Positions 1 to 64,000 of a stretch of 64,000 nucleotides of DNA are shown here, piece by piece. The DNA is taken from NCBI GenBank assembly GCA_002082305.1, contig LSNO01000017.1, forward strand, positions 813 to 64,812. The letters run 5' to 3'. The notes beneath the pieces were generated by a model. That model made no database searches and had not been told where the DNA came from. It saw only the letters and a list, made by a program, of their open reading frames with translations. Source of the stretch: SAR324 cluster bacterium SAR324-CTD7B (lineage in GTDB: Bacteria; SAR324; NAC60-12). Both the position numbers and the translations under genes were made by a program. Numbering within the stretch: the first letter of the stretch is position 1; each line of letters opens with the position of its first letter.

Positions 1-88
1 TAAAATATAAACTGAATAATTACTATATTTATTTAAAAACGCAAATTCACAAATTTTCCACTTATAATTACTAAAAACTCAAAATATA

Positions 89-745
89 ATGACCTACAGT
101 ATAACATCAGACATTCCGGATAATTTACTTGAGTTGTATTTATCCGAACAGGAAATTGCAATAGACTCAGAATTCCATGGTCTTCGACTTTACCGAGACG
201 AAGTGTGCTTAATCCAGATATGCGATGACAAAAAGAATGTTAGTCTTGTAAAACCTGACACTAAAAAGGTGCCTCCCAATTTAAAGCAACTATTAACCGA
301 TCCTGGCGTGACCAAAATTTTTCATTTCGCCATTAGTGACGTAGCTTTCATTAAAACCTCACTGGATATTGAAGTGACACCATTTTGCTGTACTAAAGTA
401 ATGAGCAAATTAATCAGGACTTACACACAGGGGCATGGATTAAAAGATCTGTGTTTAGAATTGTTGGGACACGAAATCAATAAAGAGCAGCAACAGACTA
501 ACTGGGCGCAAAATAATCTCACTCAAAAACAGCTCGAATATGCGGCAAAGGATGTTTTAGACTTAATTCAGATCTATCATAAACTAAGTCAAATGATGGA
601 TAAACGTCCTTCTCTATCTACCGGCACAACCATACGTGAATTGAATAACAAGGCCCAATCCATGCTGCCGGGACTGGTCGAATTATTAATACATGGATAC
701 GGAGATAAAGATGGCGGATGGGGAAGCAGCTTGTTTTCTCATTGA
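89..745 (+). CDS. 3'-5' exonuclease, RNase D-like (DEDDy family)
   Basis: 218-aa ORF with ExoI 'IAIDSEF', ExoII 'FHFAISDVAF' and ExoIII 'YAAKDVLDL' motifs typical of RNase D / pol I-type 3'-5' exonuclease domains. It ends with a TGA stop at 743-745. Confidence 0.8.
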   Translation: MTYSITSDIPDNLLELYLSEQEIAIDSEFHGLRLYRDEVCLIQICDDKKNVSLVKPDTKKVPPNLKQLLTDPGVTKIFHFAISDVAFIKTSLDIEVTPFCCTKVMSKLIRTYTQGHGLKDLCLELLGHEINKEQQQTNWAQNNLTQKQLEYAAKDVLDLIQIYHKLSQMMDKRPSLSTGTTIRELNNKAQSMLPGLVELLIHGYGDKDGGWGSSLFSH

Positions 746-790
746 TTATTCAATTATATGCTTAATATTAGGATATGTATTTTGTTCAGA

Positions 791-2093
<1,303 letters not shown>

Positions 2094-2100
2094 ACTTTAT

Positions 2101-2289
2101 CTATTTTCTAGAAGGCTTTGATTCAAAACTGTGACACATAATACCTGATATCTGTACTACGTAGGTAGCAGGTTCTATTTTTGTTTTGAATCCAAGTTTG
2201 CTGCAGCCATATGGTTTATCCACATCCCATGTGACTTGATAGTGTTTACATCTGGCACACCTAATTCTTGGAGTATTCTCCATAATCAA
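2101..2289 (-). CDS. small Cys-rich (zinc-ribbon-like) protein, function unknown
   Basis: 62-aa ORF with 'CARCKH...GC...CH' spacing. Its start lies 2 nt after the stop of the upstream receiver gene, suggesting co-transcription. Confidence 0.5.
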   Translation of the reverse strand: MIMENTPRIRCARCKHYQVTWDVDKPYGCSKLGFKTKIEPATYVVQISGIMCHSFESKPSRK

Positions 2290-2291
2290 GC

Positions 2292-2690
2292 CTACAATGA
2301 TTCTCCCAGTTCCGTTTCAATTACCTTATCAAGAACTTTTGACAGCATAAATACATCAAAAGGCTTTACAAGATAATTATTCATTCCCAGTTCCTCACCT
2401 TCTGTAATTATTTTATCCAGAGGTTCAATCATTGTAAGTATAACCGGGATATCCTTTAAAATATCATCTGCACGAATATCTTCCAAAAGCTCCATACCGC
2501 TCTTATCAGGCATGTGTACATCAGCTATTAATAAATTTATAGTTGTTTGCTCAATAATTTCCAGTGCTTGCTCCCCATTTTCAGCTTCCAGACAGGAAAA
2601 CCCTAATTCTTGGAGAGTATTTTTAATAATACGACGGGCAGTACTGAAATCATCTGCAATTAAACATGTCATGTTTTTATATTTATCCAT
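2292..2690 (-). CDS. single-domain response regulator (CheY-like receiver)
   Basis: 132 aa with acidic pocket 'IADD', phospho-acceptor 'LLIADVHMPDKSG', 'VILTM' and 'LVKPF', the canonical REC domain signature. Confidence 0.88.
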   Translation of the reverse strand: MDKYKNMTCLIADDFSTARRIIKNTLQELGFSCLEAENGEQALEIIEQTTINLLIADVHMPDKSGMELLEDIRADDILKDIPVILTMIEPLDKIITEGEELGMNNYLVKPFDVFMLSKVLDKVIETELGESL

Positions 2691-2947
2691 ATTTAATTAA
2701 CATAATAATATTATATATTCGTATTATATATTTATTTAATAAATCCAAACTATTTGAAACAAAATTTTCAACAAAGTTCATTTCGAACTCAAAAAGATTC
2801 CATCCTACAAAATAATCAGATCCATTGATTTATAATTACACAATAGTTTGTAACATAACAAATAAACTTACTAAAATACCTGTCCTCTGTTCACTTTGTT
2901 TCTCTTCAATTTATGGCTATTTGAAAGCTATAAATGCTTAATATTCA

Positions 2948-4720
2948 TCAAATCTGCTGTGATAGTTGCTGTGAAACTGACTTTAAGGCATGGAAAGCCT
3001 TTCTGGGATTAAGCCGTCTGTCCAATAATCCAATTCGTGGATAATAACCCCTGTCATTGTCAACAAATGTATCTAAGAATACGGTTGAATTTTGCATAGT
3101 TCTGCTGGTTTTATAAACATCAATTATAAATTTTTCCAACTTTTTTTCATCATCAAAACACTTTCCTTCATTGAGCCGCGGCATTTGCAGATTTATTAAT
3201 TTATGATCTTTGACCTGCCGGTCAATTTCTCTCAGAGTGGTCAGGTGATCATCCCATGGAGAAACCCTGAATGTCAGCCCAACCCTGTGTGAATTATCGT
3301 TTACTGTTGAAAGCAGTTTTTTAGCTTTAACTGTCTGCTCAACTGAAAATCCGTGACTTGCAAAATGCTGAAATATATTTTTATCTGCAACATCTTTTTT
3401 CAGTGGCACCACAGGAGATATAAATAGTTTACCTTTAAACACACTTTGTGCAATCCTGACGGATTCTGCAGCCCGTAAAATTGAATGTTCAGGAAATATA
3501 AGTTCCCAATTCTCAAGCAAAGCCCCATGAGCTGCTATTGTAGTCAATACATGCTCATCTGGAGAATCAAGGCTATAAACAGTAAATCCAAAGCCCAGCC
3601 TGACAAAATCACTTAGCCTTCTGCGGACATCTGCGTTTGCAAGATCTGCCAGGGGAACCCTTAACGAAGTTACACCAAGTTCTAAAAGTGCAATTAATAA
3701 TCCATCTCGATAAGCTTCCTTACGCTTAAATTCGTCAAGACCATCTACAGCCAGCTCAACCCTTCTACCCCAACCTTGACGTAAACTCACTCCAAGCATC
3801 CACACTTTGCAGTCGGTTAACAATAATAAGTCCTTGTCCGTCGTTTCCGGATGGATACTAATTTCGCCGTATGTTCTGATTGGTACTATTTCATGTCTGC
3901 CGGTAAAGACCTTAACAATGAAATATCCTAACTTAGCAGTATCATTTCTACCAAATTCTTCACCTGGTGCAACTACCTGCAACTCAGAATATTCCGGACG
4001 TACAAAGGAGGTTGAAGGTAAAATATAATATTTTGTTTTTTCGTGAACTCCTACAAAAACATTATGCACATGTCCTGAAAATACTGCCTCCACTGAATAT
4101 TGTTTAAACAGTTCAAGAAGCCATGTTCGGGCTGGCTCATCAATGTTGTCATAATGAGGGGCTTCGTTTGGTTCACAAATAAAAAGCGGATAATGCATAA
4201 ATACGAAAATTCTAAGTCCGCTTTCATTAGCAACTCTCAGCTCATTTTCCAACCATATCTGCTGCTCCTTCTCCCTCATCAAACCTGAATTTAGTACGGG
4301 CGTATCTATACAGGTAAACAAACAATTCTTACTAGTAAATGCTTGATACATCGGCCCCCAGTATTTTGTGAAAATCTGGTGGCTTTTTTCATCAACGACT
4401 GGTGCCGGCAGAGATGCGTTCGGTTTATCACCTATATCATGATTTCCCGGTAAAGCAAAAAATTTTGTTTCAAGCTCAGAAAAAATACCGGATGCAATTT
4501 TTACTGCAGATTCATGATTGCCTAAGGCCGGAATTGGATGTACCAAATCGCCTAGATGAATCACAAAATCCGGTTTTATTCTGTTAAGGCATTGTACTAC
4601 ATATTTTGCTCGATCGTTCGATAATCGGTTTGAGGGAAAACCACCCTCCTCTGCAGAATCCGGCAGACGGATATGGGTGTCTGCAATAACCGCGAATTGG
4701 AATAACAATTTATCCTGCAT
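2948..4720 (-). CDS. metallophosphoesterase with a large uncharacterised C-terminal domain
   Basis: 590 aa. The N-terminal calcineurin-like motifs are 'VIADTHI', 'HLGDLVH', 'GNHD' and 'SGHVHN'. The ~300-aa C-terminal region has no motif I can name. Confidence 0.75.
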   Translation of the reverse strand: MQDKLLFQFAVIADTHIRLPDSAEEGGFPSNRLSNDRAKYVVQCLNRIKPDFVIHLGDLVHPIPALGNHESAVKIASGIFSELETKFFALPGNHDIGDKPNASLPAPVVDEKSHQIFTKYWGPMYQAFTSKNCLFTCIDTPVLNSGLMREKEQQIWLENELRVANESGLRIFVFMHYPLFICEPNEAPHYDNIDEPARTWLLELFKQYSVEAVFSGHVHNVFVGVHEKTKYYILPSTSFVRPEYSELQVVAPGEEFGRNDTAKLGYFIVKVFTGRHEIVPIRTYGEISIHPETTDKDLLLLTDCKVWMLGVSLRQGWGRRVELAVDGLDEFKRKEAYRDGLLIALLELGVTSLRVPLADLANADVRRRLSDFVRLGFGFTVYSLDSPDEHVLTTIAAHGALLENWELIFPEHSILRAAESVRIAQSVFKGKLFISPVVPLKKDVADKNIFQHFASHGFSVEQTVKAKKLLSTVNDNSHRVGLTFRVSPWDDHLTTLREIDRQVKDHKLINLQMPRLNEGKCFDDEKKLEKFIIDVYKTSRTMQNSTVFLDTFVDNDRGYYPRIGLLDRRLNPRKAFHALKSVSQQLSQQI

Positions 4721-4777
4721 TATATTTAATACTATGACTAACGATCATGCTTAATATAGTTGTCGTTGCTTTTAAAG

Positions 4778-5356
4778 TTACTGTTCCCATGAAACAATAT
4801 CATGCTCCAAATCTACATCCAGAGCATCAGCTATTCTGTTGATATAATTGAAATAGCTAATTACCTGAACCGCATCATGAACTGCAGTTTGACTAAATCC
4901 TAAATCCAATAAATGTTTAATGTCAGCTTCGGACATTTCAGCAGGAGTTAAAGTCAACTTCTCAGCATATTCACAAAGTGCATAATCGGCAGATTTTAGT
5001 CCCGCATTCTTCCAATCTTGAGCTATTTGACGTACAAACTCATCTGTAGCAACAGGATCCTTAATCTCTTTTGCAACCTCAACACGGAGGTCGTTTGCAT
5101 GAGAACGAATTCAATATATACAATGATTTGCAGATGAAACAACTGTAGCCAGCATTTCTCTTTGAGAACGTGAGAGCGGAGATTCACCAAACATAATAGT
5201 TTGATAGAATTTCATTGAATCCTTCAAAACTGGTGGATTCTGGCTCATAATGCTGACGATGTTCCAAATCTTAGCTGCTCGTTTAATTGCTGCGTCATAT
5301 TGTCTTTTTAAAAGCCCTTTTGCTTCTGAATGCTTAATAATAGTTATCCAAGCCAT
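4778..5356 (-). CDS. AhpD/carboxymuconolactone decarboxylase-family peroxidase-related protein, predicted selenoprotein (in-frame TGA at 5111-5113 = Sec82)
   Basis: The track ORF 5111-5356 ends '...VVSSANHCIY' at a TGA. The same frame continues 110 codons ('IRSHANDL...YFNYINRIADALDV...') to TAA at 4778-4780. The motif N-x-C-x-Y-[C]-x-x-S-H has TGA at the second Cys position. A hairpin lies 17 nt downstream of the TGA. Confidence 0.8.
5074..5093 (-). promoter_or_regulatory. candidate bacterial SECIS stem-loop
   Basis: On the minus strand this reads CGACCUC-CGUGUU-GAGGUUG: a 7-bp stem (one G-U pair) with a 6-nt apical loop containing GU. It starts 17 nt 3' of the in-frame UGA. Identified by hand folding only. 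Confidence 0.5.
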
Positions 5357-5374
5357 AATTATAATTTATAAAGA

Positions 5375-5522
5375 ATTTAAATTTGACTGTCCCGAAAATA
5401 GTCTGAAATCTAAACTGTCATTTCGACCGTAGGGATAAATTTTAATGATATTAGTACTCTCACTTAAACAAGATTTCTCATTTCGCTAGAAGTGAAACGG
5501 TTTGAGGGTTTTTTTACGACTG
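5375..5522 (-). repeat. MITE-like intergenic repeat, copy A (inverted relative to copies B-D, more diverged)
   Basis: The reverse complement aligns by eye with 10530-10683 and 52794-52942. Shared blocks include 'ggtcgaaatgaca', 'agtact', 'tgagaaatctt' and 'cagtcg'. It sits between the mscS stop and the selenoprotein start. Confidence 0.6.
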
Positions 5523-5632
5523 AATCATATTTGTTAATGAGAAAATAATATATATACATAATATATTTATATTTTTTTTATACATATTTATCATAATTTT
5601 AAAATAATTGTTATCTTATATTTTCAATATAA

Positions 5633-6898
5633 CTACAGTGCTATTTTTTGAAAATCTGAGCCTGATGGTTCTTGAAAGACACGTAAATCAAATTCGGGAA
5701 CTACAGCCAAAATATGATCAAATATATCAGCCTGTATTGCTTCGTAGGCAGTCCAGTTAGTGTCTTTACAAAAAACATATATTTCAATCGGCAATCCATT
5801 CTCACTTGGTGAAAGCTGACGTATGAGGAAGGTCATATCCTTATGTATCATGGGATGCTGTCTTAAATATGCTTCAACGTATGAGCGAAATACTCCGATA
5901 TTTGTTAATCTTCTGCCATTAACCAGTGTGCTTTCGTCAACCTGGTGTTTCTTATTATAAACCAATATTTCTTCTTGCCGGTTTTGAATATACTGACTGA
6001 TCAATTGAATACGTTTAAATCGTTCCAGCATTTCACTGCTGCAAAACTTTATGCTGCCGAGGTCAATATTTACATATCTTTTAATTCTTCTACCTCCGGA
6101 TAAATTCATATTCCGCCAATTTTTAAATGACTCATTGATAAGTGCATAAGTTGGAATAGTTGTGATAGTATTGTCAAAATTTTGGACTTTGACAGTAGTG
6201 AGTGTAATTTCAATCACATCTCCATCTGCCCCATATTTAGGCATTTCAATCCAATCCTTCGGAGCCACCATTTTATTAGCAATTAACTGAATTCCTGCAA
6301 CAAATCCCATCAGCACATCTTTGAATACAAACATCAATACTGCAGTTAAGGCTCCTAAACCACTTAAAAAGTAGAGCGGAGTTTTTTGAAGCAGCAAAGA
6401 CAACAGCAAAATTCCTGTTACAAAATACAGCCCCAACTTAAGTACCTGCACAAAAGGAATAATCGAAATTTCTTTTGCAATTGCAGATTTGCCGTAAATT
6501 GCCAACAGTGCGCTCAGTATTGCATCCAAAAACATCATTCCGGCAATCAAAAACAAAACACTGATCAATGTCTGACTCAACGGCAGCAGTGATGTTCCTG
6601 TCAATATTGGTGAGGACAGTACATAAAGCAGTATTAGTGGAATAAAGTAAAGTATACGTTTAACAATATGTTTTTCAACCAGGATATCGTCCCATTGCTG
6701 AATGGTATAGTGTGCAAATTTCTCAATTGACCTATTTATAGGTCCCTGGGAAACTCTATGAGCAACCCAGCTCAACAAAAGTACCAGCAAAATTAATCCT
6801 CCGCGCACCAGCGATTCAACCATGCCTGTTGTCAATCCTAATTCTAATAAATTTTCTGTCAAATAAGCGTTTAAAAAGGCGCTCAAATATTCAATCAT
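5633..6898 (-). CDS. mechanosensitive ion channel family protein (MscS-like)
   Basis: 421 aa with N-terminal TM helices and an MscS beta-domain signature 'GDVIEITLTTVKVQNFDNTITTIPTYALINESFKNW'. Its start is 2 nt after the batD stop. Confidence 0.85.
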   Translation of the reverse strand: MIEYLSAFLNAYLTENLLELGLTTGMVESLVRGGLILLVLLLSWVAHRVSQGPINRSIEKFAHYTIQQWDDILVEKHIVKRILYFIPLILLYVLSSPILTGTSLLPLSQTLISVLFLIAGMMFLDAILSALLAIYGKSAIAKEISIIPFVQVLKLGLYFVTGILLLSLLLQKTPLYFLSGLGALTAVLMFVFKDVLMGFVAGIQLIANKMVAPKDWIEMPKYGADGDVIEITLTTVKVQNFDNTITTIPTYALINESFKNWRNMNLSGGRRIKRYVNIDLGSIKFCSSEMLERFKRIQLISQYIQNRQEEILVYNKKHQVDESTLVNGRRLTNIGVFRSYVEAYLRQHPMIHKDMTFLIRQLSPSENGLPIEIYVFCKDTNWTAYEAIQADIFDHILAVVPEFDLRVFQEPSGSDFQKIAL

Positions 6899-6900
6899 AT

Positions 6901-8607
6901 CTACTCCGGATATAAAGGTTCCAACTGTGACTGTCCTTTGTTATTATTAAATTTTTTATCTAATAAAGAAACCTTGAGAAAATCATTAAATAAATTCTCC
7001 AATGAACTTTCTTTTGTTTGATTATTTCCGTAGAGTACAGAATTTAGATCATTTATTCCATTCTTTAATTCCGGCATTCTTTCCCCAATTTGTTCTAAAC
7101 CTTGCGGAGGATCATCAGTCCAAACTGCAGTACCCCATTTTAAAAGTGCCGTTTGCACAATTCCGGGATCTCCGGAACTAAAAGCTTTTTCTGCATTTCT
7201 AGTTGCTTCTCTAAGAGCGTTCTTCCGATCCTGTATAAATTTGTTTTTATTTTTAGTGACAGCAGCAGCTTTATTATTTTTATTTATAAACCACATCAAC
7301 ATTGTTGCGCACCAAAGAAATGCTAAACCGAAGGCCAATATCTTCCAAGGGAATGATTCTATTGCCGTTTCTTTTTCCTGTAGAACTTTTGCAGTTGCTG
7401 CCTGATTTGACTGTAATTCAGGAGTTTCCTCTTCAGGTATTTCCTGTAAATTTTCTGGTACAGGAAGTATATCAAATATTTTTGGAGATATGACTGCAGT
7501 CTGAAGCGTATCACTTTTAATGTCCCACCAACTGACAGAAACTCCCGGAAGTTCAATTTTTCCTGGATGACTTGGAATAAGAGCCCATTTTTCCAATCGC
7601 ATCCCTTTAAGTCCCTTTTCCGTTTTTTCTGTCTCAATTAAAGGTTGATCTGCATATCCCTTCAAAGTAACAGGATAATCAAATTTTAATTCCGGAATTT
7701 GATTCCCAGAAACACCATTTGCAAAAATCACAAGAGTTCTAGTCACCGGTTCTCCTACTCTAAATACCGGAGGATCCGGCTGCCACTTTTCTTCTATCAC
7801 AAGTTTGTCTGTCGGCAGCCACCAGTTCTTGAAACCTGACGGCAGCGGCTTAACTTCAACTGATTGCGTTGTACTTGTACTAAATATTCTTCGTCCCCGT
7901 TTTTGAAAAAGATTGCCAAAATTACCAAAATTATTTTGTGATGGACCTCTTTGAATTATTTCACCCTGATAACGAACCTGTGGAATAACAAGTGTCCCGC
8001 TTTTTTCCGGAATCACTGCATATAAAATTTCAGTAATCTTATGTTTTTTCCCATTTTTGACAGTCTGGTAGGATTTTTGACTTAGCTCCTCTACTAGTGC
8101 TTCCTTCAGTTCAAACGGTGTAATCGTTTCATTTTCCAGTTGTACTCCAGTTCGAGAAATACTTAATCGGACGAGAATCTGCTGCTGTGGATAAACTTTT
8201 TTGGGAACAACCTCCACTTCAAGACTAACATATTTCTGCTGCTGATTCTGTGAGTATGCAGTCACTTTTAATGCAATGGGAGTGCTTTGCTCATTTCCTA
8301 CCTGGAGGGCTGGTATCAGGTAATCTCCGGAAGATGGAGCAATCATAATATAGGTCCAGCTCAAAGTTCTTGTGATAGAAGTCCCAACGATGGAGGTTCG
8401 ATTTTGCACACTTCGATTCAAAATTTGCAAACCGGTAATTCCGCTTAAATCTGGTTCCTCGGCATCATCAACATTTTTTGCTTCTACATGTAACTGGAAC
8501 ATGTCTCCTACCACTACCGGATTTTTATTTACCCATGCAGTAACATCGCCCCAGGCTGGATTACCGGCCAATATCAAGATTCCCAAAATAAATAGTTTTA
8601 TCATCAT
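6901..8607 (-). CDS. batD: BatD-like oxygen-tolerance protein
   Basis: 568 aa with a signal peptide, repeated beta-rich modules, one C-proximal TM segment ('WKILAFGLAFLWCATMLMWFI') and a position abutting the batB/C stop, as in Bat operons. Confidence 0.75.
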   Translation of the reverse strand: MMIKLFILGILILAGNPAWGDVTAWVNKNPVVVGDMFQLHVEAKNVDDAEEPDLSGITGLQILNRSVQNRTSIVGTSITRTLSWTYIMIAPSSGDYLIPALQVGNEQSTPIALKVTAYSQNQQQKYVSLEVEVVPKKVYPQQQILVRLSISRTGVQLENETITPFELKEALVEELSQKSYQTVKNGKKHKITEILYAVIPEKSGTLVIPQVRYQGEIIQRGPSQNNFGNFGNLFQKRGRRIFSTSTTQSVEVKPLPSGFKNWWLPTDKLVIEEKWQPDPPVFRVGEPVTRTLVIFANGVSGNQIPELKFDYPVTLKGYADQPLIETEKTEKGLKGMRLEKWALIPSHPGKIELPGVSVSWWDIKSDTLQTAVISPKIFDILPVPENLQEIPEEETPELQSNQAATAKVLQEKETAIESFPWKILAFGLAFLWCATMLMWFINKNNKAAAVTKNKNKFIQDRKNALREATRNAEKAFSSGDPGIVQTALLKWGTAVWTDDPPQGLEQIGERMPELKNGINDLNSVLYGNNQTKESSLENLFNDFLKVSLLDKKFNNNKGQSQLEPLYPE

Positions 8608-10440
8608 TTACCAATATTGTTCATTTGTAAAATTTTGTTTTCCGCGGCGTTGAAATTCCCTTTCCATTTTGTTGCGTAACAAGCGCCCGGGATCATCAGG
8701 TATTTTTCTCAACCATTGTTCAAGGAATTGCTGTTTGGCAAGATCAACCGGAGTTGAATCCTGTTTCTTGTTTTTTGCGTTTTCTTTTTCGGCAGATCCA
8801 TCAATTTTTTTCTGCCCTTCTTCATTATTTGGAGATTCAGTTTTTTCTTCATCAAATTTTTCATTATTTTTCTCTGCAGTTGATTCCTTTTCAGCATTAT
8901 TTTTTACGGCCTCTGCAGTCTGCTGATCACTGGTACCCGCATTGTCACCAGAAGAATCCTGGGCGGACTGTGCATTTTGTTTTTCCTGAGTTTGGCTAGA
9001 GCCATTCTGTTGATCCTGTTTATTTTTTTGATTTGCACCCTGTTGTCCCTCCTGCTGTTGTTTTTTCTTTTGTTGTTCTTTCAGTAGTTTTTCAATCAAA
9101 TCATGATTGTACTGAGCATCTACGTCTTGCGCATTATCTGCTAAAACCCGCTCAAAAGCTTCCAGTGATTCCTGTAACCGTCCTGCAAAGGCCAATGCAT
9201 TTCCACTGTTGAAATTGGCCCGTGAATGATTCTGTTGAGAAAAATGCTCAATTGCTTTTTCATAGTCGCCAGATCGATATGCCGCTGCCCCTTTCCATTC
9301 CGAGCTTTCAAAAAGTTCAGCTGCTTGTTTCGTTTCACCTTGCTGAAACAATTTAGCTGCCTGCTGGTCCGGTCGTAACCATAAATCATCCCATCCGAAT
9401 GCGAGTGCTGAAGAAGGCCTTGCTGTGACTCCAAGTAATACTGCAAATCCAATTGAAAACAATAGACCCCTACGAAACAGCAACGCTGCCATGGGCAAGA
9501 CAAGTAATAAGAGCCATGGTCCTTCTTCATTCCACTTATCAGAAGTTCTCTGCTGTTTGTCTTCAACATAATCATCTGCAGCAGTTTCTGCTGCAATGAT
9601 TTGCTCCACATCCCGATCATCCGGACTCAATTTTGTGAAGGCACCATGAGTTTGAGCGGCTAATTTTTGTAAAGGTTTTAAATAAAGTTTTGGTATTACA
9701 ATTCCCCCTTTTTTGTCTTTAAGAAACCCTCCTCCAGACAAGGGGATCGGTGAGCCGGATTCAGTTCCAACTGCAAGAATTGACAGGCGATTCAAACCAA
9801 CCGCATTTTCTGCTGCTGGAATATCCTGTACTTCAATACCGTCTGTAACCCAGATGATATGTCCAGTACCGCCATTCCTCCGGCTTAAAAGATCTGCAGC
9901 AAGTTCAATTGCAAGATCTGAACGACTTCCGGGAAGAGGCATAATATTCGGATGAAGCCCCGTAAGAAGAGACGCAATGGTGACAGGATCATGGGTCAAT
10001 GGGCTGATAACGAATGCATCTCCTGCATATACGATAAGTGCAGTTTCACCTTCAACAAAATGTCCTAGCAGGTCTTTCAATTTGAAACGTGCTCGCTCAA
10101 ACCGTGTTGGTTTTATGTCTGTTGCCAGCATGGAATAAGATAAATCCAAAACCAGTACTCTGGCCAGTGATTTTTGCAGCAGTGGCTGTAGATTCTTTTG
10201 CCAGACAGGTCCGGACAAAGCCAGCAAAAGAATAGTACCGACTAAACAGATGATCCATGGCAGCAGACTCCGTTTTTGCTTTGCCGGAGTTGTTGCAAGA
10301 AACGACAGCAAATGCGGTTCTACCACATCTTCCCAGTTTCCTTTGCTCCACCATCTTCCAAGGAAACGAAAAACCATCCACCAGAGAACTGGTATTGCTA
10401 TTAGCCACAGAGGGCGTAAAAATTGAAATTCTGATAACAA
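8608..10440 (-). CDS. batB: fused BatB/BatC-like protein (TM + von Willebrand A domain + TPR + K/Q/E-rich low-complexity tail)
   Basis: 610 aa. The N-terminus 'FQFLRPLWLIAIPVLWW' and VWA MIDAS 'VLDLSYSM' resemble BatB. TPR-like 'AAYRSGDYEKAIEHF...GNALAFAGRLQESLEAFERVL' and C-terminal 'WLRKIPDDPGRLLRNK' resemble BatC. TTG start. Confidence 0.78.
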   Translation of the reverse strand: MLSEFQFLRPLWLIAIPVLWWMVFRFLGRWWSKGNWEDVVEPHLLSFLATTPAKQKRSLLPWIICLVGTILLLALSGPVWQKNLQPLLQKSLARVLVLDLSYSMLATDIKPTRFERARFKLKDLLGHFVEGETALIVYAGDAFVISPLTHDPVTIASLLTGLHPNIMPLPGSRSDLAIELAADLLSRRNGGTGHIIWVTDGIEVQDIPAAENAVGLNRLSILAVGTESGSPIPLSGGGFLKDKKGGIVIPKLYLKPLQKLAAQTHGAFTKLSPDDRDVEQIIAAETAADDYVEDKQQRTSDKWNEEGPWLLLLVLPMAALLFRRGLLFSIGFAVLLGVTARPSSALAFGWDDLWLRPDQQAAKLFQQGETKQAAELFESSEWKGAAAYRSGDYEKAIEHFSQQNHSRANFNSGNALAFAGRLQESLEAFERVLADNAQDVDAQYNHDLIEKLLKEQQKKKQQQEGQQGANQKNKQDQQNGSSQTQEKQNAQSAQDSSGDNAGTSDQQTAEAVKNNAEKESTAEKNNEKFDEEKTESPNNEEGQKKIDGSAEKENAKNKKQDSTPVDLAKQQFLEQWLRKIPDDPGRLLRNKMEREFQRRGKQNFTNEQYW

Positions 10441-10529
10441 AATAATTAACGAATATTAGGCTGGTGCTTTAATGAAAATTCACCTGAGCCGGGGTTGTTC
10501 ATGATTTATACTTGCTTTGAATGAATAAC

Positions 10530-10683
10530 TAGACAATCACGAGTTTTAGCGTGTCATCCCAAACGTATGTGAGGTATCTTATAAGAAATCAGTACTTTAT
10601 CAGATCTCTCCCTTCAGTCGAGATGACATACCGGAGTCAATACTATTAGTATCTTACAAAATTTCATGACTCCCGAGATGAAC
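10530..10683 (+). repeat. MITE-like intergenic repeat, copy B
   Basis: Roughly three-quarters identical by eye over ~150 bp to 52794-52942. Internal inverted arms are GTCATCCCAAACGTATGTGAGGTATCT (10553-10579) and AGATCTCTCCCTTCAGTCGAGATGAC (10602-10627). It is flanked by AATAAC at 10524-10529 and 10684-10689. Confidence 0.8.
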
Positions 10684-10813
10684 AATAACAGATGCACTTA
10701 TTATTCAGCTCTTTGTTTTCAGTCAGAAAATTCTTTATAAATTATCTGATCAATGACGGCTAAATATTTCTTTCTTTTTAGATCAATTACGAAACTTAAC
10801 ATAATAAATATGA

Positions 10814-11830
10814 TTAGTTTCTAATCAATAAAACGGCTGACCATATTCCAACTATCAGTACTGCAAAACCCAGCGGCCACATAAACAAGGCTTGACGGGG
10901 ACGGAAAACCTCTTTTTCTATTTCCAACGGTTCAATTTTATCAATCATTGCATAAATTTTTTCCAGTTCTTCTGTACTTCTCGCCCGAAAATATGTACCA
11001 CCAGTCTGGCTTGCTAAAGATTTCAGCATTGCTTCATCAAGTTCTGCAGATGGATTAATTTTTTGCTTGCCGAAAAAAGCCCTTATCCATGCCTCATCTG
11101 CACCAATACCAATGGTGTGGATCCGTAGCCCCGTTTCTTTAGCTAAACGCCCTGCATCTTCAGGAGTAACCTCACCGGCGGTATTTTGACCATCTGTGAG
11201 CAACACCAATACTTTTTCTTTATCCGGAAGATCTTTCATACGTTTTACGGCCAGTCCGATTGCATTACCAATTGCAGTTCTCTGTCCGGCAAGACCTAAT
11301 TCAGACTCTTCAAGCATTTGCCGCAATGTTTTCCGGTCGAAAGTCAGTGGAGTTTGCAGATAAGCCTGATCTCCAAACAGAATCAGCCCCAGCCGGTCGC
11401 CTTTTCTCCGCTCAATAAAAGGCCTCAAAACTGATTTTACAACAGCCAGCCGCGTCACGGATTCACCGTGAAGTTCCAGATCCGTTTCTTTCATACTTCC
11501 GGAAAGATCAACCGCAAGCATCACACTTCGGCCGGAAACAGGTAATTCTACTGGATCCCCAACCCATTGCGGCCGCAGTGCTGCCAGAACAATCAAACTC
11601 CAGACCAATCCGGCTAACAGCAAGACTTTTGAGTTTTTTCCAGCTGAAATTCCGGATTTAGGCAAAACTGTAATTCTATGAAAAAAAGGTACACGAAGAG
11701 ACTGAACTGACCTATCAACTGGTGGAAGAACACGAAACAATAAGGGCAGTGGCCAGAACCACGCCACCCAAAGCCAAATAAATTCAAACACACCATTCTC
11801 AAATAAAAACATTTTCCGTGCTTTGTTCAA
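10814..11830 (-). CDS. batA: BatA-like VWA domain protein
   Basis: 338 aa with N-terminal TM helices, VWA MIDAS 'AVDLSGSM' and 'LLTDGQNTAG', and a C-terminal TM helix. The TTG start at 11830 overlaps the upstream stop (TTGA). An alternative ATG lies at 11812. Confidence 0.85.
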   Translation of the reverse strand: MNKARKMFLFENGVFEFIWLWVAWFWPLPLLFRVLPPVDRSVQSLRVPFFHRITVLPKSGISAGKNSKVLLLAGLVWSLIVLAALRPQWVGDPVELPVSGRSVMLAVDLSGSMKETDLELHGESVTRLAVVKSVLRPFIERRKGDRLGLILFGDQAYLQTPLTFDRKTLRQMLEESELGLAGQRTAIGNAIGLAVKRMKDLPDKEKVLVLLTDGQNTAGEVTPEDAGRLAKETGLRIHTIGIGADEAWIRAFFGKQKINPSAELDEAMLKSLASQTGGTYFRARSTEELEKIYAMIDKIEPLEIEKEVFRPRQALFMWPLGFAVLIVGIWSAVLLIRN

Positions 11831-12309
11831 TGCTGCTGACTACAATCCATAATCCATTTTTTTACCATTGGAAACAAAACATCTATTTCAATTTCCGGAT
11901 TTTGCTGATAAAGTTCCTTTCCAAATACATGCCCTGCTCCTTGAGTAAATTCAGTGGTTTTTCCTGTTCTATCAAGAAACTCCAACCATTCGGATCCATG
12001 CAGTGAAGCTACATTTTCATCTGCACAAAAAGTCAATGCAACCCGACGCAGTAATTGCGATAAATCCCTGAGTATTTCCAATGATTCTTCGGTATTATTT
12101 TGTTGATTTTGCAGATTTTTTAACAATCGCAGAGCTTCAGTTTTGGGTTTTCGCCGTTCAAAACGTCGACTGATCCACATTCCGCAAAACACAAAAATCA
12201 AAAGCAGTACTACTGCCACAATCCACCAGCCTGGAGCCGGAGGCCAAATTGCAACAGCTGGTGGTAAGTGAATGTCTTTTAAATTTATTAGAGGATTTTC
12301 TTCCGGCAT
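11827..12309 (-). CDS. DUF4381-like membrane protein (Bat/MoxR operon component)
   Basis: 160 aa. 'LKDIHLPPAVAIWPPAPGWWIVAVVLLLI' is the characteristic N-terminal motif plus TM helix. It lies between DUF58 and batA. Confidence 0.75.
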   Translation of the reverse strand: MPEENPLINLKDIHLPPAVAIWPPAPGWWIVAVVLLLIFVFCGMWISRRFERRKPKTEALRLLKNLQNQQNNTEESLEILRDLSQLLRRVALTFCADENVASLHGSEWLEFLDRTGKTTEFTQGAGHVFGKELYQQNPEIEIDVLFPMVKKWIMDCSQQH

Positions 12310-12342
12310 TTGAAATTGTTTGTAATCAAAATGATTGATTCA

Positions 12343-13260
12343 TTAAATCTGTGAAACATTGTCCACTGTACTCAGCATTTTCAAGCTTAGCCTGCAGAGT
12401 TGTAATTCGTGCTTTAAACTTTTTAGCTGATCTTCATAAGTGGAAGCATAGAGTTGACGTGTTTTTGAATTTTCGGAGTTAACCCAGGCAACAGCTTCAC
12501 CGTCACTCATTGCATAACGTCCGGAAGATGGTGCTTCTTTTTCCAGAGGATCTGAAATTAAAAAGGCAGCCAGCTGATTTTGTTTGGAAAGTTGAAACAA
12601 GTGCTTCCGGCATTCTGCATTAAATCCAGAAAAATCACTGAATATGTAAATCAAACTTCCCGGATGTACTACTTGTCGCACACGCCTCAATGCCTGGGCA
12701 AAAAGAGAATTGCTACCAAAACTCCATTCATTATTATTCATCCTGTCTGCAATTCGATTATGCTCAGTCATAATATTTGAAAGCAAACGTAAAAAATGTC
12801 GACGGTCACTTCTTGGTTTGAATTCCCGATGCATTTCTTCTGAATATATAACACCTCCAACTCGATCTCCCCGTAGAAGTGCCCTCCAACCCGTCAAAGC
12901 GGCAATACGGGCTGCTTGAACTGATTTTAATCTTTGGCGAGTTCCAAAAAACATCCGGCGGGACAGATCCAAAACCAGCATCACTGGACGCTCACGTTCT
13001 TCCCTGAACAACTTAGTGTGTGTCGTGCCCGTTCGTGCCGTCACCCTCCAGTCAATATGACGCACATCATCTCCGTACTGATAAGAGCGGGCTTCAGCAA
13101 ACTCCATCCCTCTTCCCTTGAGTTTAGTCAAATATGGACCTCCAAGTGATCCAACATTTTCTGCAGTCAACAACAGTCCTTTCTTATGGGCAATCCTAAC
13201 CAATTCCGGCAACTCCATTTTTCCAAGAAATATTCCATTTTTTTCAGCAGCATCTTTCAT
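12343..13260 (-). CDS. DUF58 domain protein (MoxR-associated, VWA-like)
   Basis: 'GMEFAEARSYQYGDDVRHIDWRVTARTG' is the DUF58 signature. The track ORF extends to 13332, but that overlaps the upstream gene by 68 nt. The ATG at 13260 sits 4 nt after the sulfatase stop. Confidence 0.85.
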   Translation of the reverse strand: MKDAAEKNGIFLGKMELPELVRIAHKKGLLLTAENVGSLGGPYLTKLKGRGMEFAEARSYQYGDDVRHIDWRVTARTGTTHTKLFREERERPVMLVLDLSRRMFFGTRQRLKSVQAARIAALTGWRALLRGDRVGGVIYSEEMHREFKPRSDRRHFLRLLSNIMTEHNRIADRMNNNEWSFGSNSLFAQALRRVRQVVHPGSLIYIFSDFSGFNAECRKHLFQLSKQNQLAAFLISDPLEKEAPSSGRYAMSDGEAVAWVNSENSKTRQLYASTYEDQLKSLKHELQLCRLSLKMLSTVDNVSQI

Positions 13261-13264
13261 TTTT

Positions 13265-15169
13265 TTATTTTTCCGGCCATACTCGGTTTTCCTGCAAAAC
13301 CCAGCGAATAGTTTCAATCCAGGATGATCCAATTTCCTTCAAGTGCAGTCCTTTTTGATTGTCCTGATCTCCAAAAAAATGATCTCGCTGGTCATTTTCA
13401 CGATAATAACGTGATTTTTCTTCAATGACCGCCCAATATGCTCCAGGACGATTTGTAAATGCACGTTGAGGCACATCAGTCAGCAAATCAACTGAATTCA
13501 ACAATGAGCGCCCTACCCAGGGAACTATGTATTTTTTACGTAAAATATCCAAAATTGTAGGTGCCAAATCCACTTGACTGGCATGTTGAGTGATAATAAG
13601 TCCCTCAGATTTTTTTCCTAGGGCTGTGGATTTACCTGATAAAATAAGTAACGGAACTTGAGAATGCAGATTAACAAATTCTTCATAATTGTTGGTATGC
13701 TGTTCCGCATTTTGATAACTGGAAGTATCTGCAGTCACAAAAATAATGGTATTTTTAAACCACGGTTTTTTGGAAATCCTTTTAAGAAAGCCCCCCAACA
13801 TGGCATCAGTATAGTGTAAAGATTCTCGGTAGCGGTCTGTCACTGAATCTCCCGCTTGAAGCCGATAATTATCCGGGACTTCAAAAGGATGGTGATTGGT
13901 TGTAGTTAAAGCTGAAGAGAAAAATGGTTCCGGCTCACTGTCTAAAACAGTTTCCCATTTCCGGAAGAGGTCTTCATCAGAAATCCCCCAGCCAAGTGTC
14001 ACGGCCCCGTTTGGGAAATCAAATTCATCTACAATTTTATCAAAGCCGACTTTTGGCAAAAATGTGGACTGTCCGTCAAAGTTTGCATCAGAACCGTAAA
14101 CCCATGAGGTGTAATAACCTGAATTTTTTAGGTATTCCGGAAGACACATGAAACTGTTCCTGGTGTAGCGCTTCATAACAGCAGCACCGTAATTTGGAAA
14201 CAAAGAACAGTAGGTGGCCACCTGTCCATGTCTGGTTTGAAAACCGTTTGCGAAAAAGTTTTTATATAATATTCCGTGCTTGGACCAGCGATCAAACTCC
14301 GGAGTAAGCCCCAACTTGCTGCCGTAAACACCTACTTCCGCAGCCCTAAATGACTCCAGGAACAATATTAAAATATTAGGTCTGTCTGCAGTTGTACACA
14401 GAATTTTAGTAAGCTCAGAATGATTCTGTCCAGTACATCCTGTTGCCTCACGTATTCGCACGAGCGGATAATTATCCCATATTTTTCCTGAAGGTTTTTT
14501 ACCTTGAATTAATGTCTCCACTATTTTTAGAGATTTTTCAGGACGAAGAATTTTTTTATCAGGTTCACGATCTTTGGAATAATAAAAATATTGCAATGCT
14601 GCAGATGTAAGCGGATTTTCCATGTTTTTTGAAACATAGGAATTACTGTAACTTGCAGCAGGCCCCCCAATTAAAATTATAAACAGGAGCGTTGATGCCC
14701 TGCACTTAAAATCTTCTTTCCAACTGTTCCGTTTTTTCCCAAAACGCCAAAGCATAAACACCAGCATCACCGAAGGGAAAACGAATAAAATCCAAAAAGT
14801 TATGTCATTTACTGCATGTGCTGCGGATGACAAAAATGCACCGCTATCATTCAAATATTCAATGGTAGAAAAAGGAAGGTGGGTACCAAAAATCAAAACG
14901 TAATGGTAATCTGTGAACAGGAAAGCAAATAATCCAAGACCAAGAATGCTGAAGAAAATTTTCCTAAATAAGATTGGAAAAGGAGAAATCACAGCTAATG
15001 TGCTGAAAATAGCTCCGTTCATCACGTCATAACCCACACCAAGTGCATAGGCTTGGAACAACCGCTCACTCCAATCAGAATTCAACTGAAGCAAAAAGGA
15101 ATGTTGAACTATGCCTGCCAGAGAAACAACAAAAAACAGAACCACAGCCGTTGGGTCAAGATATTTCAT
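13265..15169 (-). CDS. LTA synthase / sulfatase-family membrane protein (alkaline-phosphatase superfamily)
   Basis: 634 aa with five or so N-terminal TM helices and an extracytoplasmic domain carrying 'NILILFLESFRAAE', 'ANGFQTRHGQ' (putative Thr nucleophile) and 'TTTNHHPF', as in LtaS/MdoB-type phosphoglycerol or phosphoethanolamine transferases. Confidence 0.8.
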   Translation of the reverse strand: MKYLDPTAVVLFFVVSLAGIVQHSFLLQLNSDWSERLFQAYALGVGYDVMNGAIFSTLAVISPFPILFRKIFFSILGLGLFAFLFTDYHYVLIFGTHLPFSTIEYLNDSGAFLSSAAHAVNDITFWILFVFPSVMLVFMLWRFGKKRNSWKEDFKCRASTLLFIILIGGPAASYSNSYVSKNMENPLTSAALQYFYYSKDREPDKKILRPEKSLKIVETLIQGKKPSGKIWDNYPLVRIREATGCTGQNHSELTKILCTTADRPNILILFLESFRAAEVGVYGSKLGLTPEFDRWSKHGILYKNFFANGFQTRHGQVATYCSLFPNYGAAVMKRYTRNSFMCLPEYLKNSGYYTSWVYGSDANFDGQSTFLPKVGFDKIVDEFDFPNGAVTLGWGISDEDLFRKWETVLDSEPEPFFSSALTTTNHHPFEVPDNYRLQAGDSVTDRYRESLHYTDAMLGGFLKRISKKPWFKNTIIFVTADTSSYQNAEQHTNNYEEFVNLHSQVPLLILSGKSTALGKKSEGLIITQHASQVDLAPTILDILRKKYIVPWVGRSLLNSVDLLTDVPQRAFTNRPGAYWAVIEEKSRYYRENDQRDHFFGDQDNQKGLHLKEIGSSWIETIRWVLQENRVWPEK

Positions 15170-15416
15170 TGTTCACTGTGCTGTCTGCTTATTTGTGAAT
15201 AAATCATATTCTGACTGAAAGTCAAATAATTGTTTTGAATTGCCAATTACAAATATAATAAAATGCAATCTGTTTTGATATTTTTTGATTATTTAATTCT
15301 GGTAATTGAATGCAATGTAGTGAAGCATTAGTTTGGAGAATTTAAAACCTGCCTGTTATTGAAAATAATCTGCTGAATTTACCATATTCATGCAAGATTA
15401 AGCACAGAAGCAATTT

Positions 15417-16427
15417 TTAAGGAACGGCCACCTGAGCAAGAATTTTTGCAATCACGTCATCGGTGGTAATACCATCAGATTCAGCTTCATAACTTTCAAT
15501 AATTCTGTGACGCAGCACGTCACCGCTTAAATCCTGCAAATCTTCCGGAGTGACAAAATCACGTTCATGCAGCCAGGCACGGGCACGGGCGCACCGGTCA
15601 AGTGACAGCGACCCTCTAGGACTGGCACCCCAGGTGATCAAACGTGCCAACTCATCGCTATATTTTTCCGGAATCCTTGTGGCTGCAATAATCTCAACCA
15701 AATAACGTTCTATTTCAGGCGCCATGTATATATTCAGTGCTTCATTTCTTGCTTCAAAAATATGTACTGCAGAAATTTTTCGTCCTGCAGATTTTGTTCC
15801 TGAATCAACCGCAGATTTCGGACTTTTATCCGATGAAATTTGAATTTCACTCAAAGCTTCTTTTCGGACAAGGCGCATTATTTTTAATTCATTTTCTATT
15901 GAGGGATAGTCTATAAATACGTGAAGTAAAAAACGGTCAAGCTGCGCTTCAGGAAGAGGATACGTCCCTTCCTGTTCAATAGGATTTTGTGTAGCCATCA
16001 CCAGGAACAAATCCGGAAGAGGATACGTTTGTCCACCAACCGTTACCTGCCTTTCGCCCATAGCTTCCAGAAGAGCCGATTGGACCTTTGCGGGAGCACG
16101 ATTAATTTCATCTGCCAAGACTAAATTATGAAAAACCGGTCCTGACTGAAAGTGAAAACTACCCTCTTGGGGACGATATATGTCCGTCCCTGTTACATCG
16201 GCAGGTAATAAATCCGGAGTGAACTGTATACGTTGGAATTCTCCCTCAATCTTTTCACCAAGAGCTTTAATTGCACGGGTTTTTGCCAGACCGGGGGCAC
16301 CTTCAACTAAGAGATGTCCGTCTGCTAACAGTACTATCAATAAGCGTTCTATCAGGCGTTCCTGTCCTAAAATGATTTGATTTAAATCGGCTTGTAACTG
16401 ATGAAATATACGTAATGAATTTGACAT
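15417..16427 (-). CDS. MoxR-family AAA+ ATPase
   Basis: 336 aa with 'LLVEGAPGLAKT' (Walker A), 'LVLADEINRAPAKVQSALLEAM' (Walker B / sensor) and 'ATQNPIEQEGTYPLPEAQLDRF', the textbook MoxR signature. Confidence 0.93.
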   Translation of the reverse strand: MSNSLRIFHQLQADLNQIILGQERLIERLLIVLLADGHLLVEGAPGLAKTRAIKALGEKIEGEFQRIQFTPDLLPADVTGTDIYRPQEGSFHFQSGPVFHNLVLADEINRAPAKVQSALLEAMGERQVTVGGQTYPLPDLFLVMATQNPIEQEGTYPLPEAQLDRFLLHVFIDYPSIENELKIMRLVRKEALSEIQISSDKSPKSAVDSGTKSAGRKISAVHIFEARNEALNIYMAPEIERYLVEIIAATRIPEKYSDELARLITWGASPRGSLSLDRCARARAWLHERDFVTPEDLQDLSGDVLRHRIIESYEAESDGITTDDVIAKILAQVAVP

Positions 16428-16669
16428 GAATGGAATAATAATTTTGTTAATTAATCTCTGAACGTGAATCTGTCTCGTCCAGTTTTTATTATGGTTTCAG
16501 CAGGTTTTGAATCAGCAGAGAATCAGCTATAAGCTATCCGATTTATAATTCGACCCAAAATACTGATAGCAGACGACTGAAAACTGACAGATTTTTATTA
16601 AATCTTTTTCAGAAACTACAAGTAAATAACTATTATTACAATTGATTATATTTTTTGATCAAGCTCTAA

Positions 16670-19318
16670 TTAATCATTCTGTGACGGCACTAGTTTCAAA
16701 ACATCCGTCCATGTCACGGCAAGTGCCGGAATTAAAATCATGGTTGCCAACGCACTGATATTTAATGTTAGCCAAATCATCCAGCTCAGTGTTACTAATG
16801 GTAAAAATTCTGAGACACTCAAAGCCAAAAAACCAAAACCTACAGTTACTGCATTAGACGTGATGGCTTTTCCACTGCGTCTGACCGTGTTTGATATTGC
16901 ATCATGTAGTTCTGTACCATCAGCTAATTCGTGAAACATGCTGGATAGGTAGTGAATACTGTAATCAACACCAATTCCAATCACAATACTGCTGACAAGG
17001 GCGGTACCTATGTCCAGATGAACACCAAAAAACCCCATTACTCCAAAATTAAACAGCACCGTAAAGACAAGGGGAATCATTCCCATTAATCCCCTGGAAA
17101 CTGAGCGAAAAATCAAAGCCAGCATTAAAAATACAGCTAATATAGAACCGCTCAAACTTCGGATTTGACTAGTCACTACTTCATTGCTTGTTGCAACATT
17201 TATCGGCACCATTCCTGATGAAGTCATGCTAAAACCCTGCGGAAACTGCCGGACCGCATAATCTTCAATACTCTGCAGAAGTTTTTCCTCTTCCGTAGTT
17301 GAATTAGAACTGATAGTAACTGCCAAATTTAAATTTAGATACTCGCTGTCAACCACGTCGGAAAGTACATCACCTCCGGAATTTTCATAGAGCACAAGAT
17401 ACTGTGCTATCAAATCCCGCCCACTGATTTCTCTCTTTACAGTTCGCTTTTCGGTTTGGCCGTTTTCTTCAAATATCTCCTCACTTTCCAGAAATTCAAA
17501 TCCGTTCGGTAGTCGATTAAATTCTTTGCGATTCTCATTAAAAGCATAGCTGATACGCTTAATCAAATCAACAAGCGAGAGTGTCCGCTTGACCCTTGGT
17601 TCATTTGCTAAAAATTCCTGAAATTCTTCAACGACTTTCAAGTTATCCGGATTTTTCCAAGGTTCTTCTTCACCTGATTTTGTGATCACAATGTTGATCG
17701 TACGGCTTCCAGACATTTTTTCCATAGCACGGTTTGCAATCACCAAAGGTGCATCTGCCTGAAAATAACTTTCCAAACTGCTTTCCACTTTCACTTGTGA
17801 AAGTCCATAAATTGAAATTGCGGAAATCGCTAGTGCTGCCAACAAAACTGGTCGTGCGTTTCGTAGAACCCATGCTGTCATAACGTCAAGAGACTTTTGA
17901 AAAAGACGATCCATGAAATTCACCTGATGTACTCCTCTGGAAAGGTTTTCATCTGTTCCGGAACCTTCCTGAGACGCTGATACTTTTTCCGGAAGTACCA
18001 TCAGCAATGCGGGAATAAATATCAGAGAAAGGACCATTGCCAGTAATGTTCCAACGGCAACAAAAATTCCAAACGTAAAAATCGGTACTATGTCGCTGAC
18101 TGTGAGCGATAAAAAACCAACTGCCGTTGTGATTGAAGTCATTGTCACAGGTAGAGCAAGTTTATCCAGCATCAAACAGACAGCTTTTTCACGGGGAAGT
18201 CCCTCTATACGATTTTCACGGTATTCAGAAAACATGTGAATTCCGTCTGCGACTCCAATCGAAATCAGGAAAACCGGCAAAGCCGAGGTGATGGTATTGA
18301 GAGGAACCTCAAAAACAACCATAATTGCCAGCGTAAACAATATCGAAAATCCAACCACCAGCATTGGAACAGCAACCCCGCTTGGTCTCCTGAATGTCAG
18401 CCAAAGGAAAAAGACTGCCAGCAAAGCAACAAAAGGGAAAAAGCGCTGAGTGTCCTGATCAATCACTGTACGCAGAGTGGCGGCAACAATGGGAAACCCT
18501 GCAATATAATGCTTATCAATTCCAGGGTTTTCCTCAAAAATACGTTCCAATGCAATATAAGTTGAATACAGAATCTCAGAATCATCTTCGTCCATTGCCA
18601 ATTCAACAAAAATTCCTGTACGCCGCCCGTCTTCGCTGAAGAAGGAATTCCTGAACAAATCATTTTCTAAAACTCTGCGGCGCAAACTTTTCATCTCTCC
18701 CGGAGTTCCTGGAATTACTTCAAATATCTTCTCAATCGTCAACCCCTCCTCTGAACCATAAATATCATCAGTGTTCGAAATCGATGTCACCTCCACTACC
18801 GGAGCAGAACGAACTTCAATATTCCGGAGCAGGGAATTCCATTCCGGAAACCAGCGGCCTTCATTTTCCAGAGTTTCTCTCATTTCTTCAAACTCCATCC
18901 AGAACATGTCATTTAGATCTTTAACTTCTTTCGGAAGCAGCTTTTGCAGACGTAGACCTTCTTTTCCGGACATTTGTTCTGCTATTACATTCAAAGCCTC
19001 CAAGTCTTCAGTTGAAAGCAACTGCATGTTTTGTATTGCTTCGGTCAGTCGTTGGATCCGTTCCAGCGTATTGGTTTTAAAGATCGTGTCCTTAGCTTCC
19101 AGCATGATAAAAACACCAGAATTTGTACCAGTAAAATCTTCACGAAGCTGCTGCAGCGCTTGACGTGCAGGATGGCTGACTGGCAGAAGATGGGGACTGG
19201 GATCATTTTTAAGAAACAACAAGCTGGGAACAACTGACGCTCCCAGGAATAGAGTTAAAAACAGAATTCGTTTGGGATAGCGCACAACCCAGCCTTGAAT
19301 TATTTTCAGAGGAGTCAC
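16670..19318 (-). CDS. MMPL/RND-superfamily transporter (HpnN-like lipid exporter family)
   Basis: 882 aa with two 6-TM bundles, each followed or preceded by a large periplasmic loop. Repeated 'GIGVDxxIH' motifs ('SIGVADGIHMF', 'GIGVDYSIHYL') are typical of MMPL/SSD transporters. Confidence 0.85.
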   Translation of the reverse strand: MTPLKIIQGWVVRYPKRILFLTLFLGASVVPSLLFLKNDPSPHLLPVSHPARQALQQLREDFTGTNSGVFIMLEAKDTIFKTNTLERIQRLTEAIQNMQLLSTEDLEALNVIAEQMSGKEGLRLQKLLPKEVKDLNDMFWMEFEEMRETLENEGRWFPEWNSLLRNIEVRSAPVVEVTSISNTDDIYGSEEGLTIEKIFEVIPGTPGEMKSLRRRVLENDLFRNSFFSEDGRRTGIFVELAMDEDDSEILYSTYIALERIFEENPGIDKHYIAGFPIVAATLRTVIDQDTQRFFPFVALLAVFFLWLTFRRPSGVAVPMLVVGFSILFTLAIMVVFEVPLNTITSALPVFLISIGVADGIHMFSEYRENRIEGLPREKAVCLMLDKLALPVTMTSITTAVGFLSLTVSDIVPIFTFGIFVAVGTLLAMVLSLIFIPALLMVLPEKVSASQEGSGTDENLSRGVHQVNFMDRLFQKSLDVMTAWVLRNARPVLLAALAISAISIYGLSQVKVESSLESYFQADAPLVIANRAMEKMSGSRTINIVITKSGEEEPWKNPDNLKVVEEFQEFLANEPRVKRTLSLVDLIKRISYAFNENRKEFNRLPNGFEFLESEEIFEENGQTEKRTVKREISGRDLIAQYLVLYENSGGDVLSDVVDSEYLNLNLAVTISSNSTTEEEKLLQSIEDYAVRQFPQGFSMTSSGMVPINVATSNEVVTSQIRSLSGSILAVFLMLALIFRSVSRGLMGMIPLVFTVLFNFGVMGFFGVHLDIGTALVSSIVIGIGVDYSIHYLSSMFHELADGTELHDAISNTVRRSGKAITSNAVTVGFGFLALSVSEFLPLVTLSWMIWLTLNISALATMILIPALAVTWTDVLKLVPSQND

Positions 19319-19799
19319 GTTTGGTCCAAATTAAATTTAATGTAGGTACTTTGAATTTGAATAAATTATGGGCCCTGGTCAGTTTGAATACTTCAATTTG
19401 TGCTGAAAACAACCACCTGATAAATTCGGGGGAGATGGCTTACTCAGTCATTTAAGCAAACATTTTTAATACTTTATAGACCTGCACAGCAAAAACATAA
19501 AGCAAAGAACTGGTTCAATAAGATGGCTGTGTCTCAAATACCAAAATGGATTCTGGTATCATTCATAATACAACTGGTAAATGCATAAATGCAGAATTAT
19601 ATTATCAAAAATTCAGTTAAACAGGCAAGTTGTGAATTAATTCAGTTTGTAATTGTTGAACAGATTTCTTCCTTTCTATGATTGAAATAATAATAGACAT
19701 AGGTTAGTATAAATTGTTAATTATTCCCCGGGGAAAAAAGCTAAAAACCTTTGGAAAAAGTTCTAAAGTAAAAAGAAAAATCATTGAACAAACACAACT

Positions 19800-21383
19800 A
19801 TGCTGCTGGAAGAACAACTACCACGAATCCAAAAGTTGATCAAAGAAAAGCTGGGGAATTTACCGACTGATGCCCTGAAAAACGAAGTTGTGATGCGAAC
19901 TGCTTTTAGACGCTTGTATCAGGCTTTGCCGCGCATGATTAGACTGGCAGTTGGCGAACAGGGTTTTGTTGAATTTTGTATGGCAAATCGTGAGCGTCTG
20001 CTGAATGTAGGAAGTACTGTTTCAAAAAAATTCTCTGCAACAGAAACTGCAGAAGCAGAATTAAAGAAGACCAGCACTGAAAAAGAGTCGGAATTGAAAC
20101 TAAATAACAACCCAAAAGCCGCTGATCTTCTGGCAACTGCACAAAAGGTATTTTTACCAACATATGCACCAAACCTGATTTTAACCCACAGTAAAGGAGC
20201 ACTAATTTGGGACAGTGACGGAAATGAGTATATTGATTTAGGTTCAGGTATTTCTGTCAACAGCTTAGGTCACCTTGACTCAGACCTACTGCAGGCACTT
20301 AATATACAAGCTGGGAAAATATGGCATACGACCAATCTTTATCTTACAGAACCAGCAATTAAGCTGGCTGAAGAATTAGTGAAAGCTACATTTGCAGATC
20401 GGGTTTTTTTCTGCAATTCAGGAGCAGAAGCTAATGAGGCGGCAATTAAAATTGCACGAAAATATTCAAGTTTAAGTCAACCAGCAGGGAAACGGGAAAT
20501 ATTGACTTTTGAAGGTTCCTTCCACGGACGAACTTTAGCAACAGTTACTGCAACTGCACAGCCAAAATATCAACAGGGATTTGAGCCGCTTCCCGGAGGA
20601 TTCCGCTACTGTCCATTTAATGATTTTGATACAGCAACCGAAATGATTGGGCCACAAACCTGCGCAGTACTGATTGAGCCAATCCAAGGTGAAGGCGGTG
20701 TCAATCCTGTAAAACCAGGATTTTTGTCCCATTTAAGAAAACTTTGTGACCAGCATGATGTACTGCTGATTTTTGATGAAATTCAGTGTGGGATGGGTCG
20801 TACAGGAAAATTATTCGGCTACCAGTGGGAAAATTCTGAAGATTCTGAACAGCCGGATAATTCAGTGACAAATCTGAAACCGGATATTGTTACCATGGCC
20901 AAGGCTTTGGGTGGTGGACTGCCCATTGGCGCAATGCTTTGCACTGAAAAGGTTGCGCAAACCTTCAAACCCGGAGACCATGGAACAACATTTGGAGGGA
21001 ACCCGATTGTCACTGCTGTTGCCGGTGCTGCATTCCGAAAAGTTAATACTCCGGAAATGATGGAGCAGGTACAGAAAAAAGGCTTAGTTATCAAAAATAA
21101 CCTGGAAGCACTCAACGATGAACTTAGTTTGTTTGAAACAATTCGTGGTCGTGGAATGATGCTTGGTGCCGTGTTATCAAAGGCCTGGAAAGGTAAAGCC
21201 TCCACAATGGTCACAGCCTGCCAGGAAGAGGGCGTTTTGGTTTTGGTTGCTGGACCGGATGTATTGCGTTTTTTGCCGCCGTTGAATATTTCAACTGCAG
21301 ATCTGCAAACTGCCTTGGATCGGGTCGGCAAAGCCCTGAAAAATTTACATGCGGACGAGTTGTCATCCTCCACAAAAACTTAA
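19800..21383 (+). CDS. argD: class-III aminotransferase (acetylornithine aminotransferase-like) with ~98-aa N-terminal extension
   Basis: The core from 'VFLPTYAPNLILTHSKGALIWDSDGNEYIDLGSGISVNSLGH' through 'FCNSGAEANEAAIKIAR', 'IFDEIQCGMGRTGK' and 'TMAKALGGGLPIGA' (PLP Lys) matches ArgD. The first ~98 aa are unrelated. An alternative TTG start lies at 20094. Confidence 0.82.
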   Translation: MLLEEQLPRIQKLIKEKLGNLPTDALKNEVVMRTAFRRLYQALPRMIRLAVGEQGFVEFCMANRERLLNVGSTVSKKFSATETAEAELKKTSTEKESELKLNNNPKAADLLATAQKVFLPTYAPNLILTHSKGALIWDSDGNEYIDLGSGISVNSLGHLDSDLLQALNIQAGKIWHTTNLYLTEPAIKLAEELVKATFADRVFFCNSGAEANEAAIKIARKYSSLSQPAGKREILTFEGSFHGRTLATVTATAQPKYQQGFEPLPGGFRYCPFNDFDTATEMIGPQTCAVLIEPIQGEGGVNPVKPGFLSHLRKLCDQHDVLLIFDEIQCGMGRTGKLFGYQWENSEDSEQPDNSVTNLKPDIVTMAKALGGGLPIGAMLCTEKVAQTFKPGDHGTTFGGNPIVTAVAGAAFRKVNTPEMMEQVQKKGLVIKNNLEALNDELSLFETIRGRGMMLGAVLSKAWKGKASTMVTACQEEGVLVLVAGPDVLRFLPPLNISTADLQTALDRVGKALKNLHADELSSSTKT

Positions 21384-21419
21384 TTTCACATATAACTTTT
21401 TATAATCAAAAAACTTAAA

Positions 21420-22511
21420 ATGGGAAAAGTGGCATTTATCACAGGCATCACCGGTCAGGACGGAGCTTATCTTGCCGAGCTTCTTCTCAAAAAGGGATAC
21501 ATAGTTCATGGGCTTAAAAGACGCTCCTCCAGTTTTAATACAGGCAGAATAGACCATTTGTATCAGGACCCCCATGTAAGTAAACGTAATTTTATTTTGC
21601 ATCACGGTGACCTGACTGATTCCACTAATTTGATCCGGATAATTCAGGAAATACAACCAGATGAAATATATAATCTTGCTGCACAAAGTCACGTTCATGT
21701 TTCTTTTGAAACACCGGAATACACTGCAAATGCAGATGGACTTGGGACTTTAAGAATCCTTGAGGCAATCAAGCTTTTGGGAATGGTTGAAAAAACCAAG
21801 TTTTACCAGGCCTCTACAAGTGAACTATACGGAATGTCCCAGGAAAGACCTCAAAACGAGAATACGCCTTTTTATCCTCGTTCACCTTATGCTGTTGCCA
21901 AATTATATGGATACTGGATCACAGTCAATTATCGTGAAGCCTATAACATGTATGCCTGCAACGGTATTCTCTTCAATCATGAGTCACCTGTTCGAGGAGA
22001 AACTTTCGTTACCAGAAAAATTACCCGTGCGGCTGTTCGAATTTCAATGGGTACTCAAGAGCAAGTATATCTGGGGAACTTGGATGCAAAGCGGGACTGG
22101 GGTCATGCAGGCGATTTTGTAGATGGTATGTGGCGTATGTTGCAACAGGAAAAGCCGGAGGACTTTGTGCTGGCTACCGGAGTAACAACCACAATCCGTG
22201 AATTTGCTGAGAGAGCTTTTGCAGAAGTTGGAATCACCCTGGGATGGTCCGGAAGAGGTGTTGATGAAGTAGGTCGTGATACTAAAACAGGAAATACTGT
22301 TGTTTCTGTCGATCCCACTTATTTCAGACCGACTGAAGTTGATTTACTGATTGGTGATGCTACTAAAGCCAGAAAAAAACTGGGTTGGAAACCGACACTT
22401 GATTTACAGCAAATGATTGAAGAAATGATTGCGGCAGATCTCGAAGAGGCTCGCAAAGATCAGCACCTGCAAAGTGGGGGGTTTAAGACTATTGGAGTAA
22501 ATGAAGATTGA
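21420..22511 (+). CDS. gmd: GDP-mannose 4,6-dehydratase
   Basis: 363 aa with '[19 protein letters not shown]', '[11 protein letters not shown]', '[12 protein letters not shown]' and '[19 protein letters not shown]', near-canonical Gmd motifs. Confidence 0.95.
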
Positions 22512-22599
22512 TACTTTTTAAAATAACTCTGTGAACTCATGAAAAGTAAAAATATTGTCTGTCTAAATCTATATCCGGAAACTAGCAAAAGGATCTTTC

Positions 22600-23274
22600 A
22601 TGATTAATCTCAGTTCTATGTTTGCAAAGTCGCCCTTCAAACCACTGAGGGATCACATGGACAAAGTGGTTGAAAGTGTTGCCCCGCTTAAAGATTTTTT
22701 TGATGCACTGCATCAGGGAAACTATTCAAAAGTCGAAGAAATTCAGCAGCAAATATCACTTGCTGAAGAAGAAGCAGATATAATCAAAAACGAGGTCCGC
22801 AACCATCTACCCCGTAGTATTTTCATGCCCATTAATCGTCGGGATTTATTGGAAATGCTTGACATGCAGGACACCATTGCAGATGTAACACAGGACATCG
22901 TCAATTTACTTACCCTCAGAAGAATGTGCCTGCCGACTGATTTGTGTCAGGAACTTATTCAGTTTGTAGAAAAAAGTCAGCAAGTCTGTTACATGGCACA
23001 GGGTCTCTCTCAAGAATTTGGAGATGTGCTTGAATCAGGATTTGGGAGACATGAGATCGACAAATTATTAAAAATGATTGATGAGGTTTCAAATGCGGAA
23101 ACAGAAGCAGACGATTTAGAAGATGCACTGGTACGTAGAATGTTTGATATAGAAGACAGTATGAAGGCTGTAGACGTGGTCTTTTGGTATAAAATTTTTG
23201 AATTGATTGGTGACATTGCTGATTATTCCAAAAAAACAGGAAACCGTTTACGTTTGATGATTGCTTCAAACTAA
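22600..23274 (+). CDS. DUF47 / PhoU-like phosphate transport regulator
   Basis: 224 aa. N-terminus 'FAKSPFKPLRDHMDKV' and C-terminus 'FELIGDIADYSKKTGNRLRLM' are typical of the TIGR00153/DUF47 family that pairs with Pit transporters. Confidence 0.85.
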   Translation: MINLSSMFAKSPFKPLRDHMDKVVESVAPLKDFFDALHQGNYSKVEEIQQQISLAEEEADIIKNEVRNHLPRSIFMPINRRDLLEMLDMQDTIADVTQDIVNLLTLRRMCLPTDLCQELIQFVEKSQQVCYMAQGLSQEFGDVLESGFGRHEIDKLLKMIDEVSNAETEADDLEDALVRRMFDIEDSMKAVDVVFWYKIFELIGDIADYSKKTGNRLRLMIASN

Positions 23275-23314
23275 CAATTAATTCTGACTTTTCATTCAAT
23301 AATAATGGGAAATA

Positions 23315-24574
23315 ATGCTTGTTGAATACGGTTCAGTTTTTATGATCCTGGCTGTGGTTCTGGGTTTCTACATGTCCTGGGGCATTGGGGCAAATGATGT
23401 TGCAAACGCAATGGGAACATCTGTAGGATCGGGAGCAATCAGCGTCAAACAGGCCATTATTATTGCAGCAATTTTTGAATTTTCTGGTGCATTCCTTGCC
23501 GGAGGTCATGTTACAAAAACAATCCGGAAAAGCATTATAGATCCTACTCCAATCATGGATCAGCCTGAGATTCTGGTCTGGGGAATGTTATCGGCCCTGC
23601 TTGCAGCCGCACTATGGTTAACATTCGCCAGTTGGATGGGCTGGCCCGTTTCTACCACGCATAGTATAATTGGTGCAATAGTAGGATTTGCAGTGGTCGG
23701 CATTGGAGTCGATGCTGTTAACTGGTCAAAAATAGGAACAATAGTCCTCAGTTGGATTGTTTCACCGCTTGTCGGCGGAACACTCGCATACCTCCTGATG
23801 CGAAGTATTCAGAAATTTATTCTTGATTCAGACACTCCTTTTCTGAACGCAAAACGATATGCACCGGTTTATGTCTTTCTTGTTGGATTTTTGCTTTCGC
23901 TGGTAACTCTTTTCAAAGGATTAAAGCATTTAGATATTACTTTTAGTGTCGGACAAAGTTTTTTTGCTGCAGTAATTTTCGGAGTTATAGTAGCAGTAAT
24001 TGTCCGTTTTATGATCAATCGACTTAAAATGAAAGAAGCAGAGAGCATTCATGATCAGTTTACTCAAATTGAAAAGATTTTTGGCATAATGATGATCTTC
24101 ACCGCATGCGCAATGGCTTTTGCACATGGATCAAATGACGTTGCCAATGGTATTGGTCCAATGGCTGCAATTGTCAGTATTGTGGAAAGCGGTGGCGAAA
24201 TGGCCCAGAAATCAAATCTGCCACTTTGGATTTTATTGACAGGCGCTGTAGGAATAGTTCTTGGATTATCGACTTTGGGTTATCGGGTGATGCAAACAAT
24301 CGGCAGTAAAATCACTGAGCTCGTGCCTACACGTGGCTTTTCCGCAGAACTTGCAGCTGCAGCTACAGTGGTAATTGCCTCCCGGACTGGAATTCCAGTT
24401 TCAACTACTCAAATTGCAGTTGGTGCCGTAATGGGAGTCGGACTGGCACGCGGAATTGGTGCCCTGGATTTGAGGGTTGTAGGTGGAATTTTCATGTCAT
24501 GGGTTATTACACTGCCAGTCGGGGCCCTCTTGTCAATTTTCTTCTTCTTCTTTTTTCGAGGAGTGTTTCTATAA
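23315..24574 (+). CDS. pit: inorganic phosphate transporter, PiT family
   Basis: 419 aa with the duplicated PiT signature 'GANDVANAMGTSVGS' and 'GSNDVANGIGPMAAI', and about 10 TM helices. Confidence 0.92.
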   Translation: MLVEYGSVFMILAVVLGFYMSWGIGANDVANAMGTSVGSGAISVKQAIIIAAIFEFSGAFLAGGHVTKTIRKSIIDPTPIMDQPEILVWGMLSALLAAALWLTFASWMGWPVSTTHSIIGAIVGFAVVGIGVDAVNWSKIGTIVLSWIVSPLVGGTLAYLLMRSIQKFILDSDTPFLNAKRYAPVYVFLVGFLLSLVTLFKGLKHLDITFSVGQSFFAAVIFGVIVAVIVRFMINRLKMKEAESIHDQFTQIEKIFGIMMIFTACAMAFAHGSNDVANGIGPMAAIVSIVESGGEMAQKSNLPLWILLTGAVGIVLGLSTLGYRVMQTIGSKITELVPTRGFSAELAAAATVVIASRTGIPVSTTQIAVGAVMGVGLARGIGALDLRVVGGIFMSWVITLPVGALLSIFFFFFFRGVFL

Positions 24575-24618
24575 CCAGAATATCTAGAGGCAGAATAAAA
24601 TAAAAAAATTGTTATTTA

Positions 24619-25857
24619 TCAAATTTTCAAACGGACTACGTTCAGTGGCTGGACTTGGGAAATTCCAGAAACATCAGCTGATTGTTCTGCTGCTTCTGAA
24701 CACGCAAAACGAAAAAGTCTGCTGGGATTTGCTCTTTTTACCGGCTTGTTGTTCAAGTCCTTCATTTCCTGGGTTGAAATCTTGATCACTCCTCCGTCAA
24801 ATGTCAAAATTTCCAAGGTCTTATTTCGGTCAAAAGAATTATGAGTCAGCATGGTGAAAGACTTTCCGTCTTCAACTTCCATCACAGTTCCTGCAATCTC
24901 ATAGCCGGAATTCCTCCCGTTCCGCTCACCTTGATAAACACTTTCAGCATCTGCTTCATTATTTAGGGAACCATCTGTGTAGCCTCTGTGTGGAATTTTT
25001 TCCAACATGCCGGACAACTCTTGAAGTTTCTCGGACCATTGCTCTTGTAGGGTTGAATTACACCATTTTAATGCGAGAGCATATGCACTTGTGGTTGTTG
25101 CTGCATACAGAGGACTTTTCATGCGACCCTCTACTTTAATGCTGTCTACACCTATTTTGAGGAACTTTGGCAGCAAGTCAATGCCCCGCAAATCTTTTGA
25201 ACTCATCAATGAGCTCGGAGTATTATCCGGAGAATTAACTGCTACTGCATTGTTGACCGGAATTGCTGAATATGAAAAACGACAGCTTTGAATACATCCG
25301 CCACGATTACTGTCACGCCCGGCTGTGTAATTTGAGATTGTGCAGTTACCAGAATAAGCCATACACATTGCACCGTGAATGAATAGCTCAATCTCAATAT
25401 CGACTTCCTTCCGGATGCATCCGGCTTCTTCCAGAGATACTTCACGTCCCAATACAAGCCTTTTAACTCCCAGATTTTTCCAGACTTTTGCAGAATGAAT
25501 ATTTAAGCATGATGCCTGCGTGGAAAGATGCACCGGCAATTTTGAGTGCTGCTGAACAACCGTCAGCACACCAAGATCGGATACAATCACTGCATCCACA
25601 CTTGTTTTCTCTAAAAAGCGTACATATTCCGGAAGCTCTCTGAGTTCCTTATCATGTAAAAACGCATTTAATGTTACGTATGTTTTACAATTATTTAGAT
25701 GCGCAAATTTTATCCCTTCACACAACTCTGTATCCGAGAAATTATCTGAAGCTCCACGTAAACTAAATTTTGGACCTGCTAAATAAACTGCATCTGCACC
25801 ATACAGAACAGCAGTTTTTAATTTGTCTAAATTACCGGCTGGCGCAAGAAGTTCCAT
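24619..25857 (-). CDS. peptidase U32 family protein
   Basis: 412 aa with 'MELLAPAGNLDKLKTAVLYGADAVYL' and 'EIELFIHGAMCMAYSGNCTISNY', the U32 collagenase-like signature. Confidence 0.87.
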   Translation of the reverse strand: MELLAPAGNLDKLKTAVLYGADAVYLAGPKFSLRGASDNFSDTELCEGIKFAHLNNCKTYVTLNAFLHDKELRELPEYVRFLEKTSVDAVIVSDLGVLTVVQQHSKLPVHLSTQASCLNIHSAKVWKNLGVKRLVLGREVSLEEAGCIRKEVDIEIELFIHGAMCMAYSGNCTISNYTAGRDSNRGGCIQSCRFSYSAIPVNNAVAVNSPDNTPSSLMSSKDLRGIDLLPKFLKIGVDSIKVEGRMKSPLYAATTTSAYALALKWCNSTLQEQWSEKLQELSGMLEKIPHRGYTDGSLNNEADAESVYQGERNGRNSGYEIAGTVMEVEDGKSFTMLTHNSFDRNKTLEILTFDGGVIKISTQEMKDLNNKPVKRANPSRLFRFACSEAAEQSADVSGISQVQPLNVVRLKI

Positions 25858-25898
25858 AGAAAGTAAACATGTTTCTGAAGACAGGATTTATAATAAAT

Positions 25899-26897
25899 TC
25901 AAAGCTTTATACCAATTTTTTCACGTATCAGCGTGTGGGCATGTCCCTGGTAGCGTGGGCCGGTTTGTTCAATCACTGCCCCCGCCAAAACAGCTCCAAT
26001 ACGGCCGCTTTCAAGAGGAGAAAACTCATGAGTCATTCCGTAAAGGAAACCTGCCGCAAAGGCATCTCCGGCGCCGGTTGTGTCTTCCACACAAATCTGA
26101 GAGGGGTCGATGTAAAAAGTTTGACCAAGATGTGTAATCAAGGCACCGTTTGAGCCTAATGTCAATACAACCGTTTCAGTCCATTGTGATAAAATCTCCA
26201 CAGCTTCTTGTGTTACAGTTGTATCCAAAAGTGAAAATGCTTCTTCCTGATTGCAAAATACCATACTTACGTAACCTTGCAGCAGTTTTTTAAAATCATC
26301 CTTATGGCGGTTCACACAAAAAGGATCTGAAAGGCTCAGAGCAACTTTTATCTCACGTTTTTTTGCTTCATCCAAAGCATTTATTACTGTTTTTTTCTGC
26401 ACCTCTGTGTCCCATAAATATCCTGTAAGATACAGATATTTTGAAGCTTGAATAACTTCCGGGTCAATATCTGGCACCTGCAGTTCCTGACTCATTCCCA
26501 GATATGTATTCATCGCGCGTGATCCATCTTCACTTACCAGAATCAAGCTGCTTCCTGTGGTACCGTCTCCTTCTCCAAGTACAGCATTGACTCCGAGGTC
26601 TTCCAGTTTTTCCCGGTAAATCTTTCCATGCTCATCCCTGCCAATTTTACCGCTAAAAGCTGTTCGTCCTCCCAGTTGAGCTATGCCGATCATTGTATTT
26701 GCACCAGAACCTCCAGCAGCAAATTCTACCGATATTTTCCCTGCCGCCAAAGCCATTAAGAAAGTTTGCTGCTCTTCAAGGGTAATAAGATTCATACTGT
26801 TTTTATTCAAACCACGTTCTGTTAAAAACGAGTCTGGAACATGGCTCAATAAATCAATTAATGGATTGCAAACACCATATACATCTAAATTTTCCAT
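25899..26897 (-). CDS. PfkB-family carbohydrate/adenosine kinase
   Basis: 332 aa with 'AAGGSGANT' and C-terminal 'DTTGAGDAFAAGFLYG' (PfkB signature 2). Overall it resembles bacterial adenosine kinases. Confidence 0.82.
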   Translation of the reverse strand: MENLDVYGVCNPLIDLLSHVPDSFLTERGLNKNSMNLITLEEQQTFLMALAAGKISVEFAAGGSGANTMIGIAQLGGRTAFSGKIGRDEHGKIYREKLEDLGVNAVLGEGDGTTGSSLILVSEDGSRAMNTYLGMSQELQVPDIDPEVIQASKYLYLTGYLWDTEVQKKTVINALDEAKKREIKVALSLSDPFCVNRHKDDFKKLLQGYVSMVFCNQEEAFSLLDTTVTQEAVEILSQWTETVVLTLGSNGALITHLGQTFYIDPSQICVEDTTGAGDAFAAGFLYGMTHEFSPLESGRIGAVLAGAVIEQTGPRYQGHAHTLIREKIGIKL

Positions 26898-26947
26898 ATT
26901 ATTTATTTAATAATGTGGTGGGAAACAAAAAGATTTATTATATAAAA

Positions 26948-28201
26948 TCAGCTTGCTTTCGCTCGAGGAATACTGCTTGCTGGATTTCTGGTCAGCTTTG
27001 GCTCGGCCTTTTGCAGGATGGAATCCTTATTGATCTCAACTTCTTTAATGTCAGGATCTGAGGGTATTTCATACATTAAATCCAGCATTGAATTTTCAAT
27101 TATAGAGCGCAATCCTCGCGCTCCGGTTTTCCGCTTGATCGCTTCTTTTGCAAGAGTGTGTATTGCTTCTTTATTAAATGTCAGTTTTACATTATCAAGC
27201 TCAAACATTTTCTCATACTGACGAATTAAAGCATTTTTTGGTTCTTTTAAGATCTGCACCAGGTGGTCAACTTCCAAATCATGCAAAGTCGCGACTACCG
27301 GCAGGCGTCCAACAAATTCGGGTATTAAACCATATTTGAGTAAATCTTCTGGTTCCAGCTGTGACAGGACCTCTACATTCCGAGTTTTCTTATTTACATC
27401 TGCCCCAAAACCAATGGCATTTCGACCTATGCGTCTTCTAATTATGTCATCAAGGGCAGTAAAAGCACCTCCGCAAATGAAGAGTACATTTTCTGTATTA
27501 ACCTGCATTGTCTCCTGATGAGGGTGTTTACGACCACCCTGTGGAGGTATGTTTGCAACAGTACCTTCGATGATTTTCAAAAGTGCCTGCTGTACACCTT
27601 CTCCGGAAACATCCCTCGTTATTGAAACATTTTCACTTTTTCTGGTAATTTTGTCTATTTCATCAATATAAATTATCCCCTGCTCAGCGCGTTCTATGTC
27701 ATAATCGGCAGCCTGCAATAATTTTAATACAATATTTTCAACATCTTCACCAACATAACCTGCCTCAGTCAACGAGGTAGCATCTGCAACTGCAAAAGGG
27801 ACATTTAGAATCCGTGCCAGTGTTTGCGCCAACAGAGTTTTACCTGTTCCTGTAGGGCCAATCAACAGAATATTGCTTTTCTGCAGTTCCACTTCTGATT
27901 TATCGAAATTAGCTTTGATGCGCTTGTAATGATTGTGAACTGCAACTGCAAGTACCTTTTTGGGCCGATCCTGTCCCACCACATAATTATCAAGAACATC
28001 TTTAATTTCTGCAGGTTTTAGCAATTCTTTTTGAAACTCATCAGCATGCTCATTCTGATATTCCTCTTCCATAATCTCATTGCAGAGGTCGATACATTCG
28101 TCGCAAATGTAGACTGTGGGACCTGCAATTATTTTCTTTACTTCTTCCTGTGTTTTTCCACAGAAGGAGCAACGCAAGAGAGCCTCTTTAACAGAATTCA
28201 T
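26948..28201 (-). CDS. clpX: ATP-dependent Clp protease ATP-binding subunit ClpX
   Basis: 417 aa with zinc finger 'CSFCGK...CDEC', Walker A '[15 protein letters not shown]' and '[10 protein letters not shown]'. It lies downstream of clpP. Confidence 0.98.
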
Positions 28202-28214
28202 AGTTATCTTTCTT

Positions 28215-28811
28215 TTATAAAGCTTTCAGTTTTCTGTTTTGCATAACTTCGTCTATAATACCATATTCTTTGGCTTCCTGACTGGAAAAATAATAATCAC
28301 GTTGGGTATCTTGTGCAATTTTTTTAATCTTATGTCCAGTATGACGAGCCAAAACATCGTTCAAAACATCTGTCATTCTGATAATTTCCTTTGCCTGAAT
28401 ATCAATATCTTCTGCCTGTCCGGAAAATCCTCCCATCATTTGATGAATCATTATCCTGGCGTGCGGCAAAGCCTGTCTCTTCCCGGATGCCCCTGAGGCT
28501 AATAAAACAGCCCCCATACTGGTTGCCTGACCAATGCAAATAGTCTGCACATCCGGTTTTAAATACTGAATTGTATCATAAATTGCCATTCCTGAAGTTA
28601 CTAAACCACCAGGGCAGTTCAGATAAAGTGAAATGTCACTTTCCGGATCTTCTGCTTCTAAAAATAAAAGCTGGGCTATCATTACATTTGCAACATTATC
28701 ATCAACTGGCGAGCCGAGAAAAATAATACGGTCTTTGAGCAGTCTTGAGTAGATGTCGTAGGCTCGTTCGCCGCGACTATCCTGCTCAACAACCATCGGT
28801 ATTAGCGACAT
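28215..28811 (-). CDS. clpP: ATP-dependent Clp protease proteolytic subunit
   Basis: 198 aa with '[19 protein letters not shown]', the catalytic Ser in 'GQATSMGA' and His in 'IMIHQ'. Confidence 0.98.
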
Positions 28812-28996
28812 AGCATACTTGAAAAAAGGTTAATCATTAAGAAGTTATTTTTTTATAAACGAGTTGTGCTGCTTTAAACATTCTCTATCCCACTACTAAA
28901 GCGAGAATCAAGGAACTTGAAAAATCTGAACTAATAGATTCCTTTTTCGTGTGGTTAACAAACAAGAAAGATTTTTTGTACTTGAATGCAAGTTTG

Positions 28997-30325
28997 TCAG
29001 GAATGATCATGCTCACAATTTTCATCGTGTACATGCTCATGATCTTCAGCAGCAAACTCTTCAATCGGGTCACCAAACACCCGAGCCACCACTCTGTCAA
29101 GAGTTGCATCTCCTTTTTTGCGGACAACAATTCGCTCGTACATGTCATGTCCGAAAGGCGATTTAATAAGTTCGTCCGGAGATTGTCCTGTGATTTGTGC
29201 CAATCCGACAAATTCACGAGCTGCCTCATTTTTGTCAAATTTCATTTCTTCATGCTCACCAATCGAGTCCAGTATGAATTTCATGCGTAAATCCATTTTC
29301 GCATTTTCTATTCCTTCCTGACGTCTTTTCTCTTTTTCTTCTTCCGGAATTTCTTTTTCAGATGATGCCTGTTCCAATTCTCTTTCAACTTGTTCCTGCC
29401 CATATTTTACGAGTTCTTCCGGCAAATTAAAATCGTCATATAAATCAGAAAGTTGTGCACGAACAGCAATTCGGTATTCACTTTGAAGCTCTGCTGTTTT
29501 TCGAGATTTAATATTTTCACTTACTTTTTCTTTCAATTCGTCTTCATCCGCAACCCCAAATTTCTTAAAAAAGTCTTCATCCATTTCCGGTCTTTTAACT
29601 GCAGAAATTTCTGTTAAATATATTTTGAAAATAGCTTTTTTACCTGCGTTTTCTCCAAACCGTTCCGGCAGCGCAAGCTCAACATCTTTTTCATCTCCAG
29701 ATGACATGTTCATCAGGCCCGAGTGAAACTCTTCCAAATCTGAAGAACCGATTTTGAACTGCATTTCGGTTGCAGTTGAGTCAGTAAATTTTTCACCCTC
29801 AATTGTTCCTTCATAATTAATTAAAACCCAATCGTCTTTTTCTACTTTTACATCCTCTCCGACTTTGGGAACAAGTATCTCTTCTCGCTGAATTAAACCT
29901 TCTAATTCTTCACTGATATTTTTTGCAGATACTGCCTCAATATCCTTGCGTTCAAGCACGATTTTTTCATAATTCAGTTTGGGTAGCTCCGGTGCTATTT
30001 CAAAATGGAGAATAGCAGAAAGTGGAGATTTAAGGTCAAAGTCGATTTTCTGGATTATCGGCATGGTTGCCGGCCGCAAGGAATGTTCTTGTAGTGCATC
30101 ATCCATATATCCAGGAATAACCCTGTCGACGGCTTCCTGCTGCATAGCAACCTTAAACCTTTTGTCCAACCAGCCTTTTGGGTGTTTCCCAGGGCGAAAG
30201 CCATTGAGTCTGGTTTTTTTCAGTTCCCGATAAATTGCATTGTAGGTTGGTTTTATTTCATCAAGGGAGACTTCAAGGGCAAGGGAATACTTCAGTTTGC
30301 CAAGTTCTTCTACAGTGGAATTCAT
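28997..30325 (-). CDS. tig: trigger factor
   Basis: 442 aa with ribosome-binding 'GFRPGKHPK' and a central FKBP-type PPIase region. The tig-clpP-clpX order is conserved. Confidence 0.95.
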   Translation of the reverse strand: MNSTVEELGKLKYSLALEVSLDEIKPTYNAIYRELKKTRLNGFRPGKHPKGWLDKRFKVAMQQEAVDRVIPGYMDDALQEHSLRPATMPIIQKIDFDLKSPLSAILHFEIAPELPKLNYEKIVLERKDIEAVSAKNISEELEGLIQREEILVPKVGEDVKVEKDDWVLINYEGTIEGEKFTDSTATEMQFKIGSSDLEEFHSGLMNMSSGDEKDVELALPERFGENAGKKAIFKIYLTEISAVKRPEMDEDFFKKFGVADEDELKEKVSENIKSRKTAELQSEYRIAVRAQLSDLYDDFNLPEELVKYGQEQVERELEQASSEKEIPEEEKEKRRQEGIENAKMDLRMKFILDSIGEHEEMKFDKNEAAREFVGLAQITGQSPDELIKSPFGHDMYERIVVRKKGDATLDRVVARVFGDPIEEFAAEDHEHVHDENCEHDHS

Positions 30326-30809
30326 AAAAATTAATTTTGTAAGGAAATGAAGACAGTCTTGCCCACAAAACTGAATGAAACAAAACTCAACGTTTATTTA
30401 ATTACATTTGAAGTGACAATTTCAAGCCTTTTGTGTTTTTCCCGTATTTTGATTAAAGGTATCTATTCTGACCGTTATTTTCTTTACAGCAATATCCTCA
30501 TGAAAATAGACATCGGTCTGACATTTTTGTTAATTTTCTTCAAGAGCCTGTTACCGCAACATAGAATTATGAAGGAAAGTTTGTTTGGTACCTGAACCTA
30601 ACATCGTTTAGCCTTCCTGGTGAGTGCAGTAATCTTTTTGTTCTTTACCACAGGAGACATACTCTCAGTGACCGCACTAAGTCTTAGGTAACTTGGGACC
30701 TTTTTAAAATGACTTTGTTTTCTTTTCAGCTCTTTACCCTGAGATAGAGCATAGAGGCTGAAAAAATAAAGATATTGCAAAGGTGAGGTGAAAAACGAAA
30801 AGTTATGCT

Positions 30810-32084
30810 CTAAATTGTCTTTTGAACATTACTCAACCAGGAGTCAAGCAGCGGACGAAGTTTTGTGATTGTAGGGGCTTCTCTAAAAAAGAATCCATAG
30901 CGCGAAAAATACGTGGATGCCTCTACTTGCTCGGCCAGTTGAATATTTTTGAGTAAACTGCGATTGATGCCTATCAGCAAAGGTGCCCCTTTTTGTGAAT
31001 CAAGTTGTTCCAGTCTACTCTGGAGGGGAGCCACATGCCATTTATGAAAAAGCTCCATTGACACTTTTTTCCCAGAATGGTGCTTCAACAGAAAATCCGG
31101 GAAACAAAGCGATTCACCGGTCAACGGAATAAAATCTGCTGAAGATGTCAGTTCCCAGTCAGGTATTTGTTTAGCAAGTTGCTGACTGAACAACTGTATT
31201 TCATCAGGAATATAGGCTAAAAACTGACGGTAGTGGGAGCGAATTCCACAAGATTGATCAAGGTGCAGGCTGTGAACATGGTTTTTACGGATTCTAACTT
31301 CTGCATCCAGTTCCCATTCAGGCTGCTGCAAAATTGCAGGAAAAAAATTGGCGAGGTTTAAACCATATTTTTGTGTGTTTACAAACAAACTCAGCGGACC
31401 ATCAATTTCCAGCATCAATGTTTTTTTCTTTCTTTGATCGTGGCTGATCTTTGCAAGTAATTTATTGAAACGCAAATATTTAAGCAGTTGCCGCAACCCG
31501 GCTGCTTTGCTTTCAGGCAGGCTAACATTTAGGCCTTCGCAGCGCAGAAGCAAGCCTTGGAGCTGAGCGCAATTGTAACGATGCAGTAAGCCTGCAGCAG
31601 TCATTTTGCGGAAACGCAGCACCTGCTGAAAAGGCGGCAAATCTCCATACAGTTGCCGTCCCAACTGCTCAATAGATATTCCTACTGATTTGGCTATTTC
31701 AATTTGATAATGGCCTAAATCAGCTTTATCCCCCATCTCAACACCCGGAAAACGAAACGCTTTTTTAGCACTGAAAAATGCAGCAGAGTTGAAAAATACT
31801 TTTTCCCTGAGATCAGTTAATTCCGTTTTTGCTTCCGTGTCAAATTCGGTACGGTCAAGCAGGAGTTTTTCCAAACCTCGGCCCACAATTGCGTTTCCCG
31901 GAAAACCGTCCAAAACCTGCTTTGTCTCTTCCTCAAGTTTTTCACGGACTTGACCTACGCTTCCGGAAAAAACCGCGAGTAATTCTTCTGCAATTTCTAA
32001 AAGTTTTGTTGCTTCCGGATTAATTAATTTGGGCAGAATTTTGCCCCGATTCGTCCGGAAGCACAACAGGTCCTTCGTAAGCAC
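30810..32084 (-). CDS. DUF790 / Bax1-like nuclease
   Basis: The track ORF starts at 32231, overlapping 212 nt with the helicase. Family members start 'MLTxDLL...', matching 'VLTKDLLCFRTNRGKILP' from the GTG at 32084. It is positioned immediately after an XPB-like helicase, as in archaeal XPB-Bax1 pairs. Confidence 0.72.
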   Translation of the reverse strand: MLTKDLLCFRTNRGKILPKLINPEATKLLEIAEELLAVFSGSVGQVREKLEEETKQVLDGFPGNAIVGRGLEKLLLDRTEFDTEAKTELTDLREKVFFNSAAFFSAKKAFRFPGVEMGDKADLGHYQIEIAKSVGISIEQLGRQLYGDLPPFQQVLRFRKMTAAGLLHRYNCAQLQGLLLRCEGLNVSLPESKAAGLRQLLKYLRFNKLLAKISHDQRKKKTLMLEIDGPLSLFVNTQKYGLNLANFFPAILQQPEWELDAEVRIRKNHVHSLHLDQSCGIRSHYRQFLAYIPDEIQLFSQQLAKQIPDWELTSSADFIPLTGESLCFPDFLLKHHSGKKVSMELFHKWHVAPLQSRLEQLDSQKGAPLLIGINRSLLKNIQLAEQVEASTYFSRYGFFFREAPTITKLRPLLDSWLSNVQKTI

Positions 32085-33435
32085 GGTGTTTTCTACGTCG
32101 CTGGTTGGTAAAATATTCTCCGGTATCCTTGGAAACAAGTTCATAAAGTATGGCCTGTTTTCCGGGACGTGCTCGCAGAATTCGTCCCAGACGCTGAACA
32201 TGCTCCCGAATACTGCCGCTTCCGGAAACAATCATGCCGACATTCGCATCCGGAACATCAACTCCTTCATTCAGAACTTTTGAAGTGACTAGAATCGGAT
32301 ATTCGCCTGATCTGAATGATTTTAGAAAAGCCTCCCGTTCCGGTAGTTTTGTATGATGTGTAAGCACCGGTAACAGGAAATTATTCCCAATGCGGTAAGC
32401 CATTTCGTTGTCTTGCGTAAAAACCAGCATACGGTCACCTTTATGCTGCTGAATCAGTTCCCACAAACGATCTACTTTTGCTCCGGATGCCTGACTGAGC
32501 TTCTTTTGCAGCAAATAAGCCTTGAATGCTTTCCGGCCTTCAGGACTTTCACTGGTTCTGCGTAAAAAAATAGCCCAACCGCTTGGATGCTGAAAGCTGA
32601 TACGTGCTTTACGTAAAAAATCAGTATAGCATTCACGTGAAATCTCGTATTGCTCACGCTCCTCCGGACGCATATCTACCTCGATTGTTTCCACCACGTA
32701 TGGTGCCAGGGTACGACCGCTTAACTCGTCAATATGAACTTCGTAACAAAGAGGCCCGCAAAGTTCGTAAAGGACTTGCTCTTTTCCGTCAGCACGTTCC
32801 GGAGTTGCAGTCAAACCCAGGCGGAATGGAGCAATTGAACCAAGTGCAGTAAATTGATTTTGCTCACCAGGCAAATGGTGACATTCATCAAAAACCAGGA
32901 GTCCAAACAAATTACCCTGATGTGTTACATGGATCAAAGCAGAGTCGTAAGTTGCTACAGTAATTGTCTGAATATCATTTATTCCACCACCAAGTAAACC
33001 AATTGGAGTTTCAAAATATTCGCTTAAAACCTCTTTCCATTGCCGCATCAGATCAATCGTTGGAACATGAATCAAAGTTGGTCGTCCGGTTTCCGCAATC
33101 AGCATTACTGCCAGAATAGTTTTACCTGCACCGGTTGGTAAAGTTACTACTCCGTGCTTTTCTGACAACCATGCTTCAGCAGCTTCACTTTGAAAAGAAC
33201 GAGGTCTAATGTTCTTTTTCAGGACAAAAGTTTCTGCAGAAAATTTTCGGGCATGGTCCTGGAAGCTAATGTTCTTCTCACACAGTGCTGTGACAAGTTT
33301 ACGGTAGTTGGCTGCAGGAGTACGGTAACTGTTTGTCCGCTCATCCCAGGAAATTCCGTCAAGATGCTGCATATATCTACCCGCCATGCCGTGAAGCTGG
33401 ATGGTTCCTTTATCGAAGTGCAGGCTGAGAGTCAT
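32020..33435 (-). CDS. XPB/Ssl2-like superfamily-2 DNA helicase
   Basis: 471 aa with N-terminal 'LHFDKGTIQLHG' (damage-recognition-domain-like), motif I 'LPTGAGKT', motif II 'VFDECHH', 'GLTATPERADGKE' (RED-like) and motif VI 'HVQRLGRILR'. Confidence 0.85.
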   Translation of the reverse strand: MTLSLHFDKGTIQLHGMAGRYMQHLDGISWDERTNSYRTPAANYRKLVTALCEKNISFQDHARKFSAETFVLKKNIRPRSFQSEAAEAWLSEKHGVVTLPTGAGKTILAVMLIAETGRPTLIHVPTIDLMRQWKEVLSEYFETPIGLLGGGINDIQTITVATYDSALIHVTHQGNLFGLLVFDECHHLPGEQNQFTALGSIAPFRLGLTATPERADGKEQVLYELCGPLCYEVHIDELSGRTLAPYVVETIEVDMRPEEREQYEISRECYTDFLRKARISFQHPSGWAIFLRRTSESPEGRKAFKAYLLQKKLSQASGAKVDRLWELIQQHKGDRMLVFTQDNEMAYRIGNNFLLPVLTHHTKLPEREAFLKSFRSGEYPILVTSKVLNEGVDVPDANVGMIVSGSGSIREHVQRLGRILRARPGKQAILYELVSKDTGEYFTNQRRRKHRAYEGPVVLPDESGQNSAQIN

Positions 33436-33501
33436 TTCAACAATTTCGTGTCCAGTTTAAATTTCAACAGGTACTGAAAAAATAGGATTATCTAGTTCAA
33501 T

Positions 33502-33521
33502 AAATCAGTTAAAACTGATTT
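33502..33521 (-). terminator. weak hairpin downstream of the methyltransferase gene (possible terminator)
   Basis: AAATCAGT-TAAA-ACTGATTT forms a perfect 8-bp but AT-rich stem ~10 nt after the ICMT stop. There is no strong U-tract on the minus strand. Confidence 0.3.
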
Positions 33522-33529
33522 TTACACAG

Positions 33530-34045
33530 CTAAATTTCATCTAGAGCGAGTTCTTCCAAACGTATACGGTGGCGGAGAATAATAAGATTGGCCAGAGAAA
33601 AAACAACGGCCGTTCCATATGCTGCATGAAGCAAAGGTACACTGGCTATTTCCAATATCACTCCCAAATAATTCGGGTGCCGTACAAATCGATATATTCC
33701 GTGCTTAATCAACGGTGCATCCGGAACAACGTAAATACGGGTGGACCAACGCTCTGCGAGTGTCCGGATGGCAAAATAGCGCAGGGTTTGTCCAGCAGCT
33801 AATCCTGAAAATGCCGCTATCACCAACCATAAAGGCGGTGCTGTCCTAAAGTACCAGACCTCTGCCAGCATTGCTGCAAACCACGAAACATGTAAGGCGA
33901 CCAAAACTCGATAATGTTCAGGGAAACGCTCGAATCCGCCTTTTTCCCTCATCCTGATTTCGTTGCGCCGGCTTCGTCTCAATTCCCACAAGCGCTGTGC
34001 AGCCAGCAATGCTACCAACAACATGAATCCCCAAAGGCTCACCAT
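33530..34045 (-). CDS. isoprenylcysteine carboxyl methyltransferase (ICMT)-family membrane methyltransferase
   Basis: 171 aa, polytopic, with 'GIYRFVRHPNYLGVILE', the ICMT/PEMT-type motif. Its start overlaps the PKS stop by 7 nt. Confidence 0.82.
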   Translation of the reverse strand: MVSLWGFMLLVALLAAQRLWELRRSRRNEIRMREKGGFERFPEHYRVLVALHVSWFAAMLAEVWYFRTAPPLWLVIAAFSGLAAGQTLRYFAIRTLAERWSTRIYVVPDAPLIKHGIYRFVRHPNYLGVILEIASVPLLHAAYGTAVVFSLANLIILRHRIRLEELALDEI

Positions 34046-35205
34046 TGCAGCAAAACCAATTCACCGGAAAATGCCGGTCCCAATGAAATCATCATTCCAA
34101 AATTTCCGGTATCGGATTTACCATAGATTTTCGGAACCGGACCATTTAAACATTCGTCAAGTATAACCAGAACTGAAGTTGAAGAAATATTACCTACTTC
34201 ACGGAGGTGTTTCCGTGTTTTATCAAGTGATTTTGGAGGCAACTCCAAGCATGATTCAATTGTATCAATCACCTTTGGTCCTCCTGGATGAGTGAGCCAA
34301 AGAGCAATATCAGGAATGGATAGTCCGTGTTCTGCAAGGAAACTGTCCACATGCGGCCGTAACTGCTTCGCATAGCCGGGAACCCCTTGCCCCAGCATAA
34401 TTTTCAATCCACGATCTGTTACATCCCAACCCATGACTTCTTCTGAGTCAGGAAAGAAAATTGATTTACTGCTCAAAACCCTGGGCTTATGAAACTCATG
34501 ATCTTTTTCACTTTCATCTTTTGAACCTTTGGAAACTTTGGAACCATGAAACTCATTAGCTTTGCTATTTCGTTTTTCATTACTTTTCACCAACGGATGT
34601 TGGTCGCCAACCAGCAAAACTGCTGCCGCTCCGTCTCCAAAAAGTCCACTCGAAATGATGTTTGCAATCGAGAGGTCTTCGGCCTGTAAAGTTAATGAAC
34701 AAAGCTCAATAGTAAGCAATATAGCCGCTTCCTCCGGATGTCCTTTCAAATAATCGCCAACGCGTGCAACCCCTGCAGTACCGGCAAGACAGCCCAAACC
34801 AAACAATGGAACCCTCTTTAAATCCTGAGCAAAGGCAATTCTGTTCATCAAGCGTGCTTCCAATGAAGGCACAGTCACTCCTGTACTGGTTACACTCATA
34901 AGCATCTGAATTTCTTGCGGATGCAAGTTAGTTTTTTCCAGTAAATCATTAATAACCCGCTCGCCCAACTCTAAAGCCACTTCCAGCCATGCACGGTTGC
35001 AGTCTGCAAACCCGTCCAGCTTGTAATATTCAGACATGGGCAAAGCCAAATAGCGGCCTTCAACAGTTACTGCTTTCTGCAGACGGTCAAAGATCGCTAC
35101 ATCCAAACCTTTTTTAATCCACACTGCTCTCAACGCAAAACTTATTTCTTGCTGCGAATGATAATGCGTCGGGAAAGCTGTGGCTGTGTTGATAATATGA
35201 GGCAT
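34039..35205 (-). CDS. type III polyketide synthase (chalcone/stilbene synthase family)
   Basis: 388 aa with the catalytic triad context 'GLGCLAGTAG' (Cys), 'WLTHPGGPKVID' (His) and 'VGNISSTSVLVILDE' (Asn). Confidence 0.9.
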   Translation of the reverse strand: MPHIINTATAFPTHYHSQQEISFALRAVWIKKGLDVAIFDRLQKAVTVEGRYLALPMSEYYKLDGFADCNRAWLEVALELGERVINDLLEKTNLHPQEIQMLMSVTSTGVTVPSLEARLMNRIAFAQDLKRVPLFGLGCLAGTAGVARVGDYLKGHPEEAAILLTIELCSLTLQAEDLSIANIISSGLFGDGAAAVLLVGDQHPLVKSNEKRNSKANEFHGSKVSKGSKDESEKDHEFHKPRVLSSKSIFFPDSEEVMGWDVTDRGLKIMLGQGVPGYAKQLRPHVDSFLAEHGLSIPDIALWLTHPGGPKVIDTIESCLELPPKSLDKTRKHLREVGNISSTSVLVILDECLNGPVPKIYGKSDTGNFGMMISLGPAFSGELVLLQW

Positions 35206-35289
35206 CGGGAAGGACAGTCTATGATACTATAATTTATTGATCAAAATGAGAGATCAAACTTTTTTATATTTTTCAAGTAGCCGCGTTCT

Positions 35290-35544
35290 TTATGAATTTA
35301 TACGTATTTCTAAATGATCAATAATATCAGAAACTTTCTGCATTTCCAGGACAGTTTCTATATCAGCCTCTATTTTGAACTCATCTTCGAGTGCCATGAT
35401 AATATTCATTGCATCAAGGGAGACGATATCCAAATCATCACGCAAATTCATTTCTGTATTGAGATCATTTGATTTCAAGCCCATTTCCACGGCAATTGTT
35501 TGAAGACAGGATTGCTCAATTTTTTTGCGTGTTATGGTTTCCAT
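35290..35544 (-). CDS. acyl carrier protein
   Basis: 84 aa. 'LRDDLDIVSLDAMNIIMALEDEFKIE' contains the phosphopantetheine-Ser context (D-x-x-S-L-D). It overlaps the KS stop by 13 nt. Confidence 0.8.
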   Translation of the reverse strand: METITRKKIEQSCLQTIAVEMGLKSNDLNTEMNLRDDLDIVSLDAMNIIMALEDEFKIEADIETVLEMQKVSDIIDHLEIRINS

Positions 35545-36779
35545 TTTCGAAAAACAAGTACTGCATTACTACCTCCAAAGGCGAAGGAATTGGAAAGTGC
35601 CGCTTCAATCTGGACTTTCCGGGAATTATATGGAACGGGATCAATCACACATTCGGGGTCCAGGTCGTCGCAATTAAGAGTTGGCGGAGCACAGTCGTTC
35701 TGCACTGCCAGCAAAGTCGCCAGGGCCTCCAGCGCTGAAGATGCTCCCATTGCATGACCAAACAATGATTTGCTGGAACTGACCGGCAACTTTACTGACC
35801 TATCGCCAAAAACCCGGTGAATTGCACGGCATTCGAGCGGGTCATTAAGACGGGTTCCTGTTCCGTGGGCATTGATGTAGCCGATGGAATCTGGTGACAT
35901 TTCAGCATCGTCCAAAGCTAATTTCATTGATTCTGCCACTCCGTTTTCATCCGGATTTGTCAAACTAGAAGCATCACAGTTTGAACCAAAACCGGCAATT
36001 TCTCCAAAGACTGGAGCATTTCTTTTATTTGCAGATTCTAATGATTCGAGTACTAAAACAGCAGCTCCTTCGGCTAATACGAAACCACTACGATTTTTGT
36101 CGAACGGTCGACAGGCAGTTTCAGGAGTTTCGTTATACTTACGTGAAAGCACACCTAGTGCGTCCCATGCACGTAGAAGACCGTACGTGACAGGTGCTTC
36201 TGCACCTCCGCAAATAACAGCGCGTAACCGGCCTTCTCGAATCCACTGCATTGCCTGGCCTACAGCATTCCCTCCTGAAGAACAGGCTGTATTCAGTGTA
36301 AAGTTCGGCCCCTTTATTCCCAAACGTATTGCTATTGCCGATGAAACCGCACTGTTCATTATGCGTGGAATGGTGTAAGCGTCAATTGGCCGTTCTTCCG
36401 GTCCAGCGTAAAGTGCATCGTAGGCTTGTGCATAAGAGGTTATTCCCCCTACACCGGTCCCCATCATCACACCAATTTCTCCGGAATCACCGTCCTGATC
36501 CAAGAGATTGGCTTCTTCAGCAGCCCTTAGTGCCGCAACCAGACCAAACTGAGTGAAGCGCTCATAGCTTTTTTTTTCACGATGACTAAAATGTACGTCA
36601 GAATCAAAATCTGTAACCATACCTGCAATTTGGCAGGATGCCCCTGAAGAATCAAATTCAGTAATTTTACGGACTCCGGAGACACCATTACAAAGCCCTT
36701 CCCAATAGTCTGAAACAGAACTGCCGATTGGCGAAATAACACCTCGGCCTGTTACTACAACTCGTTTTTTTGTTTCCAA
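35532..36779 (-). CDS. beta-ketoacyl-ACP synthase, KAS I/II (FabF-like)
   Basis: 415 aa with 'RVVVTGRGVISPIG', active-site 'NTACSSGGNAVGQA', 'YINAHGTGT' and 'SSKSLFGHAMGASS'. Confidence 0.9.
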   Translation of the reverse strand: METKKRVVVTGRGVISPIGSSVSDYWEGLCNGVSGVRKITEFDSSGASCQIAGMVTDFDSDVHFSHREKKSYERFTQFGLVAALRAAEEANLLDQDGDSGEIGVMMGTGVGGITSYAQAYDALYAGPEERPIDAYTIPRIMNSAVSSAIAIRLGIKGPNFTLNTACSSGGNAVGQAMQWIREGRLRAVICGGAEAPVTYGLLRAWDALGVLSRKYNETPETACRPFDKNRSGFVLAEGAAVLVLESLESANKRNAPVFGEIAGFGSNCDASSLTNPDENGVAESMKLALDDAEMSPDSIGYINAHGTGTRLNDPLECRAIHRVFGDRSVKLPVSSSKSLFGHAMGASSALEALATLLAVQNDCAPPTLNCDDLDPECVIDPVPYNSRKVQIEAALSNSFAFGGSNAVLVFRKWKP

Positions 36780-36872
36780 ATTAACATTCCGTATGGCGGC
36801 TTAAAAACCTGCAATATTTTGAAATCGTTCGCAGATGCCGGGTTACACTTCACTAACCAGTTCTTCAAAGTG

Positions 36873-37992
36873 TTAGCGCATATTGACAGACAGCAGTTTT
36901 TGAAACAATGCTGGAAAGGAGTGCAAAACCTGAATCACACCATCCGTCAACTTTGGCCATAAGCGAAGTAACAGTACCAAACTGGTCATAATCTGATATC
37001 GTCGATAGATTTGAGCACTTGCTCGTGAATAATCAAACATTGCCTTTACAAGATTTCCAGAATTCTCTTTCAATACCGGCTCTACATATTTTTCTAACAA
37101 AAGTGCCTGCCTGGCCGCAATACCGATACCTTCGCCAGTAATAGGATCAAAAAAGCCGGCGGCATCACCAATCAGCAAGATTTTTCCATTCGCCACACCC
37201 AGTGTTTTCTGGTACAACGGACCTTTTGCCACCGACTCATCCAGAACATCTGCGTTTTTTAAGCGATCCTGCAGTTCCGGAAATTCATTTAACATTGAGC
37301 AAAACAACTTTTTGCCGCCATGCTCAGGTTTGTAGCGCTTTGCGTCCCACAATAAACTGACGTTTATGCTGGTTTCAGAAACCGGAGTCACATAGGCTTC
37401 AAGCCCTGAACCCCAATGAATTTCAACAAACGCGCTCCAGGGTTCAACATTAAAATGTTGTCGAACACCCCCAGCGTTTCAGCTTTGGGATTGTTGCTTC
37501 CAGATTTGCCAGTTTTCTAACCCGTGAATGCAACCCATCTGCGCCAATCAATAGTTTTGGGTGAAAAACATTATTTTTAATACTGACTTCAGGATTTTCT
37601 TCTAAAGAACATGCTACAGAAGCCCCTTCTTGTATTTCAAGATTTGGTAAAGTTTCGGCACATTCAAGCAATGCGGCAGATAGCTTAGTTCGCTGAACAC
37701 CCCATCCGCAACCTTCTGCAAAATTTGCTTCTGCAACACTACCCTTTGCGGAAACATAGCTGATCCCTTTAAAAAGGTGGTAGGGATATTTTTCCAGGAA
37801 ATGAGCTACTCCCAACTTCTTGAAATTATTAACACCCGAGGGCATAATACCTTCACCACAGGCTTTATCGATTGGATATGTTTGTTTTTCCAAAACCAAT
37901 GTCCGTAGTTCATTCCTGGCACAGGCGATCCCCGCGAACAATCTGGCAGGACCGCCTCCAATTATGATTACATCATAGTTGTGTTCGGACAT
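36873..37992 (-). pseudogene. FAD-dependent oxidoreductase/monooxygenase (geranylgeranyl-reductase-like), interrupted by +1 frameshift in a G5 run
   Basis: The two track ORFs (37450-37992 with 'YDVIIIGGGPA'; 36873-37391 with 'LLIGDAAGFFDPITGEGI') are the N and C halves of one ~372-aa flavoprotein. Removing one G from the run at 37468-37472 (C5 on plus) joins them: '...KRWGVRQHFNVEPWSAFVEIHWGSGLEAYVTPVSE...'. Confidence 0.78.
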
Positions 37993-38051
37993 TTATGCCA
38001 TCCAGTTGGAGATTTGAACAAGAATACGGCCCCTTTGCTGTGACCAGAATG

Positions 38052-39461
38052 TCACAAACTTAACTGCACATTAGTATCACGCAGTGCTGTGCGCAAACCT
38101 TCTTCAATCACAGGATGGTAGAATGGCATTTCCAGCATTTGAGGAATTGTCATTTTCTGCTGGTGTGCCCATGACAGCAAATGCGCCAAATGTTCCGCCT
38201 GTGGACCAATGAATTCACTCCCCAGAAAAAGTCCAGAAGTTCGATCTGCATAAATATGCATCAAACCCTTGTTTTTAAGCATTACCCGACTACGGCCTTG
38301 TCCCTCAAAGGACAGTTTCCCCACAACTACATTTTCCTGTCCTTTTAGTTCACCCCATGACTGTCCTACCATTGCAATTTGAGGATCACAGAAAACAACC
38401 GAAATAGGAGATCTCCGCATACCTGATTTAATGTCCGGAAAACGTCCGGCATTGTCACCGGCAATTCTTCCCTCATCTGCCGCTTCGTGGAGCAACAGCA
38501 TAGTGTTATTTACATCTCCGGCAATAAAAATAGACGAATCTCCGCATTGCATAGTATTTGGGTCAAACACCGGAACCTCCCGGGAATCAAGTTCAAGACT
38601 GGTGTTTTCCAATCCTAAGTTTATTACATTTGGGGAACGTCCGGTAGCCGCCAGTACATACTCAAAATTTTCTTCCTTTTCCTTGCCGTCTTCCCTGTCA
38701 ACAAAACGAATCTTTACTTGATCACCTTCACGCTCCAAACCATGCAGATTGGCTTTCGTATCGAGAGGGAATTCGGCTTGAAACACCTTTTCTGCATAAT
38801 CCCTGATTGCCATATCGCTGAGAGGTGTAAGTGAACCTGAACGCCCAAAAACCCTTATACGGACTCCAAGTCGGTGCAATGCCTGACCAAGCTCAATCCC
38901 AATCAGGCCCGGGCCAAAAACAGCAACTGACTCCGGTAGTGTTTCCCATTCAAATACATCGTCATTGACAATCAGTCTATCACCAAGCCCTTTAAACATC
39001 GGCATGAGTTTTGGAGAAGAACCGGTTGCAATTACGACTGATTTGGCTTCAATTATCTCCTCACCAACCTCAAGTCTATGATCATCAAGAAATTTTGCAT
39101 GGTTTCGAAGGTGGTGTTTTTGATCAATATTTTCAATATCGTCCAATACAAACCCCACAAATCGGTCACGTTCACCTCGAATGCGCTCCATCACTTCTCT
39201 ACCATTGACAACAGGTTTTGCTGTCTGAATTCCAAAGCCGGAAGCAGTCTCTACTGAATGAGCCGCTTCTGCAGCAGCAATTAGGAGTTTGCTGGGCATA
39301 CAACCAACACGGGCGCAGGTAGTTCCGTAAACTCCTCCTTCGATCAGTACAACTTTTTCAGAGTGTTTTCGTGCAGCACGAAAAGCCGGAAGCCCGGCAG
39401 AACCGGCACCTATGATGGCAACATCAACCTGACGATTCGATTTTTGTGAATTATTCAACAA
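38052..39461 (-). CDS. pyridine nucleotide-disulfide oxidoreductase, dihydrolipoyl dehydrogenase family
   Basis: 469 aa with 'VAIIGAGSAGL', redox-active 'GTTCARVGCMPSK', an NAD site 'VAVFGPGLIGIELG' and a C-terminal dimerisation 'HP' motif. TTG start. Confidence 0.85.
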   Translation of the reverse strand: MLNNSQKSNRQVDVAIIGAGSAGLPAFRAARKHSEKVVLIEGGVYGTTCARVGCMPSKLLIAAAEAAHSVETASGFGIQTAKPVVNGREVMERIRGERDRFVGFVLDDIENIDQKHHLRNHAKFLDDHRLEVGEEIIEAKSVVIATGSSPKLMPMFKGLGDRLIVNDDVFEWETLPESVAVFGPGLIGIELGQALHRLGVRIRVFGRSGSLTPLSDMAIRDYAEKVFQAEFPLDTKANLHGLEREGDQVKIRFVDREDGKEKEENFEYVLAATGRSPNVINLGLENTSLELDSREVPVFDPNTMQCGDSSIFIAGDVNNTMLLLHEAADEGRIAGDNAGRFPDIKSGMRRSPISVVFCDPQIAMVGQSWGELKGQENVVVGKLSFEGQGRSRVMLKNKGLMHIYADRTSGLFLGSEFIGPQAEHLAHLLSWAHQQKMTIPQMLEMPFYHPVIEEGLRTALRDTNVQLSL

Positions 39462-40236
39462 TGCCTTTATTGATTGAGATTTTTAAAATGTGTATGACTA
39501 GATCCACTCAGATTTAGTCCCTAAAAAACAAAACAATTCTGAAACGATTACGTTTCTTAAAGTAAACATTCATTAAATTGGATCAAGAATAATTAGCTCT
39601 TAAACCAATTCTATCACTACGATTTAACATGAACATCCTTACTGTTTCAAGGTGAATCAATGTTTTATAAGTCTTTGTCTTAATTATTTGACAAACCTTT
39701 GCAAAACAAATTATTAAGTTTGGCAGCTTAAACAAAACAGACTCCACTATTTTATTTGAATAAATTATTTACAATGCTTGCAAACTTCATTAAGTACTCC
39801 TAGATTATTGCCATTATTTTTACAATTTTTCACTAACTTTTCATCAACCATGATTTAAAAAATAATGAAGGCACTTTGTCACTATATCATCTTCAGGAAA
39901 GAGGGTATTGCTTTGGAATCCAGTTCAGTAGAAAAAATTCTGAAACAAACCTAGCATACATTCATGCTATGGTTTAATATTGAACAAGTTAATCGAACTT
40001 TGATTTTGTATATATTTTATAAATTTATTCTATTTATTATCAATTATTTATGAACTTATTTGTTATTTTGAATTCTTTTTTGTTGATTTTTCAGTTAGAT
40101 TTGCTTTATACTAAATTAGTCAGTGTGATACAGAAGCTATTCCATGGATAGGAAAAAACTTCGCCAATTCTAGTCTGAATACGTAGGTGAGTGTTGGCGT
40201 AAGAAAAACAGCAAATGGATTTGCTATTAAAGAAGA

Positions 40237-41667
40237 ATGGAGTTTAGTAAAAAAATTTTGATATTTCTGACTTCATTTAGGCAACATGTTTTATCATTGC
40301 CTGTTTTATTTATAATTCTTCTCTCCCTTTTCCTGATCGTCCCTGAAACTAGCCAATCCCCGAATATAGCCTATTATCCTCAGCATTCACAGTATCATCC
40401 GAGGATTTTTCCAACTACTAAAGTCAAACTTAAAGTCCCCGATTCTCCTGCAAATTCAGTAAAACATTTAGAAATTCTTCAATCCATTCCGGATTTAAGC
40501 ACAAACCAACTGCTACAGTCCGTTGGGAATCTGCATCGATCTTATTTTGAAAAAAAGAAGAATCAATTTTTCAACGAAAGAATGCGAAGAATTATCATGA
40601 TGTTTATGCAATTCGAATCAATCAGTAGGCAAATATTCAATCGGGGCACAGTAAGTTTACCGACCCAAACAGATTTAGAAGGTTTGGCTGACCACGTCGT
40701 TGAAAGTCGCTGGTATCGTGAGGCATTAAATCGATTTTCTTCAAATAATGCTTACGGTTTTTCTGAGGAACGTATGCTCCGAGTTTTAATGTCCATTCAC
40801 ACGGCTGCACATTTTTTTGAAGTACCATACCCTACTCTATTCTGTTTGTTTTTTCAGGAATCAAAATTTGATTTTCTGGCCAACAGCGCAACTGGTGCAA
40901 AAGGAATTGGACAACTCACCAGTATTGGGTTACGGGAAGTACAACGGTTAAGGAATGCTTCAGAAATGGAGTTAAAACTACAGAAAACTGCATTTCATCT
41001 AAATCGAGTTTATACGGACCCGCAAATACAAAAATGGCTAGAAAACCTCGGTTTCAAAATAAATTTTGCTAAAATTTCTCCTATACCAGAAAAAATAGAA
41101 TTTACACGACTTTCCTCTTCTTTTATGCGGGAAGTTGGAAAAGAACTTGTAAAGGAGGGCCAGTCCTATGGAGAAAATACCAGCTTACTGTGGTTCCTCA
41201 GCAAAAGGCTGAGAAGGGGGGATATTCTCTCCAACCGTTTTGCGCACATGCACAAAGTCTTTTCTCAGATGCTTGAAGAGCAATATGCAAGTTCACAAGC
41301 AAGTGCCTATAACATTGAAACAAATATTCTTTTGTCCACAATTCTCTTTAGCCATTATTACCGCTATCGATGGCGCAATAACAAGCAGGTTTTCAATCTA
41401 CCCCCAGAAGCAAGGGTTATATTGGCCACATCTGCATATAATCATGGACAAACGGGAATGCGTCGTTTTTTGATCAATCTTAAACAAGAGTTCCCAATGC
41501 TGGATTTTCAAGCACTTTCTTCTAAAAAATTAAGAATCCTGTTTACTATTCGCCGATTATCAAATGCTATTAAGCAGTCCCCTCGCAAGATCAAGGAAGT
41601 TTCAAGGCACGTCCGAAATATTATGGATTGTGCAGAAAACAGGACAGTATCGCCAAGAGTACTTTAA
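40237..41667 (+). CDS. lytic transglycosylase (SLT) domain protein, membrane-anchored
   Basis: 476 aa with an N-terminal TM helix. 'LFFQESKFDFLANSATGAKGIGQLTS' matches the SLT catalytic ES...S..GA.G.MQ motif. Confidence 0.7.
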   Translation: MEFSKKILIFLTSFRQHVLSLPVLFIILLSLFLIVPETSQSPNIAYYPQHSQYHPRIFPTTKVKLKVPDSPANSVKHLEILQSIPDLSTNQLLQSVGNLHRSYFEKKKNQFFNERMRRIIMMFMQFESISRQIFNRGTVSLPTQTDLEGLADHVVESRWYREALNRFSSNNAYGFSEERMLRVLMSIHTAAHFFEVPYPTLFCLFFQESKFDFLANSATGAKGIGQLTSIGLREVQRLRNASEMELKLQKTAFHLNRVYTDPQIQKWLENLGFKINFAKISPIPEKIEFTRLSSSFMREVGKELVKEGQSYGENTSLLWFLSKRLRRGDILSNRFAHMHKVFSQMLEEQYASSQASAYNIETNILLSTILFSHYYRYRWRNNKQVFNLPPEARVILATSAYNHGQTGMRRFLINLKQEFPMLDFQALSSKKLRILFTIRRLSNAIKQSPRKIKEVSRHVRNIMDCAENRTVSPRVL

Positions 41668-41688
41668 TAAAAACAACCCCTGCATCTG

Positions 41689-43554
41689 TCAACGATAACC
41701 GGCTGCCTGCATTTGAAATAACTCAGAGTATTGTCCTCCGGCATCTATTAATTCTTCATGCGTTCCATGCTCCAACAACTTTCCTTCATGCAAAACAACT
41801 ATTCGATCGGCCATTCGAACTGTAGAAAATCGATGAGAAATCAGTACAGCACACTTATCAAATGTTAATTCTACAAAACGATGAAAAACTTCATGTTCTG
41901 CTCGTGCGTCCAAAGCGGCGGTAGGTTCATCCAAAATCAGGAGTTGTGCGTCACGCATATAGGCACGTGCTATTGCAATTTTTTGCCATTCTCCTCCGGA
42001 TAGATTGGTACCCTGTTTAAACCAGCGTCCTATCATCTGTTGATAACCTTCGGGCAGCTTGTCAATCACTTTATCAGCCAAACTGCGCTGGGCCGCTTCC
42101 TTAATACGATTTGCGTTGTTTCTATCATCAATTCGACCAACCGCAATGTTTTCTGATGCAGTCAAGTGATACTTCACATAATCCTGAAAAATAACTCCAA
42201 CGGCATCCCTCAATCCATCCAGGTTATAATCACGCAAATCGTGACCATCCAGCAAAATCCTTCCCTCGGCTGGATCATAGAGGCGCGTCAGCAGTTTTAC
42301 TAACGTGGTTTTACCTGCTCCATTTTCGCCAACCAGAGCCAATTTTTCACCAGGATGCAAAGTGAAAGAAACATCACGCAAAACCCATTTTTCCATCTGT
42401 GGATAACGAAAACTAACATTCTCAAAAGTAAAACCATCATGAATAGTCTCCGGGAAAGGCAGTGATTCGTCCTTGGACCTGATTCGCGGTTCCATTTCAA
42501 GGAAATCAAACAGGTCACGCAGATAAAGAGCACTGTCGGCGATACTGGAAAAGCGGATTAGAATTGCTTCCATCAAAGAACGTAATCGTAAAAAAGAACC
42601 GGAAAGAAATGTCAGATCACCCAGTGACAGTTCTCCGTATACTGTTCTGTAAATAATCACTGCATAGGCTGTGTAGTAGCCTAAACTACCGAGCATCGAA
42701 AGCAATCCTCCCCAGGCCGCACGCCGTACAGAAAGATTCCTGTTTACCTGGTAATATTCTCCGGCTAATTTCTGGTAACGTTTGCCAAAAAAATCAGACA
42801 AACCAAATATTTTTACCTCTTTAGCCGTTTCGTCACTGGCTCCTGCAAAACGCAAATAATCAAGTTCACGGCGCTCCTGTGTCCAGCCGTACATCAATGA
42901 ATAGCTTTGACTGTTGAAATGTGTTTCTCCTAAAAATGCGGGTATTAGCGTGATGGCCAGCAGCAATAAAAGCCAGGGGTTGAATGTGATTAAAGCTGCT
43001 GCTAAAAAAAATACGGTGATGCTGTCCTGAAGCTGTGTCAAGGCCTGCGACATCAATAAGATTCTGCTTGAAGCCTGACGTCTGGCACGTTCAAGCTTGT
43101 CATAAAATTCTGAATCTTCAAAACTTTCAAGATCAAGCCTTGCTGATTGATGAATTAGGCGCAAAGATATTTCATGCGAAACCAAATCACCAAGTAAACT
43201 GTCCACCAAAGCAATGCCGCGGCCCAGCAAATCAGAAAATACTGCCAGACCAAGCTCTATTAAAACAAATGTCGTTAAAATTGACATATCCGGGTTTTCA
43301 ACTGCAGATCCTCCAGCAGTAACTGAAATCAGTACAATCTCATCAATGATGAGTTTGCCAACATAAAGCATAGTTAGCGGCAAAGAAGCCCGGACGACAC
43401 GCAGTAAAATATTAAAGACTGCCAGCAAGCGGTTGCAACTCCAGATAAGTCTGAAAAATTCAGGCAGATTTCTGAGTGCACCAAGACGTTCACGAAAATC
43501 TAAATCAGGAGGAACTCCATGAGTACCAGATGTGTTTTTGCGTCTTTGTTTCAT
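41689..43554 (-). CDS. ABC transporter, fused permease/ATP-binding protein (exporter type)
   Basis: 621 aa with a 6-TM N-terminal domain, Walker A 'GENGAGKTT', signature 'LSGGEWQKIAIARA' and Walker B 'LLILDEPT'. Confidence 0.9.
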   Translation of the reverse strand: MKQRRKNTSGTHGVPPDLDFRERLGALRNLPEFFRLIWSCNRLLAVFNILLRVVRASLPLTMLYVGKLIIDEIVLISVTAGGSAVENPDMSILTTFVLIELGLAVFSDLLGRGIALVDSLLGDLVSHEISLRLIHQSARLDLESFEDSEFYDKLERARRQASSRILLMSQALTQLQDSITVFFLAAALITFNPWLLLLLAITLIPAFLGETHFNSQSYSLMYGWTQERRELDYLRFAGASDETAKEVKIFGLSDFFGKRYQKLAGEYYQVNRNLSVRRAAWGGLLSMLGSLGYYTAYAVIIYRTVYGELSLGDLTFLSGSFLRLRSLMEAILIRFSSIADSALYLRDLFDFLEMEPRIRSKDESLPFPETIHDGFTFENVSFRYPQMEKWVLRDVSFTLHPGEKLALVGENGAGKTTLVKLLTRLYDPAEGRILLDGHDLRDYNLDGLRDAVGVIFQDYVKYHLTASENIAVGRIDDRNNANRIKEAAQRSLADKVIDKLPEGYQQMIGRWFKQGTNLSGGEWQKIAIARAYMRDAQLLILDEPTAALDARAEHEVFHRFVELTFDKCAVLISHRFSTVRMADRIVVLHEGKLLEHGTHEELIDAGGQYSELFQMQAAGYR

Positions 43555-43744
43555 TGATGTTATTCAGAGTTTAAGAAAAAACTGTCTGTCCAGTAAGTTT
43601 TATTGATTAAGTAAAGATATTTACTTGAATTTCTTACAAAGATGCTAGCATAAGCAATTAAATATTTCAGATTGAAATTGCAATTTTACCCATTTATTCA
43701 TTATATTATGGCTATTTAGTTTTAAATTATTTTCAGGTAATCCG

Positions 43745-44935
43745 ATGACAAAATCAAATACCAGAACGGCCTTTGATTGGGCTGATCCTATGTTGTTTAA
43801 TGAACAACTTACTGAAGAAGAGCGCCTGATCCGGGACACAGCCCGCGATTTTAGCCAGGACAAATTAATGCCCAGAGTTTTGGAAGCAAACCGCAATGAG
43901 GTTTTTGACCGTGAAATCATGAATGAGTTTGGAGAATTCGGATTTTTGGGTTCGACCATTCCGGAAGAATATGGAGGAGTTGGAGCAAGTTATGTTTCAT
44001 ATGGTTTAATTGCCCGTGAAGTGGAGCGGGTAGATTCGGGTTACCGCTCGGCTATGAGCGTGCAATCCAGTTTGGTGATGCACCCGATTTATGCATACGG
44101 CAGTGAGGAACAGCGAACAAAATACCTGCCGAAACTCGCCAGTGCCGAATGGATAGGCTGTTTTGGTTTGACCGAACCTAATCACGGTTCCGATCCAGGC
44201 AGTATGGAAGCACGTGCGAAGAAAGTTGATGGTGGATTTAAACTGACTGGAAACAAAATGTGGATTACAAATTCACCAATTGCTGATGTCTTTGTGGTTT
44301 GGGCTAAAAACGATAAAGGCATAATCCGCGGCTTCATTTTGGAAAAGGGCATGGAAGGTCTGAGTACACCAAAAATTGTGGGAAAAATGTCACTGCGGAC
44401 ATCTGTTACTGGTGAAATCGTTATGGATGAGGTCTTTGTTCCAGACAAAAATGAATTGCCCAATGTGTCCGGACTGAAAGGTCCGTTCGGCTGTCTGGAT
44501 CGCGCACGTTTCGGCATTGCCTGGGGAACGCTTGGTGCGGCCGAGTTTTGCTGGATGCAGGCACGGCAATATACACTGGACCGGATTCAGTTTGGACGTC
44601 CGTTGGCGGCAAACCAGTTAATACAAAAAAAGCTGGCTGACATGCAAACTGAAATCACGCTGGGTCTGCAGGGAGTTTTGCAAATGGGACGCTTGATGGA
44701 CCTGGGGAAATGCGCTCCGGAATTGATCTCATTGATGAAACGCAACAATTGCGGAAAGGCTTTGGAAATTGCACGGCTCGCCCGTGATATGCACGGCGGT
44801 AATGGCATTTCCGATGAATTTCACGTCATCCGCCACGTGATGAATTTGGAAACCGTCAATACTTATGAAGGAACACATGACGTACATGCGCTTATTCTTG
44901 GAAGGGCACAAACCGGAATCCAAGCGTTTTGTTAA
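43745..44935 (+). CDS. gcdH: glutaryl-CoA dehydrogenase
   Basis: 396 aa with '[27 protein letters not shown]', '[16 protein letters not shown]' and '[15 protein letters not shown]', typical of GcdH within the acyl-CoA dehydrogenase family. Confidence 0.9.
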
Positions 44936-44952
44936 AATATTTGATCGAAAAC

Positions 44953-45145
44953 CGACAGTTGCAAATTATTCTAACATTATGGTTTTAGATAACCTTTTCA
45001 AATTTATTTTTCATTCCAGCGAAAGCAGGAATCCGTGCCATGAGCAGATCTAGGTAAAGTATTTCAGCTATACAAAATTCCTGGATTCTCTTTTACGCGG
45101 GAATGACAACTTTTTACAAGTACGTCACAACAGACTCATGAAATC
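44953..45145 (+). repeat. MITE-like intergenic repeat, copy D (diverged, with internal insertions)
   Basis: It shares 'cgacagt', 'gttttag', arm TCATTCCAGCGAAAGCAGGAATCC, arm GGATTCTCTTTTACGCGGGAATGACA, and 'ttacaa...tcatga' in the same order as copies B and C. Confidence 0.6.
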
Positions 45146-45165
45146 ACCTGACATTCAGTTACCAG

Positions 45166-46263
45166 ATGCTAATTCAAGCTGAACCACTTAATAATTTAGT
45201 CTCAACCCTCCTCAAAAAAGGCGGCAGTTGCATCGAAGAGGCTCAAGTGGTGGCCGACCATCTGGTTCGATCCAATTTGGCTGGACACGACAGTCACGGT
45301 GTCGGAATGCTGCCTCTTTATGTACGGATGCTCAAAGAGGATTTCCTGCGTCCGAACCAAAAACCTGAATTGGTTAACGCAGACGGCTCGATTTTGATGT
45401 TTGACGGTCAGCGTGGTTATGGACAGGCAGTCGGTAAAATGGCCATGGTACAGGCGATTGAAAAATGCCGTGAATCCGGACTGGTTTTAATGACACTCAG
45501 GAACACTCACCATCTCGGACGAATCGGGACCTACGGTGAGCAAAGCATTGCATCAGGATTGGTTTCGCTGCATTTTGTCAATGTGACTGACCATCCACCC
45601 CTGGTTGCGCCTTTTCGAGGCTCTGACGCCCGTTTTTCGACAAATCCGATTTGCCTCGCCATGCCCGGAACTGAAAAACAACCTCCGGTGTTACTGGACA
45701 TGGCAACCAGCCGCATAGCACTCGGAAAAGCACGGGTTGCTTTAAATAAAAACGAAGCACTCAAAGATGGACTTGTTATCGACCACAAAGGACAACCAAG
45801 CTGGGATCCCGGAGTGATGGCCGGATACTTATTTCCAGAGCGTCCGGACAATCCTCCACTAGGTGCTCTGACACCGCTCGGAGAATACAAAGGCTACGGA
45901 CTTGCCCTGTTTTGTGAATTACTCGGCGGACTACTCAGCGGCGGCGGCACTATCCAACCTGAACATCAGCGCCAAAACAGCATTATCAACAACATGTTCA
46001 CCCTGGTAATTGACCCAGCAAGATTAGTGGATGTTACCTGGATGCAACACGAAGTAGAAGCAATAGTCGCACACGCCAAAGCCTCGCCGCCTGCCAATCC
46101 GGAAGAACCGGTGCTGGTTGCCGGTGATCCGGAACGTATTTCAAAAAAAGAACGTCAGGTTCAGGGCATTCCGATTGATGATGCAACCTGGGAGCAAATT
46201 CTTGAGTGCGGAGAGACTTTAGGACTTACCCGGAAAGAAATGCTGAATTTAGAGCAGCTATAA
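45166..46263 (+). CDS. Ldh_2 family (malate/L-lactate/ureidoglycolate/Pip2C-reductase type) NAD(P)-dependent dehydrogenase
   Basis: 365 aa with 'LAGHDSHGVGMLPLYV', 'NTHHLGRIGTY' and 'EYKGYGLALFCELLGG', signatures of the Ldh_2 family. Confidence 0.85.
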   Translation: MLIQAEPLNNLVSTLLKKGGSCIEEAQVVADHLVRSNLAGHDSHGVGMLPLYVRMLKEDFLRPNQKPELVNADGSILMFDGQRGYGQAVGKMAMVQAIEKCRESGLVLMTLRNTHHLGRIGTYGEQSIASGLVSLHFVNVTDHPPLVAPFRGSDARFSTNPICLAMPGTEKQPPVLLDMATSRIALGKARVALNKNEALKDGLVIDHKGQPSWDPGVMAGYLFPERPDNPPLGALTPLGEYKGYGLALFCELLGGLLSGGGTIQPEHQRQNSIINNMFTLVIDPARLVDVTWMQHEVEAIVAHAKASPPANPEEPVLVAGDPERISKKERQVQGIPIDDATWEQILECGETLGLTRKEMLNLEQL

Positions 46264-46310
46264 TCCAACAACAACAATTTCCATTTAACAAGAAAATACA
46301 AAGGTTTCTA

Positions 46311-47005
46311 ATGAAAAAAAACTCTTTTATTACCTCGGAATTGGTTCTGCCCCGGTTTCAAATCATGAGAAAATAATTTCTGCATTAGGCGGATTTATCG
46401 GGATTTATAGTATTATATATATCAGTACTCTCTTTGTTGGAGCAGAGGAGATGGTGTATATTGTAACGTCAATGGGAGCTTCTGTAGTCCTGCTATTTGC
46501 AGTACCCCATAGTGCTCTGGGACAGCTTTGGAATGTAATTGGCGGTCATTTGATATCTGCCGCAATCGGAGTAGCATGTTACCAGTGGCTGCCTTCCAAC
46601 GGCATTGCAGCAGGTGCCAGTGTTGGGTTGGCGATTGGAGCTATGTATTACACCCGCTGCATTCATCCCCCTGGCGGTGCAACAGCTCTGGCTGCAGTAA
46701 TCGGCGGACAAAACATACATGCTCTGGGCTACCAGTATATCCTTACTCCAATTGCAATCAATACTGCAACCATTCTCCTGGTGGCACTTTTATTTAATGC
46801 CTTGTTTCATTGGCGGCGCTATCCTGCATTTTTGCTATCAAAAGAAACCGAAAAAGACTACACTAATAGCGAATATGCACCAGTGGATCATGCTGATTTT
46901 GTTTATGCACTCAGCCAAATGGACACTTTCATTGATGTTACCGAAGATGATTTGTTGAAAATTTATCAATTGGCAACTGGAAGAGAAATAAACTCAAATA
47001 ATTAA
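46311..47005 (+). CDS. HPP family membrane protein; N-terminal 47 codons are in frame only if the A8 tract is read as A9
   Basis: The track ORF 46451-47005 starts mid-domain ('[31 protein letters not shown]'). The same frame is open back to 46289 ('[25 protein letters not shown]...') with no ATG/GTG/TTG. An SD-preceded ATG at 46311 is in the neighbouring frame, separated by A8 at 46314-46321. Confidence 0.7.
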
Positions 47006-47012
47006 AATAACG

Positions 47013-50000
47013 ATGAACTCGCCCCAACCTGTCAAAAAAACAATCAAACTAAAAAACAGTGTTCGTATTGTTACCGCCACGAGTTTATTTGACGGACATG
47101 ATGCTGCGATTAACATTATGCGCCGCATAATGCAGTCACAGGGTGCGGAAGTGATTCACCTCGGCCACGATCGCAGCGTTGAGGAAATAGTCAATGTTGC
47201 CATTCAGGAAGACGCCCAAAGTATTGCAGTCAGTTCGTACCAAGGCGGACACATGGAATTTTTCCGCTACATGCTGGACTTGTTGCGGGAGAAAGGTTCA
47301 GGACATATTCAGGTTTTTGCCGGCGGCGGAGGTGTGATCATTCAAAGTGAAATTCAGGAATTGACGGATTACGGTATCAGTCGCGTTTATTCTCCTGAAG
47401 ACGGCCGTGAACTTGGCCTGACGGGCATGATTGCTGATATGCTGAAACGTTCTGATTTTCAGGTTTTGCCGGATAAATTTGAACCTCATGCAGACAAACT
47501 GGTTACGGAAAATGTTCAGCATATTGCTAATAGTCTGACTTGGATCGAACAAAACGTGAAAGGTTCACAGCTGGCACCTGAAAATAAAGTAGTGGAACCT
47601 CAGGAAGCAGTACAAAAAGTTTTGAATAAACTCCACTCACAAGACTCTCCGGTGGAGAATTCACAGGCTCCGGTGATTGGTTTGACAGGAACAGGAGGTG
47701 CAGGAAAGTCGTGTCTGGCAGATGAATTGGTGCGAAGTTTTCTTGAAGAATTTCCTGAAAAGCGCATAGCGATTTTGTCAATCGATCCCTCCAAACGCAA
47801 AACCGGTGGAGCACTGCTTGGTGACCGGATGCGTATGAATGCCATCAACGATCCCCGTGTTTACATGCGCTCACTGGCCACACGCCGTTCCCACCTGGCC
47901 ACATCTACTGCACTGGAAGGTGCTGTTAGCTTACTGCAGGCAACCGGAAAATCAGGAGGCGGAGGATTTGATTTGATTTTGGTGGAAACTGCCGGCATCG
48001 GTCAGAGCGACTCCGAGATTTCGGATTTTGTTGATTTGAGTGTTTATGTGATGACACCGGAATTTGGTGCGGCTACTCAACTGGAAAAGATTGATATGAT
48101 TGACTTTGCCGATTGTATTGTAATCAACAAATTTGACAAACCCGGAGCACAGGATGCTTTGCTGGCCGTGGGCAAACAGTATAAACGCAGTCGAAATGAC
48201 TTTGATGCAACTACTGAAACAATGCCGGTTTTTGGTGTGGTTGCCAATCGTTTCAACGACAGCGGCACAAACTGGTTTTATCACAAGTTGATTGAAATCC
48301 TGATCAAGAAAAATTCACTTAACTGGAAACGCAGTCATGAAGCTGAATTTGCTGTTTCCGAAATTACAGAGTTGATACCGTCGGACCGTAAAGAATATTT
48401 ACGGCAAATCGCCGGCTGCGTACGTAGCTACAAAAAAGAAGTCCGGAAAAACGCACAGACTGCAGCGGAATGCGGACAATTGCACGGAACGCTTAAACAA
48501 ATGCTGGGGGAAACCGAAAATAAAAATAGCTGGAACATACTCCAGCCCTGCCCGATTGAAAATATTCCGGAAACTGCTCATACAGTGGCCGAACTGTACA
48601 ATGAAAAAACCTCAAAACTTCCGGAATCACTGCGGCTGCAACTGAGTGAATTTCATGAAAAGAACCAGGCGTATCTGGGCGAAAATTTCAGCTTTGATAT
48701 TCGCAACAAAGAACTGAAAATTTCGAATCACAACATCAGTCTTTCCGGACTCAAAATTCCTAAAATCGCCACACCCAAATTTAACGACTGGGGCGAGATT
48801 GCAAGCTGGTTGGGATTGGAAAATTTTCCCGGAAGTTTTCCGTTTACCGGTGGTGTTTTTCCTTTCAAACGTGAAGGCGAAGACCCGACCCGCATGTTTG
48901 CCGGAGAAGGAATTGCGGAGCGTACAAACCGGCGTTTTCATTTGCTGGCCTGCGATCAGCCTGCAACACGCTTGAGTACAGCGTTTGACTCGGTGACGCT
49001 TTATGGTTCAAATCCGCATTTGCGACCCGATATTTTTGGAAAAATCGGAAATGCCGGAGTTTCAATTTGCACAGTTGATGACGCGAAACGACTATATTCT
49101 GGTTTTGATCTGCTTTTACCGAAGACTTCCGTTTCCATGACAATCAACGGACCTGCTCCAGTGGTTCTCGCTTTTTTCATGAATGCAGCCATTGATCAGC
49201 AAATAGAAAAACATTTACGTGAAAACGGGCATTTAGAAAAAGCGCAAAAAACGCTTCAAGAACGCTACAAAAAACAGGGTGTGGAGCCTCCGGAGTATCG
49301 TATGGAACGTCCGGAAAATCACGATGGACTGGGTTTGGAATTGTTGGGATTGTCCGGTAAACATTTTGTAGATAATGAAACTTACGGTGCTATAAAGGCT
49401 GATGTGTTAAACAACGTCCGCGGAACGGTTCAGGCAGATATTTTGAAGGAAGACCAGGCGCAAAACACTTGTATTTTCAGCACAAATTTTGCTTTGCAGA
49501 TGATGGGTGACATTCAGGAATATTTTACCGCAAACGATGTCCGTAACTTTTATTCGGTAAGCATTTCCGGATATCATATTGCTGAAGCCGGAGCAAATCC
49601 GATCAGCCAGGTTGCCTTCACACTTGCTAATGGATTTACTCTGATTGAGTATTATCTGGCACGCGGCTTGGCGATTGACGATTTTGCGCGTAACCTGAGC
49701 TTCTTTTTCAGTAACGGAATGGATCCGGAATATGCTGTAATTGGAAGGGTAGCACGCAGAATTTTTGCTGTCACACTGCGTAATTTGTATGGAGCAAATG
49801 AACGCTCACAAAAATTAAAATATCACATTCAAACTTCCGGACGTTCCCTGCATGCAATGGAGATGGATTTCAATGACATCCGGACAACACTTCAGGCACT
49901 TTATGCCGTTTACGATAACTGTAATTCACTTCACACCAACGCTTACGACGAAGCGGTTACAACTCCAACGGGTGAGTCAGTTCGTCGTGCACTCGCTATT

Positions 50001-50519
50001 CAGCTCATTATCAATCGTGAATTAGGACAGGCATTCAACCAAAATCCAATGCAGGGCAGTTTTCTGATTGAGGAATTGACTGAATTAGTTGAAGAAGCAA
50101 TTTTGTCGGAATTTGTCAGACTTTCCGAACGAGGAGGAGTTTTGGGTGCAATGGAAACGATGTACCAGCGTAACAAAATTCAAGAGGAATCACTTTATTA
50201 CGAAACTCTTAAACATTCCGGAGAACTGCCTATAATGGGCGTGAACACTTTTCTTAACCCAAATCCTGCTGAAACTGATGCAGAAATTGAACTGGCGCGT
50301 TCAACGGAAGAAGAAAAGACCATGCAAATCCATGATCTGGAGAATTTTCACAAGTTCCACTCCAAAGAGCGAGACTCAATGATGGAACGTCTCAGAGAGG
50401 CGGCACTAAAAAATGGCAATATTTTTGAGGTCCTGATGGAGTCTGTGCAAGTTTGTTCATTGGGACAAATCACTCAACAGCTTTACCAAATCGGCGGACA
50501 GTACCGTAGGAATATGTAA
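47013..50519 (+). CDS. icmF: fused isobutyryl-CoA mutase (B12-binding domain + MeaB-like GTPase + mutase catalytic domain)
   Basis: 1168 aa with N-terminal B12 '[12 protein letters not shown]', a P-loop '[11 protein letters not shown]' with '[10 protein letters not shown]' and 'NKFD', and a C-terminal methylmalonyl/isobutyryl-CoA mutase TIM-barrel region. Confidence 0.92.
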
Positions 50520-50830
50520 GGCCTGAATTGACACTAAAACGATTCATTCTGATTTAGTGACAAATGAAATAATGCTGTCAGCCCTCAAATTAAGACCATG
50601 TTTTGTTCCAGCGTAAAAGTATTTACACCTGCATTAAAAACAAACAATTTTTCAAATCTGAATTCAGCGGGGGAATTATTTATAATTCTTCTTAGAGCCT
50701 GACCATTTGATGCAAACTTGTTTTTCTAGCCGGCTTAAAATTTAGTACTCGGGGTTTTGTCCAGTATTTCTCAAAAACCAACTACAAAAATCTTGTTCCT
50801 GAAACAGCACAGAAAAATCAAATTGAAGTT

Positions 50831-51466
50831 TCACGACACCTCGCAGATTCGATTTATCTCAGACGATGTAATTACTCCATGACGCAAAACTTCAAAATTT
50901 TTGTTTTGGCAATTTAAGATAGTCGAGGCCCGATTTTCTTCCAGTTCTCCTCCATCAATAATCACATCAACCTTGTTGTTCAACTGATTATGGACTTCTG
51001 TTGCAGAAGAGCATTCCGGCATGCCTGTGAGGTTGGCGCTTGTACCAATTATTGGACAACTTCCCAATTCTATCAGGCACTGTGCAGCTGGAGCACTCGT
51101 GTAACGTACGGCTAAAGTTCCGTCACTGTTTTGAAGGTGTTGCGGAAGTTCCGGATTCGCGGCTAAAATCAAGGTCAGTGGGCCCGGCCAAAACGCATTC
51201 ATTAAATCATCAATCCGAGAGTCGTTCCACAGACAAAGACCTGGCAGCCATTCCGGTGTAGTCAGCACAAGCAACGGTTTATTTCTGGGCCGTTCCTTAA
51301 TGTTATAAACACGATCTGCAACTTCTTTAAAAAACGCATTTCCACCCAAACCATAAAAGGTTTCAGTAGGAAAAGCCAGAACCTTATTATGCAAAAGTGC
51401 TGTTTTAACCAATATTTCTTCTGTTTTTGAAAAAGGGAAATTGACTAATCGTGCTATATTTTCCAT
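50831..51466 (-). CDS. tsaC: L-threonylcarbamoyladenylate synthase (YrdC/TsaC-Sua5 family)
   Basis: 211 aa with 'VLAFPTETFYGLGGNA', 'RPRNKPLLVL' and 'GTSANLTG', YrdC-domain motifs. Confidence 0.82.
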   Translation of the reverse strand: MENIARLVNFPFSKTEEILVKTALLHNKVLAFPTETFYGLGGNAFFKEVADRVYNIKERPRNKPLLVLTTPEWLPGLCLWNDSRIDDLMNAFWPGPLTLILAANPELPQHLQNSDGTLAVRYTSAPAAQCLIELGSCPIIGTSANLTGMPECSSATEVHNQLNNKVDVIIDGGELEENRASTILNCQNKNFEVLRHGVITSSEINRICEVS

Positions 51467-51627
51467 CCTTGCCCTTGATTAGCAGTATTGTAATCAAGCT
51501 CTAGAAGGGCCTGTAATACCGTCCTATGATTTTTTGACGTCTTGTCAGGCTTTAATCCCGCCCTGTTAAGTCTGAGAGCTTGTCCGGCATATAATCCCAA
51601 CCGTGACTGTGATCCTTGTCATTTGTT

Positions 51628-52770
51628 TTATTTACCATCAATCCACCCGGACAAGTGGCTTACCCTTCCGTATGTAATTCGTGAAACACGAAATGTGGTC
51701 AGAGCCAGGTGGTTACGTGAATCGAGGTATACCGGAGGTAACAACTTTCCCTGCCATTTTGTTATACTTTCAGCAGCAGAAACTGCTTTTTGTCTACTCA
51801 AAGAACGTCCCGTTCGATTTAAGACTTCAACCATTAATTCTGCTACTGCATGGCCATAAAGAGTCCAGCGGTTGAGAGCCAGGTTTGGCGCATATTCACT
51901 GAGTATTAGCTTATGTAATATTTGACCAGGATGTTCTGTTTCTATTTTAAGGGGATATGCTGTCAAAACACGTACTCGTTCAGAAACTTTTTGGCCCAGC
52001 CACTCAGGGAGTCGACTATCCGCAAGCGCGTGTCCTGTTAACATGGGAATATTTATCTGTGGAGAAAACTTCAAGAAGTTCATAACATCAGTATAATTTC
52101 CCAATACAACCAGAAAATCTGGATTATTCCTACGAATCAGCTGCCATTCTGCGCTAAGCCGTCCTGCTTTTCCCGGCAGCAGTTTGGCAGAAACGCTATA
52201 CAATTCTTTGGTCAAGACTTTTACTGCCCTCTGATATACAGGCTTTTCCGGATACCAGATGATAAACTCTTTTCCAGTGTGCTTTTCTGTAATATATTTT
52301 CCAATAACACGCGCTTCGGTTTCAGCAGTAGGCATAAAACCAAAGACATTTGCACGAAGGGGTTGTGTCCATTCCGGCAAATCTGAGCCGACAAAAAAAC
52401 TTGGCAGTCTTTGCTGTTTTAACAAGGGGTAAACTGCTTGATGAGTTTTACTGCCAATACCGCTGAAAACAGCAAATATGTCATTTTTTAAAGTCAGTTC
52501 CTCCAGTTCCTCTTTTGCTTTGTATGGTTTCAACTGATCATCAATTATTTTCAACTCAATTGAACGACCGTGTACTCCGCCCTGATCATTGACATATTTA
52601 AAATAGGCCTGCGCGCTTTTTCCAATATCAGAATATTCCTTTGCAGGTCCGCTCAATGGCTGATGAGTTACAAAAACAATGTTTTTTGGAAATACTCCGG
52701 TTTCGGCAAAACAGAAATGAGCAATTGAAAACAAAAACACAAGTATGACGGTCAGTCGAAACAGTTTCAT
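51628..52770 (-). CDS. periplasmic substrate-binding protein (type I, branched-chain amino acid-binding-like), orphan
   Basis: 380 aa with a signal peptide 'MKLFRLTVILVFLFSIAHFCFA'. The overall pattern resembles LivK/Peripla_BP_6 proteins. No adjacent permease or ATPase genes. Confidence 0.7.
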   Translation of the reverse strand: MKLFRLTVILVFLFSIAHFCFAETGVFPKNIVFVTHQPLSGPAKEYSDIGKSAQAYFKYVNDQGGVHGRSIELKIIDDQLKPYKAKEELEELTLKNDIFAVFSGIGSKTHQAVYPLLKQQRLPSFFVGSDLPEWTQPLRANVFGFMPTAETEARVIGKYITEKHTGKEFIIWYPEKPVYQRAVKVLTKELYSVSAKLLPGKAGRLSAEWQLIRRNNPDFLVVLGNYTDVMNFLKFSPQINIPMLTGHALADSRLPEWLGQKVSERVRVLTAYPLKIETEHPGQILHKLILSEYAPNLALNRWTLYGHAVAELMVEVLNRTGRSLSRQKAVSAAESITKWQGKLLPPVYLDSRNHLALTTFRVSRITYGRVSHLSGWIDGK

Positions 52771-52793
52771 ATTTTTCGTGTATATTTAATTAA

Positions 52794-52942
52794 CTCGACA
52801 GTCACGAGTTTTATCATGTCAACCCAAACGTATGTGAAGGATCTTATAAGGTAACAGCACTTTATCAGATCTTTCCTTTCGGTCGAGATGTCATTCAGCA
52901 GTCAATAATATGAGTGTCTTATGAAATTTAATGGCTCGCGCC
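52794..52942 (+). repeat. MITE-like intergenic repeat, copy C
   Basis: It aligns end to end with copy B (10530-10683) and is bracketed by the 8-bp direct repeat TTAATTAA at 52786-52793 and 52943-52950. Confidence 0.8.
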
Positions 52943-53127
52943 TTAATTAATTGTGATAAACTCAAAAAAAATAAGCAACACATGTTTGACATTCATTAAC
53001 AGCCAATAAGCTATTATATCATAAACTTACATGTTCAGTAATTTTCATTCCACAATCAATTCGATAACTAGTGTTGTCGGGGTTACAACCTGTTACTAAA
53101 GCATCAATAACAGCTTATTATTTTAGC

Positions 53128-55335
53128 TCAAAACAAAGGAGCTGCACCCAATTCTGACAGTTGATGCAGTAAACCGGTAAAACGGCGTGTTGAACCTTCA
53201 TTTTCAACGGCCTTCTTAATAGCTGCATCTGTTCCAATCAAAACAACTAACTGTTTCCCGCGGGTGATTGCAGTGTAGAGTAAATTCCGCTGAAGCATCA
53301 TATAATGGTGTGTAGTGAGAGGAACAATCACTGCTGAATATTCGCTTCCCTGGGATTTGTGAACCGTGATTGCGTAGGCCAGAGATAGTTGGTCCATCTC
53401 TTTCCCCTGGTAATGAACAATTTGCTGATCAAATTGAACATGCAGTTCTTTGGTTTTTGGATCGCAATTAACAATTCTTCCAAGATCGCCGTTGAAAACC
53501 AGTTTCTCATAGTCATTTTGCTGCTGCATCACTTTGTCTCCAATCCGGAACCACTGTTCACGATGTTCCAGACCTTTTGCATCTGGATTTATTACATCCT
53601 GCAGTTTCCGGTTTAGATTTATTGCACCTGTGACTCCACGGTGCATCGGCGTCAGCACCTGAATATCCATCATCGGATCAAGCTCGAAACGCTGGGGAAT
53701 CCTTTCGGTACTCATCAGCAGTATTTTTTCAACAATTTTTTCCGGATTCGACTCTTTAATAAAATAAAAATCCAGCAGCTGATTATCATCCTCGGTTTGC
53801 CGATTTGAGCTACTGAAGTCCGGCATTTCTCCCCGACGAACTTTGTGAGCATTGACTGTAATAAAACTATCAGCTGCCTGCCGAAAAATATGATCGAGGC
53901 GCACAACGGGAATTGATCTGGATTCAATCAAATCCGACAACACTGCTCCTGCACCCACTGACGGCAACTGGTCTACATCGCCTACAAGAATTAAACGTGA
54001 CGCAGATGGAACGGCTTCCAGTAAACTATCCATCAGCAGAGTATCGATCATTGAAGTTTCATCAAGGATCAGCAATTCCTGCTCCAGAGGATTTTCCCGG
54101 TCACGCTGAAAACCTATGTTGCTTGCTTCAAGAAGACGGTGAATTGTGGAAGCTGCAGCGCCGGTAGTTTCAGTGATTCGTTTTGCAGCACGTCCAGTAG
54201 GTGCAGCAAGTGCAATTGCAGGGATTCTGGTGCGCATCAGTCCAAGTATAAAGCGCACAATGGTTGTTTTACCTGTGCCGGGGCCACCGGTTATAATCAG
54301 CACTTTATGCTGAAGAGCCGCTTCAACTGCCTCTCTCTGGGCAGGATCAAGCTTCAGGCCAACTTTTCGTTCCTGCTCTTCTATCAGATAAGATTCACCC
54401 TCATAAACCGTATAGGCTTCACTGTTAAGGATTCGAAAAATATTCTCCGCAACACGCCGTTCTGCTTTGTAAAATCTCGGACGGTAAACCAATTCCTGCT
54501 CAATACCGGAAGCATCTTCAATTTTCTCACAATTCAACAAACGATCTTCCAGCAATTGCCGAATTGATGACTCCAGCATTGATGAGTCAATATTAAGCTC
54601 TTGCACGGTTTTTTCGAGCAAATCCCGACGAGGGAAACAGGTGTGACCATTGAGTGCCTGTTGTTCCAGCATATAGAGTAAGCCTGCGTCAGCACGATGC
54701 GGAGAGTTATTATCGAATCCCAGATTGCGTGCAATACCATCTGCAGTAAGAAAACCTATTCCCGGAATATCAGTTAACTGATACGGATTGGCTTTGATCA
54801 ACGGAATACTGTTCAAGCCATTCTTCGCAAAAATACGTTGTGCATAAGCGTGTGATATTCCTACTCCACGCAAAAAAGTCATTACATCCCGGAGACCTCT
54901 TTGATCATCCCACGCCTCAAGCAGAGATTTTTGTTGTTTTCTGCCGACGCCTTTAACTTTCGATAATAATTTTGGAGAACTGTCTATAATTTTAAAAGTA
55001 TCTTTTCCGAACTTTTTGACAATTCGCTCTGCCGTTTTTTTACCAATTCCCTTAAATACTTCAGAAGAAAGGTAGCGTACCATCCCTTCTTCAGAGGTTG
55101 GTTCAACAGGCATGAATTCACGAATCGAAAATTGACGACCATAAATTTTGTGATTCTCCCAGCTGCCTTTTAAACGTAATGTTTCATGCTCATGGGTGTT
55201 GAAAACAATGCCTTTTACAGTGATCGGCCTGATGGAATTTTCTGTTAGAAATGTACCAATCAAAAATCCGTTTTCCGGATTTGTGTACAAAATTTTTTCC
55301 AGAGTACCGACTAAGCTAACAAAATCTTCGGCCAT
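53128..55335 (-). CDS. recD2: ATP-dependent RecD-like DNA helicase (RecD2)
   Basis: 735 aa with an N-terminal OB/HhH region, Walker A 'ITGGPGTGKTT', 'LILDETSMID', 'LILVGDVDQLPSVGAG' and C-terminal 'AITVHKSQGSE'. Confidence 0.9.
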   Translation of the reverse strand: MAEDFVSLVGTLEKILYTNPENGFLIGTFLTENSIRPITVKGIVFNTHEHETLRLKGSWENHKIYGRQFSIREFMPVEPTSEEGMVRYLSSEVFKGIGKKTAERIVKKFGKDTFKIIDSSPKLLSKVKGVGRKQQKSLLEAWDDQRGLRDVMTFLRGVGISHAYAQRIFAKNGLNSIPLIKANPYQLTDIPGIGFLTADGIARNLGFDNNSPHRADAGLLYMLEQQALNGHTCFPRRDLLEKTVQELNIDSSMLESSIRQLLEDRLLNCEKIEDASGIEQELVYRPRFYKAERRVAENIFRILNSEAYTVYEGESYLIEEQERKVGLKLDPAQREAVEAALQHKVLIITGGPGTGKTTIVRFILGLMRTRIPAIALAAPTGRAAKRITETTGAAASTIHRLLEASNIGFQRDRENPLEQELLILDETSMIDTLLMDSLLEAVPSASRLILVGDVDQLPSVGAGAVLSDLIESRSIPVVRLDHIFRQAADSFITVNAHKVRRGEMPDFSSSNRQTEDDNQLLDFYFIKESNPEKIVEKILLMSTERIPQRFELDPMMDIQVLTPMHRGVTGAINLNRKLQDVINPDAKGLEHREQWFRIGDKVMQQQNDYEKLVFNGDLGRIVNCDPKTKELHVQFDQQIVHYQGKEMDQLSLAYAITVHKSQGSEYSAVIVPLTTHHYMMLQRNLLYTAITRGKQLVVLIGTDAAIKKAVENEGSTRRFTGLLHQLSELGAAPLF

Positions 55336-55556
55336 TGGTTTTTCAGGAAGTGTAATAATTAATTTTATGTCAAATTAGTATCAGAATGGGAATCAAACCA
55401 GCCAGTTTTTTCCATGAGGTCACTTTGTTGAAAAAGGGACTCAAAAAACAGAAGTGCATGGCTTTCGGGCTTTTACAGGATAAACCTTGCAGTAGTCATC
55501 AGCAATCGAACAATTACTTTTTGGTTTTATTGAATAATATTATATTCCAGCAAGTA

Positions 55557-56069
55557 CTAATTTGGTGGAATATAAAAAGGAGACCGGATCATCTGTAGTA
55601 AATCGAAGCGCCACTTTCCACTTTCCTTCAGCAGCAAAAATGATTGCTGCTTTGTAAATTGTAAATCAAAAATGCTTTTGTGTCGAAAAACAATTGCAGC
55701 ATTAACATAAAGCAATGTCAGGTATCGATATGATATTTCAGGTTCTTTTCCAGTTTTCAAACCAACCGGAACCCAGTCCAGTTCAACCATTCGCGTTGCA
55801 AATTCTTCAATGCTAATTTGATCTGTGGAGTGTTTTTTGCCGTATTTGTATAATTCAAAATAGCGTTCCTCCTGCCAGAGTTGCAGAAAGTTCAGAAACA
55901 CAACCCTGGTTTCTTTACGGATTGCCTCCAATTCAAAAGGTGTAGGTTGACGGGCAATTGCCCCAGGAACAGCTATAAAAAAACTGAGTGCGCAGAACAA
56001 AAAAAGTCGACTGAATAATTTATTTTTCGAAAATATCAGCTCATTCAAATTTCCCGATTTATAATTCAT
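55557..56069 (-). CDS. hypothetical secreted/periplasmic protein
   Basis: 170-aa ORF with a signal-like N-terminus. Its start overlaps the holB stop by 4 nt (ATGA-type coupling). No recognisable motif. Confidence 0.5.
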   Translation of the reverse strand: MNYKSGNLNELIFSKNKLFSRLFLFCALSFFIAVPGAIARQPTPFELEAIRKETRVVFLNFLQLWQEERYFELYKYGKKHSTDQISIEEFATRMVELDWVPVGLKTGKEPEISYRYLTLLYVNAAIVFRHKSIFDLQFTKQQSFLLLKESGKWRFDLLQMIRSPFYIPPN

Positions 56070-57070
56070 ACAGCGCTACGGTACATGTGCAAACATAGAG
56101 ATTCAACTGCAAGTGACTTATTTGCGTTAAGTTCAATGGTTCTTCTTGATTCTGCTATCCAGCCAAAAATTTCGAAAATTTGCTGCAGAGTAAAATGCTC
56201 TCCACTTTTTCTCAATGCAGAAATGCGGTTTTCATCAGAACCAACTGTCCGGTTTATCAGTTTTTCTTCCGGAAGACCACGAAACAGCCATGTTAAATCA
56301 CGAAACCAAGTTTCCAGAAAATCAAGCAGCAAACGCCATTCCTCATTTTTGGATTTAGCCCAGGTTTCACAGGTCCGTAGCATCTCTTCCAGTGTTGCTG
56401 CAGAAAAAGTGGTCAGCCAGCGGATGGCCGTTTGCTGGACAGTTTCCATAAGTTCAAGACGTTCAGCAAGATTTCCATTTACGCTTCCCATACTGAAGGC
56501 ACTGAGCAACTGAATCCGGGCTGTTGACAGGTTCGTTGTTTCCCGCAATATGCGTTCCGAAATTTCCTCAGACAATGGACGAAATCGTATTTGTTGGCAA
56601 CGCGAAACAATTGTTTCCAGCAGCTGTTGTGATGAATCAGCAATCAAAATCAGCAAAGTTTTTGGTGCCGGTTCCTCCAACGTTTTTAAAAAAGCATTAG
56701 CTGCTTCCCGGCCCAAATGCTGTGCTCCATCAAGAATCAATACGCGTTTTTTTGCCTGATCCGGATGAAGGTGAAGCCAGTTCAATGATTTACGGATTTG
56801 ATCGATCTTAATAAACTTGCCGTCAGGAATCAGAACCTGGAAATCCAGAAAATTCTGTTCTGCAATTTGAAAACAAATATCACATTCTCCACAAGCGTCT
56901 TCTCCACATTTTCTGCAATTAAGTTTTTGTGCAAGAGCAACAGCTGTTTTGTATTTACCGATATTTGCCTGGCCTGTGAACAACCATGCATGAGGCATCC
57001 TGTCCCTCTGAACGGCTTGATTCATCAGGTCAATTGCGTGCTCTTGTCCGTAAATTTCTCTAAACGGCAT
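56066..57070 (-). CDS. holB: DNA polymerase III subunit delta'
   Basis: 'HAWLFTGQANIGKYKTAVALAQKLNC' is followed by a Cys cluster 'CGECDIC' and 'VLILDGAQHLGREAANAFLKTLEEP'. The start is set at the ATG 57070 ('MPFREIYGQE'). The track start at 57142 would overlap mgtE by 65 nt. Confidence 0.85.
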   Translation of the reverse strand: MPFREIYGQEHAIDLMNQAVQRDRMPHAWLFTGQANIGKYKTAVALAQKLNCRKCGEDACGECDICFQIAEQNFLDFQVLIPDGKFIKIDQIRKSLNWLHLHPDQAKKRVLILDGAQHLGREAANAFLKTLEEPAPKTLLILIADSSQQLLETIVSRCQQIRFRPLSEEISERILRETTNLSTARIQLLSAFSMGSVNGNLAERLELMETVQQTAIRWLTTFSAATLEEMLRTCETWAKSKNEEWRLLLDFLETWFRDLTWLFRGLPEEKLINRTVGSDENRISALRKSGEHFTLQQIFEIFGWIAESRRTIELNANKSLAVESLCLHMYRSAV

Positions 57071-57077
57071 TGTGCTA

Positions 57078-58454
57078 TCAGGAACTGAAAAGTGGAGAAA
57101 AGCTGACATTAAAAGCAAAACCGAGATAAATGGCGATTCCAATGATGTCGCTGGTTGTAGTAATAAAAGGCCCTGTTGCTATAGCAGGATCGATATTCAT
57201 TCGTTTGAGTATAATTGGAATTGTTGAACCAACTGCTGCTGCAAAACAAACAACGATCAATAATGAAAATCCGGATGTAAAGGCCCTCCCAACATCATCA
57301 GTCAGGTACCATGACATGCCTGCCAGTATGAAAGAACAAATAATTCCATTCAAAAATGCGACCCTTAACTCTTTCCAGAGCCGAACAAGAATATCAGTAG
57401 TTTGTATTGCTCCTGTGGCAAGTCCACGCACAACAATTGAAGAAGACTGTATGCCGATACTTCCTCCAAGTGCTGCTACAAGAGGAATAAAATAAGTTAC
57501 ATCCGGTAGCGAAATAAGAGCATTTTCATACAAACTCATCACTATAGCAGTTAAAAAACCTCCAAACAAACCAACCAGCAGCCAGGGCAACCTATCACCT
57601 GAAGCTCGTAAAACCGATGTCTCACTAACCTCTTCGTCCCCTGTACCGGCAATATGACCCATATCTTCATTATATTCATCAACAATCACATCCACCAAAT
57701 CATCCAGAGTAATACGGCCGATTAGACGCAAATGCTTATCTATTACCGGAACCACTACCAAATCATATTCCTGCGCAATTCGTGCAACTTCCTCCTGATC
57801 CAAATCCTGATCAACAGCAACCACTTCAGGATTCATCAAATTTTCAATTAATTTATGGCGCTCCGCCAACAAAAGTTCAGTCGTACCAATTGTACCAATC
57901 AAGTGATCATGATCATCGACAACGTAAGCTGTATAAAATAATTCGAAACCCTCCTTTTTAACAAATTTTTGTATTTCTTTGATTGCTGTCGCAACCGTTT
58001 GGTCTCTACGGATCGCCACAACATAGGGCGTCATGAGTCCGCCTGCACTTTCTTCATCATATTGAAGAAGATTGGTCAGTTCTTCACGATCTTTTTCCGG
58101 CAATTTCTCAAGCAACGCTTCTGCTTTTTCATCATCCAACAGACCAACAAAGTCAGCCGCATCGTCCTGCGGCATATCCTCGATTGCATTACTCAATCGA
58201 TCAGTAGATATTTGTTCTACAATGTCGCCAAGAATGGAAGGTGAATCCTGCAGATTGTTTAGCACCTCTGAAGACGTTTCCCGATCCAGATTTTCCAGTA
58301 ATACCAACTGTTGCTTCAATTTTAACTGCAGCAGAATGTTGGCAATTTCCACAGGTTTAAGCGGTTCAAGTATGCTTTTCAGCAACTGTGTCCGTTCCGT
58401 GTTGATCAGTTTATTGACCAGCTTATGGATTTGTGTGTCGCGACTTTTAGTCAT
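57078..58454 (-). CDS. mgtE: magnesium transporter MgtE
   Basis: 458 aa with an N-domain, tandem CBS domains and a C-terminal 5-TM domain carrying 'GGSIGIQSSSIVVRGLATG' and 'DPAIATGPFITTTSDIIG'. Confidence 0.94.
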   Translation of the reverse strand: MTKSRDTQIHKLVNKLINTERTQLLKSILEPLKPVEIANILLQLKLKQQLVLLENLDRETSSEVLNNLQDSPSILGDIVEQISTDRLSNAIEDMPQDDAADFVGLLDDEKAEALLEKLPEKDREELTNLLQYDEESAGGLMTPYVVAIRRDQTVATAIKEIQKFVKKEGFELFYTAYVVDDHDHLIGTIGTTELLLAERHKLIENLMNPEVVAVDQDLDQEEVARIAQEYDLVVVPVIDKHLRLIGRITLDDLVDVIVDEYNEDMGHIAGTGDEEVSETSVLRASGDRLPWLLVGLFGGFLTAIVMSLYENALISLPDVTYFIPLVAALGGSIGIQSSSIVVRGLATGAIQTTDILVRLWKELRVAFLNGIICSFILAGMSWYLTDDVGRAFTSGFSLLIVVCFAAAVGSTIPIILKRMNIDPAIATGPFITTTSDIIGIAIYLGFAFNVSFSPLFSS

Positions 58455-58489
58455 GATTCTATCTGCAAAAAATTCAATTATATCTGCAC

Positions 58490-59995
58490 TTATTTAAGCG
58501 GTTGCCATTCCTGCACAAAATCTACAAGCAGTCTCACCCCGACACCGGTAGCCCCACTGTTGGGCTGGTAACCAAGATGTTTTACATTCCAGGATGTTCC
58601 TGCTATATCAAGATGGACCCAAGGTGTTTTATCTACAAAATGTTCTAAAAACAGACCTCCTACTATGACTCCGGAATCACCTCCGCCAATATTTTGCAGG
58701 TCTGCATATTTTCCCTTGATGGATTCGCCGTATTCGGGGAAGCTTGGAAACTGCCAGACCCGGTCACCACTAATATTTCCTGCTCTACGTACTTGTTCCA
58801 TCAAGGCATCATTGTTCGAGACTGCTCCAGTAGTGAGGTGTCCTAGTGCAGCAACACATGCCCCTGTGAGAGTTGCCAGGTCGATAACCGCATCAGGCTT
58901 GTACTCCTTAACAACATAACTAAGTGCATCACCAAGAATCAGTCGGCCTTCTGCATCTGTGTTGAGGATTTCAACCCGTTTGCCGTTGTGTGCTGTAACT
59001 ATGTCTCCCGGACGTTGGGCATCGCCGCCAGGCATATTTTCCGTTGTTGGAATAACAGCAATAATATTTAGTTTTGGGTTAACCTGTCCTATGACTTTCA
59101 TTGCACCCAAAACGGCTGCAGCACCGCACATATCGAATTTCATTTCGTCCATATTTTTCCCAGGCTTGAGTGAAATTCCACCTGAATCAAATGTTACGCC
59201 TTTTCCAACAATTGCAACTGTTTGTTTGGCCTGCTGATGAGCATACTCCAAAATAATTAATTTAGCCGGTTCCCGGGAACCTCTTGACACACCAAGCAGC
59301 ATCTCCATACCAAGTTTTTTCATGTCTTTTTCTTCCAAAACCGTGCATTCCATTTTGTATTTTACAGCAATCCTTTTTGCCTCAGCCGCCAGATCTTTTG
59401 GTTTCAAATCATTTGCGGGCGTATTACCTAATGTGCGGGCCAGATTTGTCCCGTCAGCACGTATTTTCCCCTTTTTTAATACTTTCAATGAAGTAAGTTT
59501 TTCCGGGTCACAACATTTAATCGTAATTGATCTGGAGTTTTGTTTTTCATTTTGTGATTTTTTGTAAGTGTTAAACTCATAGGCACCTAAAGTTAAACCT
59601 TCTACCAGGACCTGTCCTGCATCTACTTCAACCGCATTTTGAATAAGTGAGGTCACAACAAATCCCACCTTATTTGCTTTCAGTAAAGTCAGCATTTTTC
59701 CCGCTTTTCCTGCAGCACGTCTCAACGTCTCTGCATCTAATTCATCTTTTTTACCCAGACCAACCGCTAAAATTTGCGGGATTTTTGCATAACCAGAAAA
59801 CAAATGCTGACTTTTGTCTTTCTTACCGGTAAAAACTTTCAATTTAATTGAGGCGTTCAGGTTTTTTTTGAGATCTCCAGGAAGGGACCTTAGTCCACTT
59901 CCAGAAAGGTCTGAGTCTTCAACGACAAATACGACCAGAGCTTCCAGTTTTTCACTTGTGAGAGAATCATTACTGTATTCAATTTTTAGTTCCAT
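58490..59995 (-). CDS. pepA: leucyl aminopeptidase (M17)
   Basis: 501 aa with 'VGKGVTFDSGGISLKP', 'MKFDMCGAAAV' and 'NTDAEGRLILGDAL', M17 metal-binding and signature motifs. Confidence 0.94.
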   Translation of the reverse strand: MELKIEYSNDSLTSEKLEALVVFVVEDSDLSGSGLRSLPGDLKKNLNASIKLKVFTGKKDKSQHLFSGYAKIPQILAVGLGKKDELDAETLRRAAGKAGKMLTLLKANKVGFVVTSLIQNAVEVDAGQVLVEGLTLGAYEFNTYKKSQNEKQNSRSITIKCCDPEKLTSLKVLKKGKIRADGTNLARTLGNTPANDLKPKDLAAEAKRIAVKYKMECTVLEEKDMKKLGMEMLLGVSRGSREPAKLIILEYAHQQAKQTVAIVGKGVTFDSGGISLKPGKNMDEMKFDMCGAAAVLGAMKVIGQVNPKLNIIAVIPTTENMPGGDAQRPGDIVTAHNGKRVEILNTDAEGRLILGDALSYVVKEYKPDAVIDLATLTGACVAALGHLTTGAVSNNDALMEQVRRAGNISGDRVWQFPSFPEYGESIKGKYADLQNIGGGDSGVIVGGLFLEHFVDKTPWVHLDIAGTSWNVKHLGYQPNSGATGVGVRLLVDFVQEWQPLK

Positions 59996-60528
59996 TGTTA
60001 AAACTTTTTATAAAAAGATGATAATTCAGCACCCAACTACTAAAAACACGGTATTTAAGTGTCGGGTTAATTTTTTTCAGTAATCACCATACCCAGCCTG
60101 CAGAGAAACAGACAAGACTTTAGTGTAAAAGGCGTTAATTCATTACCAGAGAGATTGCAGTCTGCGTCCGCCACTTATAAGATAATCTGCATCAATTCCA
60201 AGATATCTTAAATGATTAAAGGCAGACCAGATGACAACAGCAAAACAAAGAGTCAGTAAAAAAACTGTCATAAACATAAACTATTAAAAAGTTGGCAAAC
60301 AATTTTCATCAAGCAGCTTTAGTTAATATAAAAGTTGACATAGTCAGTAAGAGACTATAGATTTCTTCGATGAATTTTACTTTTTACTTATACTTGATTC
60401 ATCTTCCAAAATCAACTTTGCAGTTTTCAAAAAGCTTCATAGTCCTTTGTTAGAAAAGTCAAAAAACATAAACAGATAATTCCTATTATTCTCACTTCCC
60501 ACCATTTTTTCCCAAATCCTTGTGATTC

Positions 60529-63500
60529 ATGTTCAAGGCCAAAATAATATTTAACATTCAGTTTACTTTTTTCCTTTTCCTGATACTGGGATTTTCTTTG
60601 GGAACACCAAATTATTCCACAGCCGGAGAAGAACAACCTGTTCTGACATACAACTGGATTCCACAGTTTTATGGAAAGCTGAAAGGTGAAACAAAGTTAC
60701 TTTACACACGCAGCTTTGCACGGAGTATGTTACGTTTTGTAGATATTGACGATGATGGAGATGATGACCTGTTTGTTGGAAAAGCGGATGGGCGCATTGC
60801 TTTTTTTCACAATCAAGGCAGCACTGCAACTCCGTTCTTCAAATTGATAACAGAAGATTTAGTAGTAATTCATGAAGGTGTAGACAAACAAAGCAATGCC
60901 ATACTAATACAAACCATTCTTGATGTTGGAAACAATGCTGCTCCAGAGTTTGTTGACATCGACAATGACGGAGACTTTGATCTTTTGATTGGTTCCAAAG
61001 ATGGCCATATTTTCCACTACGAAAACCGGGGGAACAAACTCAGCCCCCGATTTTTCCGTAAAACTCCTATTTACATGGGTCTGAAATTTGGAGGGAACAG
61101 TGTGCCGCGTTTAGCTGATGTTAACGGTGACAGAACTTATGATTTACTGGTAGGCACAGGTTCAGGTAAAATTCACATATTTTTTAATTCCGGAATGACC
61201 CAGGAGGCTGTTTTTTGTCAAGCGTTTAAGGTCTCAGATCCACCAGATAAACGTTGCAAATTTCAACCTGAACTAGTTGCAGACATTGCCCCTCAAGCCG
61301 ATGCCGTTCCTGAATTGGTGGATTGGGATCAAGATAAGGATTTGGATCTGGTTGTTGGAAAATCAAACGGAAAAATCAATTATTATCTCAATACCGGAAA
61401 TAACTTTGCTCCATTATGGAGCCTAAAATCCAGACATTTCCAGTTTATTGACGTCGGCGGCAGTGCTGCACCTACATTTCATGATTTGAACCAGGACGGT
61501 TTTTCAGAACTATTTTTAGGTACGTCTTCCTCAAAGATTATCTATTATGAAAATCATGAAATCCTGCTGGATTTGCTTCGAAAAATATCTGCTATTCAGC
61601 TGGTAAAGATTGATATGTCTGCCTCATTTGAAAAAGTCCTCTCTCAAGCATGTTCTCAATTAAGAGGACTTCCGGAATGCCTTGTACCACTTGCAGTTGC
61701 TTTCGGTGTACCTGAAGGAACAAAGATTAACAGAATGGTGGAGTTGTACCCCTTTATTTTGCGTCCGGATTTAAGTATAAAATCCAATTCCGATAATACC
61801 GCCGATTTTGCTGAGGTTTCCAGTAATTCAATTAAAAGTGAAGCAGACACTTCTAAGCAACAAAACTCAGTTGTTAATGCAAACATTCAGGATGACAACA
61901 AAGAAAATCCGGAAAATGCAGTAACACAGGCAGACCAAGCAACTGCAGCTGGAGAATCAGAAACTGAAAAAGATGTGATAAAAGAAAAAATTGAAAAATT
62001 AACTTCTCAGGGAATTATTACACGAAATCAACTCTGGTTATCCAGCAGAAACTTTTTGAAGATAGAGAATCTAATTGGCAGTGACCGCCACTCCTTCCTT
62101 ACGAGCGGCGACTGGAACCAGGATGGCCGGATAGATATCCTCCTCGGCAGTCGTTCAGGGAAAATATTTGCTTTTGAAAACCGTGCTGATAAAGGCACAG
62201 ACTGGTATGAACTTAAATTCCCTGTACTTGAAAATAATAAGAGACAGTACAGTTCTCCTGTTTTATCAGATATTGACGCAGATGGAGATTTAGATATTAT
62301 CAGCGGAAATAGAAACGGAAAATTGGAATGGATACTAAACCGCGGTTCAGAAAAAAGACCGGAATGGGTGGTACATGACGTAAATTTATCACAAATTGAT
62401 GTAGGAAGTTTCAGTACACCATTGTTAAATGATATGGATGGAGATGACGACCTGGATCTCCTGGTAGGAAACAGTAAGGGCTTGATTATTTATTATGAAA
62501 ATCAAGGTAACAAAAACACACCGCATTTTGTGCTGCGCAACACACGCATTGCAGGGTTTCAAATGAAAGCCAGTTCTGCACCAACTTTTTGGAAATGGAA
62601 CGGAGACAAGCACCCTGACCTTGTTGTTGGCGGGCGAGAGGGATTTTTAAGTCTAATCAGTCATCTTCCTCCTGAAAGTTCCCCTGCACTGGGTGGATGG
62701 ACCCTGGAGGCCGAACACTGGCAAAATATCAAGGCCATCGGGTACAGCACACCGCATTTTGTGGATTTTGAAGGTGACAACAAAACAGATTTGCTGATTG
62801 GTGATGTACATGGTAATTTGCTTTATTGGAAAAATGGCGGCCTGAAAAAGACAATAGAGTCTAAACAGGAAAGTACGCTTGTTCTTACAGAAAACACTTT
62901 GGAGGATGAAGAGCAGGAGGAAGAAAATGAACAAGCAGACAGCACGATTATTCCAGTTGAGAATACTGAAACTGAACAAGATTCTAAAGCAATCGGACCT
63001 ATTGAACCATCTTTTGAGTTTGTAAGTTCCAGGTATGGGAACCTGGAACTTGGGCGTCGTGCTTTTCCTGCATTTATGGATGTGGACGGCGATAACAATC
63101 TTGATTTAATTGTTGGAAACAGTGCCGGTGAGTTAAGATACTACCGACGTGAACTAGGCTCAGGCGATGCGCTGTGGACTCTTGAAAGCAAGCACTTTCT
63201 AGGCTATCAGGGCAGAAAAAATTCCGCTCCGGTTTTTGCGGATTTGGATGGTGATGGAGATTTTGATCTGCTGGTTGGCAATCAAGAAGGAAGTATTGAC
63301 TACTGGGAGAATAAAGGCAATTCTGAGATAGCTGACTTCGTCTACAATCCTACTCAGTTTATTGGTGTGACTGGAGGAAGAAACTCAGTCCCAGCTGTTC
63401 TAGACCTGAATGGTGACGGCCGTAATGATTTGCTGACAGGAAACTTCATCGGTCAACTGCGTAAATTTGATCGTATAGAACAGGGCAACGGTTTTTATTT

Positions 63501-63813
63501 TCGACTTGAAAGACGCAAATACTTAAATTTAGATATTGGTATTGGTTCTGTACCTAAAATTACTGACCTCAATAATGATCAGCAGCCAGACCTGATTATT
63601 GGCTCTGACTCAGGAAATATCATCAGCTTTCAGCCTGATCCGGAAAAACCAGGTATTCTATCCTGGAAACCTTCTCCGGAATATTTTAAACAACTGAATT
63701 TACCAATTGGTGGAAACCCTGAATTTGTTGATTTGGATACAGATGGTGACTTGGATTTGATAGTAGGCAGTGAGGAAGGAACCCTGTATTACTTCCGTAA
63801 CACAGGGCGCTGA
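60529..63813 (+). CDS. large secreted FG-GAP/VCBS repeat protein
   Basis: 1094 aa with a signal peptide and more than 12 repeats of the Ca-binding 'D-x-D/N-x-D-G-x-x-D-L-x-x-G' type ('DIDNDGDFDLLIG', 'DLDGDGDFDLLVG', 'DLDTDGDLDLIVG'). It is interrupted by two acidic low-complexity linkers. Confidence 0.85.
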   Translation: MFKAKIIFNIQFTFFLFLILGFSLGTPNYSTAGEEQPVLTYNWIPQFYGKLKGETKLLYTRSFARSMLRFVDIDDDGDDDLFVGKADGRIAFFHNQGSTATPFFKLITEDLVVIHEGVDKQSNAILIQTILDVGNNAAPEFVDIDNDGDFDLLIGSKDGHIFHYENRGNKLSPRFFRKTPIYMGLKFGGNSVPRLADVNGDRTYDLLVGTGSGKIHIFFNSGMTQEAVFCQAFKVSDPPDKRCKFQPELVADIAPQADAVPELVDWDQDKDLDLVVGKSNGKINYYLNTGNNFAPLWSLKSRHFQFIDVGGSAAPTFHDLNQDGFSELFLGTSSSKIIYYENHEILLDLLRKISAIQLVKIDMSASFEKVLSQACSQLRGLPECLVPLAVAFGVPEGTKINRMVELYPFILRPDLSIKSNSDNTADFAEVSSNSIKSEADTSKQQNSVVNANIQDDNKENPENAVTQADQATAAGESETEKDVIKEKIEKLTSQGIITRNQLWLSSRNFLKIENLIGSDRHSFLTSGDWNQDGRIDILLGSRSGKIFAFENRADKGTDWYELKFPVLENNKRQYSSPVLSDIDADGDLDIISGNRNGKLEWILNRGSEKRPEWVVHDVNLSQIDVGSFSTPLLNDMDGDDDLDLLVGNSKGLIIYYENQGNKNTPHFVLRNTRIAGFQMKASSAPTFWKWNGDKHPDLVVGGREGFLSLISHLPPESSPALGGWTLEAEHWQNIKAIGYSTPHFVDFEGDNKTDLLIGDVHGNLLYWKNGGLKKTIESKQESTLVLTENTLEDEEQEEENEQADSTIIPVENTETEQDSKAIGPIEPSFEFVSSRYGNLELGRRAFPAFMDVDGDNNLDLIVGNSAGELRYYRRELGSGDALWTLESKHFLGYQGRKNSAPVFADLDGDGDFDLLVGNQEGSIDYWENKGNSEIADFVYNPTQFIGVTGGRNSVPAVLDLNGDGRNDLLTGNFIGQLRKFDRIEQGNGFYFRLERRKYLNLDIGIGSVPKITDLNNDQQPDLIIGSDSGNIISFQPDPEKPGILSWKPSPEYFKQLNLPIGGNPEFVDLDTDGDLDLIVGSEEGTLYYFRNTGR

Positions 63814-63879
63814 TCATTTCAACTGGAGTACAGTGAGCACAAACACAAATGAGTACTTGATGCCCACTGGAATAATAGT

Positions 63880-64000
63880 CTATCCAATCAACTTCAGCAC
63901 AGTCATAGAATTCTGATTTGCCTGTGCCAGCATGGAAGTACTTGCTTCCATCATGATCTGATTACGTGTGAACGTTGCCATTTCTTCGGCCATGTCCGCA
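63880..64000 (-). CDS. flagellin, C-terminal fragment (gene continues beyond the window)
   Basis: The minus-strand translation '...ADMAEEMATFTRNQIMMEASTSMLAQANQNSMTVLKLIG*' matches the conserved flagellin C-terminal D0 helix. TAG stop at 63880-63882. Too short to appear in the ORF track. Confidence 0.8.
   Translation of the reverse strand, partial: ADMAEEMATFTRNQIMMEASTSMLAQANQNSMTVLKLIG

Follow-up and report, generated by a model that had tools for sequence, protein, structure and literature searches.

AhpD-like proteins with a CxxU motif (COG2128) were recognized as a new selenoprotein family in the Sargasso Sea in 2005, on the basis of 27 sequences (PMC1088965; Zhang, Fomenko & Gladyshev). 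In 2008, with 299 sequences, 'AhpD-like 1' was the fourth most abundant GOS selenoprotein family (PMC2398784), and a 2026 review lists an 'AhpD-like protein, TIGR01926, CxxU' (PMC13188914). The initial annotation of the locus described here had called AhpD-like selenoproteins a known family, and these three sources bear it out.

The solved structures nearest to the protein under study are Cys forms with a CxxC motif and no recoding, namely DR1765, an AhpD-like protein of Deinococcus radiodurans (6k40), together with 3c1l, 2oyo, 2pfx and 2prr. Deletion of DR1765 raises H2O2 sensitivity and complementation needs the cysteines of its CxxC motif, according to the lines of PMC8945050 that cite Zhao et al. 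2020. DR1765 shares the N-x-C-x-Y-C/U-x-x-x-H active-site stretch with the protein described below. The founding member, Mycobacterium tuberculosis AhpD (1gu9/1knc), reduces AhpC with lipoamide-linked electrons, and its second Cys is the attacking nucleophile.

At the RNA level, the closest described element is the SECIS of Escherichia coli fdhF, which lies in coding sequence directly 3' of the UGA, carries one or more essential loop guanosines and is bound by SelB; its apical loop is located at about nt 22-25, counted from the U of the UGA. The bacterial SECIS has been described as a hairpin directly 3' of the UGA within the ORF, with a small G-containing loop (PMC1088965).

SAR324 is among the most abundant deep-ocean bacterial lineages, and AhpD-like proteins are among the most abundant marine selenoprotein families. 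In the literature searched, the only work to bring SAR324 together with selenocysteine (Sec) or selenoproteins is a 2016 survey whose Table 1 lists SAR324 SCGC AAA001-C10 and AAA240-J09 as orphan-SelD organisms (PMC5029168), a term that denotes SelD being present while other selenium-trait components and selenoprotein genes are not found. The SAR324 single-cell genomes on this list are incomplete.

Here we analyse an AhpD-like gene in a 64-kb stretch of SAR324 DNA (the window; features are collected in Table 1). The evidence argues, with a probability that we put at about 0.92, for one 192-residue AhpD-like (TIGR01926 'peroxidase-related') oxidoreductase in which the UGA of codon 82 is read as selenocysteine. 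The Sec reading is supported by a profile match and a fold that span the TGA, by a homolog column occupied by TGA or Cys, by a conserved downstream hairpin, by a standard genetic code and by the known family to which the protein belongs.

Table 1 Features of the AhpD-like locus (positions are those of the window; residue numbers are those of the 192-residue product)
Feature	Position	Strand	Basis
Complete AhpD-like gene, predicted selenoprotein	4778..5356	-	Frame, TIGR01926, AlphaFold model, 6k40 fold match
Predicted Sec codon UGA (U82), second position of C79-x-x-U82	5111..5113	-	Column conservation
Cys79 codon TGT, first position of CxxU; predicted resolving Cys	5120..5122	-	Invariant in both homolog alignments
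His86 codon CAT, U82 + 4 residues; AhpD-type active-site His	5099..5101	-	Invariant; CAY in 81/81 sequences
Glu67 codon GAA in invariant Q-R-E-M, C79 - 12 residues; predicted proton-relay Glu	5156..5158	-	Invariant
Example peptide within residues 83-192 (post-TGA part): IADALDVDLEHDIVSWEQ			
Core hairpin, nt 21-40 from U of UGA	5074..5093	-	Comparative pairing, synonymous bias, covariance model
Hairpin stem CGACCUC/GAGGUUG, 7 bp including one G-U pair	5074..5093	-	Fold
Apical loop CGUGUU, 6 nt	5081-5086	-	G29 invariant, G31 near-invariant (>=90%)
Extended lower stems (tentative) AUUC/GGAU, UCUC/GAGA, UGCA/UGCA, reaching just past UGA	5057..5110	-	Minimum free energy fold of the window sequence only
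Metallophosphoesterase gene, 590 aa, 57 nt past TAA	2948..4720	-	Pfam Metallophos

Results

A 192-codon frame with a single internal TGA

Frame translation of the minus strand at 4778..5356 gives one 192-codon frame, which starts at ATG 5354-5356 and ends at TAA 4778-4780. Its sole in-frame TGA, at 5111-5113, is codon 82; it directly follows ...VVSSANHCIY, sits within N-H-C-I-Y-[TGA]-I-R-S-H and is followed by 110 further sense codons before the TAA. The coordinates and conceptual translation that the initial annotation gave for this frame were exact, and re-translation returned the identical product. The ORF listing for the locus contains an 81-aa ORF at 5111..5356(-) and, below it, just short fragments. 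The public records also missed the gene, extending what had been noted for ORF calling in the window: they either cut it to an 81-aa stub and a small fragment or translate the TGA as Trp (code 4). On long contigs gene callers yield the 81-aa piece and a 52-59-aa piece, and the public stubs carry the name 'hypothetical protein' (e.g. RTZ82745.1 and MBL4738219.1). Exact-sequence look-ups of ClpP, ClpX and the stub return NCBI and UniRef entries under SAR324 cluster bacterium (Ca. Lambdaproteobacteria).

The genetic code of the window (41% GC) is standard with respect to TGA. As the initial annotation had argued, TGA is a normal stop elsewhere, ending for example ORF 89..745 at 743-745; the 50 long stop-to-stop ORFs comprise 20 that end at TGA, 22 at TAA and 8 at TAG. 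No in-frame TGA interrupts the largest genes, of 1176, 887, 616 and 569 codons, and apart from the TGA at 5111-5113 none occurs mid-gene in a real coding frame of the window. Outside confident genes, the window was also searched for other TGA codons with an open frame on both sides, and no redox motif accompanied any of these further selenoprotein candidates.

Genome-wide use of TGA as a sense codon, for Trp (code 4) or Gly (code 25), would agree with the W found at column 82 of the database proteins P0001-P0028. These proteins, however, come from contigs of about 1 kb, for which a gene caller can choose code 4, and on long contigs gene callers reduce this sequence to the 81-aa stub. The 80 related loci described below also belong to ordinary code-11 phyla; together with the use of TGA as a stop in the window and the long genes devoid of it, this makes a reassigned code exceedingly unlikely. 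A sequencing or assembly error at a true TGC or TGT codon is a negligible prospect, as the identical TGA is kept in six of six independent SAR324 assemblies from different samples (as is the TAA), and the 81-aa stub occurs on 476 contigs, with 583 members in the stub cluster.

Profile and fold matches run across the TGA

For profile searches of the 192-aa product, position 82 was entered as C instead of U. The product matches TIGR01926 'peroxidase-related enzyme' at 138.1 bits (cutoff 81.8), with residues 3-182 aligned to positions 2-174 of the 178 in the profile, as well as the AhpD core domain TIGR00778 (32.1 bits, cutoff 27.8) and Pfam CMD PF02627 (40.1 bits, cutoff 23). Taken singly, neither half makes a convincing domain: the N-terminal stub scores slightly less than Pfam CMD requires, and no family is matched by the C-terminal part. 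Two families are related to that of the window gene, the NF041238 AhpD_rel_CFYUT (seleno)proteins and the NF053654 YciW-related (seleno)proteins; with scores of 66.8 (cutoff 175) and 19.1 (cutoff 310), respectively, the window gene is a member of neither.

A profile built from close homologs matched 6k40, 3c1l, 2oyo and 2pfx in the PDB over their full length, 6k40 at 130 bits. An AlphaFold model, for which the first row of the input was P0001 (98% identical to the window protein, with W at position 82), shows a single compact nine-helix domain (pLDDT 95, pTM 0.90), and Foldseek aligned it with 6k40 at TM 0.83/0.87 and 31% identity, besides matching further AhpD/CMD structures. The TGA position is located between helix 4 (63-77) and helix 5 (80-94) of the model, in which an 81-residue product would cover four of the nine helices, less than half of one domain. 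Profile match and fold both cross the TGA, confirming the earlier proposal that the two halves make up one CMD/AhpD 'peroxidase-related enzyme' of 192 residues. The fold search also listed 6ohi/6ohj, at 15% identity, which would point to a Bmp8-like debrominase function; the AhpD-like relatives are much closer, and we favour them.

Across two homolog alignments E67, C79 and H86 do not vary, and column 82 holds either U or C. The Glu-(11)-Cys-x-x-Sec-x-x-x-His spacing of the window protein matches that of E118, C130, C133 and H137 in M. tuberculosis AhpD, residues which we take, from this spacing, to be equivalent. Since it is the second Cys that acts as nucleophile in M. tuberculosis AhpD, Sec would occupy the nucleophile position of the window protein. 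Sec as the nucleophile is the usual arrangement for selenoenzymes.

Although both proteins belong to the same superfamily (Pfam CMD, TIGR00778), M. tuberculosis AhpD gave no sequence match at E<0.01 in the PDB profile search, and 1gu9 matches the window model weakly (TM 0.42/0.47, E 0.05). Among the 47 Pfam-annotated ORFs of the window there is no AhpC/peroxiredoxin domain; with no ahpC or peroxiredoxin gene near the window gene, its partner or reductant need not be that of M. tuberculosis AhpD. The window protein is an AhpD-like (TIGR01926) oxidoreductase with every testable defining feature of the CxxU family, and it does not conform to the canonical AhpC-reducing AhpD of the M. tuberculosis type.

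Homologs have TGA or a cysteine codon at column 82

A scan of species-representative genomes returned more than 588 related loci, of which the best 80 (50-63% identity) were examined. The codon at column 82 is TGA in 80/80 of these best-ranked genomic loci; they were ranked by likeness to a Sec-form query, and the count describes the nearest relatives rather than the whole family. The loci come from Chloroflexota, Latescibacterota, Planctomycetota, Gemmatimonadota, Marinimicrobia, Acidimicrobiia and others (at least 6 phyla); the SAR324 genome itself was not among the loci listed. Five remoter Cys-form loci (L087-L091) have TGC at this column, and the PDB homologs have C. Column 82, at which homologs have TGA or a Cys codon, is the second redox position of C-x-x-C, where the initial annotation had placed the TGA.

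Relatives in the protein database are of three kinds: full-length proteins with W at column 82 (P0001-P0028, mentioned above), full-length proteins that have C there (CxYC), and fragments, many of them about 110 aa long and beginning just past column 82, others N-terminal and ending ...HC-x-Y.

Downstream of the TGA, pN/pS is 0.34-0.38 (gap-free 64-codon block, with pS saturated) versus 0.29-0.43 upstream, and no in-frame stop occurs within the downstream block in any locus examined. Purifying selection acts on the downstream codons much as it does on the upstream ones. These data bear on whether translation really stops at the TGA, which would then be a nonsense mutation in a pseudogene or the end of a real 81-aa protein with non-coding DNA beyond it. 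Public gene callers do give the 81-aa product, under the NCBI name 'hypothetical protein', but the TGA is conserved in all 80 best-ranked loci and all six strains, the 110 codons after it are free of stops and selected, and a product of four helices out of nine would truncate a single domain whose profile match runs to residue 182. We accordingly give a genuine stop hardly any weight. An arrangement of two genes with re-initiation was also rejected: the sole in-frame downstream start is TTG 4957, and codons 83-133, which precede it, are conserved and selected.

RNA-level selection acts on a hairpin 3' of the UGA

A hairpin begins 17 nt past the UGA; when the 60 nt after the UGA are folded, the window and most of the 80 loci show it in identical register. 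Single-sequence folding of 86 nt around the UGA gives a plausible hairpin of unexceptional energy (z -0.74), and the case for the hairpin therefore rests on comparison between sequences. Because the single-sequence z-score is not significant, the extended lower stems, which are predicted for the window sequence alone and are not conserved among homologs, are tentative.

In a gap-free alignment of 80 distinct sequences, 97.0% of the cells at the seven stem pairs are standard-paired, and compensatory double changes from CG to UA are found at three of the pairs (in 10, 5 and 5 sequences). None of 500 shuffles matched the observed pairing, double-change count or covariation score, and sliding the 3' arm by 1-3 columns as a control reduced pairing to 20-45%.

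The stem is encoded by a conserved peptide, D-L-R-x-E-V, which is found only in Sec forms, and synonymous sites were for this reason tested apart. Leu at +8 after the TGA is CTC in 75/76 sequences (same-gene background 28%), and Arg at +9 is CGT or CGG in 81/81 (background 40%), even though CGC, never used at this position, is the commonest Arg codon in the same genes. Glu at +11 is GAG in 76/81 (background 50%); the five GAA codons go with UUC (Phe) at codon +8, such that the base pair is preserved. Val at +12 is GTY in all 74 (background 57%). The 80 loci are phylogenetically related, which inflates binomial p-values; the synonymous-codon effect is unmistakable across phyla and GC contents. 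Cys forms keep just 2-5 of the seven stem pairs and have other residues there (KLRLEL, DLHAEA, ALNHFW...).

A covariance model of the UGA and hairpin was trained on the 80 loci, excluding the window. Run against both strands of the 64-kb window, it returned one significant match, at 5066-5113(-), with 53 bits and E ~1e-16; the next-best match within the window scored 6.9 bits, and the model found nothing significant in the Cys-form loci. The window gave no Rfam match at gathering thresholds, and a permissive Rfam scan of 5000-5160 gave just a chance CRISPR-DR match (E=3), no curated model covering the hairpin. We conclude that RNA-level selection acts on the hairpin, whose family consensus reads UGA-N17-(Y)GAYCUC-CGKGNN-GAGRUY(R). 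It is a clear case of an RNA element dictating a protein motif, in this instance D-L-R-x-E-V.

The hairpin geometry fits the published hallmarks of a bacterial SECIS. Like the fdhF element, the hairpin lies in coding sequence 3' of the UGA, has conserved guanosines in its loop and is presumably bound by SelB. It differs from fdhF in that its loop of 6 nt (CGKGNN) is positioned at nt 28-33, about 6 nt farther from the UGA, and in that its sequence is unrelated to the fdhF SECIS.

The comparison with the AhpD-like selenoprotein family leaves no substantive difference. The window gene and this family share a TIGR01926 score above cutoff, Sec (predicted here) at the second redox position of CxxU, homologs that have Cys in this position, a SECIS-type hairpin whose small apical loop contains G, and a marine origin. 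DR1765 and its structural relatives, by contrast, lack recoding, and Cys forms (P0120 and others) lack the hairpin. The window gene is a mis-annotated member of a selenoprotein family catalogued since 2005, which will be unsurprising to specialists; what sets it apart is its host, SAR324, for which the literature searched records no use of Sec, and its truncation or mistranslation in public records. With the SECIS consensus, truncated TIGR01926 genes could be re-annotated by the hundreds.

A model for selenocysteine insertion and its bearing on SAR324

Following the canonical bacterial pathway, we infer Sec insertion and SelB dependence as follows. With the ribosome at the UGA, the hairpin 17 nt downstream would be bound by SelB carrying Sec-tRNA(Sec); SelB would deliver Sec against competing release factor 2, and the ribosome would read on to the TAA at 4778. 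U82, within the motif C79-I-Y-U82-I-R-S-H86, would then be placed where helix 5 starts, with the invariant E67 upstream of this motif. The chemistry and substrate are suggested by analogy with AhpD-type enzymes: the U82 selenolate may attack a peroxide or an oxidised partner protein, and C79 may resolve the intermediate to give a selenenyl-sulfide, which would be recycled by a reductant.

Within the 64-kb window ARAGORN found no tRNA gene of any kind, hence no tRNA-Sec, and selA, selB and selD are not among the 47 window ORFs annotated with Pfam. Both this result and the listing of SAR324 SCGC AAA001-C10 and AAA240-J09 as orphan-SelD organisms (PMC5029168) would suit a different reading of the UGA, in which a non-Sec residue (Cys or Trp) is inserted by a near-cognate or specialised tRNA with the hairpin aiding read-through. 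The orphan-SelD genomes are, however, incomplete single-cell ones, and the UGA and hairpin are common to many phyla and to an established selenoprotein family (PMC13188914). The hairpin, moreover, has the SECIS hallmarks of a position just past the UGA and a small loop with G, and a plain TGC would supply Cys without the cost of recoding, as it does in the Cys forms. We consider read-through with a non-Sec residue very unlikely.

On the simplest reading, SAR324 uses Sec and its 'orphan SelD' label is an artefact of genome incompleteness; we infer Sec use from the Sec-form evidence at this locus together with the incompleteness of the single-cell genomes. That SAR324 truly lacks SelA, SelB and tRNA-Sec and decodes the UGA and hairpin non-canonically, by another tRNA or factor or with a non-Sec residue, is very unlikely indeed, and an overlooked Sec user is far more likely. 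The gene is carried by one abundant, cosmopolitan SAR324 population. Its corrected annotation would give SAR324 a selenoenzyme, would imply selenium dependence in a major dark-ocean lineage, and argues that the 'orphan SelD' label stems from incomplete genomes.

Genomic surroundings

The gene that follows the AhpD-like gene on the same strand encodes a metallophosphoesterase (Table 1). A scan found no convincing terminator between the two, and they are possibly co-transcribed; a functional link between them is speculative. The assembly collection has the neighbouring gene in 380 blocks, and in some strains a deletion disrupts the metallophosphoesterase gene.

A coding sequence apparently shaped by the predicted SECIS stem

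The six codons that lie within the predicted SECIS hairpin of the AhpD-like selenoprotein gene were compared between the window and the 80 related loci carrying TGA at the Sec column (L001-L080). The motif D-L-R-[AV]-E-V following the active site is confined to Sec forms, and Cys forms carry KLRLEL, DLHAEA or ALNHFW at the same position. Judged from these sequence comparisons, the protein sequence at codons 89-94 appears to be dictated by the RNA stem, and the segment would be an example of dual coding.

Features of the window
Feature	Position	Strand	Remarks
Metallophosphoesterase gene	2948-4720	minus	immediately downstream of selenoprotein gene
D-L-R-V-E-V, codons 89-94	5075-5092	minus	same codons compared in L001-L080
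Long operon, Bat/MoxR aerotolerance type	6901-16427	minus	directly upstream of MscS gene and selenoprotein gene
DUF790/Bax1-type protein	30810-32231	minus	comes after XPB-type helicase
XPB-type helicase	32020-33435	minus	
Type III polyketide synthase adjoining ICMT-family methyltransferase	33530-35205	minus	
172-aa ORF	36873-37391	minus	comes after 180-aa FAD_binding_3 ORF, different frame
180-aa ORF	37450-37992	minus	Pfam FAD_binding_3, N-terminal half only (profile 2-171 of 349)
Fused B12-binding/MeaB GTPase/methylmalonyl-CoA-mutase protein	47013-50519	plus	1168 aa; IcmF-like architecture

Misannotation of the family and orphan SelD status

Database entries P0001-P0028 and the cluster of P0001 were examined for how the AhpD-like family is annotated. 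Among the proteins given as 'full-length', at least 15 bear Trp at the Sec position, the TGA having been read with a Mycoplasma-type code by gene callers on contigs of ~1 kb. Hundreds of further family entries are fragments of either ~110 aa (C-terminal) or ~81 aa (N-terminal). Selenoproteins of the TIGR01926 family are thus misannotated systematically.

Single-cell genomes of SAR324 and SAR406 have been published as 'orphan SelD' organisms (PMC5029168 Table 1), in which SelD is present and no other selenium-trait component or selenoprotein gene was found. A TGA-containing AhpD-like gene is common to both lineages, occurring in SAR324 (the window) and in Marinimicrobia/SAR406 (loci L043 and L063), which suggests that their orphan status stems from incomplete genomes.

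Genomic neighborhood of the selenoprotein gene

Three of the six SAR324 strain contigs (L081, L083 and L086) have ~542 nt of the metallophosphoesterase gene (window about 4000-4541), covering most of the Metallophos domain, deleted or replaced; since 542 cannot be divided by 3, the gene is reduced to a 344-aa remnant ORF. In a fourth contig, L082, it is split into 405 and 154 aa. The gene adjoining the selenoprotein gene thus seems to be decaying in individual strains.

A metallophosphoesterase neighbor, in divergent orientation, is also found at L087, a more distant locus encoding the Cys-form homolog P0030, with a rhodanese gene on the other flank. The AhpD-like/metallophosphoesterase association may be recurrent or coincidental.

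The Bat/MoxR-type operon encodes a MoxR AAA ATPase, DUF58 and DUF4381 proteins, two VWA proteins, a VWA-TPR protein, BatD and a sulfatase-domain protein.

Other genes of the window

No Pfam match was obtained for the 172-aa ORF; with the adjoining FAD_binding_3 ORF, it may constitute a frameshifted or split FAD-dependent monooxygenase (36873-37992). The ORFs of the XPB-type helicase and the DUF790/Bax1-type protein overlap by 212 nt as listed, probably owing to a TTG start of the latter called too far upstream.

Follow-up and report, generated by a model that had tools for sequence, protein, structure and literature searches.

The Correia/NEMIS elements of Neisseria and the RUP, ERIC and Nezha repeats are non-coding, high-copy units of 100-160 bp with terminal inverted repeats (TIRs), which lie between genes or within operons and are co-transcribed with their neighbours; in all of this they resemble the repeat family described here, F1. 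In Correia elements the TIRs are 26 bp long, TA is duplicated and an IHF site is present, whereas F1 has TIRs of 12-14 nt and an 8-bp target duplication (TSD), and no family among these classical MITEs is known to carry hairpins of the Ssn-related motif (SRM) type. In the REPIN/RAYT systems of Pseudomonas and Enterobacteria the replicating unit is, as in F1, an inverted doublet of short imperfect palindromes; unlike F1, REPINs bear a GTAG tag, flank a RAYT gene, and have neither a TIR beyond the palindromes nor a TSD.

CGTC-tagged REPs and SRMs are among the most widely distributed short bacterial repeats. The former occur in Bacteroidetes, Chlorobi and Proteobacteria and share with F1 a CGTC tag that is often TGTC, an A-T start of the stem and a predominance of head-to-head dimers, but were described with stems of 8-9 bp, loops of 4-5 nt and a CCA-like tail (Di Nocera et al. 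2013, PMC3733652). The F1 arms differ in having nine stem positions, of which two are G-A, a loop of 3 nt and another tail. No transposase was found for the CGTC-tagged REPs, and they were reported without TIR or TSD, in contrast to the TIRs, duplications and empty sites of F1; an association with RAYT genes is lacking in that report and also here. For SRMs, exemplified by the NTS hairpins (which include dRS3; CGTCATTCCCGCGMAVGCGGGAATCYRG), recognition by a nuclease has been demonstrated and mobility has not (Chenal et al. 2025, PMC11893778). As in the F1 arms, the (C/T)GTC tag of these hairpins is unpaired, the stem opens with AT and the palindrome is followed at once by a C; their copies are likewise intergenic and often form inverted pairs, and they flank a single-domain GIY-YIG gene, as the same hairpins do in relatives of the genome studied here. 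The SRM stem is however continuous and GC-rich, whereas in an F1 arm 5 bp of stem are followed by a tandem G-A step and 2 further bp, capped by a GNA triloop, and a hairpin pair enclosed in a unit with TIRs and an 8-bp TSD is undescribed for SRMs (PMC11893778). Compared by description, QMITE2 of Coxiella burnetii is also close to F1: it is a 150-190-bp MITE with TIRs, variable direct repeats of 7-11 nt and a REP-type palindromic core, its shorter copies are bare REPs, and its copies show conservation among strains (Wachter et al. 2018, PMC5896051). The two differ in that the QMITE2 REP has a GTAG tag and serves IS1111 as a target, while the core of F1 is a pair with TGTC tags; similarity at the sequence level is not expected.

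The window analysed here is a 64,000-nucleotide stretch from SAR324 cluster bacterium SAR324-CTD7B, and its Bat operon harbors a dead miniature transposon whose core is an Ssn-class hairpin pair. We consider it probable that this segment is a MITE copy of family F1 in which a core of two TGTC-tagged hairpins is framed by transposon ends, and that it was moved in trans by DDE-type transposition and is now inert. The features of the element (copy B of F1), its neighbours and the other repeats of the window are listed in Table 1.

Table 1. Position and characteristics of the F1 element, its parts, the adjacent Bat genes and other repeats in the window.
Feature	Position	Strand	Characteristics
F1 MITE copy B, 149 nt	10529..10677	+	antisense to Bat operon; nhmmer E = 1.2e-41 vs family profile
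Left TIR of copy B	10529..10542	+	CTAGACAATCACGA; family consensus CTCGACAGTCACGA
Right TIR of copy B	10664..10677	-	reverse complement CTCGGGAGTCATGA
Left TSD copy	10521..10528		ATGAATAA; 7/8 match to right copy
Right TSD copy	10678..10685		ATGAACAA; 7/8 match to left copy
Left arm, TGTC-tagged hairpin	10553..10578	+	GTCATCCCAAACGTATGTGAGGTATC; family consensus GTCATCCCGAACGTATGTGAGGGATC; decayed in copy B
Right arm, TGTC-tagged hairpin	10603..10627	-	GTCATCTCGACTGAAGGGAGAGATC, read on minus strand
batA-like VWA gene	10814..11830	-	Pfam VWA_2 / VWA; operon neighbour upstream of element
batB/C-like VWA+TPR gene	8608..10440	-	Pfam VWA_2 + TPR; operon neighbour downstream of element
F1 MITE copy C	52794..52942	+	perfect 8/8 TSD TTAATTAA at 52786-52793 and 52943-52950; ortholog in G004
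F2 copy	5384..5527	-	long TIR TGATGCAGTCGTAAAAAGTCC... and two GTCATTTCGA... arms
Separate hairpin doublet	44953..45145	+	TTCATTCCAGCGAAAGCAGGAATCC ... GGATTCTCTTTTACGCGGGAATGAC; unrelated or third type

F1 is a 149-nt repeat represented by 36 full-length copies, about 75-86% identical to one another, in the 2.8-Mb draft genome; the copies lie on 30 or more contigs and their alignment borders are sharp. A sequence-only reading of the window had proposed a dispersed family of four members, a number superseded by this count, which comes from BLASTN and profile searches with termini defined from the alignment. The likeness of the Bat segment to copy C, judged by eye as three-quarters identity, is real and closer than was thought, the segment and positions 52791-52940 being 83% identical without gaps over 150 nt (BLASTN E = 1.5e-38). 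By contrast, the supposed relative at 44953-45145 gives no significant similarity to F1 or F2 (local alignment scores 29-42) and has relatives of its own, for instance at C125:65775-65895. The locus given as a diverged relative at 5375-5522 is indeed inverted and shares the arm hairpins; its coordinates are really 5384-5527, and it belongs to a sister family, F2, of about 143 nt and about 30 copies that has only the two arm hairpins in common with F1. The F1 consensus is non-coding, with stops in five of the six frames and no start codon in the sixth, and all 36 copies are intergenic and occur in both orientations, which extends to the whole family what had been said of the first few copies.

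The ends of F1 are imperfect TIRs of 12-14 nt with the form CTCGnnAGTCAyGA, in which positions 1-4, 7-11 and 13-14 agree between the two ends for the majority of the 36 copies, so that 11-12 of the 14 positions are usually shared; the motifs CACGAG and CTCSSGAG, previously taken for the outer ends, are not the termini. Beyond the TIRs lies a TSD of 8 bp, sometimes 7, which matches at 7/8 or better in 13/36 copies compared with 0.5% of cross-paired controls, and the per-position match peaks at k = 8 only. The AATAAC hexamers that had been noticed on both flanks of copy B overlap ATGAATAA and ATGAACAA out of register. About a third of the copies show no recognisable duplication, and age may be the cause. 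The targets are AT-rich and of a T...A type, and duplications of 7-8 bp likewise surround copies in three congeners (G012, G013 and G017).

Full-length copies are confined to the genus, where both old and younger insertions can be recognised. Insertions carried by G012 and G013 correspond to uninterrupted sites here (e.g. a single TTAATCAA at C147), and ancient insertions are shared at C142:13188, C82:13867 and C115:257. A 112-nt deletion variant with one arm missing is found at three loci in G017, and outer ends thus suffice for the spread of F1. Small, non-coding and dispersed copies, TIRs, TSDs and precise empty sites, features by which a MITE is recognised, are found in F1; sharp ends and the last three of these features uphold the original view of a mobile element or REP-like repeat, not a gene-specific regulator.

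The history of the insertion can be read at the Bat junction itself. The gap between batA and batB/C measures 373 nt, against -4 to +33 nt between the other neighbouring Bat genes, exactly as first reported, and Pfam confirms the identity of the genes. In the congener G016 a block of 158 alignment columns is missing at this junction, corresponding exactly to the element plus its duplication; the empty site that the sequence-only reading had suggested looking for thus exists. The batA-batB spacer is about 40 nt long in seven congeners, and 8/11 congeners lack the whole block, so that the outcome named beforehand as fatal to the mobile-element view, synteny of the repeat with the Bat genes, does not hold. 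The N-terminus of batB/C from its TTG start is conserved in congeners, and the batA-like gene is 98% identical in the sister species G004, which has the orthologous MITE copy. F1 would have entered a batA-batB spacer that was already enlarged, in the ancestor that this species shares with its sister. The locus is represented in many marine DNA metagenomes.

The palindromic core of F1 is a head-to-head pair of TGTC-tagged hairpins, and the inverted positions originally assigned to the two arms agree with those in Table 1. The accompanying statement that each arm can fold on itself is true of the right arm of copy B, albeit weakly (-1.5 kcal/mol), and not of the decayed left arm, which retains no self-folding (0 kcal/mol as ssDNA). 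The consensus arms, TGTCATCCCGAACGTATGTGAGGGATC and TGTCATCTCGACCGAAGGGAGAGATC, are oriented hairpins that bear an (H)GTC tag on the 5' side and a C adjoining the palindrome on the 3' side. Their form is GTC-AT-YYC-GA-SC-GNA-GS-GA-GRR-AT-C; the stem has nine positions, of which two are G-A, the loop is a GNA of 3 nt, and the tail is CTT. The 25-nt arm pattern, for which less than one chance match is expected in 596 Gb, was found in more than 120 stretches, which come from MAGs and isolates that span over 15 phyla. When 137 arms from a range of phyla are compared, three base pairs of the stem covary: each is mismatched in 2/137 arms and none shows a G-T wobble. Such Watson-Crick-only covariation fits a DNA hairpin rather than an RNA.

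By their tag and form, the arms belong to the class comprising CGTC-REPs, Neisseria NTS-dRS3 and Ssn-related motifs. The resemblance, noted in the sequence-only reading, to GTCATTCC...GGAATGAC palindromic repeats was well founded, the arms falling in the GTCAT-tagged hairpin class (PMC3733652, PMC11893778). The arms of F1 and F2 do not match the published SRM string HGTCWYN(0-2)YYVSBRHN(0-5)WNVSBRGN(0-2)RNCYNB, which the NTS example matches, because of their internal G-A/G-A step. Rfam searches with the element, the whole window and 16 hairpin-bearing loci gave nothing at the gathering score, the matches at E <= 10 being sub-threshold and of a generic hairpin-like kind, and a literature search with the arm sequence strings found nothing. 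Clustering of the ORFs across 120 hairpin-bearing loci yielded generic families only (e.g. ABC ATPases, response regulators), and long-range arm pairs enclose ordinary genes.

One kind of gene is repeatedly bracketed by the hairpins. Small GIY-YIG nucleases named Ssn bind the hairpins of this class as single-stranded DNA (PMC11893778), and ssn-like GIY-YIG genes flanked by inward-facing arms are present in G017, G035, G031, G023 and G030. Among 38 metagenome ssn loci, an arm is found on at least one side in 33 and on both sides in 17. The product in relatives is about 95 aa long and consists of a single GIY-YIG domain (Pfam GIY-YIG, 58 bits), with a catalytic spacing (Y10/Y21/E68) equal to that of Y6/Y17/E64 in SsnA; no solved SsnA structure was found by sequence. 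The hairpin upstream of the G017 gene is identical to the consensus of the F1 right arm at 28/30 positions and the downstream one to that of the left arm at 27/29, and a near-identical pair also flanks an ssn-like gene in the marine contig L244. Since the same two hairpins thus flank the ssn-like gene of a congener, F1 resembles a version of that cassette in which a 24-nt spacer has taken the place of the gene and transposon ends have been acquired. The G017 gene itself is frameshifted (an ORF of 83 codons, with the conserved C-terminal motif in the +1 frame), and no hairpin-flanked ssn gene was found in the present genome.

A transposase supplied in trans and of the DDE type would have recognised the outer ends of F1 and made a staggered cut. 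We infer this type from the TIRs and TSDs, no matching enzyme having been found. Searches of this genome and its congeners covered DDE_Tnp_1, Transposase_mut and Y1_Tnp genes, and no autonomous element with ends matching F1 was detected in this genome or in eight congeners, all of them partial MAGs (completeness 51-92%); insertion sequences often fail to assemble in such genomes. The DDE_Tnp_1 (PF01609) elements of this genome have unrelated inverted repeats, and IS256-type (PF00872) genes are essentially absent from the genus, the one fragment having different ends. A fuzzy search for solitary F1 ends in the genome recovered two truncated remnants only, C55:8257 and C146:26917; an IS4-like fragment 680 nt from the latter looks unrelated. 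Half-element matches in G016 and G009, considered as a possible split autonomous element, proved to be a single orthologous half-remnant between ordinary genes, and this candidate was rejected.

Whatever the enzyme, F1 has been inactive since the split from the sister species. All 19 copies checked in G004 are orthologous to copies here, and these diverge by 7.8%, compared with 5.2% in their flanks and 9-11% in the arms. With every checked copy common to both species and divergence at least at the rate of the flanks, the family is a fossil.

The resemblance to the ssn cassette raises the question of whether Ssn itself helped to mobilise F1, which would then derive, as a non-autonomous element, from an IS-like hairpin-ssn-hairpin cassette; Ssn might, for example, excise a single-stranded copy beside the GTC tags, which host functions would integrate. 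We regard this as unlikely, although several observations agree with it: the arms are nearly identical to the hairpins around the ssn-like gene in G017 and L244, GTCA(C/T)GA half-tags lie within the F1 termini exactly 7 nt from each end, F1 is inactive in the same lineage in which ssn has been lost or has decayed, no DDE partner was found, and the hairpin-ssn-hairpin layout is general and was likened to an insertion sequence by its authors (PMC11893778). However, Ssn has been described solely as a hydrolytic single-strand nuclease without strand transfer (PMC11893778), an 8-bp TSD implies a staggered double-strand cut of the target that is not known for Ssn, the variant with one arm still spread in G017, and no outer TIR or TSD was found around ssn units in the relatives or in 40 metagenome units. 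A bolder version, to which we give little credence, is that F1 and F2 record how the hairpins spread across phyla: the moving unit would be the hairpin pair, originally hairpin-ssn-hairpin, with Ssn cutting the GTC-tagged ends on ssDNA before staggered integration at a 7-8-bp target. If this were true, a GIY-YIG nuclease would be the basis of a novel type of insertion sequence, the Ssn cassette, with F1 as the corresponding MITE.

Mobilisation by a RAYT (IS200-like Y1) transposase, with F1 as a REPIN-type REP doublet, is very improbable. The head-to-head doublet of imperfect palindromes is as in REPINs, and one RAYT-like Y1_Tnp gene is present in the genome (C35:9625-10404), with F2 represented by a single copy that lies about 420 nt upstream of the gene and by no copy downstream; yet among 20 Y1_Tnp loci in eight hairpin-bearing genomes an arm lies within 1.5 kb at only two and flanks both sides at none, the tag of F1 is TGTC and not GTAG, Y1 transposition needs no TIR and makes no TSD while F1 has both, and CGTC-tagged REPs were reported without RAYT association (PMC3733652). 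We find it equally hard to credit that F1 is a small RNA gene family or a selected cis-regulatory RNA of the Bat operon (an internal terminator, promoter or processing site). The element does lie inside an operon, and metatranscriptome contigs tile across the batA-batB gap, which answers in part the earlier question of whether it is transcribed, although these contigs are unstranded and assembled and DNA carry-over is possible. Convergent spacers are also strongly depleted of copies (1 convergent copy, 9 divergent, 24 tandem), so that most copies sit at promoter or 5' UTR positions. Against a role as RNA or regulator, the element is missing from the same junction in most congeners, the family is of mixed orientation relative to neighbouring genes (14 same, 10 opposite) and has no Rfam match, predictions of terminators and promoters in the element do not exceed those for shuffled controls, and its folding is no better than that of shuffles (z-scores -0.3 and -0.9). 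Moreover, divergence between orthologous copies outpaces that of their flanks and is greatest in the arms, and the covariation of the hairpins is Watson-Crick only, without G-U.

On the preferred reading of a MITE moved by a DDE-type enzyme, copy B is probably now inert DNA that has lengthened the spacer and is read through, and it presumably acts as neither terminator, promoter nor sRNA gene. For the Bat operon the insertion is apparently inconsequential, a piece of old, decaying selfish DNA in a spacer. In annotation, elements of this type give rise to spurious small ORFs (...VIPN..., ...ISPFGRDD...), and they also interrupt the assembly of MAGs. For the hairpin class as a whole, F1 offers a clean, countable case of a hairpin pair moving as a discrete unit, marked by defined ends, TSDs, empty sites, insertions both ancient and lineage-specific, and a deletion variant that was itself propagated. 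The hairpin pair that moved is the same as that around the ssn gene of a congener, and F1 shows that such hairpin pairs formerly spread by real transposition.

The similarity between the repeat in the Bat operon (copy B of family F1) and a segment 42 kb away was judged by eye in the sequence-only reading, and a repeat finder now aligns 10526-10675 with 52791-52940 at 83% identity over 150 nt, ungapped (BLASTN E = 1.5e-38). The dispersed family proposed there is real, but it is much larger than four members: in the whole draft genome (2.8 Mb, 148 contigs, 42% G+C; the window is C70:813-64812), BLASTN and three rounds of nhmmer recover 36 full-length copies (bit scores 88-157), and the central palindromic part alone is matched at ~30 more places, on both strands. 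Aligned by MAFFT together with 40-nt flanks, the 36 copies show sharp borders, at which similarity begins and ends abruptly. The consensus (CTCGACAGTCACGAGTTTTATCGTGTCATCCCGAACGTATGTGAGGGATCTTATAAGATATCAGCACTTTATCAGATCTCTCCCTTCGGTCGAGATGACATGCCGCAGTCAATAATATCAGTATCTTACGAGAATTCATGACTCACGAG) contains no start-to-stop ORF and its ends are inverted repeats, CTCG-nn-AGTCA-y-GA. The intergenic location first noticed for a few copies extends to all 36, and both orientations do occur: among 24 copies between tandem genes, 14 follow the gene orientation and 10 oppose it. Nine copies lie in divergent spacers and only one of 34 in a convergent spacer of this genome, a scarcity that could be due to preferential insertion into AT-rich promoter regions or to selection against copies in 3' regions. 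The congener G017 has a 112-nt subfamily at three separate loci (L055, L056, L057), without consensus positions 29-64 (the left arm).

F1 is a bona fide MITE with an Ssn-motif hairpin pair as cargo; its terminal inverted repeats (TIRs), flank duplications above control and empty sites in congeners uphold the earlier suggestion of a non-autonomous mobile element. The 8-nt flanks of F1 copies have a mean identity of 5.1/8, versus 3.15/8 in cross-paired controls, and match at 7/8 or better in 13 of 36 copies versus 0.5% of these controls. The per-position duplication signal is confined to k = 8, plus a weaker one at k = 7. Perfect duplications include TTCGAACA, TTCTGTTA, TTAATTAA, TCAGTTAA, TTAAGTTA and TAAAGTAA, and 7-8-bp duplications also flank F1 copies taken from other species. 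The batA-batB junction was compared among congeners whose BatA is 73-98% identical: seven species have a ~40-nt spacer, as against 139 nt in G017, 266 nt in G016, 373 nt in this genome and 376 nt in the sister species G004, where the orthologue of copy B is present. The G016 spacer is enlarged too, yet it constitutes an empty site, being without exactly the 158-column block made up of the 149-nt element and one 8-bp duplication. Reverse cases are also found, in which F1 copies of the congeners G012 and G013 correspond to uninterrupted sites in this genome (for instance, TCAATCAA, the element and then TTAATCAA in G013 versus a single TTAATCAA here). Other insertions are common to several species (C142:13188, C82:13867, C115:257) within flanks only ~75-82% identical. 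Taken with the lineage-specific insertions, those common to diverged species establish that F1 inserted repeatedly across a long period.

Features of the Bat-type cluster, with copies of F1 and F2 in the window
Feature	Position	Strand	Group
MoxR AAA_3	15417-16427	-	Bat-type cluster
Sulfatase	13265-15169	-	Bat-type cluster
DUF58	12343-13332	-	Bat-type cluster
DUF4381	11827-12309	-	Bat-type cluster
VWA / BatA	10814-11830	-	Bat-type cluster
VWA+TPR / BatB-C	8608-10440	-	Bat-type cluster
BatD	6901-8607	-	Bat-type cluster
Target-site duplication ATGAATAA	10521-10528		Copy B
Target-site duplication ATGAACAA	10678-10685		Copy B
Copy B	10529-10677		F1
Copy C	52794-52942		F1
Copy A	5384-5527	-	F2

From the standpoint of the Bat operon, the insertion is ordinary. 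The batA-batB gap is indeed wide, the remaining junctions of the cluster measuring -4 to +33 nt. However, the spacer without the MITE is still ~215 nt here (10441-10528 plus 10686-10813), versus ~40 nt in seven congeners, and the part common to G016 is only the 60-90 nt adjoining batB; the spacer had already been enlarged, by an earlier insertion or expansion, when the MITE arrived. Metatranscriptome contigs assembled from three runs tile the whole gap, which is compatible with read-through but is weak evidence, since they are unstranded and may contain DNA. Within the element, consensus scans find no terminator, and promoter-like matches are at chance level. The sulfatase-family gene (634 aa), between those for the MoxR ATPase and DUF58, is outside the canonical Bat gene order, and beyond BatD lie MscS and an AhpD/CMD-like ORF.

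F1 has been immobile since this species split from G004: the G004 copies retrieved are orthologous to copies here in 19 of 19 cases, with flanks ~96-97% identical. These orthologues diverge by 7.8%, versus 5.2% for their 150-nt flanks, and the arms diverge fastest (10.9% and 9.1%), which we read as neutral decay. The left arm of copy B is now unpaired, and ssDNA folding of this copy (z = -0.3 and -0.9 on the two strands) is no better than that of shuffled sequence.

Among the other segments grouped with copy B by eye, copy C is a genuine F1 member with the perfect TTAATTAA duplication. Copy A belongs instead to a second family, F2, and the supposed copy D (44953-45145) has no alignment above noise to F1 or F2, but has relatives of its own. 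F2 is ~143 nt long, an end-to-end near-perfect palindrome with long TIRs (TGATGCAGTCGTAAAAAGTCCTAAAAC...) and the arms GTCATTTCGAGCGAAGCGAGAAATC and GTCATTTCGACCGTAGGGAGAAATC; its flanks offer weak evidence of a shorter, 4-5-bp duplication. Copy A ends ~28 nt upstream of the start codon of an 81-aa ORF (5111-5356, minus strand) with a match to positions 1-40 alone of the CMD/AhpD-like family, at the extreme C-terminus of the ORF. Another F2 copy (C35:10826-10968) is ~420 nt upstream of the sole RAYT-like Y1_Tnp gene of this genome (C35:9625-10404, minus strand; HUH motif NHIHLL), with a 116-aa ORF between them; the other side is repeat-free.

Read from GTCAT inward, the general form of the arms is GTC-AT-YYC-GA-SC-GNA-GS-GA-GRR-AT-C. 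A 25-nt IUPAC pattern (42 bits, <1 chance match expected) matched at least 120 stretches in a 596-Gb species collection, in MAGs and isolates. The hosts among the matches listed include Acidobacteriota, Chloroflexota, Planctomycetota, Gemmatimonadota, Desulfobacterota, Bacteroidota, Ignavibacteriales, Nitrospirota, Patescibacteria, Omnitrophota, Verrucomicrobiota, several proteobacterial classes, Cyanobacteria and one Nanoarchaeota MAG. The pattern left three stem pairs free in all combinations, and the 137 arms among these matches comprise T-A 96, C-G 39 and mismatch 2 for pair 1, C-G 99, T-A 36 and mismatch 2 for pair 2, and G-C 109, C-G 26 and mismatch 2 for pair 3. Each pair covaries (Fisher p < 1e-25) with zero G-T wobble; the arm is a conserved hairpin whose covariation looks DNA-like rather than RNA-like, and it is covered by no Rfam family. 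In other phyla, 2-4 tandem 'half-arm' units of 19-23 nt (GTCATTTCGAGCC ACTCTTCCT ...) often stand before the full hairpin, as at L118 (Chloroflexota), L140 and L142 (Desulfatirhabdium MAG), and whole hairpin-pair units of 101 nt also occur in tandem among these loci. Elsewhere, hairpin pairs are enclosed in larger palindromes whose outer inverted repeats, such as GATCGAGACTGTGTAAAAAG, TAGTGCCTGAACGAAAAC and AACAGGCTGCGGAAAAAC, are specific to the lineage (L133, Ignavibacteriaceae MAG; L074 and L117, Desulfobacterota; L080, L091 and L093, Acidobacteriota); a ...G.AAAAA... motif is common to these and to F2 ends.

The closest relatives of the F1 core are the CGTC-tagged REPs (Di Nocera et al. 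2013, PMC3733652) and the Ssn-related motifs (SRMs; Chenal et al. 2025, PMC11893778), which are the same objects. The former, present in Bacteroidetes and Chlorobi among others, often have TGTC as tag, have stems beginning with A-T and are mostly head-to-head dimers; no transposase association is reported and target duplication is not mentioned (PMC3733652). The Neisseria Transformation Sequence (NTS, CGTCATTCCCGCGMAVGCGGGAATCYRG) is bound only as ssDNA by the small GIY-YIG protein SsnA, which cuts a few nt upstream and depends critically on the three bases ahead of the NTS palindrome and on the C behind it; the NTS-ssnA-NTS arrangement resembles an insertion sequence, wider SRMs were defined, and mobility was not demonstrated (PMC11893778). 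The F1 and F2 arms do not match the literal degenerate SRM string (PMC11893778). In architecture, the closest precedent is Coxiella QMITE2 (PMC5896051): this 150-190-bp MITE has TIRs, 7-11-nt direct repeats and a GTAG REP as its core.

A Pfam GIY-YIG search finds one small ssn-type gene in nine genus genomes (G017:C54:16316-16564) and no such gene in this genome or G004. The G017 gene is bracketed by inward-facing arms, 28/30 and 27/29 identical to the F1 consensus arms and in the same relative order, and the Tyr and Glu spacing of its product equals that of SsnA. Judging from a frameshift ahead of its conserved C-terminal motif and an N-terminal frame problem in the gene of an orthologous marine contig (L244), the ssn-like gene is decaying in this lineage. 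Homologues in the relatives G035, G031, G023 and G030 are also bracketed by arms, and 33 of 38 metagenome ssn-like loci have an arm on at least one side (17 on both). The sole small GIY-YIG ORF of this genome (92-96 aa, MHYVYIIHSDNDQFYIGYSS...) lies within a 23S rRNA gene (C29:29702-29917), between stretches of typical domain IV/V rRNA sequence, and has no flanking GTCAT hairpins; it resembles an intervening sequence or an intron-borne nuclease.

F1 looks like an ssn cassette reduced to its two hairpins, with a 24-nt spacer where the gene would be and with outer sequences that form TIRs. The combination of TIRs with a duplication of fixed length is the hallmark of a transposase with a staggered target cut, and F1 was thus probably mobilised by a trans-acting DDE enzyme. 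No element with matching ends is found among the Transposase_mut, DDE_Tnp_1 and Y1_Tnp genes in the incomplete MAGs of the genus. An IS4-like transposase fragment (DUF4372-type N-terminus; C146:27590-28056, running off the contig end) lies 680 nt from a 25-nt F1 right-end remnant, a proximity that is probably a coincidence. The participation of Ssn itself would fit the near identity of the F1 arms to the ssn-flanking arms, the GTCA(C/T)GA half-tags 7 nt from either F1 end and the fact that ssn decay and F1 inactivity coincide, but we consider it quite improbable. Two observations suggest that the mobilising enzyme recognised the outer ends rather than the hairpins: the 112-nt variant without a left arm sits at three G017 loci, and beyond the hairpins of ssn units from other lineages there is neither a TIR nor a duplication.

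MITEs and Ssn-motif/CGTC-REP hairpins are both known kinds of element, and what is new is their combination in one. Of moderate interest is that F1 documents, by its duplications and empty sites, Ssn-motif hairpin pairs transposing as units.

Follow-up and report, generated by a model that had tools for sequence, protein, structure and literature searches.

In Bacillus subtilis BpsA/BpsB and in the alkylpyrone PKS and methyltransferase pairs of Negativicutes, the gene for a type III polyketide synthase (PKS) overlaps an ICMT-family gene, and the product is a membrane lipid, either a methylated alkylpyrone or a methylated alkylresorcinol. PKS11 of Mtb uses long-chain acyl starters. Special acyl chains are made by NodE/NodF of rhizobia, AcpM-KasA/KasB, and AcpXL-FabF1/2XL, in which a non-housekeeping KAS I/II works with its own acyl carrier protein (ACP) and the other FAS II enzymes are borrowed. 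Operon chemistry leading to alkylresorcinols or polyketide quinones has been described for SrsABC of Streptomyces griseus, PkqABC of M. smegmatis and Streptomyces sp. MNU77, and HidABC of cyanobacteria and Planctomycetota (PMC9927152, PMC10896814). The operons FtpABCDE of Myxococcus xanthus and ArsABCD of Azotobacter vinelandii each encode a carrier protein that delivers the starter to their long-chain type III PKS (PMC6274091). In the cylindrocyclophane pathway, a ketosynthase (KS) and an ACP extend the chain by a single malonyl unit at CylH, and CylI, which accepts the ACP-derived beta-keto diketide, adds two units and cyclises the chain to a resorcinol (PMC6836626). In Ars, Gcs/SCO7671, and Cyl, the type III PKS accepts starters that are bound to an ACP (PMC6274091, PMC8086630).

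In this study, we analysed a locus within a 64,000-nucleotide stretch of DNA (the window) from a bacterium of the SAR324 lineage. This lineage is an abundant uncultured deep-ocean bacterium. Our results make it reasonably probable that the locus is a polycistronic four-gene phenolic-lipid operon (KS-ACP-type III PKS-ICMT) of this marine bacterium, working by the mechanism proposed below. Like Srs, Pkq, and Hid, the locus couples a same-family type III PKS to a methyltransferase of the ICMT type and to an FAD hydroxylase, and homologues of the window PKS, ICMT, and flavoprotein co-occur in many loci, including those of Streptomyces and Mycobacterium. Unlike the window, however, Srs, Pkq, and Hid contain neither a ketosynthase nor a carrier protein, and their hydroxylase gene lies downstream of the methyltransferase rather than upstream of the KS. 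Bps shares the PKS/ICMT gene overlap, but is a two-gene unit that relies on the general acyl pool for its starters and lacks a private KS-ACP. Full-text literature searches found no characterised cluster with the KS-ACP-type III PKS-ICMT combination, in agreement with the first-pass annotation, which had recognised none.

Gene content of the SAR324 locus

All genes of the cluster lie on the minus strand at the coordinates first assigned to them, and the overlaps originally reported between KS and ACP (13 nt) and between PKS and ICMT (7 nt) were both reproduced on re-measurement; ACP and PKS are separated by a gap of 84 nt. The FabF-like beta-ketoacyl synthase (35532..36779; 415 aa, TTG start; Pfam ketoacyl-synt N and C domains) is followed by a discrete ACP (35290..35544; 84 aa; PF00550 PP-binding), a type III PKS (34039..35205; 388 aa; Pfam Chal_sti_synt_C, FAE1_CUT1_RppA, and Chal_sti_synt_N), and an ICMT-family membrane O-methyltransferase (33530..34045; 171 aa; PF04140 with 93 bits, and PF04191). 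Upstream of the KS lies a pseudogene of an SrsC/PkqC/FtpE-type FAD-dependent monooxygenase (36873..37992), recognised by its split ORFs and a frameshift. Thus, the gene identities given by the first-pass annotation for a five-gene cluster were right, but the conserved unit comprises four genes, the flavoprotein gene being a decaying pseudogene. The locus contains no AT, KR, DH, ER, or PPTase gene in the operon, so several steps must come from primary metabolism. The MMPL gene (16670-19318), regarded from the outset as unlinked, is indeed 14 kb from the cassette with unrelated genes between them.

The PKS retains an intact and invariant Cys139, His306, and Asn339 triad. It matched PKS11 (279 bits) and CylI (246 bits) among PDB sequences, and its AF2 model (pTM 0.85) gave Foldseek TM-scores of 0.84-0.93 to CylI and PKS11, with 0.84-0.87 at 36% identity for CylI. 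The PKS is a member of the long-chain alkylresorcinol/alkylpyrone synthase clade, with Mtb PKS11 and CylI as the nearest solved structures. A Lys/Ser/Glu-rich insertion of ~35 aa (residues ~204-240; 34486..34596) was seen only in the SAR324-type clade and is variable in sequence. With pLDDT below 50 at residues 210-238 of the AF2 model, it is predicted to be a disordered surface loop, and RNA contigs carry a 9-nt length polymorphism within it, at 34518. An ICMT homologue lies directly 3' of the PKS in most of 161 related PKS loci, and the overlapping PKS and ICMT genes are translationally coupled as in Bps, Srs, and Ftp, which bears out the pairing originally drawn with those systems.

Distribution and conservation of the cassette

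The KS-ACP-PKS-ICMT cassette was found in the same order and with tight junctions in six loci. The window has successive junctions of -13/+84/-7 nt, a spacing shared by L170 and L081 (ACP-PKS gap 80-85 nt); the values are -13/+16/-10 in L003 and -4/-1/-4 in L085 and L086, in which the PKS start codon shares 1 nt with the stop codon of the ACP gene. The cassette is kept together over PKS identities of 50 to 100% and in four flanking contexts, belonging to SAR324 relatives, 'Deltaproteobacteria TL4', and two other MAG lineages; its flanks are LPD...XPB in SAR324, RsmE...MT in TL4, and XerC...LUD in L085/86. Comparison of the 161 related loci located KS-ACP directly upstream of the PKS in 15, all of them (15/15) in one PKS clade (SH-aLRT 98), and found it missing in 99 that have enough upstream DNA. 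The cassette KSs also form one clade (SH-aLRT 98), the sub-groupings of which match the PKS tree.

It is possible, albeit unlikely, that KS-ACP and PKS-ICMT are independent modules lying side by side. In that case, KS-ACP would supply a special fatty acyl chain to a different acceptor, for example a lipid of the membrane or envelope, and the PKS would draw on ordinary acyl-CoA or acyl-AcpP in the manner of BpsA, SrsA, and HidC. PKSs of the same clade do occur alone (L084, L088/89, L099-102), and hundreds of PKS-ICMT(-FAD) operons lack the KS-ACP pair. Pairs whose KS falls in the cassette KS clade occur without the PKS in L174, which has the ZapA-XerC flank as in L085/86 but no PKS-ICMT, and in L176, where the pair lies beside an Lnt-like acyltransferase. 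Sister-clade pairs (L171/L172) accompany other acyl-accepting enzymes, and the other contexts of the two KS clades include GNAT plus radical SAM, an Lnt-like enzyme, and a glycosyltransferase. Since KS-ACP pairs and clade PKSs are each also found alone, neither half strictly needs the other, and since such pairs also serve beside other acyl acceptors, we infer rather than observe that the pair is dedicated to the PKS. Nevertheless, the single gene order with overlapping or short junctions across this range of PKS identity and four unrelated flanks, the shared groupings of the KS and PKS trees, the 1-nt overlap in L085 and L086, and the RNA contigs bridging the ACP/PKS junction all argue against independent modules and for a joint operon.

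The flavoprotein ORF is split into an N-terminal half (37450-37992; FAD_binding_3) and a C-terminal half (36873-37391), both of which match GG-reductase, UbiH, and LodB-like models. The G-run at ~37468-37472 is one base longer than in the intact orthologues of L170 and L001, which produces a +1 frameshift. The frameshift noticed in the first-pass annotation is real, as this extra base recurs in the independent metagenome contigs L090, L093, L103, and L121; contigs from four further runs have no indel at this site. Other strains carry additional lesions, including an 861-bp deletion in L092 and a 1230-bp deletion in RNA contigs X26, X27, and X29. The 87% sister clade (L081/82/94/108/119) lacks the gene, whereas the 70-78% clade (L170, 372 aa; L001) has it intact, and the within-population dN/dS of the gene is 0.68 and 1.87, as compared to 0.09 for KS and LPD. 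In the window population it is a genuine, neutrally evolving, decaying pseudogene, and, unlike in Srs, Pkq, and Hid, a quinone end product is not expected.

The four cassette genes are under purifying selection, with dN/dS of ~0.08-0.3 (0.08-0.15 between clades; by gene, KS 0.08-0.09, ACP 0-0.14, and PKS 0.10-0.29). LPD, KS, ACP, PKS, and ICMT are covered by contigs of four metatranscriptomic RNA-Seq runs, and these assembled contigs, which are unstranded, of low depth, and may include DNA carry-over, span the KS/ACP, ACP/PKS, PKS/ICMT, and ICMT/XPB junctions, consistent with co-transcription. The many independent lesions of the flavoprotein pseudogene could mean that the whole operon is being lost in this population and that its product is no longer made. 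Frameshifts or deletions of PKS or ICMT in the single contigs L091, L095, and L103, and within-population dN/dS values of PKS and ICMT (0.29-0.32) above that of KS (0.09), would fit such a loss, which we nonetheless consider improbable. All four genes are intact in the window, L090, L092, and L093, as well as in L081, L082, and L094, whose clade has lost the flavoprotein completely. Moreover, XPB has a similar within-population dN/dS (0.30), the between-clade values are low, and the cassette genes are present in the four metatranscriptomes. The lesions of L091, L095, and L103 are singletons, and L103 additionally has a 26-bp gap in the unrelated DUF790 gene, which suggests assembly artefacts. 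The discrete KS and ACP directly upstream of the PKS, proposed early on as a module, are conserved, under selection, and transcribed, and thus belong to the unit instead of lying there by chance.

A putative KS-ACP starter route

The KS has an intact and invariant Cys166, His305, and His342 triad and passes the PRK07314 subfamily model, and ACP Ser42, within an SLD motif, is invariant across the cassettes. That the pair is the housekeeping FabF and AcpP of the organism is very improbable: although the KS is clearly FabF-like (467 bits on TIGR03150 fabF; nearest PDB entries by sequence are FabF structures), it falls under the equivalog cut-off of 493.75, the ACP (33-47 bits) is below every AcpP equivalog cut-off (65-106), no fabH, fabD, or fabG was found among the locus genes adjoining KS-ACP, the pair is missing in the related lineages L084 and L088, and in the tree the KS clade lies with KSs from other specialised clusters. 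The KS appears instead to be a non-housekeeping KAS II paralogue. More distant relatives of the window KS carry the JGI annotation 'nodulation protein E'.

We propose that the PKS starter would be built by the KS on the private ACP. Because the operon has no AT gene, a housekeeping malonyl-CoA:ACP transacylase would load this ACP with malonate. Given that its Cys-His-His triad is intact and that its translation is coupled to that of the ACP, the KS would then take a fatty acyl chain from the cellular acyl-thioester pool onto Cys166 and condense it with malonyl-ACP, giving a two-carbon-longer chain on the private ACP. The resulting beta-ketoacyl-ACP may be handed directly to the type III PKS as starter. 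Alternatively, housekeeping FabG/FabZ/FabI may reduce the chain, which is perhaps re-elongated in a NodE/NodF-like manner before it serves as starter. The PKS would add two or three malonyl-CoA and cyclise the chain, more likely to an alkylresorcinol than to an alkylpyrone, and the membrane ICMT-type methyltransferase would O-methylate the product, as SrsB and BpsB do. An ancestral fifth step, ring hydroxylation by the flavoprotein to a PkQ/Srs-type methoxy-benzoquinone, would have been lost in this population. We infer every chemical step of this route, notably the hand-over from ACP to PKS. The product here is likely an O-methylated alkylresorcinol or alkylpyrone lipid, so that this part of the original prediction stands, whereas its quinone option drops out in this population with the pseudogenised flavoprotein.

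The CylH to CylI hand-off and NodE/NodF are the nearest analogies. As in the cylindrocyclophane pathway, extension by a KS and an ACP would precede the type III PKS, but CylH is a type I module that joins several domains, an AT among them, and is fed by the FAAL CylA and the ACP CylB, whereas the window operon encodes KS and ACP as separate type II proteins and has no FAAL or AT gene. NodE/NodF-type pairs differ in gene order (ACP-KS, not KS-ACP) and in acceptor, which is an acyltransferase there and would be a type III PKS here. Ftp and Ars share with the window an operon-encoded carrier protein, which here, too, would bear the type III PKS starter. However, Ftp uses a FAAL to load free fatty acid, and Ars builds its chain on a type I FAS, and the window operon has neither. 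In Myxococcus-type loci (L052), an AMP-binding (FAAL-type) gene lies between the methyltransferase and the flavoprotein, in contrast to the SAR324 cassette, and KS plus ACP appear to replace the FAAL plus ACP of the myxobacterial Ftp-type loci. The SAR324 operon combines the synthase and methyltransferase of a probable phenolic lipid with a KS and ACP of its own, and probably represents an uncharacterised variant of a known pathway.

Gene content and the flavoprotein pseudogene

The minus strand of 33530-37992 carries all five gene types listed in the first-pass annotation: an ICMT-family methyltransferase (33530-34045, 171 aa; PF04140, 93 bits), a type III PKS (34039-35205, 388 aa), an ACP (35290-35544, 84 aa), a FabF-like ketosynthase (KS; 35532-36779, 415 aa), and a flavoprotein gene split into two pieces (37450-37992 and 36873-37391). 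A dihydrolipoyl-dehydrogenase-type gene (LPD, 38052-39461) lies upstream, and an XPB helicase/DUF790 pair lies downstream. The KS/ACP, ACP/PKS, and PKS/ICMT junctions are -13, +84, and -7 nt, respectively, and the 7-nt overlap couples the ICMT gene directly to the PKS gene, as in Srs/Pkq/Hid-type operons. SrsB and BpsB are examples of O-methylation by an ICMT enzyme. As had been proposed, MMPL is not linked to the cluster, the MMPL gene being 14 kb distant. A Peptidase_U32 family protein (241 bits) is encoded 8 kb from the operon at 24619-25857 (minus strand), and is probably unrelated to it since pfkB, clpX, tig, and the XPB/DUF790 genes lie in between. Neither the cassette loci nor the window between 28.9 and 43.6 kb contains an AMP-binding gene (fatty acyl-AMP ligase), no type I fatty acid synthase partners occur at the operon, which has solely discrete KS and ACP proteins, and the operon contains no AT, KR, DH, ER, FAAL, or PPTase genes in any lineage. 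Scanning for promoters and terminators yielded no clear boundaries, the hits being about as many as expected by chance.

The flavoprotein gene had been described as frameshifted, and the frameshift turned out to be shared, with more lesions and deletions in other strains and neutral evolution of what is left. Compared with the intact genes of the related loci L170 (372 aa) and L001, the window gene carries a single additional base in its G-run at ~37468-37472. This base is common to the independent contigs L090, L093, L103, and L121, and contigs of four more runs are without an indel there. Other lesions are a +1 at 37272 in L090 and L121, a -1 and a -4 in L090, a -1 and a +1 in L093, and an 861-bp deletion in L092. 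Furthermore, in three runs, RNA-derived contigs with 98.7% identity to the window join 36796 to 38027, a clean 1230-bp loss that removes the whole gene and leaves KS ~40 nt behind LPD, and no trace of the gene was found in the 87% sister clade (L081/82/94/108/119). Between the window and L093, the flavoprotein fragments have dN/dS values of 0.68 and 1.87, as compared to 0.09 for KS and LPD, and ~95% nucleotide identity, as compared to 98-99% for the neighbouring genes. Thus, the flavoprotein gene is a pseudogene evolving neutrally in the window population. In one RNA contig of run X29 (depth 2.9), two additional C at the 37467 homopolymer amount to +3 when set against the intact gene, which would restore the frame; this may represent a rare in-frame allele, slippage, or error.

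Because the flavoprotein gene has decayed or been lost, the conserved functional unit is KS-ACP-PKS-ICMT, so that four members of the five-gene unit proposed earlier stand and the flavoprotein does not. Likewise, the quinone option of the predicted product no longer holds for the window population, from which, judging by its genes, a hydroxylated quinone should not be expected; the 70-78% clade may be able to make one.

Distribution of the cassette and of its halves

A total of 176 loci were gathered from species-representative genomes, JGI metagenomes, and exact-protein look-ups, and the window proteins were mapped onto them by tblastn. MAGs bearing the labels 'SAR324 cluster bacterium', 'Proteobacteria bacterium NIOZ-UU70', and 'Deltaproteobacteria bacterium TL4' are the closest relatives that have a name. 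Among the gathered loci, PKS-ICMT, mostly followed by the flavoprotein gene, is near-universal in this PKS family, whereas just 15 of 161 loci have the KS-ACP pair immediately upstream of PKS; it is missing from 99 loci with sufficient upstream DNA. All 15 KS-ACP-bearing loci fall in one PKS clade (SH-aLRT 98), and the KSs of the cassettes likewise group in a single clade (SH-aLRT 98) whose sub-groupings match the PKS tree. Within this PKS clade the cassette has four flanking contexts, with short or overlapping junctions throughout: LPD-(FAD)-KS-ACP-PKS-ICMT-XPB in the SAR324 group (the window, L170, L001, and L081/82/94), RsmE-KS-ACP-PKS-ICMT-MT in TL4 (L003), XerC-KS-ACP-PKS-ICMT-LUD in L085, and the same XerC...LUD arrangement in L086/87. 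In TL4, the gene downstream of ICMT (L003:9702-10316) encodes a class I SAM methyltransferase (Methyltransf_31/25/11), which suggests a second methylation in this lineage.

The PKS was compared with orthologues identified by their context (Streptomyces L045, Mycobacterium L071, and Myxococcus L052), which stood in for the named BpsA, SrsA, FtpA, and ArsB/C. Actinobacterial loci of the Srs/Pkq type are arranged PKS-MT-FAD. The window resembles Srs/Pkq/Hid-type operons in its ICMT-PKS coupling but lacks their intact FAD hydroxylase, which is intact in L170 and L001. In Myxococcota and Acidobacteriota, ~2 kb separates MT from FAD, and in Myxococcus sp. L052, which is of the Ftp type, this gap holds a 667-aa AMP-binding protein; the stretch around the window operon has no such gene. 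Unlike the Ars type, which has type I fatty acid synthase partners, the window has discrete KS and ACP.

The foremost alternative to a joint pathway is that KS-ACP and PKS-ICMT are independent neighbours. Each half is also found alone, so the two are separable modules. In L174 (3487-7845), the order is ZapA-XerC-KS-ACP-bactofilin, with the flank seen in L085/L086 but no PKS or ICMT genes; thus, the KS-ACP pair persists without PKS in a related genome. L176 (1173-6264) has an Lnt-like N-acyltransferase, a sulfatase, and a KS and ACP of the same clade as the cassette KSs, again without PKS. Conversely, PKSs of the cassette's clade stand alone in L084, L088/89, and L099-102. Linkage, co-phylogeny, and co-transcription of the two halves point to a hand-over between them, and we regard mere neighbourhood as unlikely, though it is the most serious rival. 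As to the lone PKSs themselves, L088/L089 (7702-9062) and L099-L102 represent an abundant lineage of the TARA type, whose PKS cluster counts 174 sequences. There, the end of an unannotated 95-aa ORF lies 11 nt ahead of PKS, and ICMT, KS, and ACP genes are absent.

Related KS-ACP pairs occur in other settings. L171 (7001-15208) and L172 (7001-15227) contain pairs from a sister KS clade, with KSs 49-57% identical to the window KS, followed by two GNATs (Acetyltransf_3), a radical SAM/SPASM protein of 806-1137 aa, small ORFs, a Rce1-like CPBP protease, and an ABC transporter. In Desulfobacula and other MAGs, this arrangement resembles a lipidated-RiPP-type cluster with a KS-ACP module of the same sort as its supplier. 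On an acidobacterial contig, L173 (6705-10967), a related ACP-KS pair with the JGI label 'nodulation protein E' accompanies a MGDG-synthase-like glycosyltransferase and an AMP-binding enzyme.

Transcription and state of the operon

Four declared metatranscriptomic RNA-Seq runs (X26, X27, X29, and X35) yielded contigs 95-99% identical to the window that together cover LPD, KS, ACP, PKS, and ICMT. They bridge the KS/ACP junction (X29 35347-36669, X26 35341-35888), the ACP/PKS junction (X27 34976-35302), the PKS/ICMT junction (X29 33460-34911, X26 33612-34269, X27 33974-34318), and also the ICMT/XPB junction (X35 33095-34154). Since RNA contigs span all cassette junctions, the data argue for in-situ polycistronic transcription of the operon, although the contigs are unstranded and of low depth, with DNA carry-over possible. 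In addition, a 2047-nt RNA-derived contig spanning LPD and KS suggests read-through transcription from LPD into KS. Run X12, although labelled metatranscriptomic, was treated as DNA and left out of the expression evidence because of its 88-kb contig.

Beyond the flavoprotein lesions, the operon as a whole might be decaying in the population, which we consider improbable; dN/dS between clades is 0.08-0.15 for KS, ACP, PKS, and ICMT. The PKS has a K/S/E-rich insertion of ~35 aa (34486-34596) that is disordered in the structural model (pLDDT <50 at residues 210-238), and contigs of two metatranscriptomes have a 9-nt deletion at 34518 inside it, indicating that the loop is polymorphic in length. 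Neither the model nor this polymorphism gives any sign that the insertion disables PKS. An apparent joint of 35276 to 34088, read as a PKS deletion or duplication, was rejected as 18-22-nt chance matches in short contigs.

The enzymes and the supply of the starter

The PKS scores 78 bits on PF02797, 62 on PF08392, and 40 on PF00195, all above the cut-off of 27, and its catalytic triad, Cys139/His306/Asn339, is invariant in an alignment of 19 sequences. Among solved structures, the PKS is nearest in sequence to M. tuberculosis PKS11 (279 bits) and CylI (246 bits), and these also gave the best Foldseek superpositions of an AlphaFold2 model (pLDDT 81, pTM 0.85), with TM 0.85-0.93 to PKS11 and 0.84-0.87 to CylI, including its beta-ketoacyl-SNAC complex. 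The protein is thus a member of the chalcone synthase superfamily with a thiolase-type fold, in the long-chain alkylresorcinol/alkylpyrone synthase clade. Trp260, in an invariant 'MGWD' motif and shared with PKS11, aligns by eye with CHS Gly256, and it may be the counterpart of ArsB Trp281, the resorcinol determinant (PMC9927152).

The KS scores 467.3 bits on TIGR03150, under the fabF equivalog cut-off of 493.75, and passes the subfamily model PRK07314 (459 vs. a cut-off of 387); its Cys166/His305/His342, the Cys-His-His of condensing KAS I/II, is invariant in 10 sequences. The ACP scores 33 bits on PF00550 (cut-off 20.8), with an invariant Ser42 for phosphopantetheine attachment in an 'SLD' motif, but falls under every AcpP equivalog cut-off. 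That the two are housekeeping FabF and AcpP is very hard to credit. Discrete, translationally coupled, without reductive FAS genes, and in a specialised-metabolite setting, they are a specialised pair like NodE/NodF.

The pathway chemistry can be inferred as follows. The Cys-His-His KAS would condense an acyl thioester with malonyl-ACP, and with a translationally coupled private ACP the chain so produced would remain tethered to this carrier. It might then be reduced by housekeeping FabG, FabZ, and FabI, as is the case for NodE/NodF. Alternatively, the beta-ketoacyl-ACP might pass directly to the PKS by the logic of CylH to CylI, in which the type III PKS adds two more units (PMC6836626). For type III PKSs, the use of ACP-bound starters is known from the Ars, Gcs/SCO7671, and Cyl systems (PMC6274091, PMC8086630). 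In either route the ICMT enzyme would O-methylate the ring last, ring O-methylation being as by SrsB and BpsB (PMC9927152). From the linkage, co-phylogeny, and co-transcription of the genes, we consider the hand-over of the starter from KS-ACP to PKS fairly probable. A more specific reading, which is tentative, is that KS and ACP are a minimal type II module performing a first, unreduced extension, whose beta-ketoacyl-ACP diketide goes to a type III PKS adding only two malonyl units, and that the KS-ACP clade is a portable 'acyl-donor' module. The operon would then be a free-standing type II/type III hybrid PKS, a discrete counterpart of CylH to CylI, and the module would have been placed before a type III PKS, the GNATs of RiPP-like clusters, Lnt-like acyltransferases, and glycolipid synthases.

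Every enzyme family and the overall logic, including carrier-bound type III PKS starters and specialised KS+ACP pairs, are already known. The combination had not been recognised from characterised clusters, and, in agreement with this, searches of full texts outside subscription journals, together with papers on planctomycetes, cyanobacteria, FAALs, and type III PKSs in general, gave no characterised or described KS+ACP+type III PKS cassette. In the dark ocean, SAR324 ranks with the most abundant bacterial lineages. The locus is near-identical in at least 20 marine sequencing runs, which contain 92-94% of the sampled words of the window stretch, and it is represented in metatranscriptomes. The flavoprotein gene, being intact, frameshifted, partly deleted, or cleanly deleted within one lineage, offers a natural experiment on quinone versus phenolic-lipid products. 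If the proposed hand-over is true, bacterial type III PKSs would have a fourth source of starters besides the acyl-CoA/AcpP pool, FAAL+ACP, and type I FAS/PKS, and the four genes would make a compact system for studying how a type III PKS recognises a carrier protein; the methylated phenolic lipids that would then be predicted as a class might also be of use as biomarkers of the deep sea.
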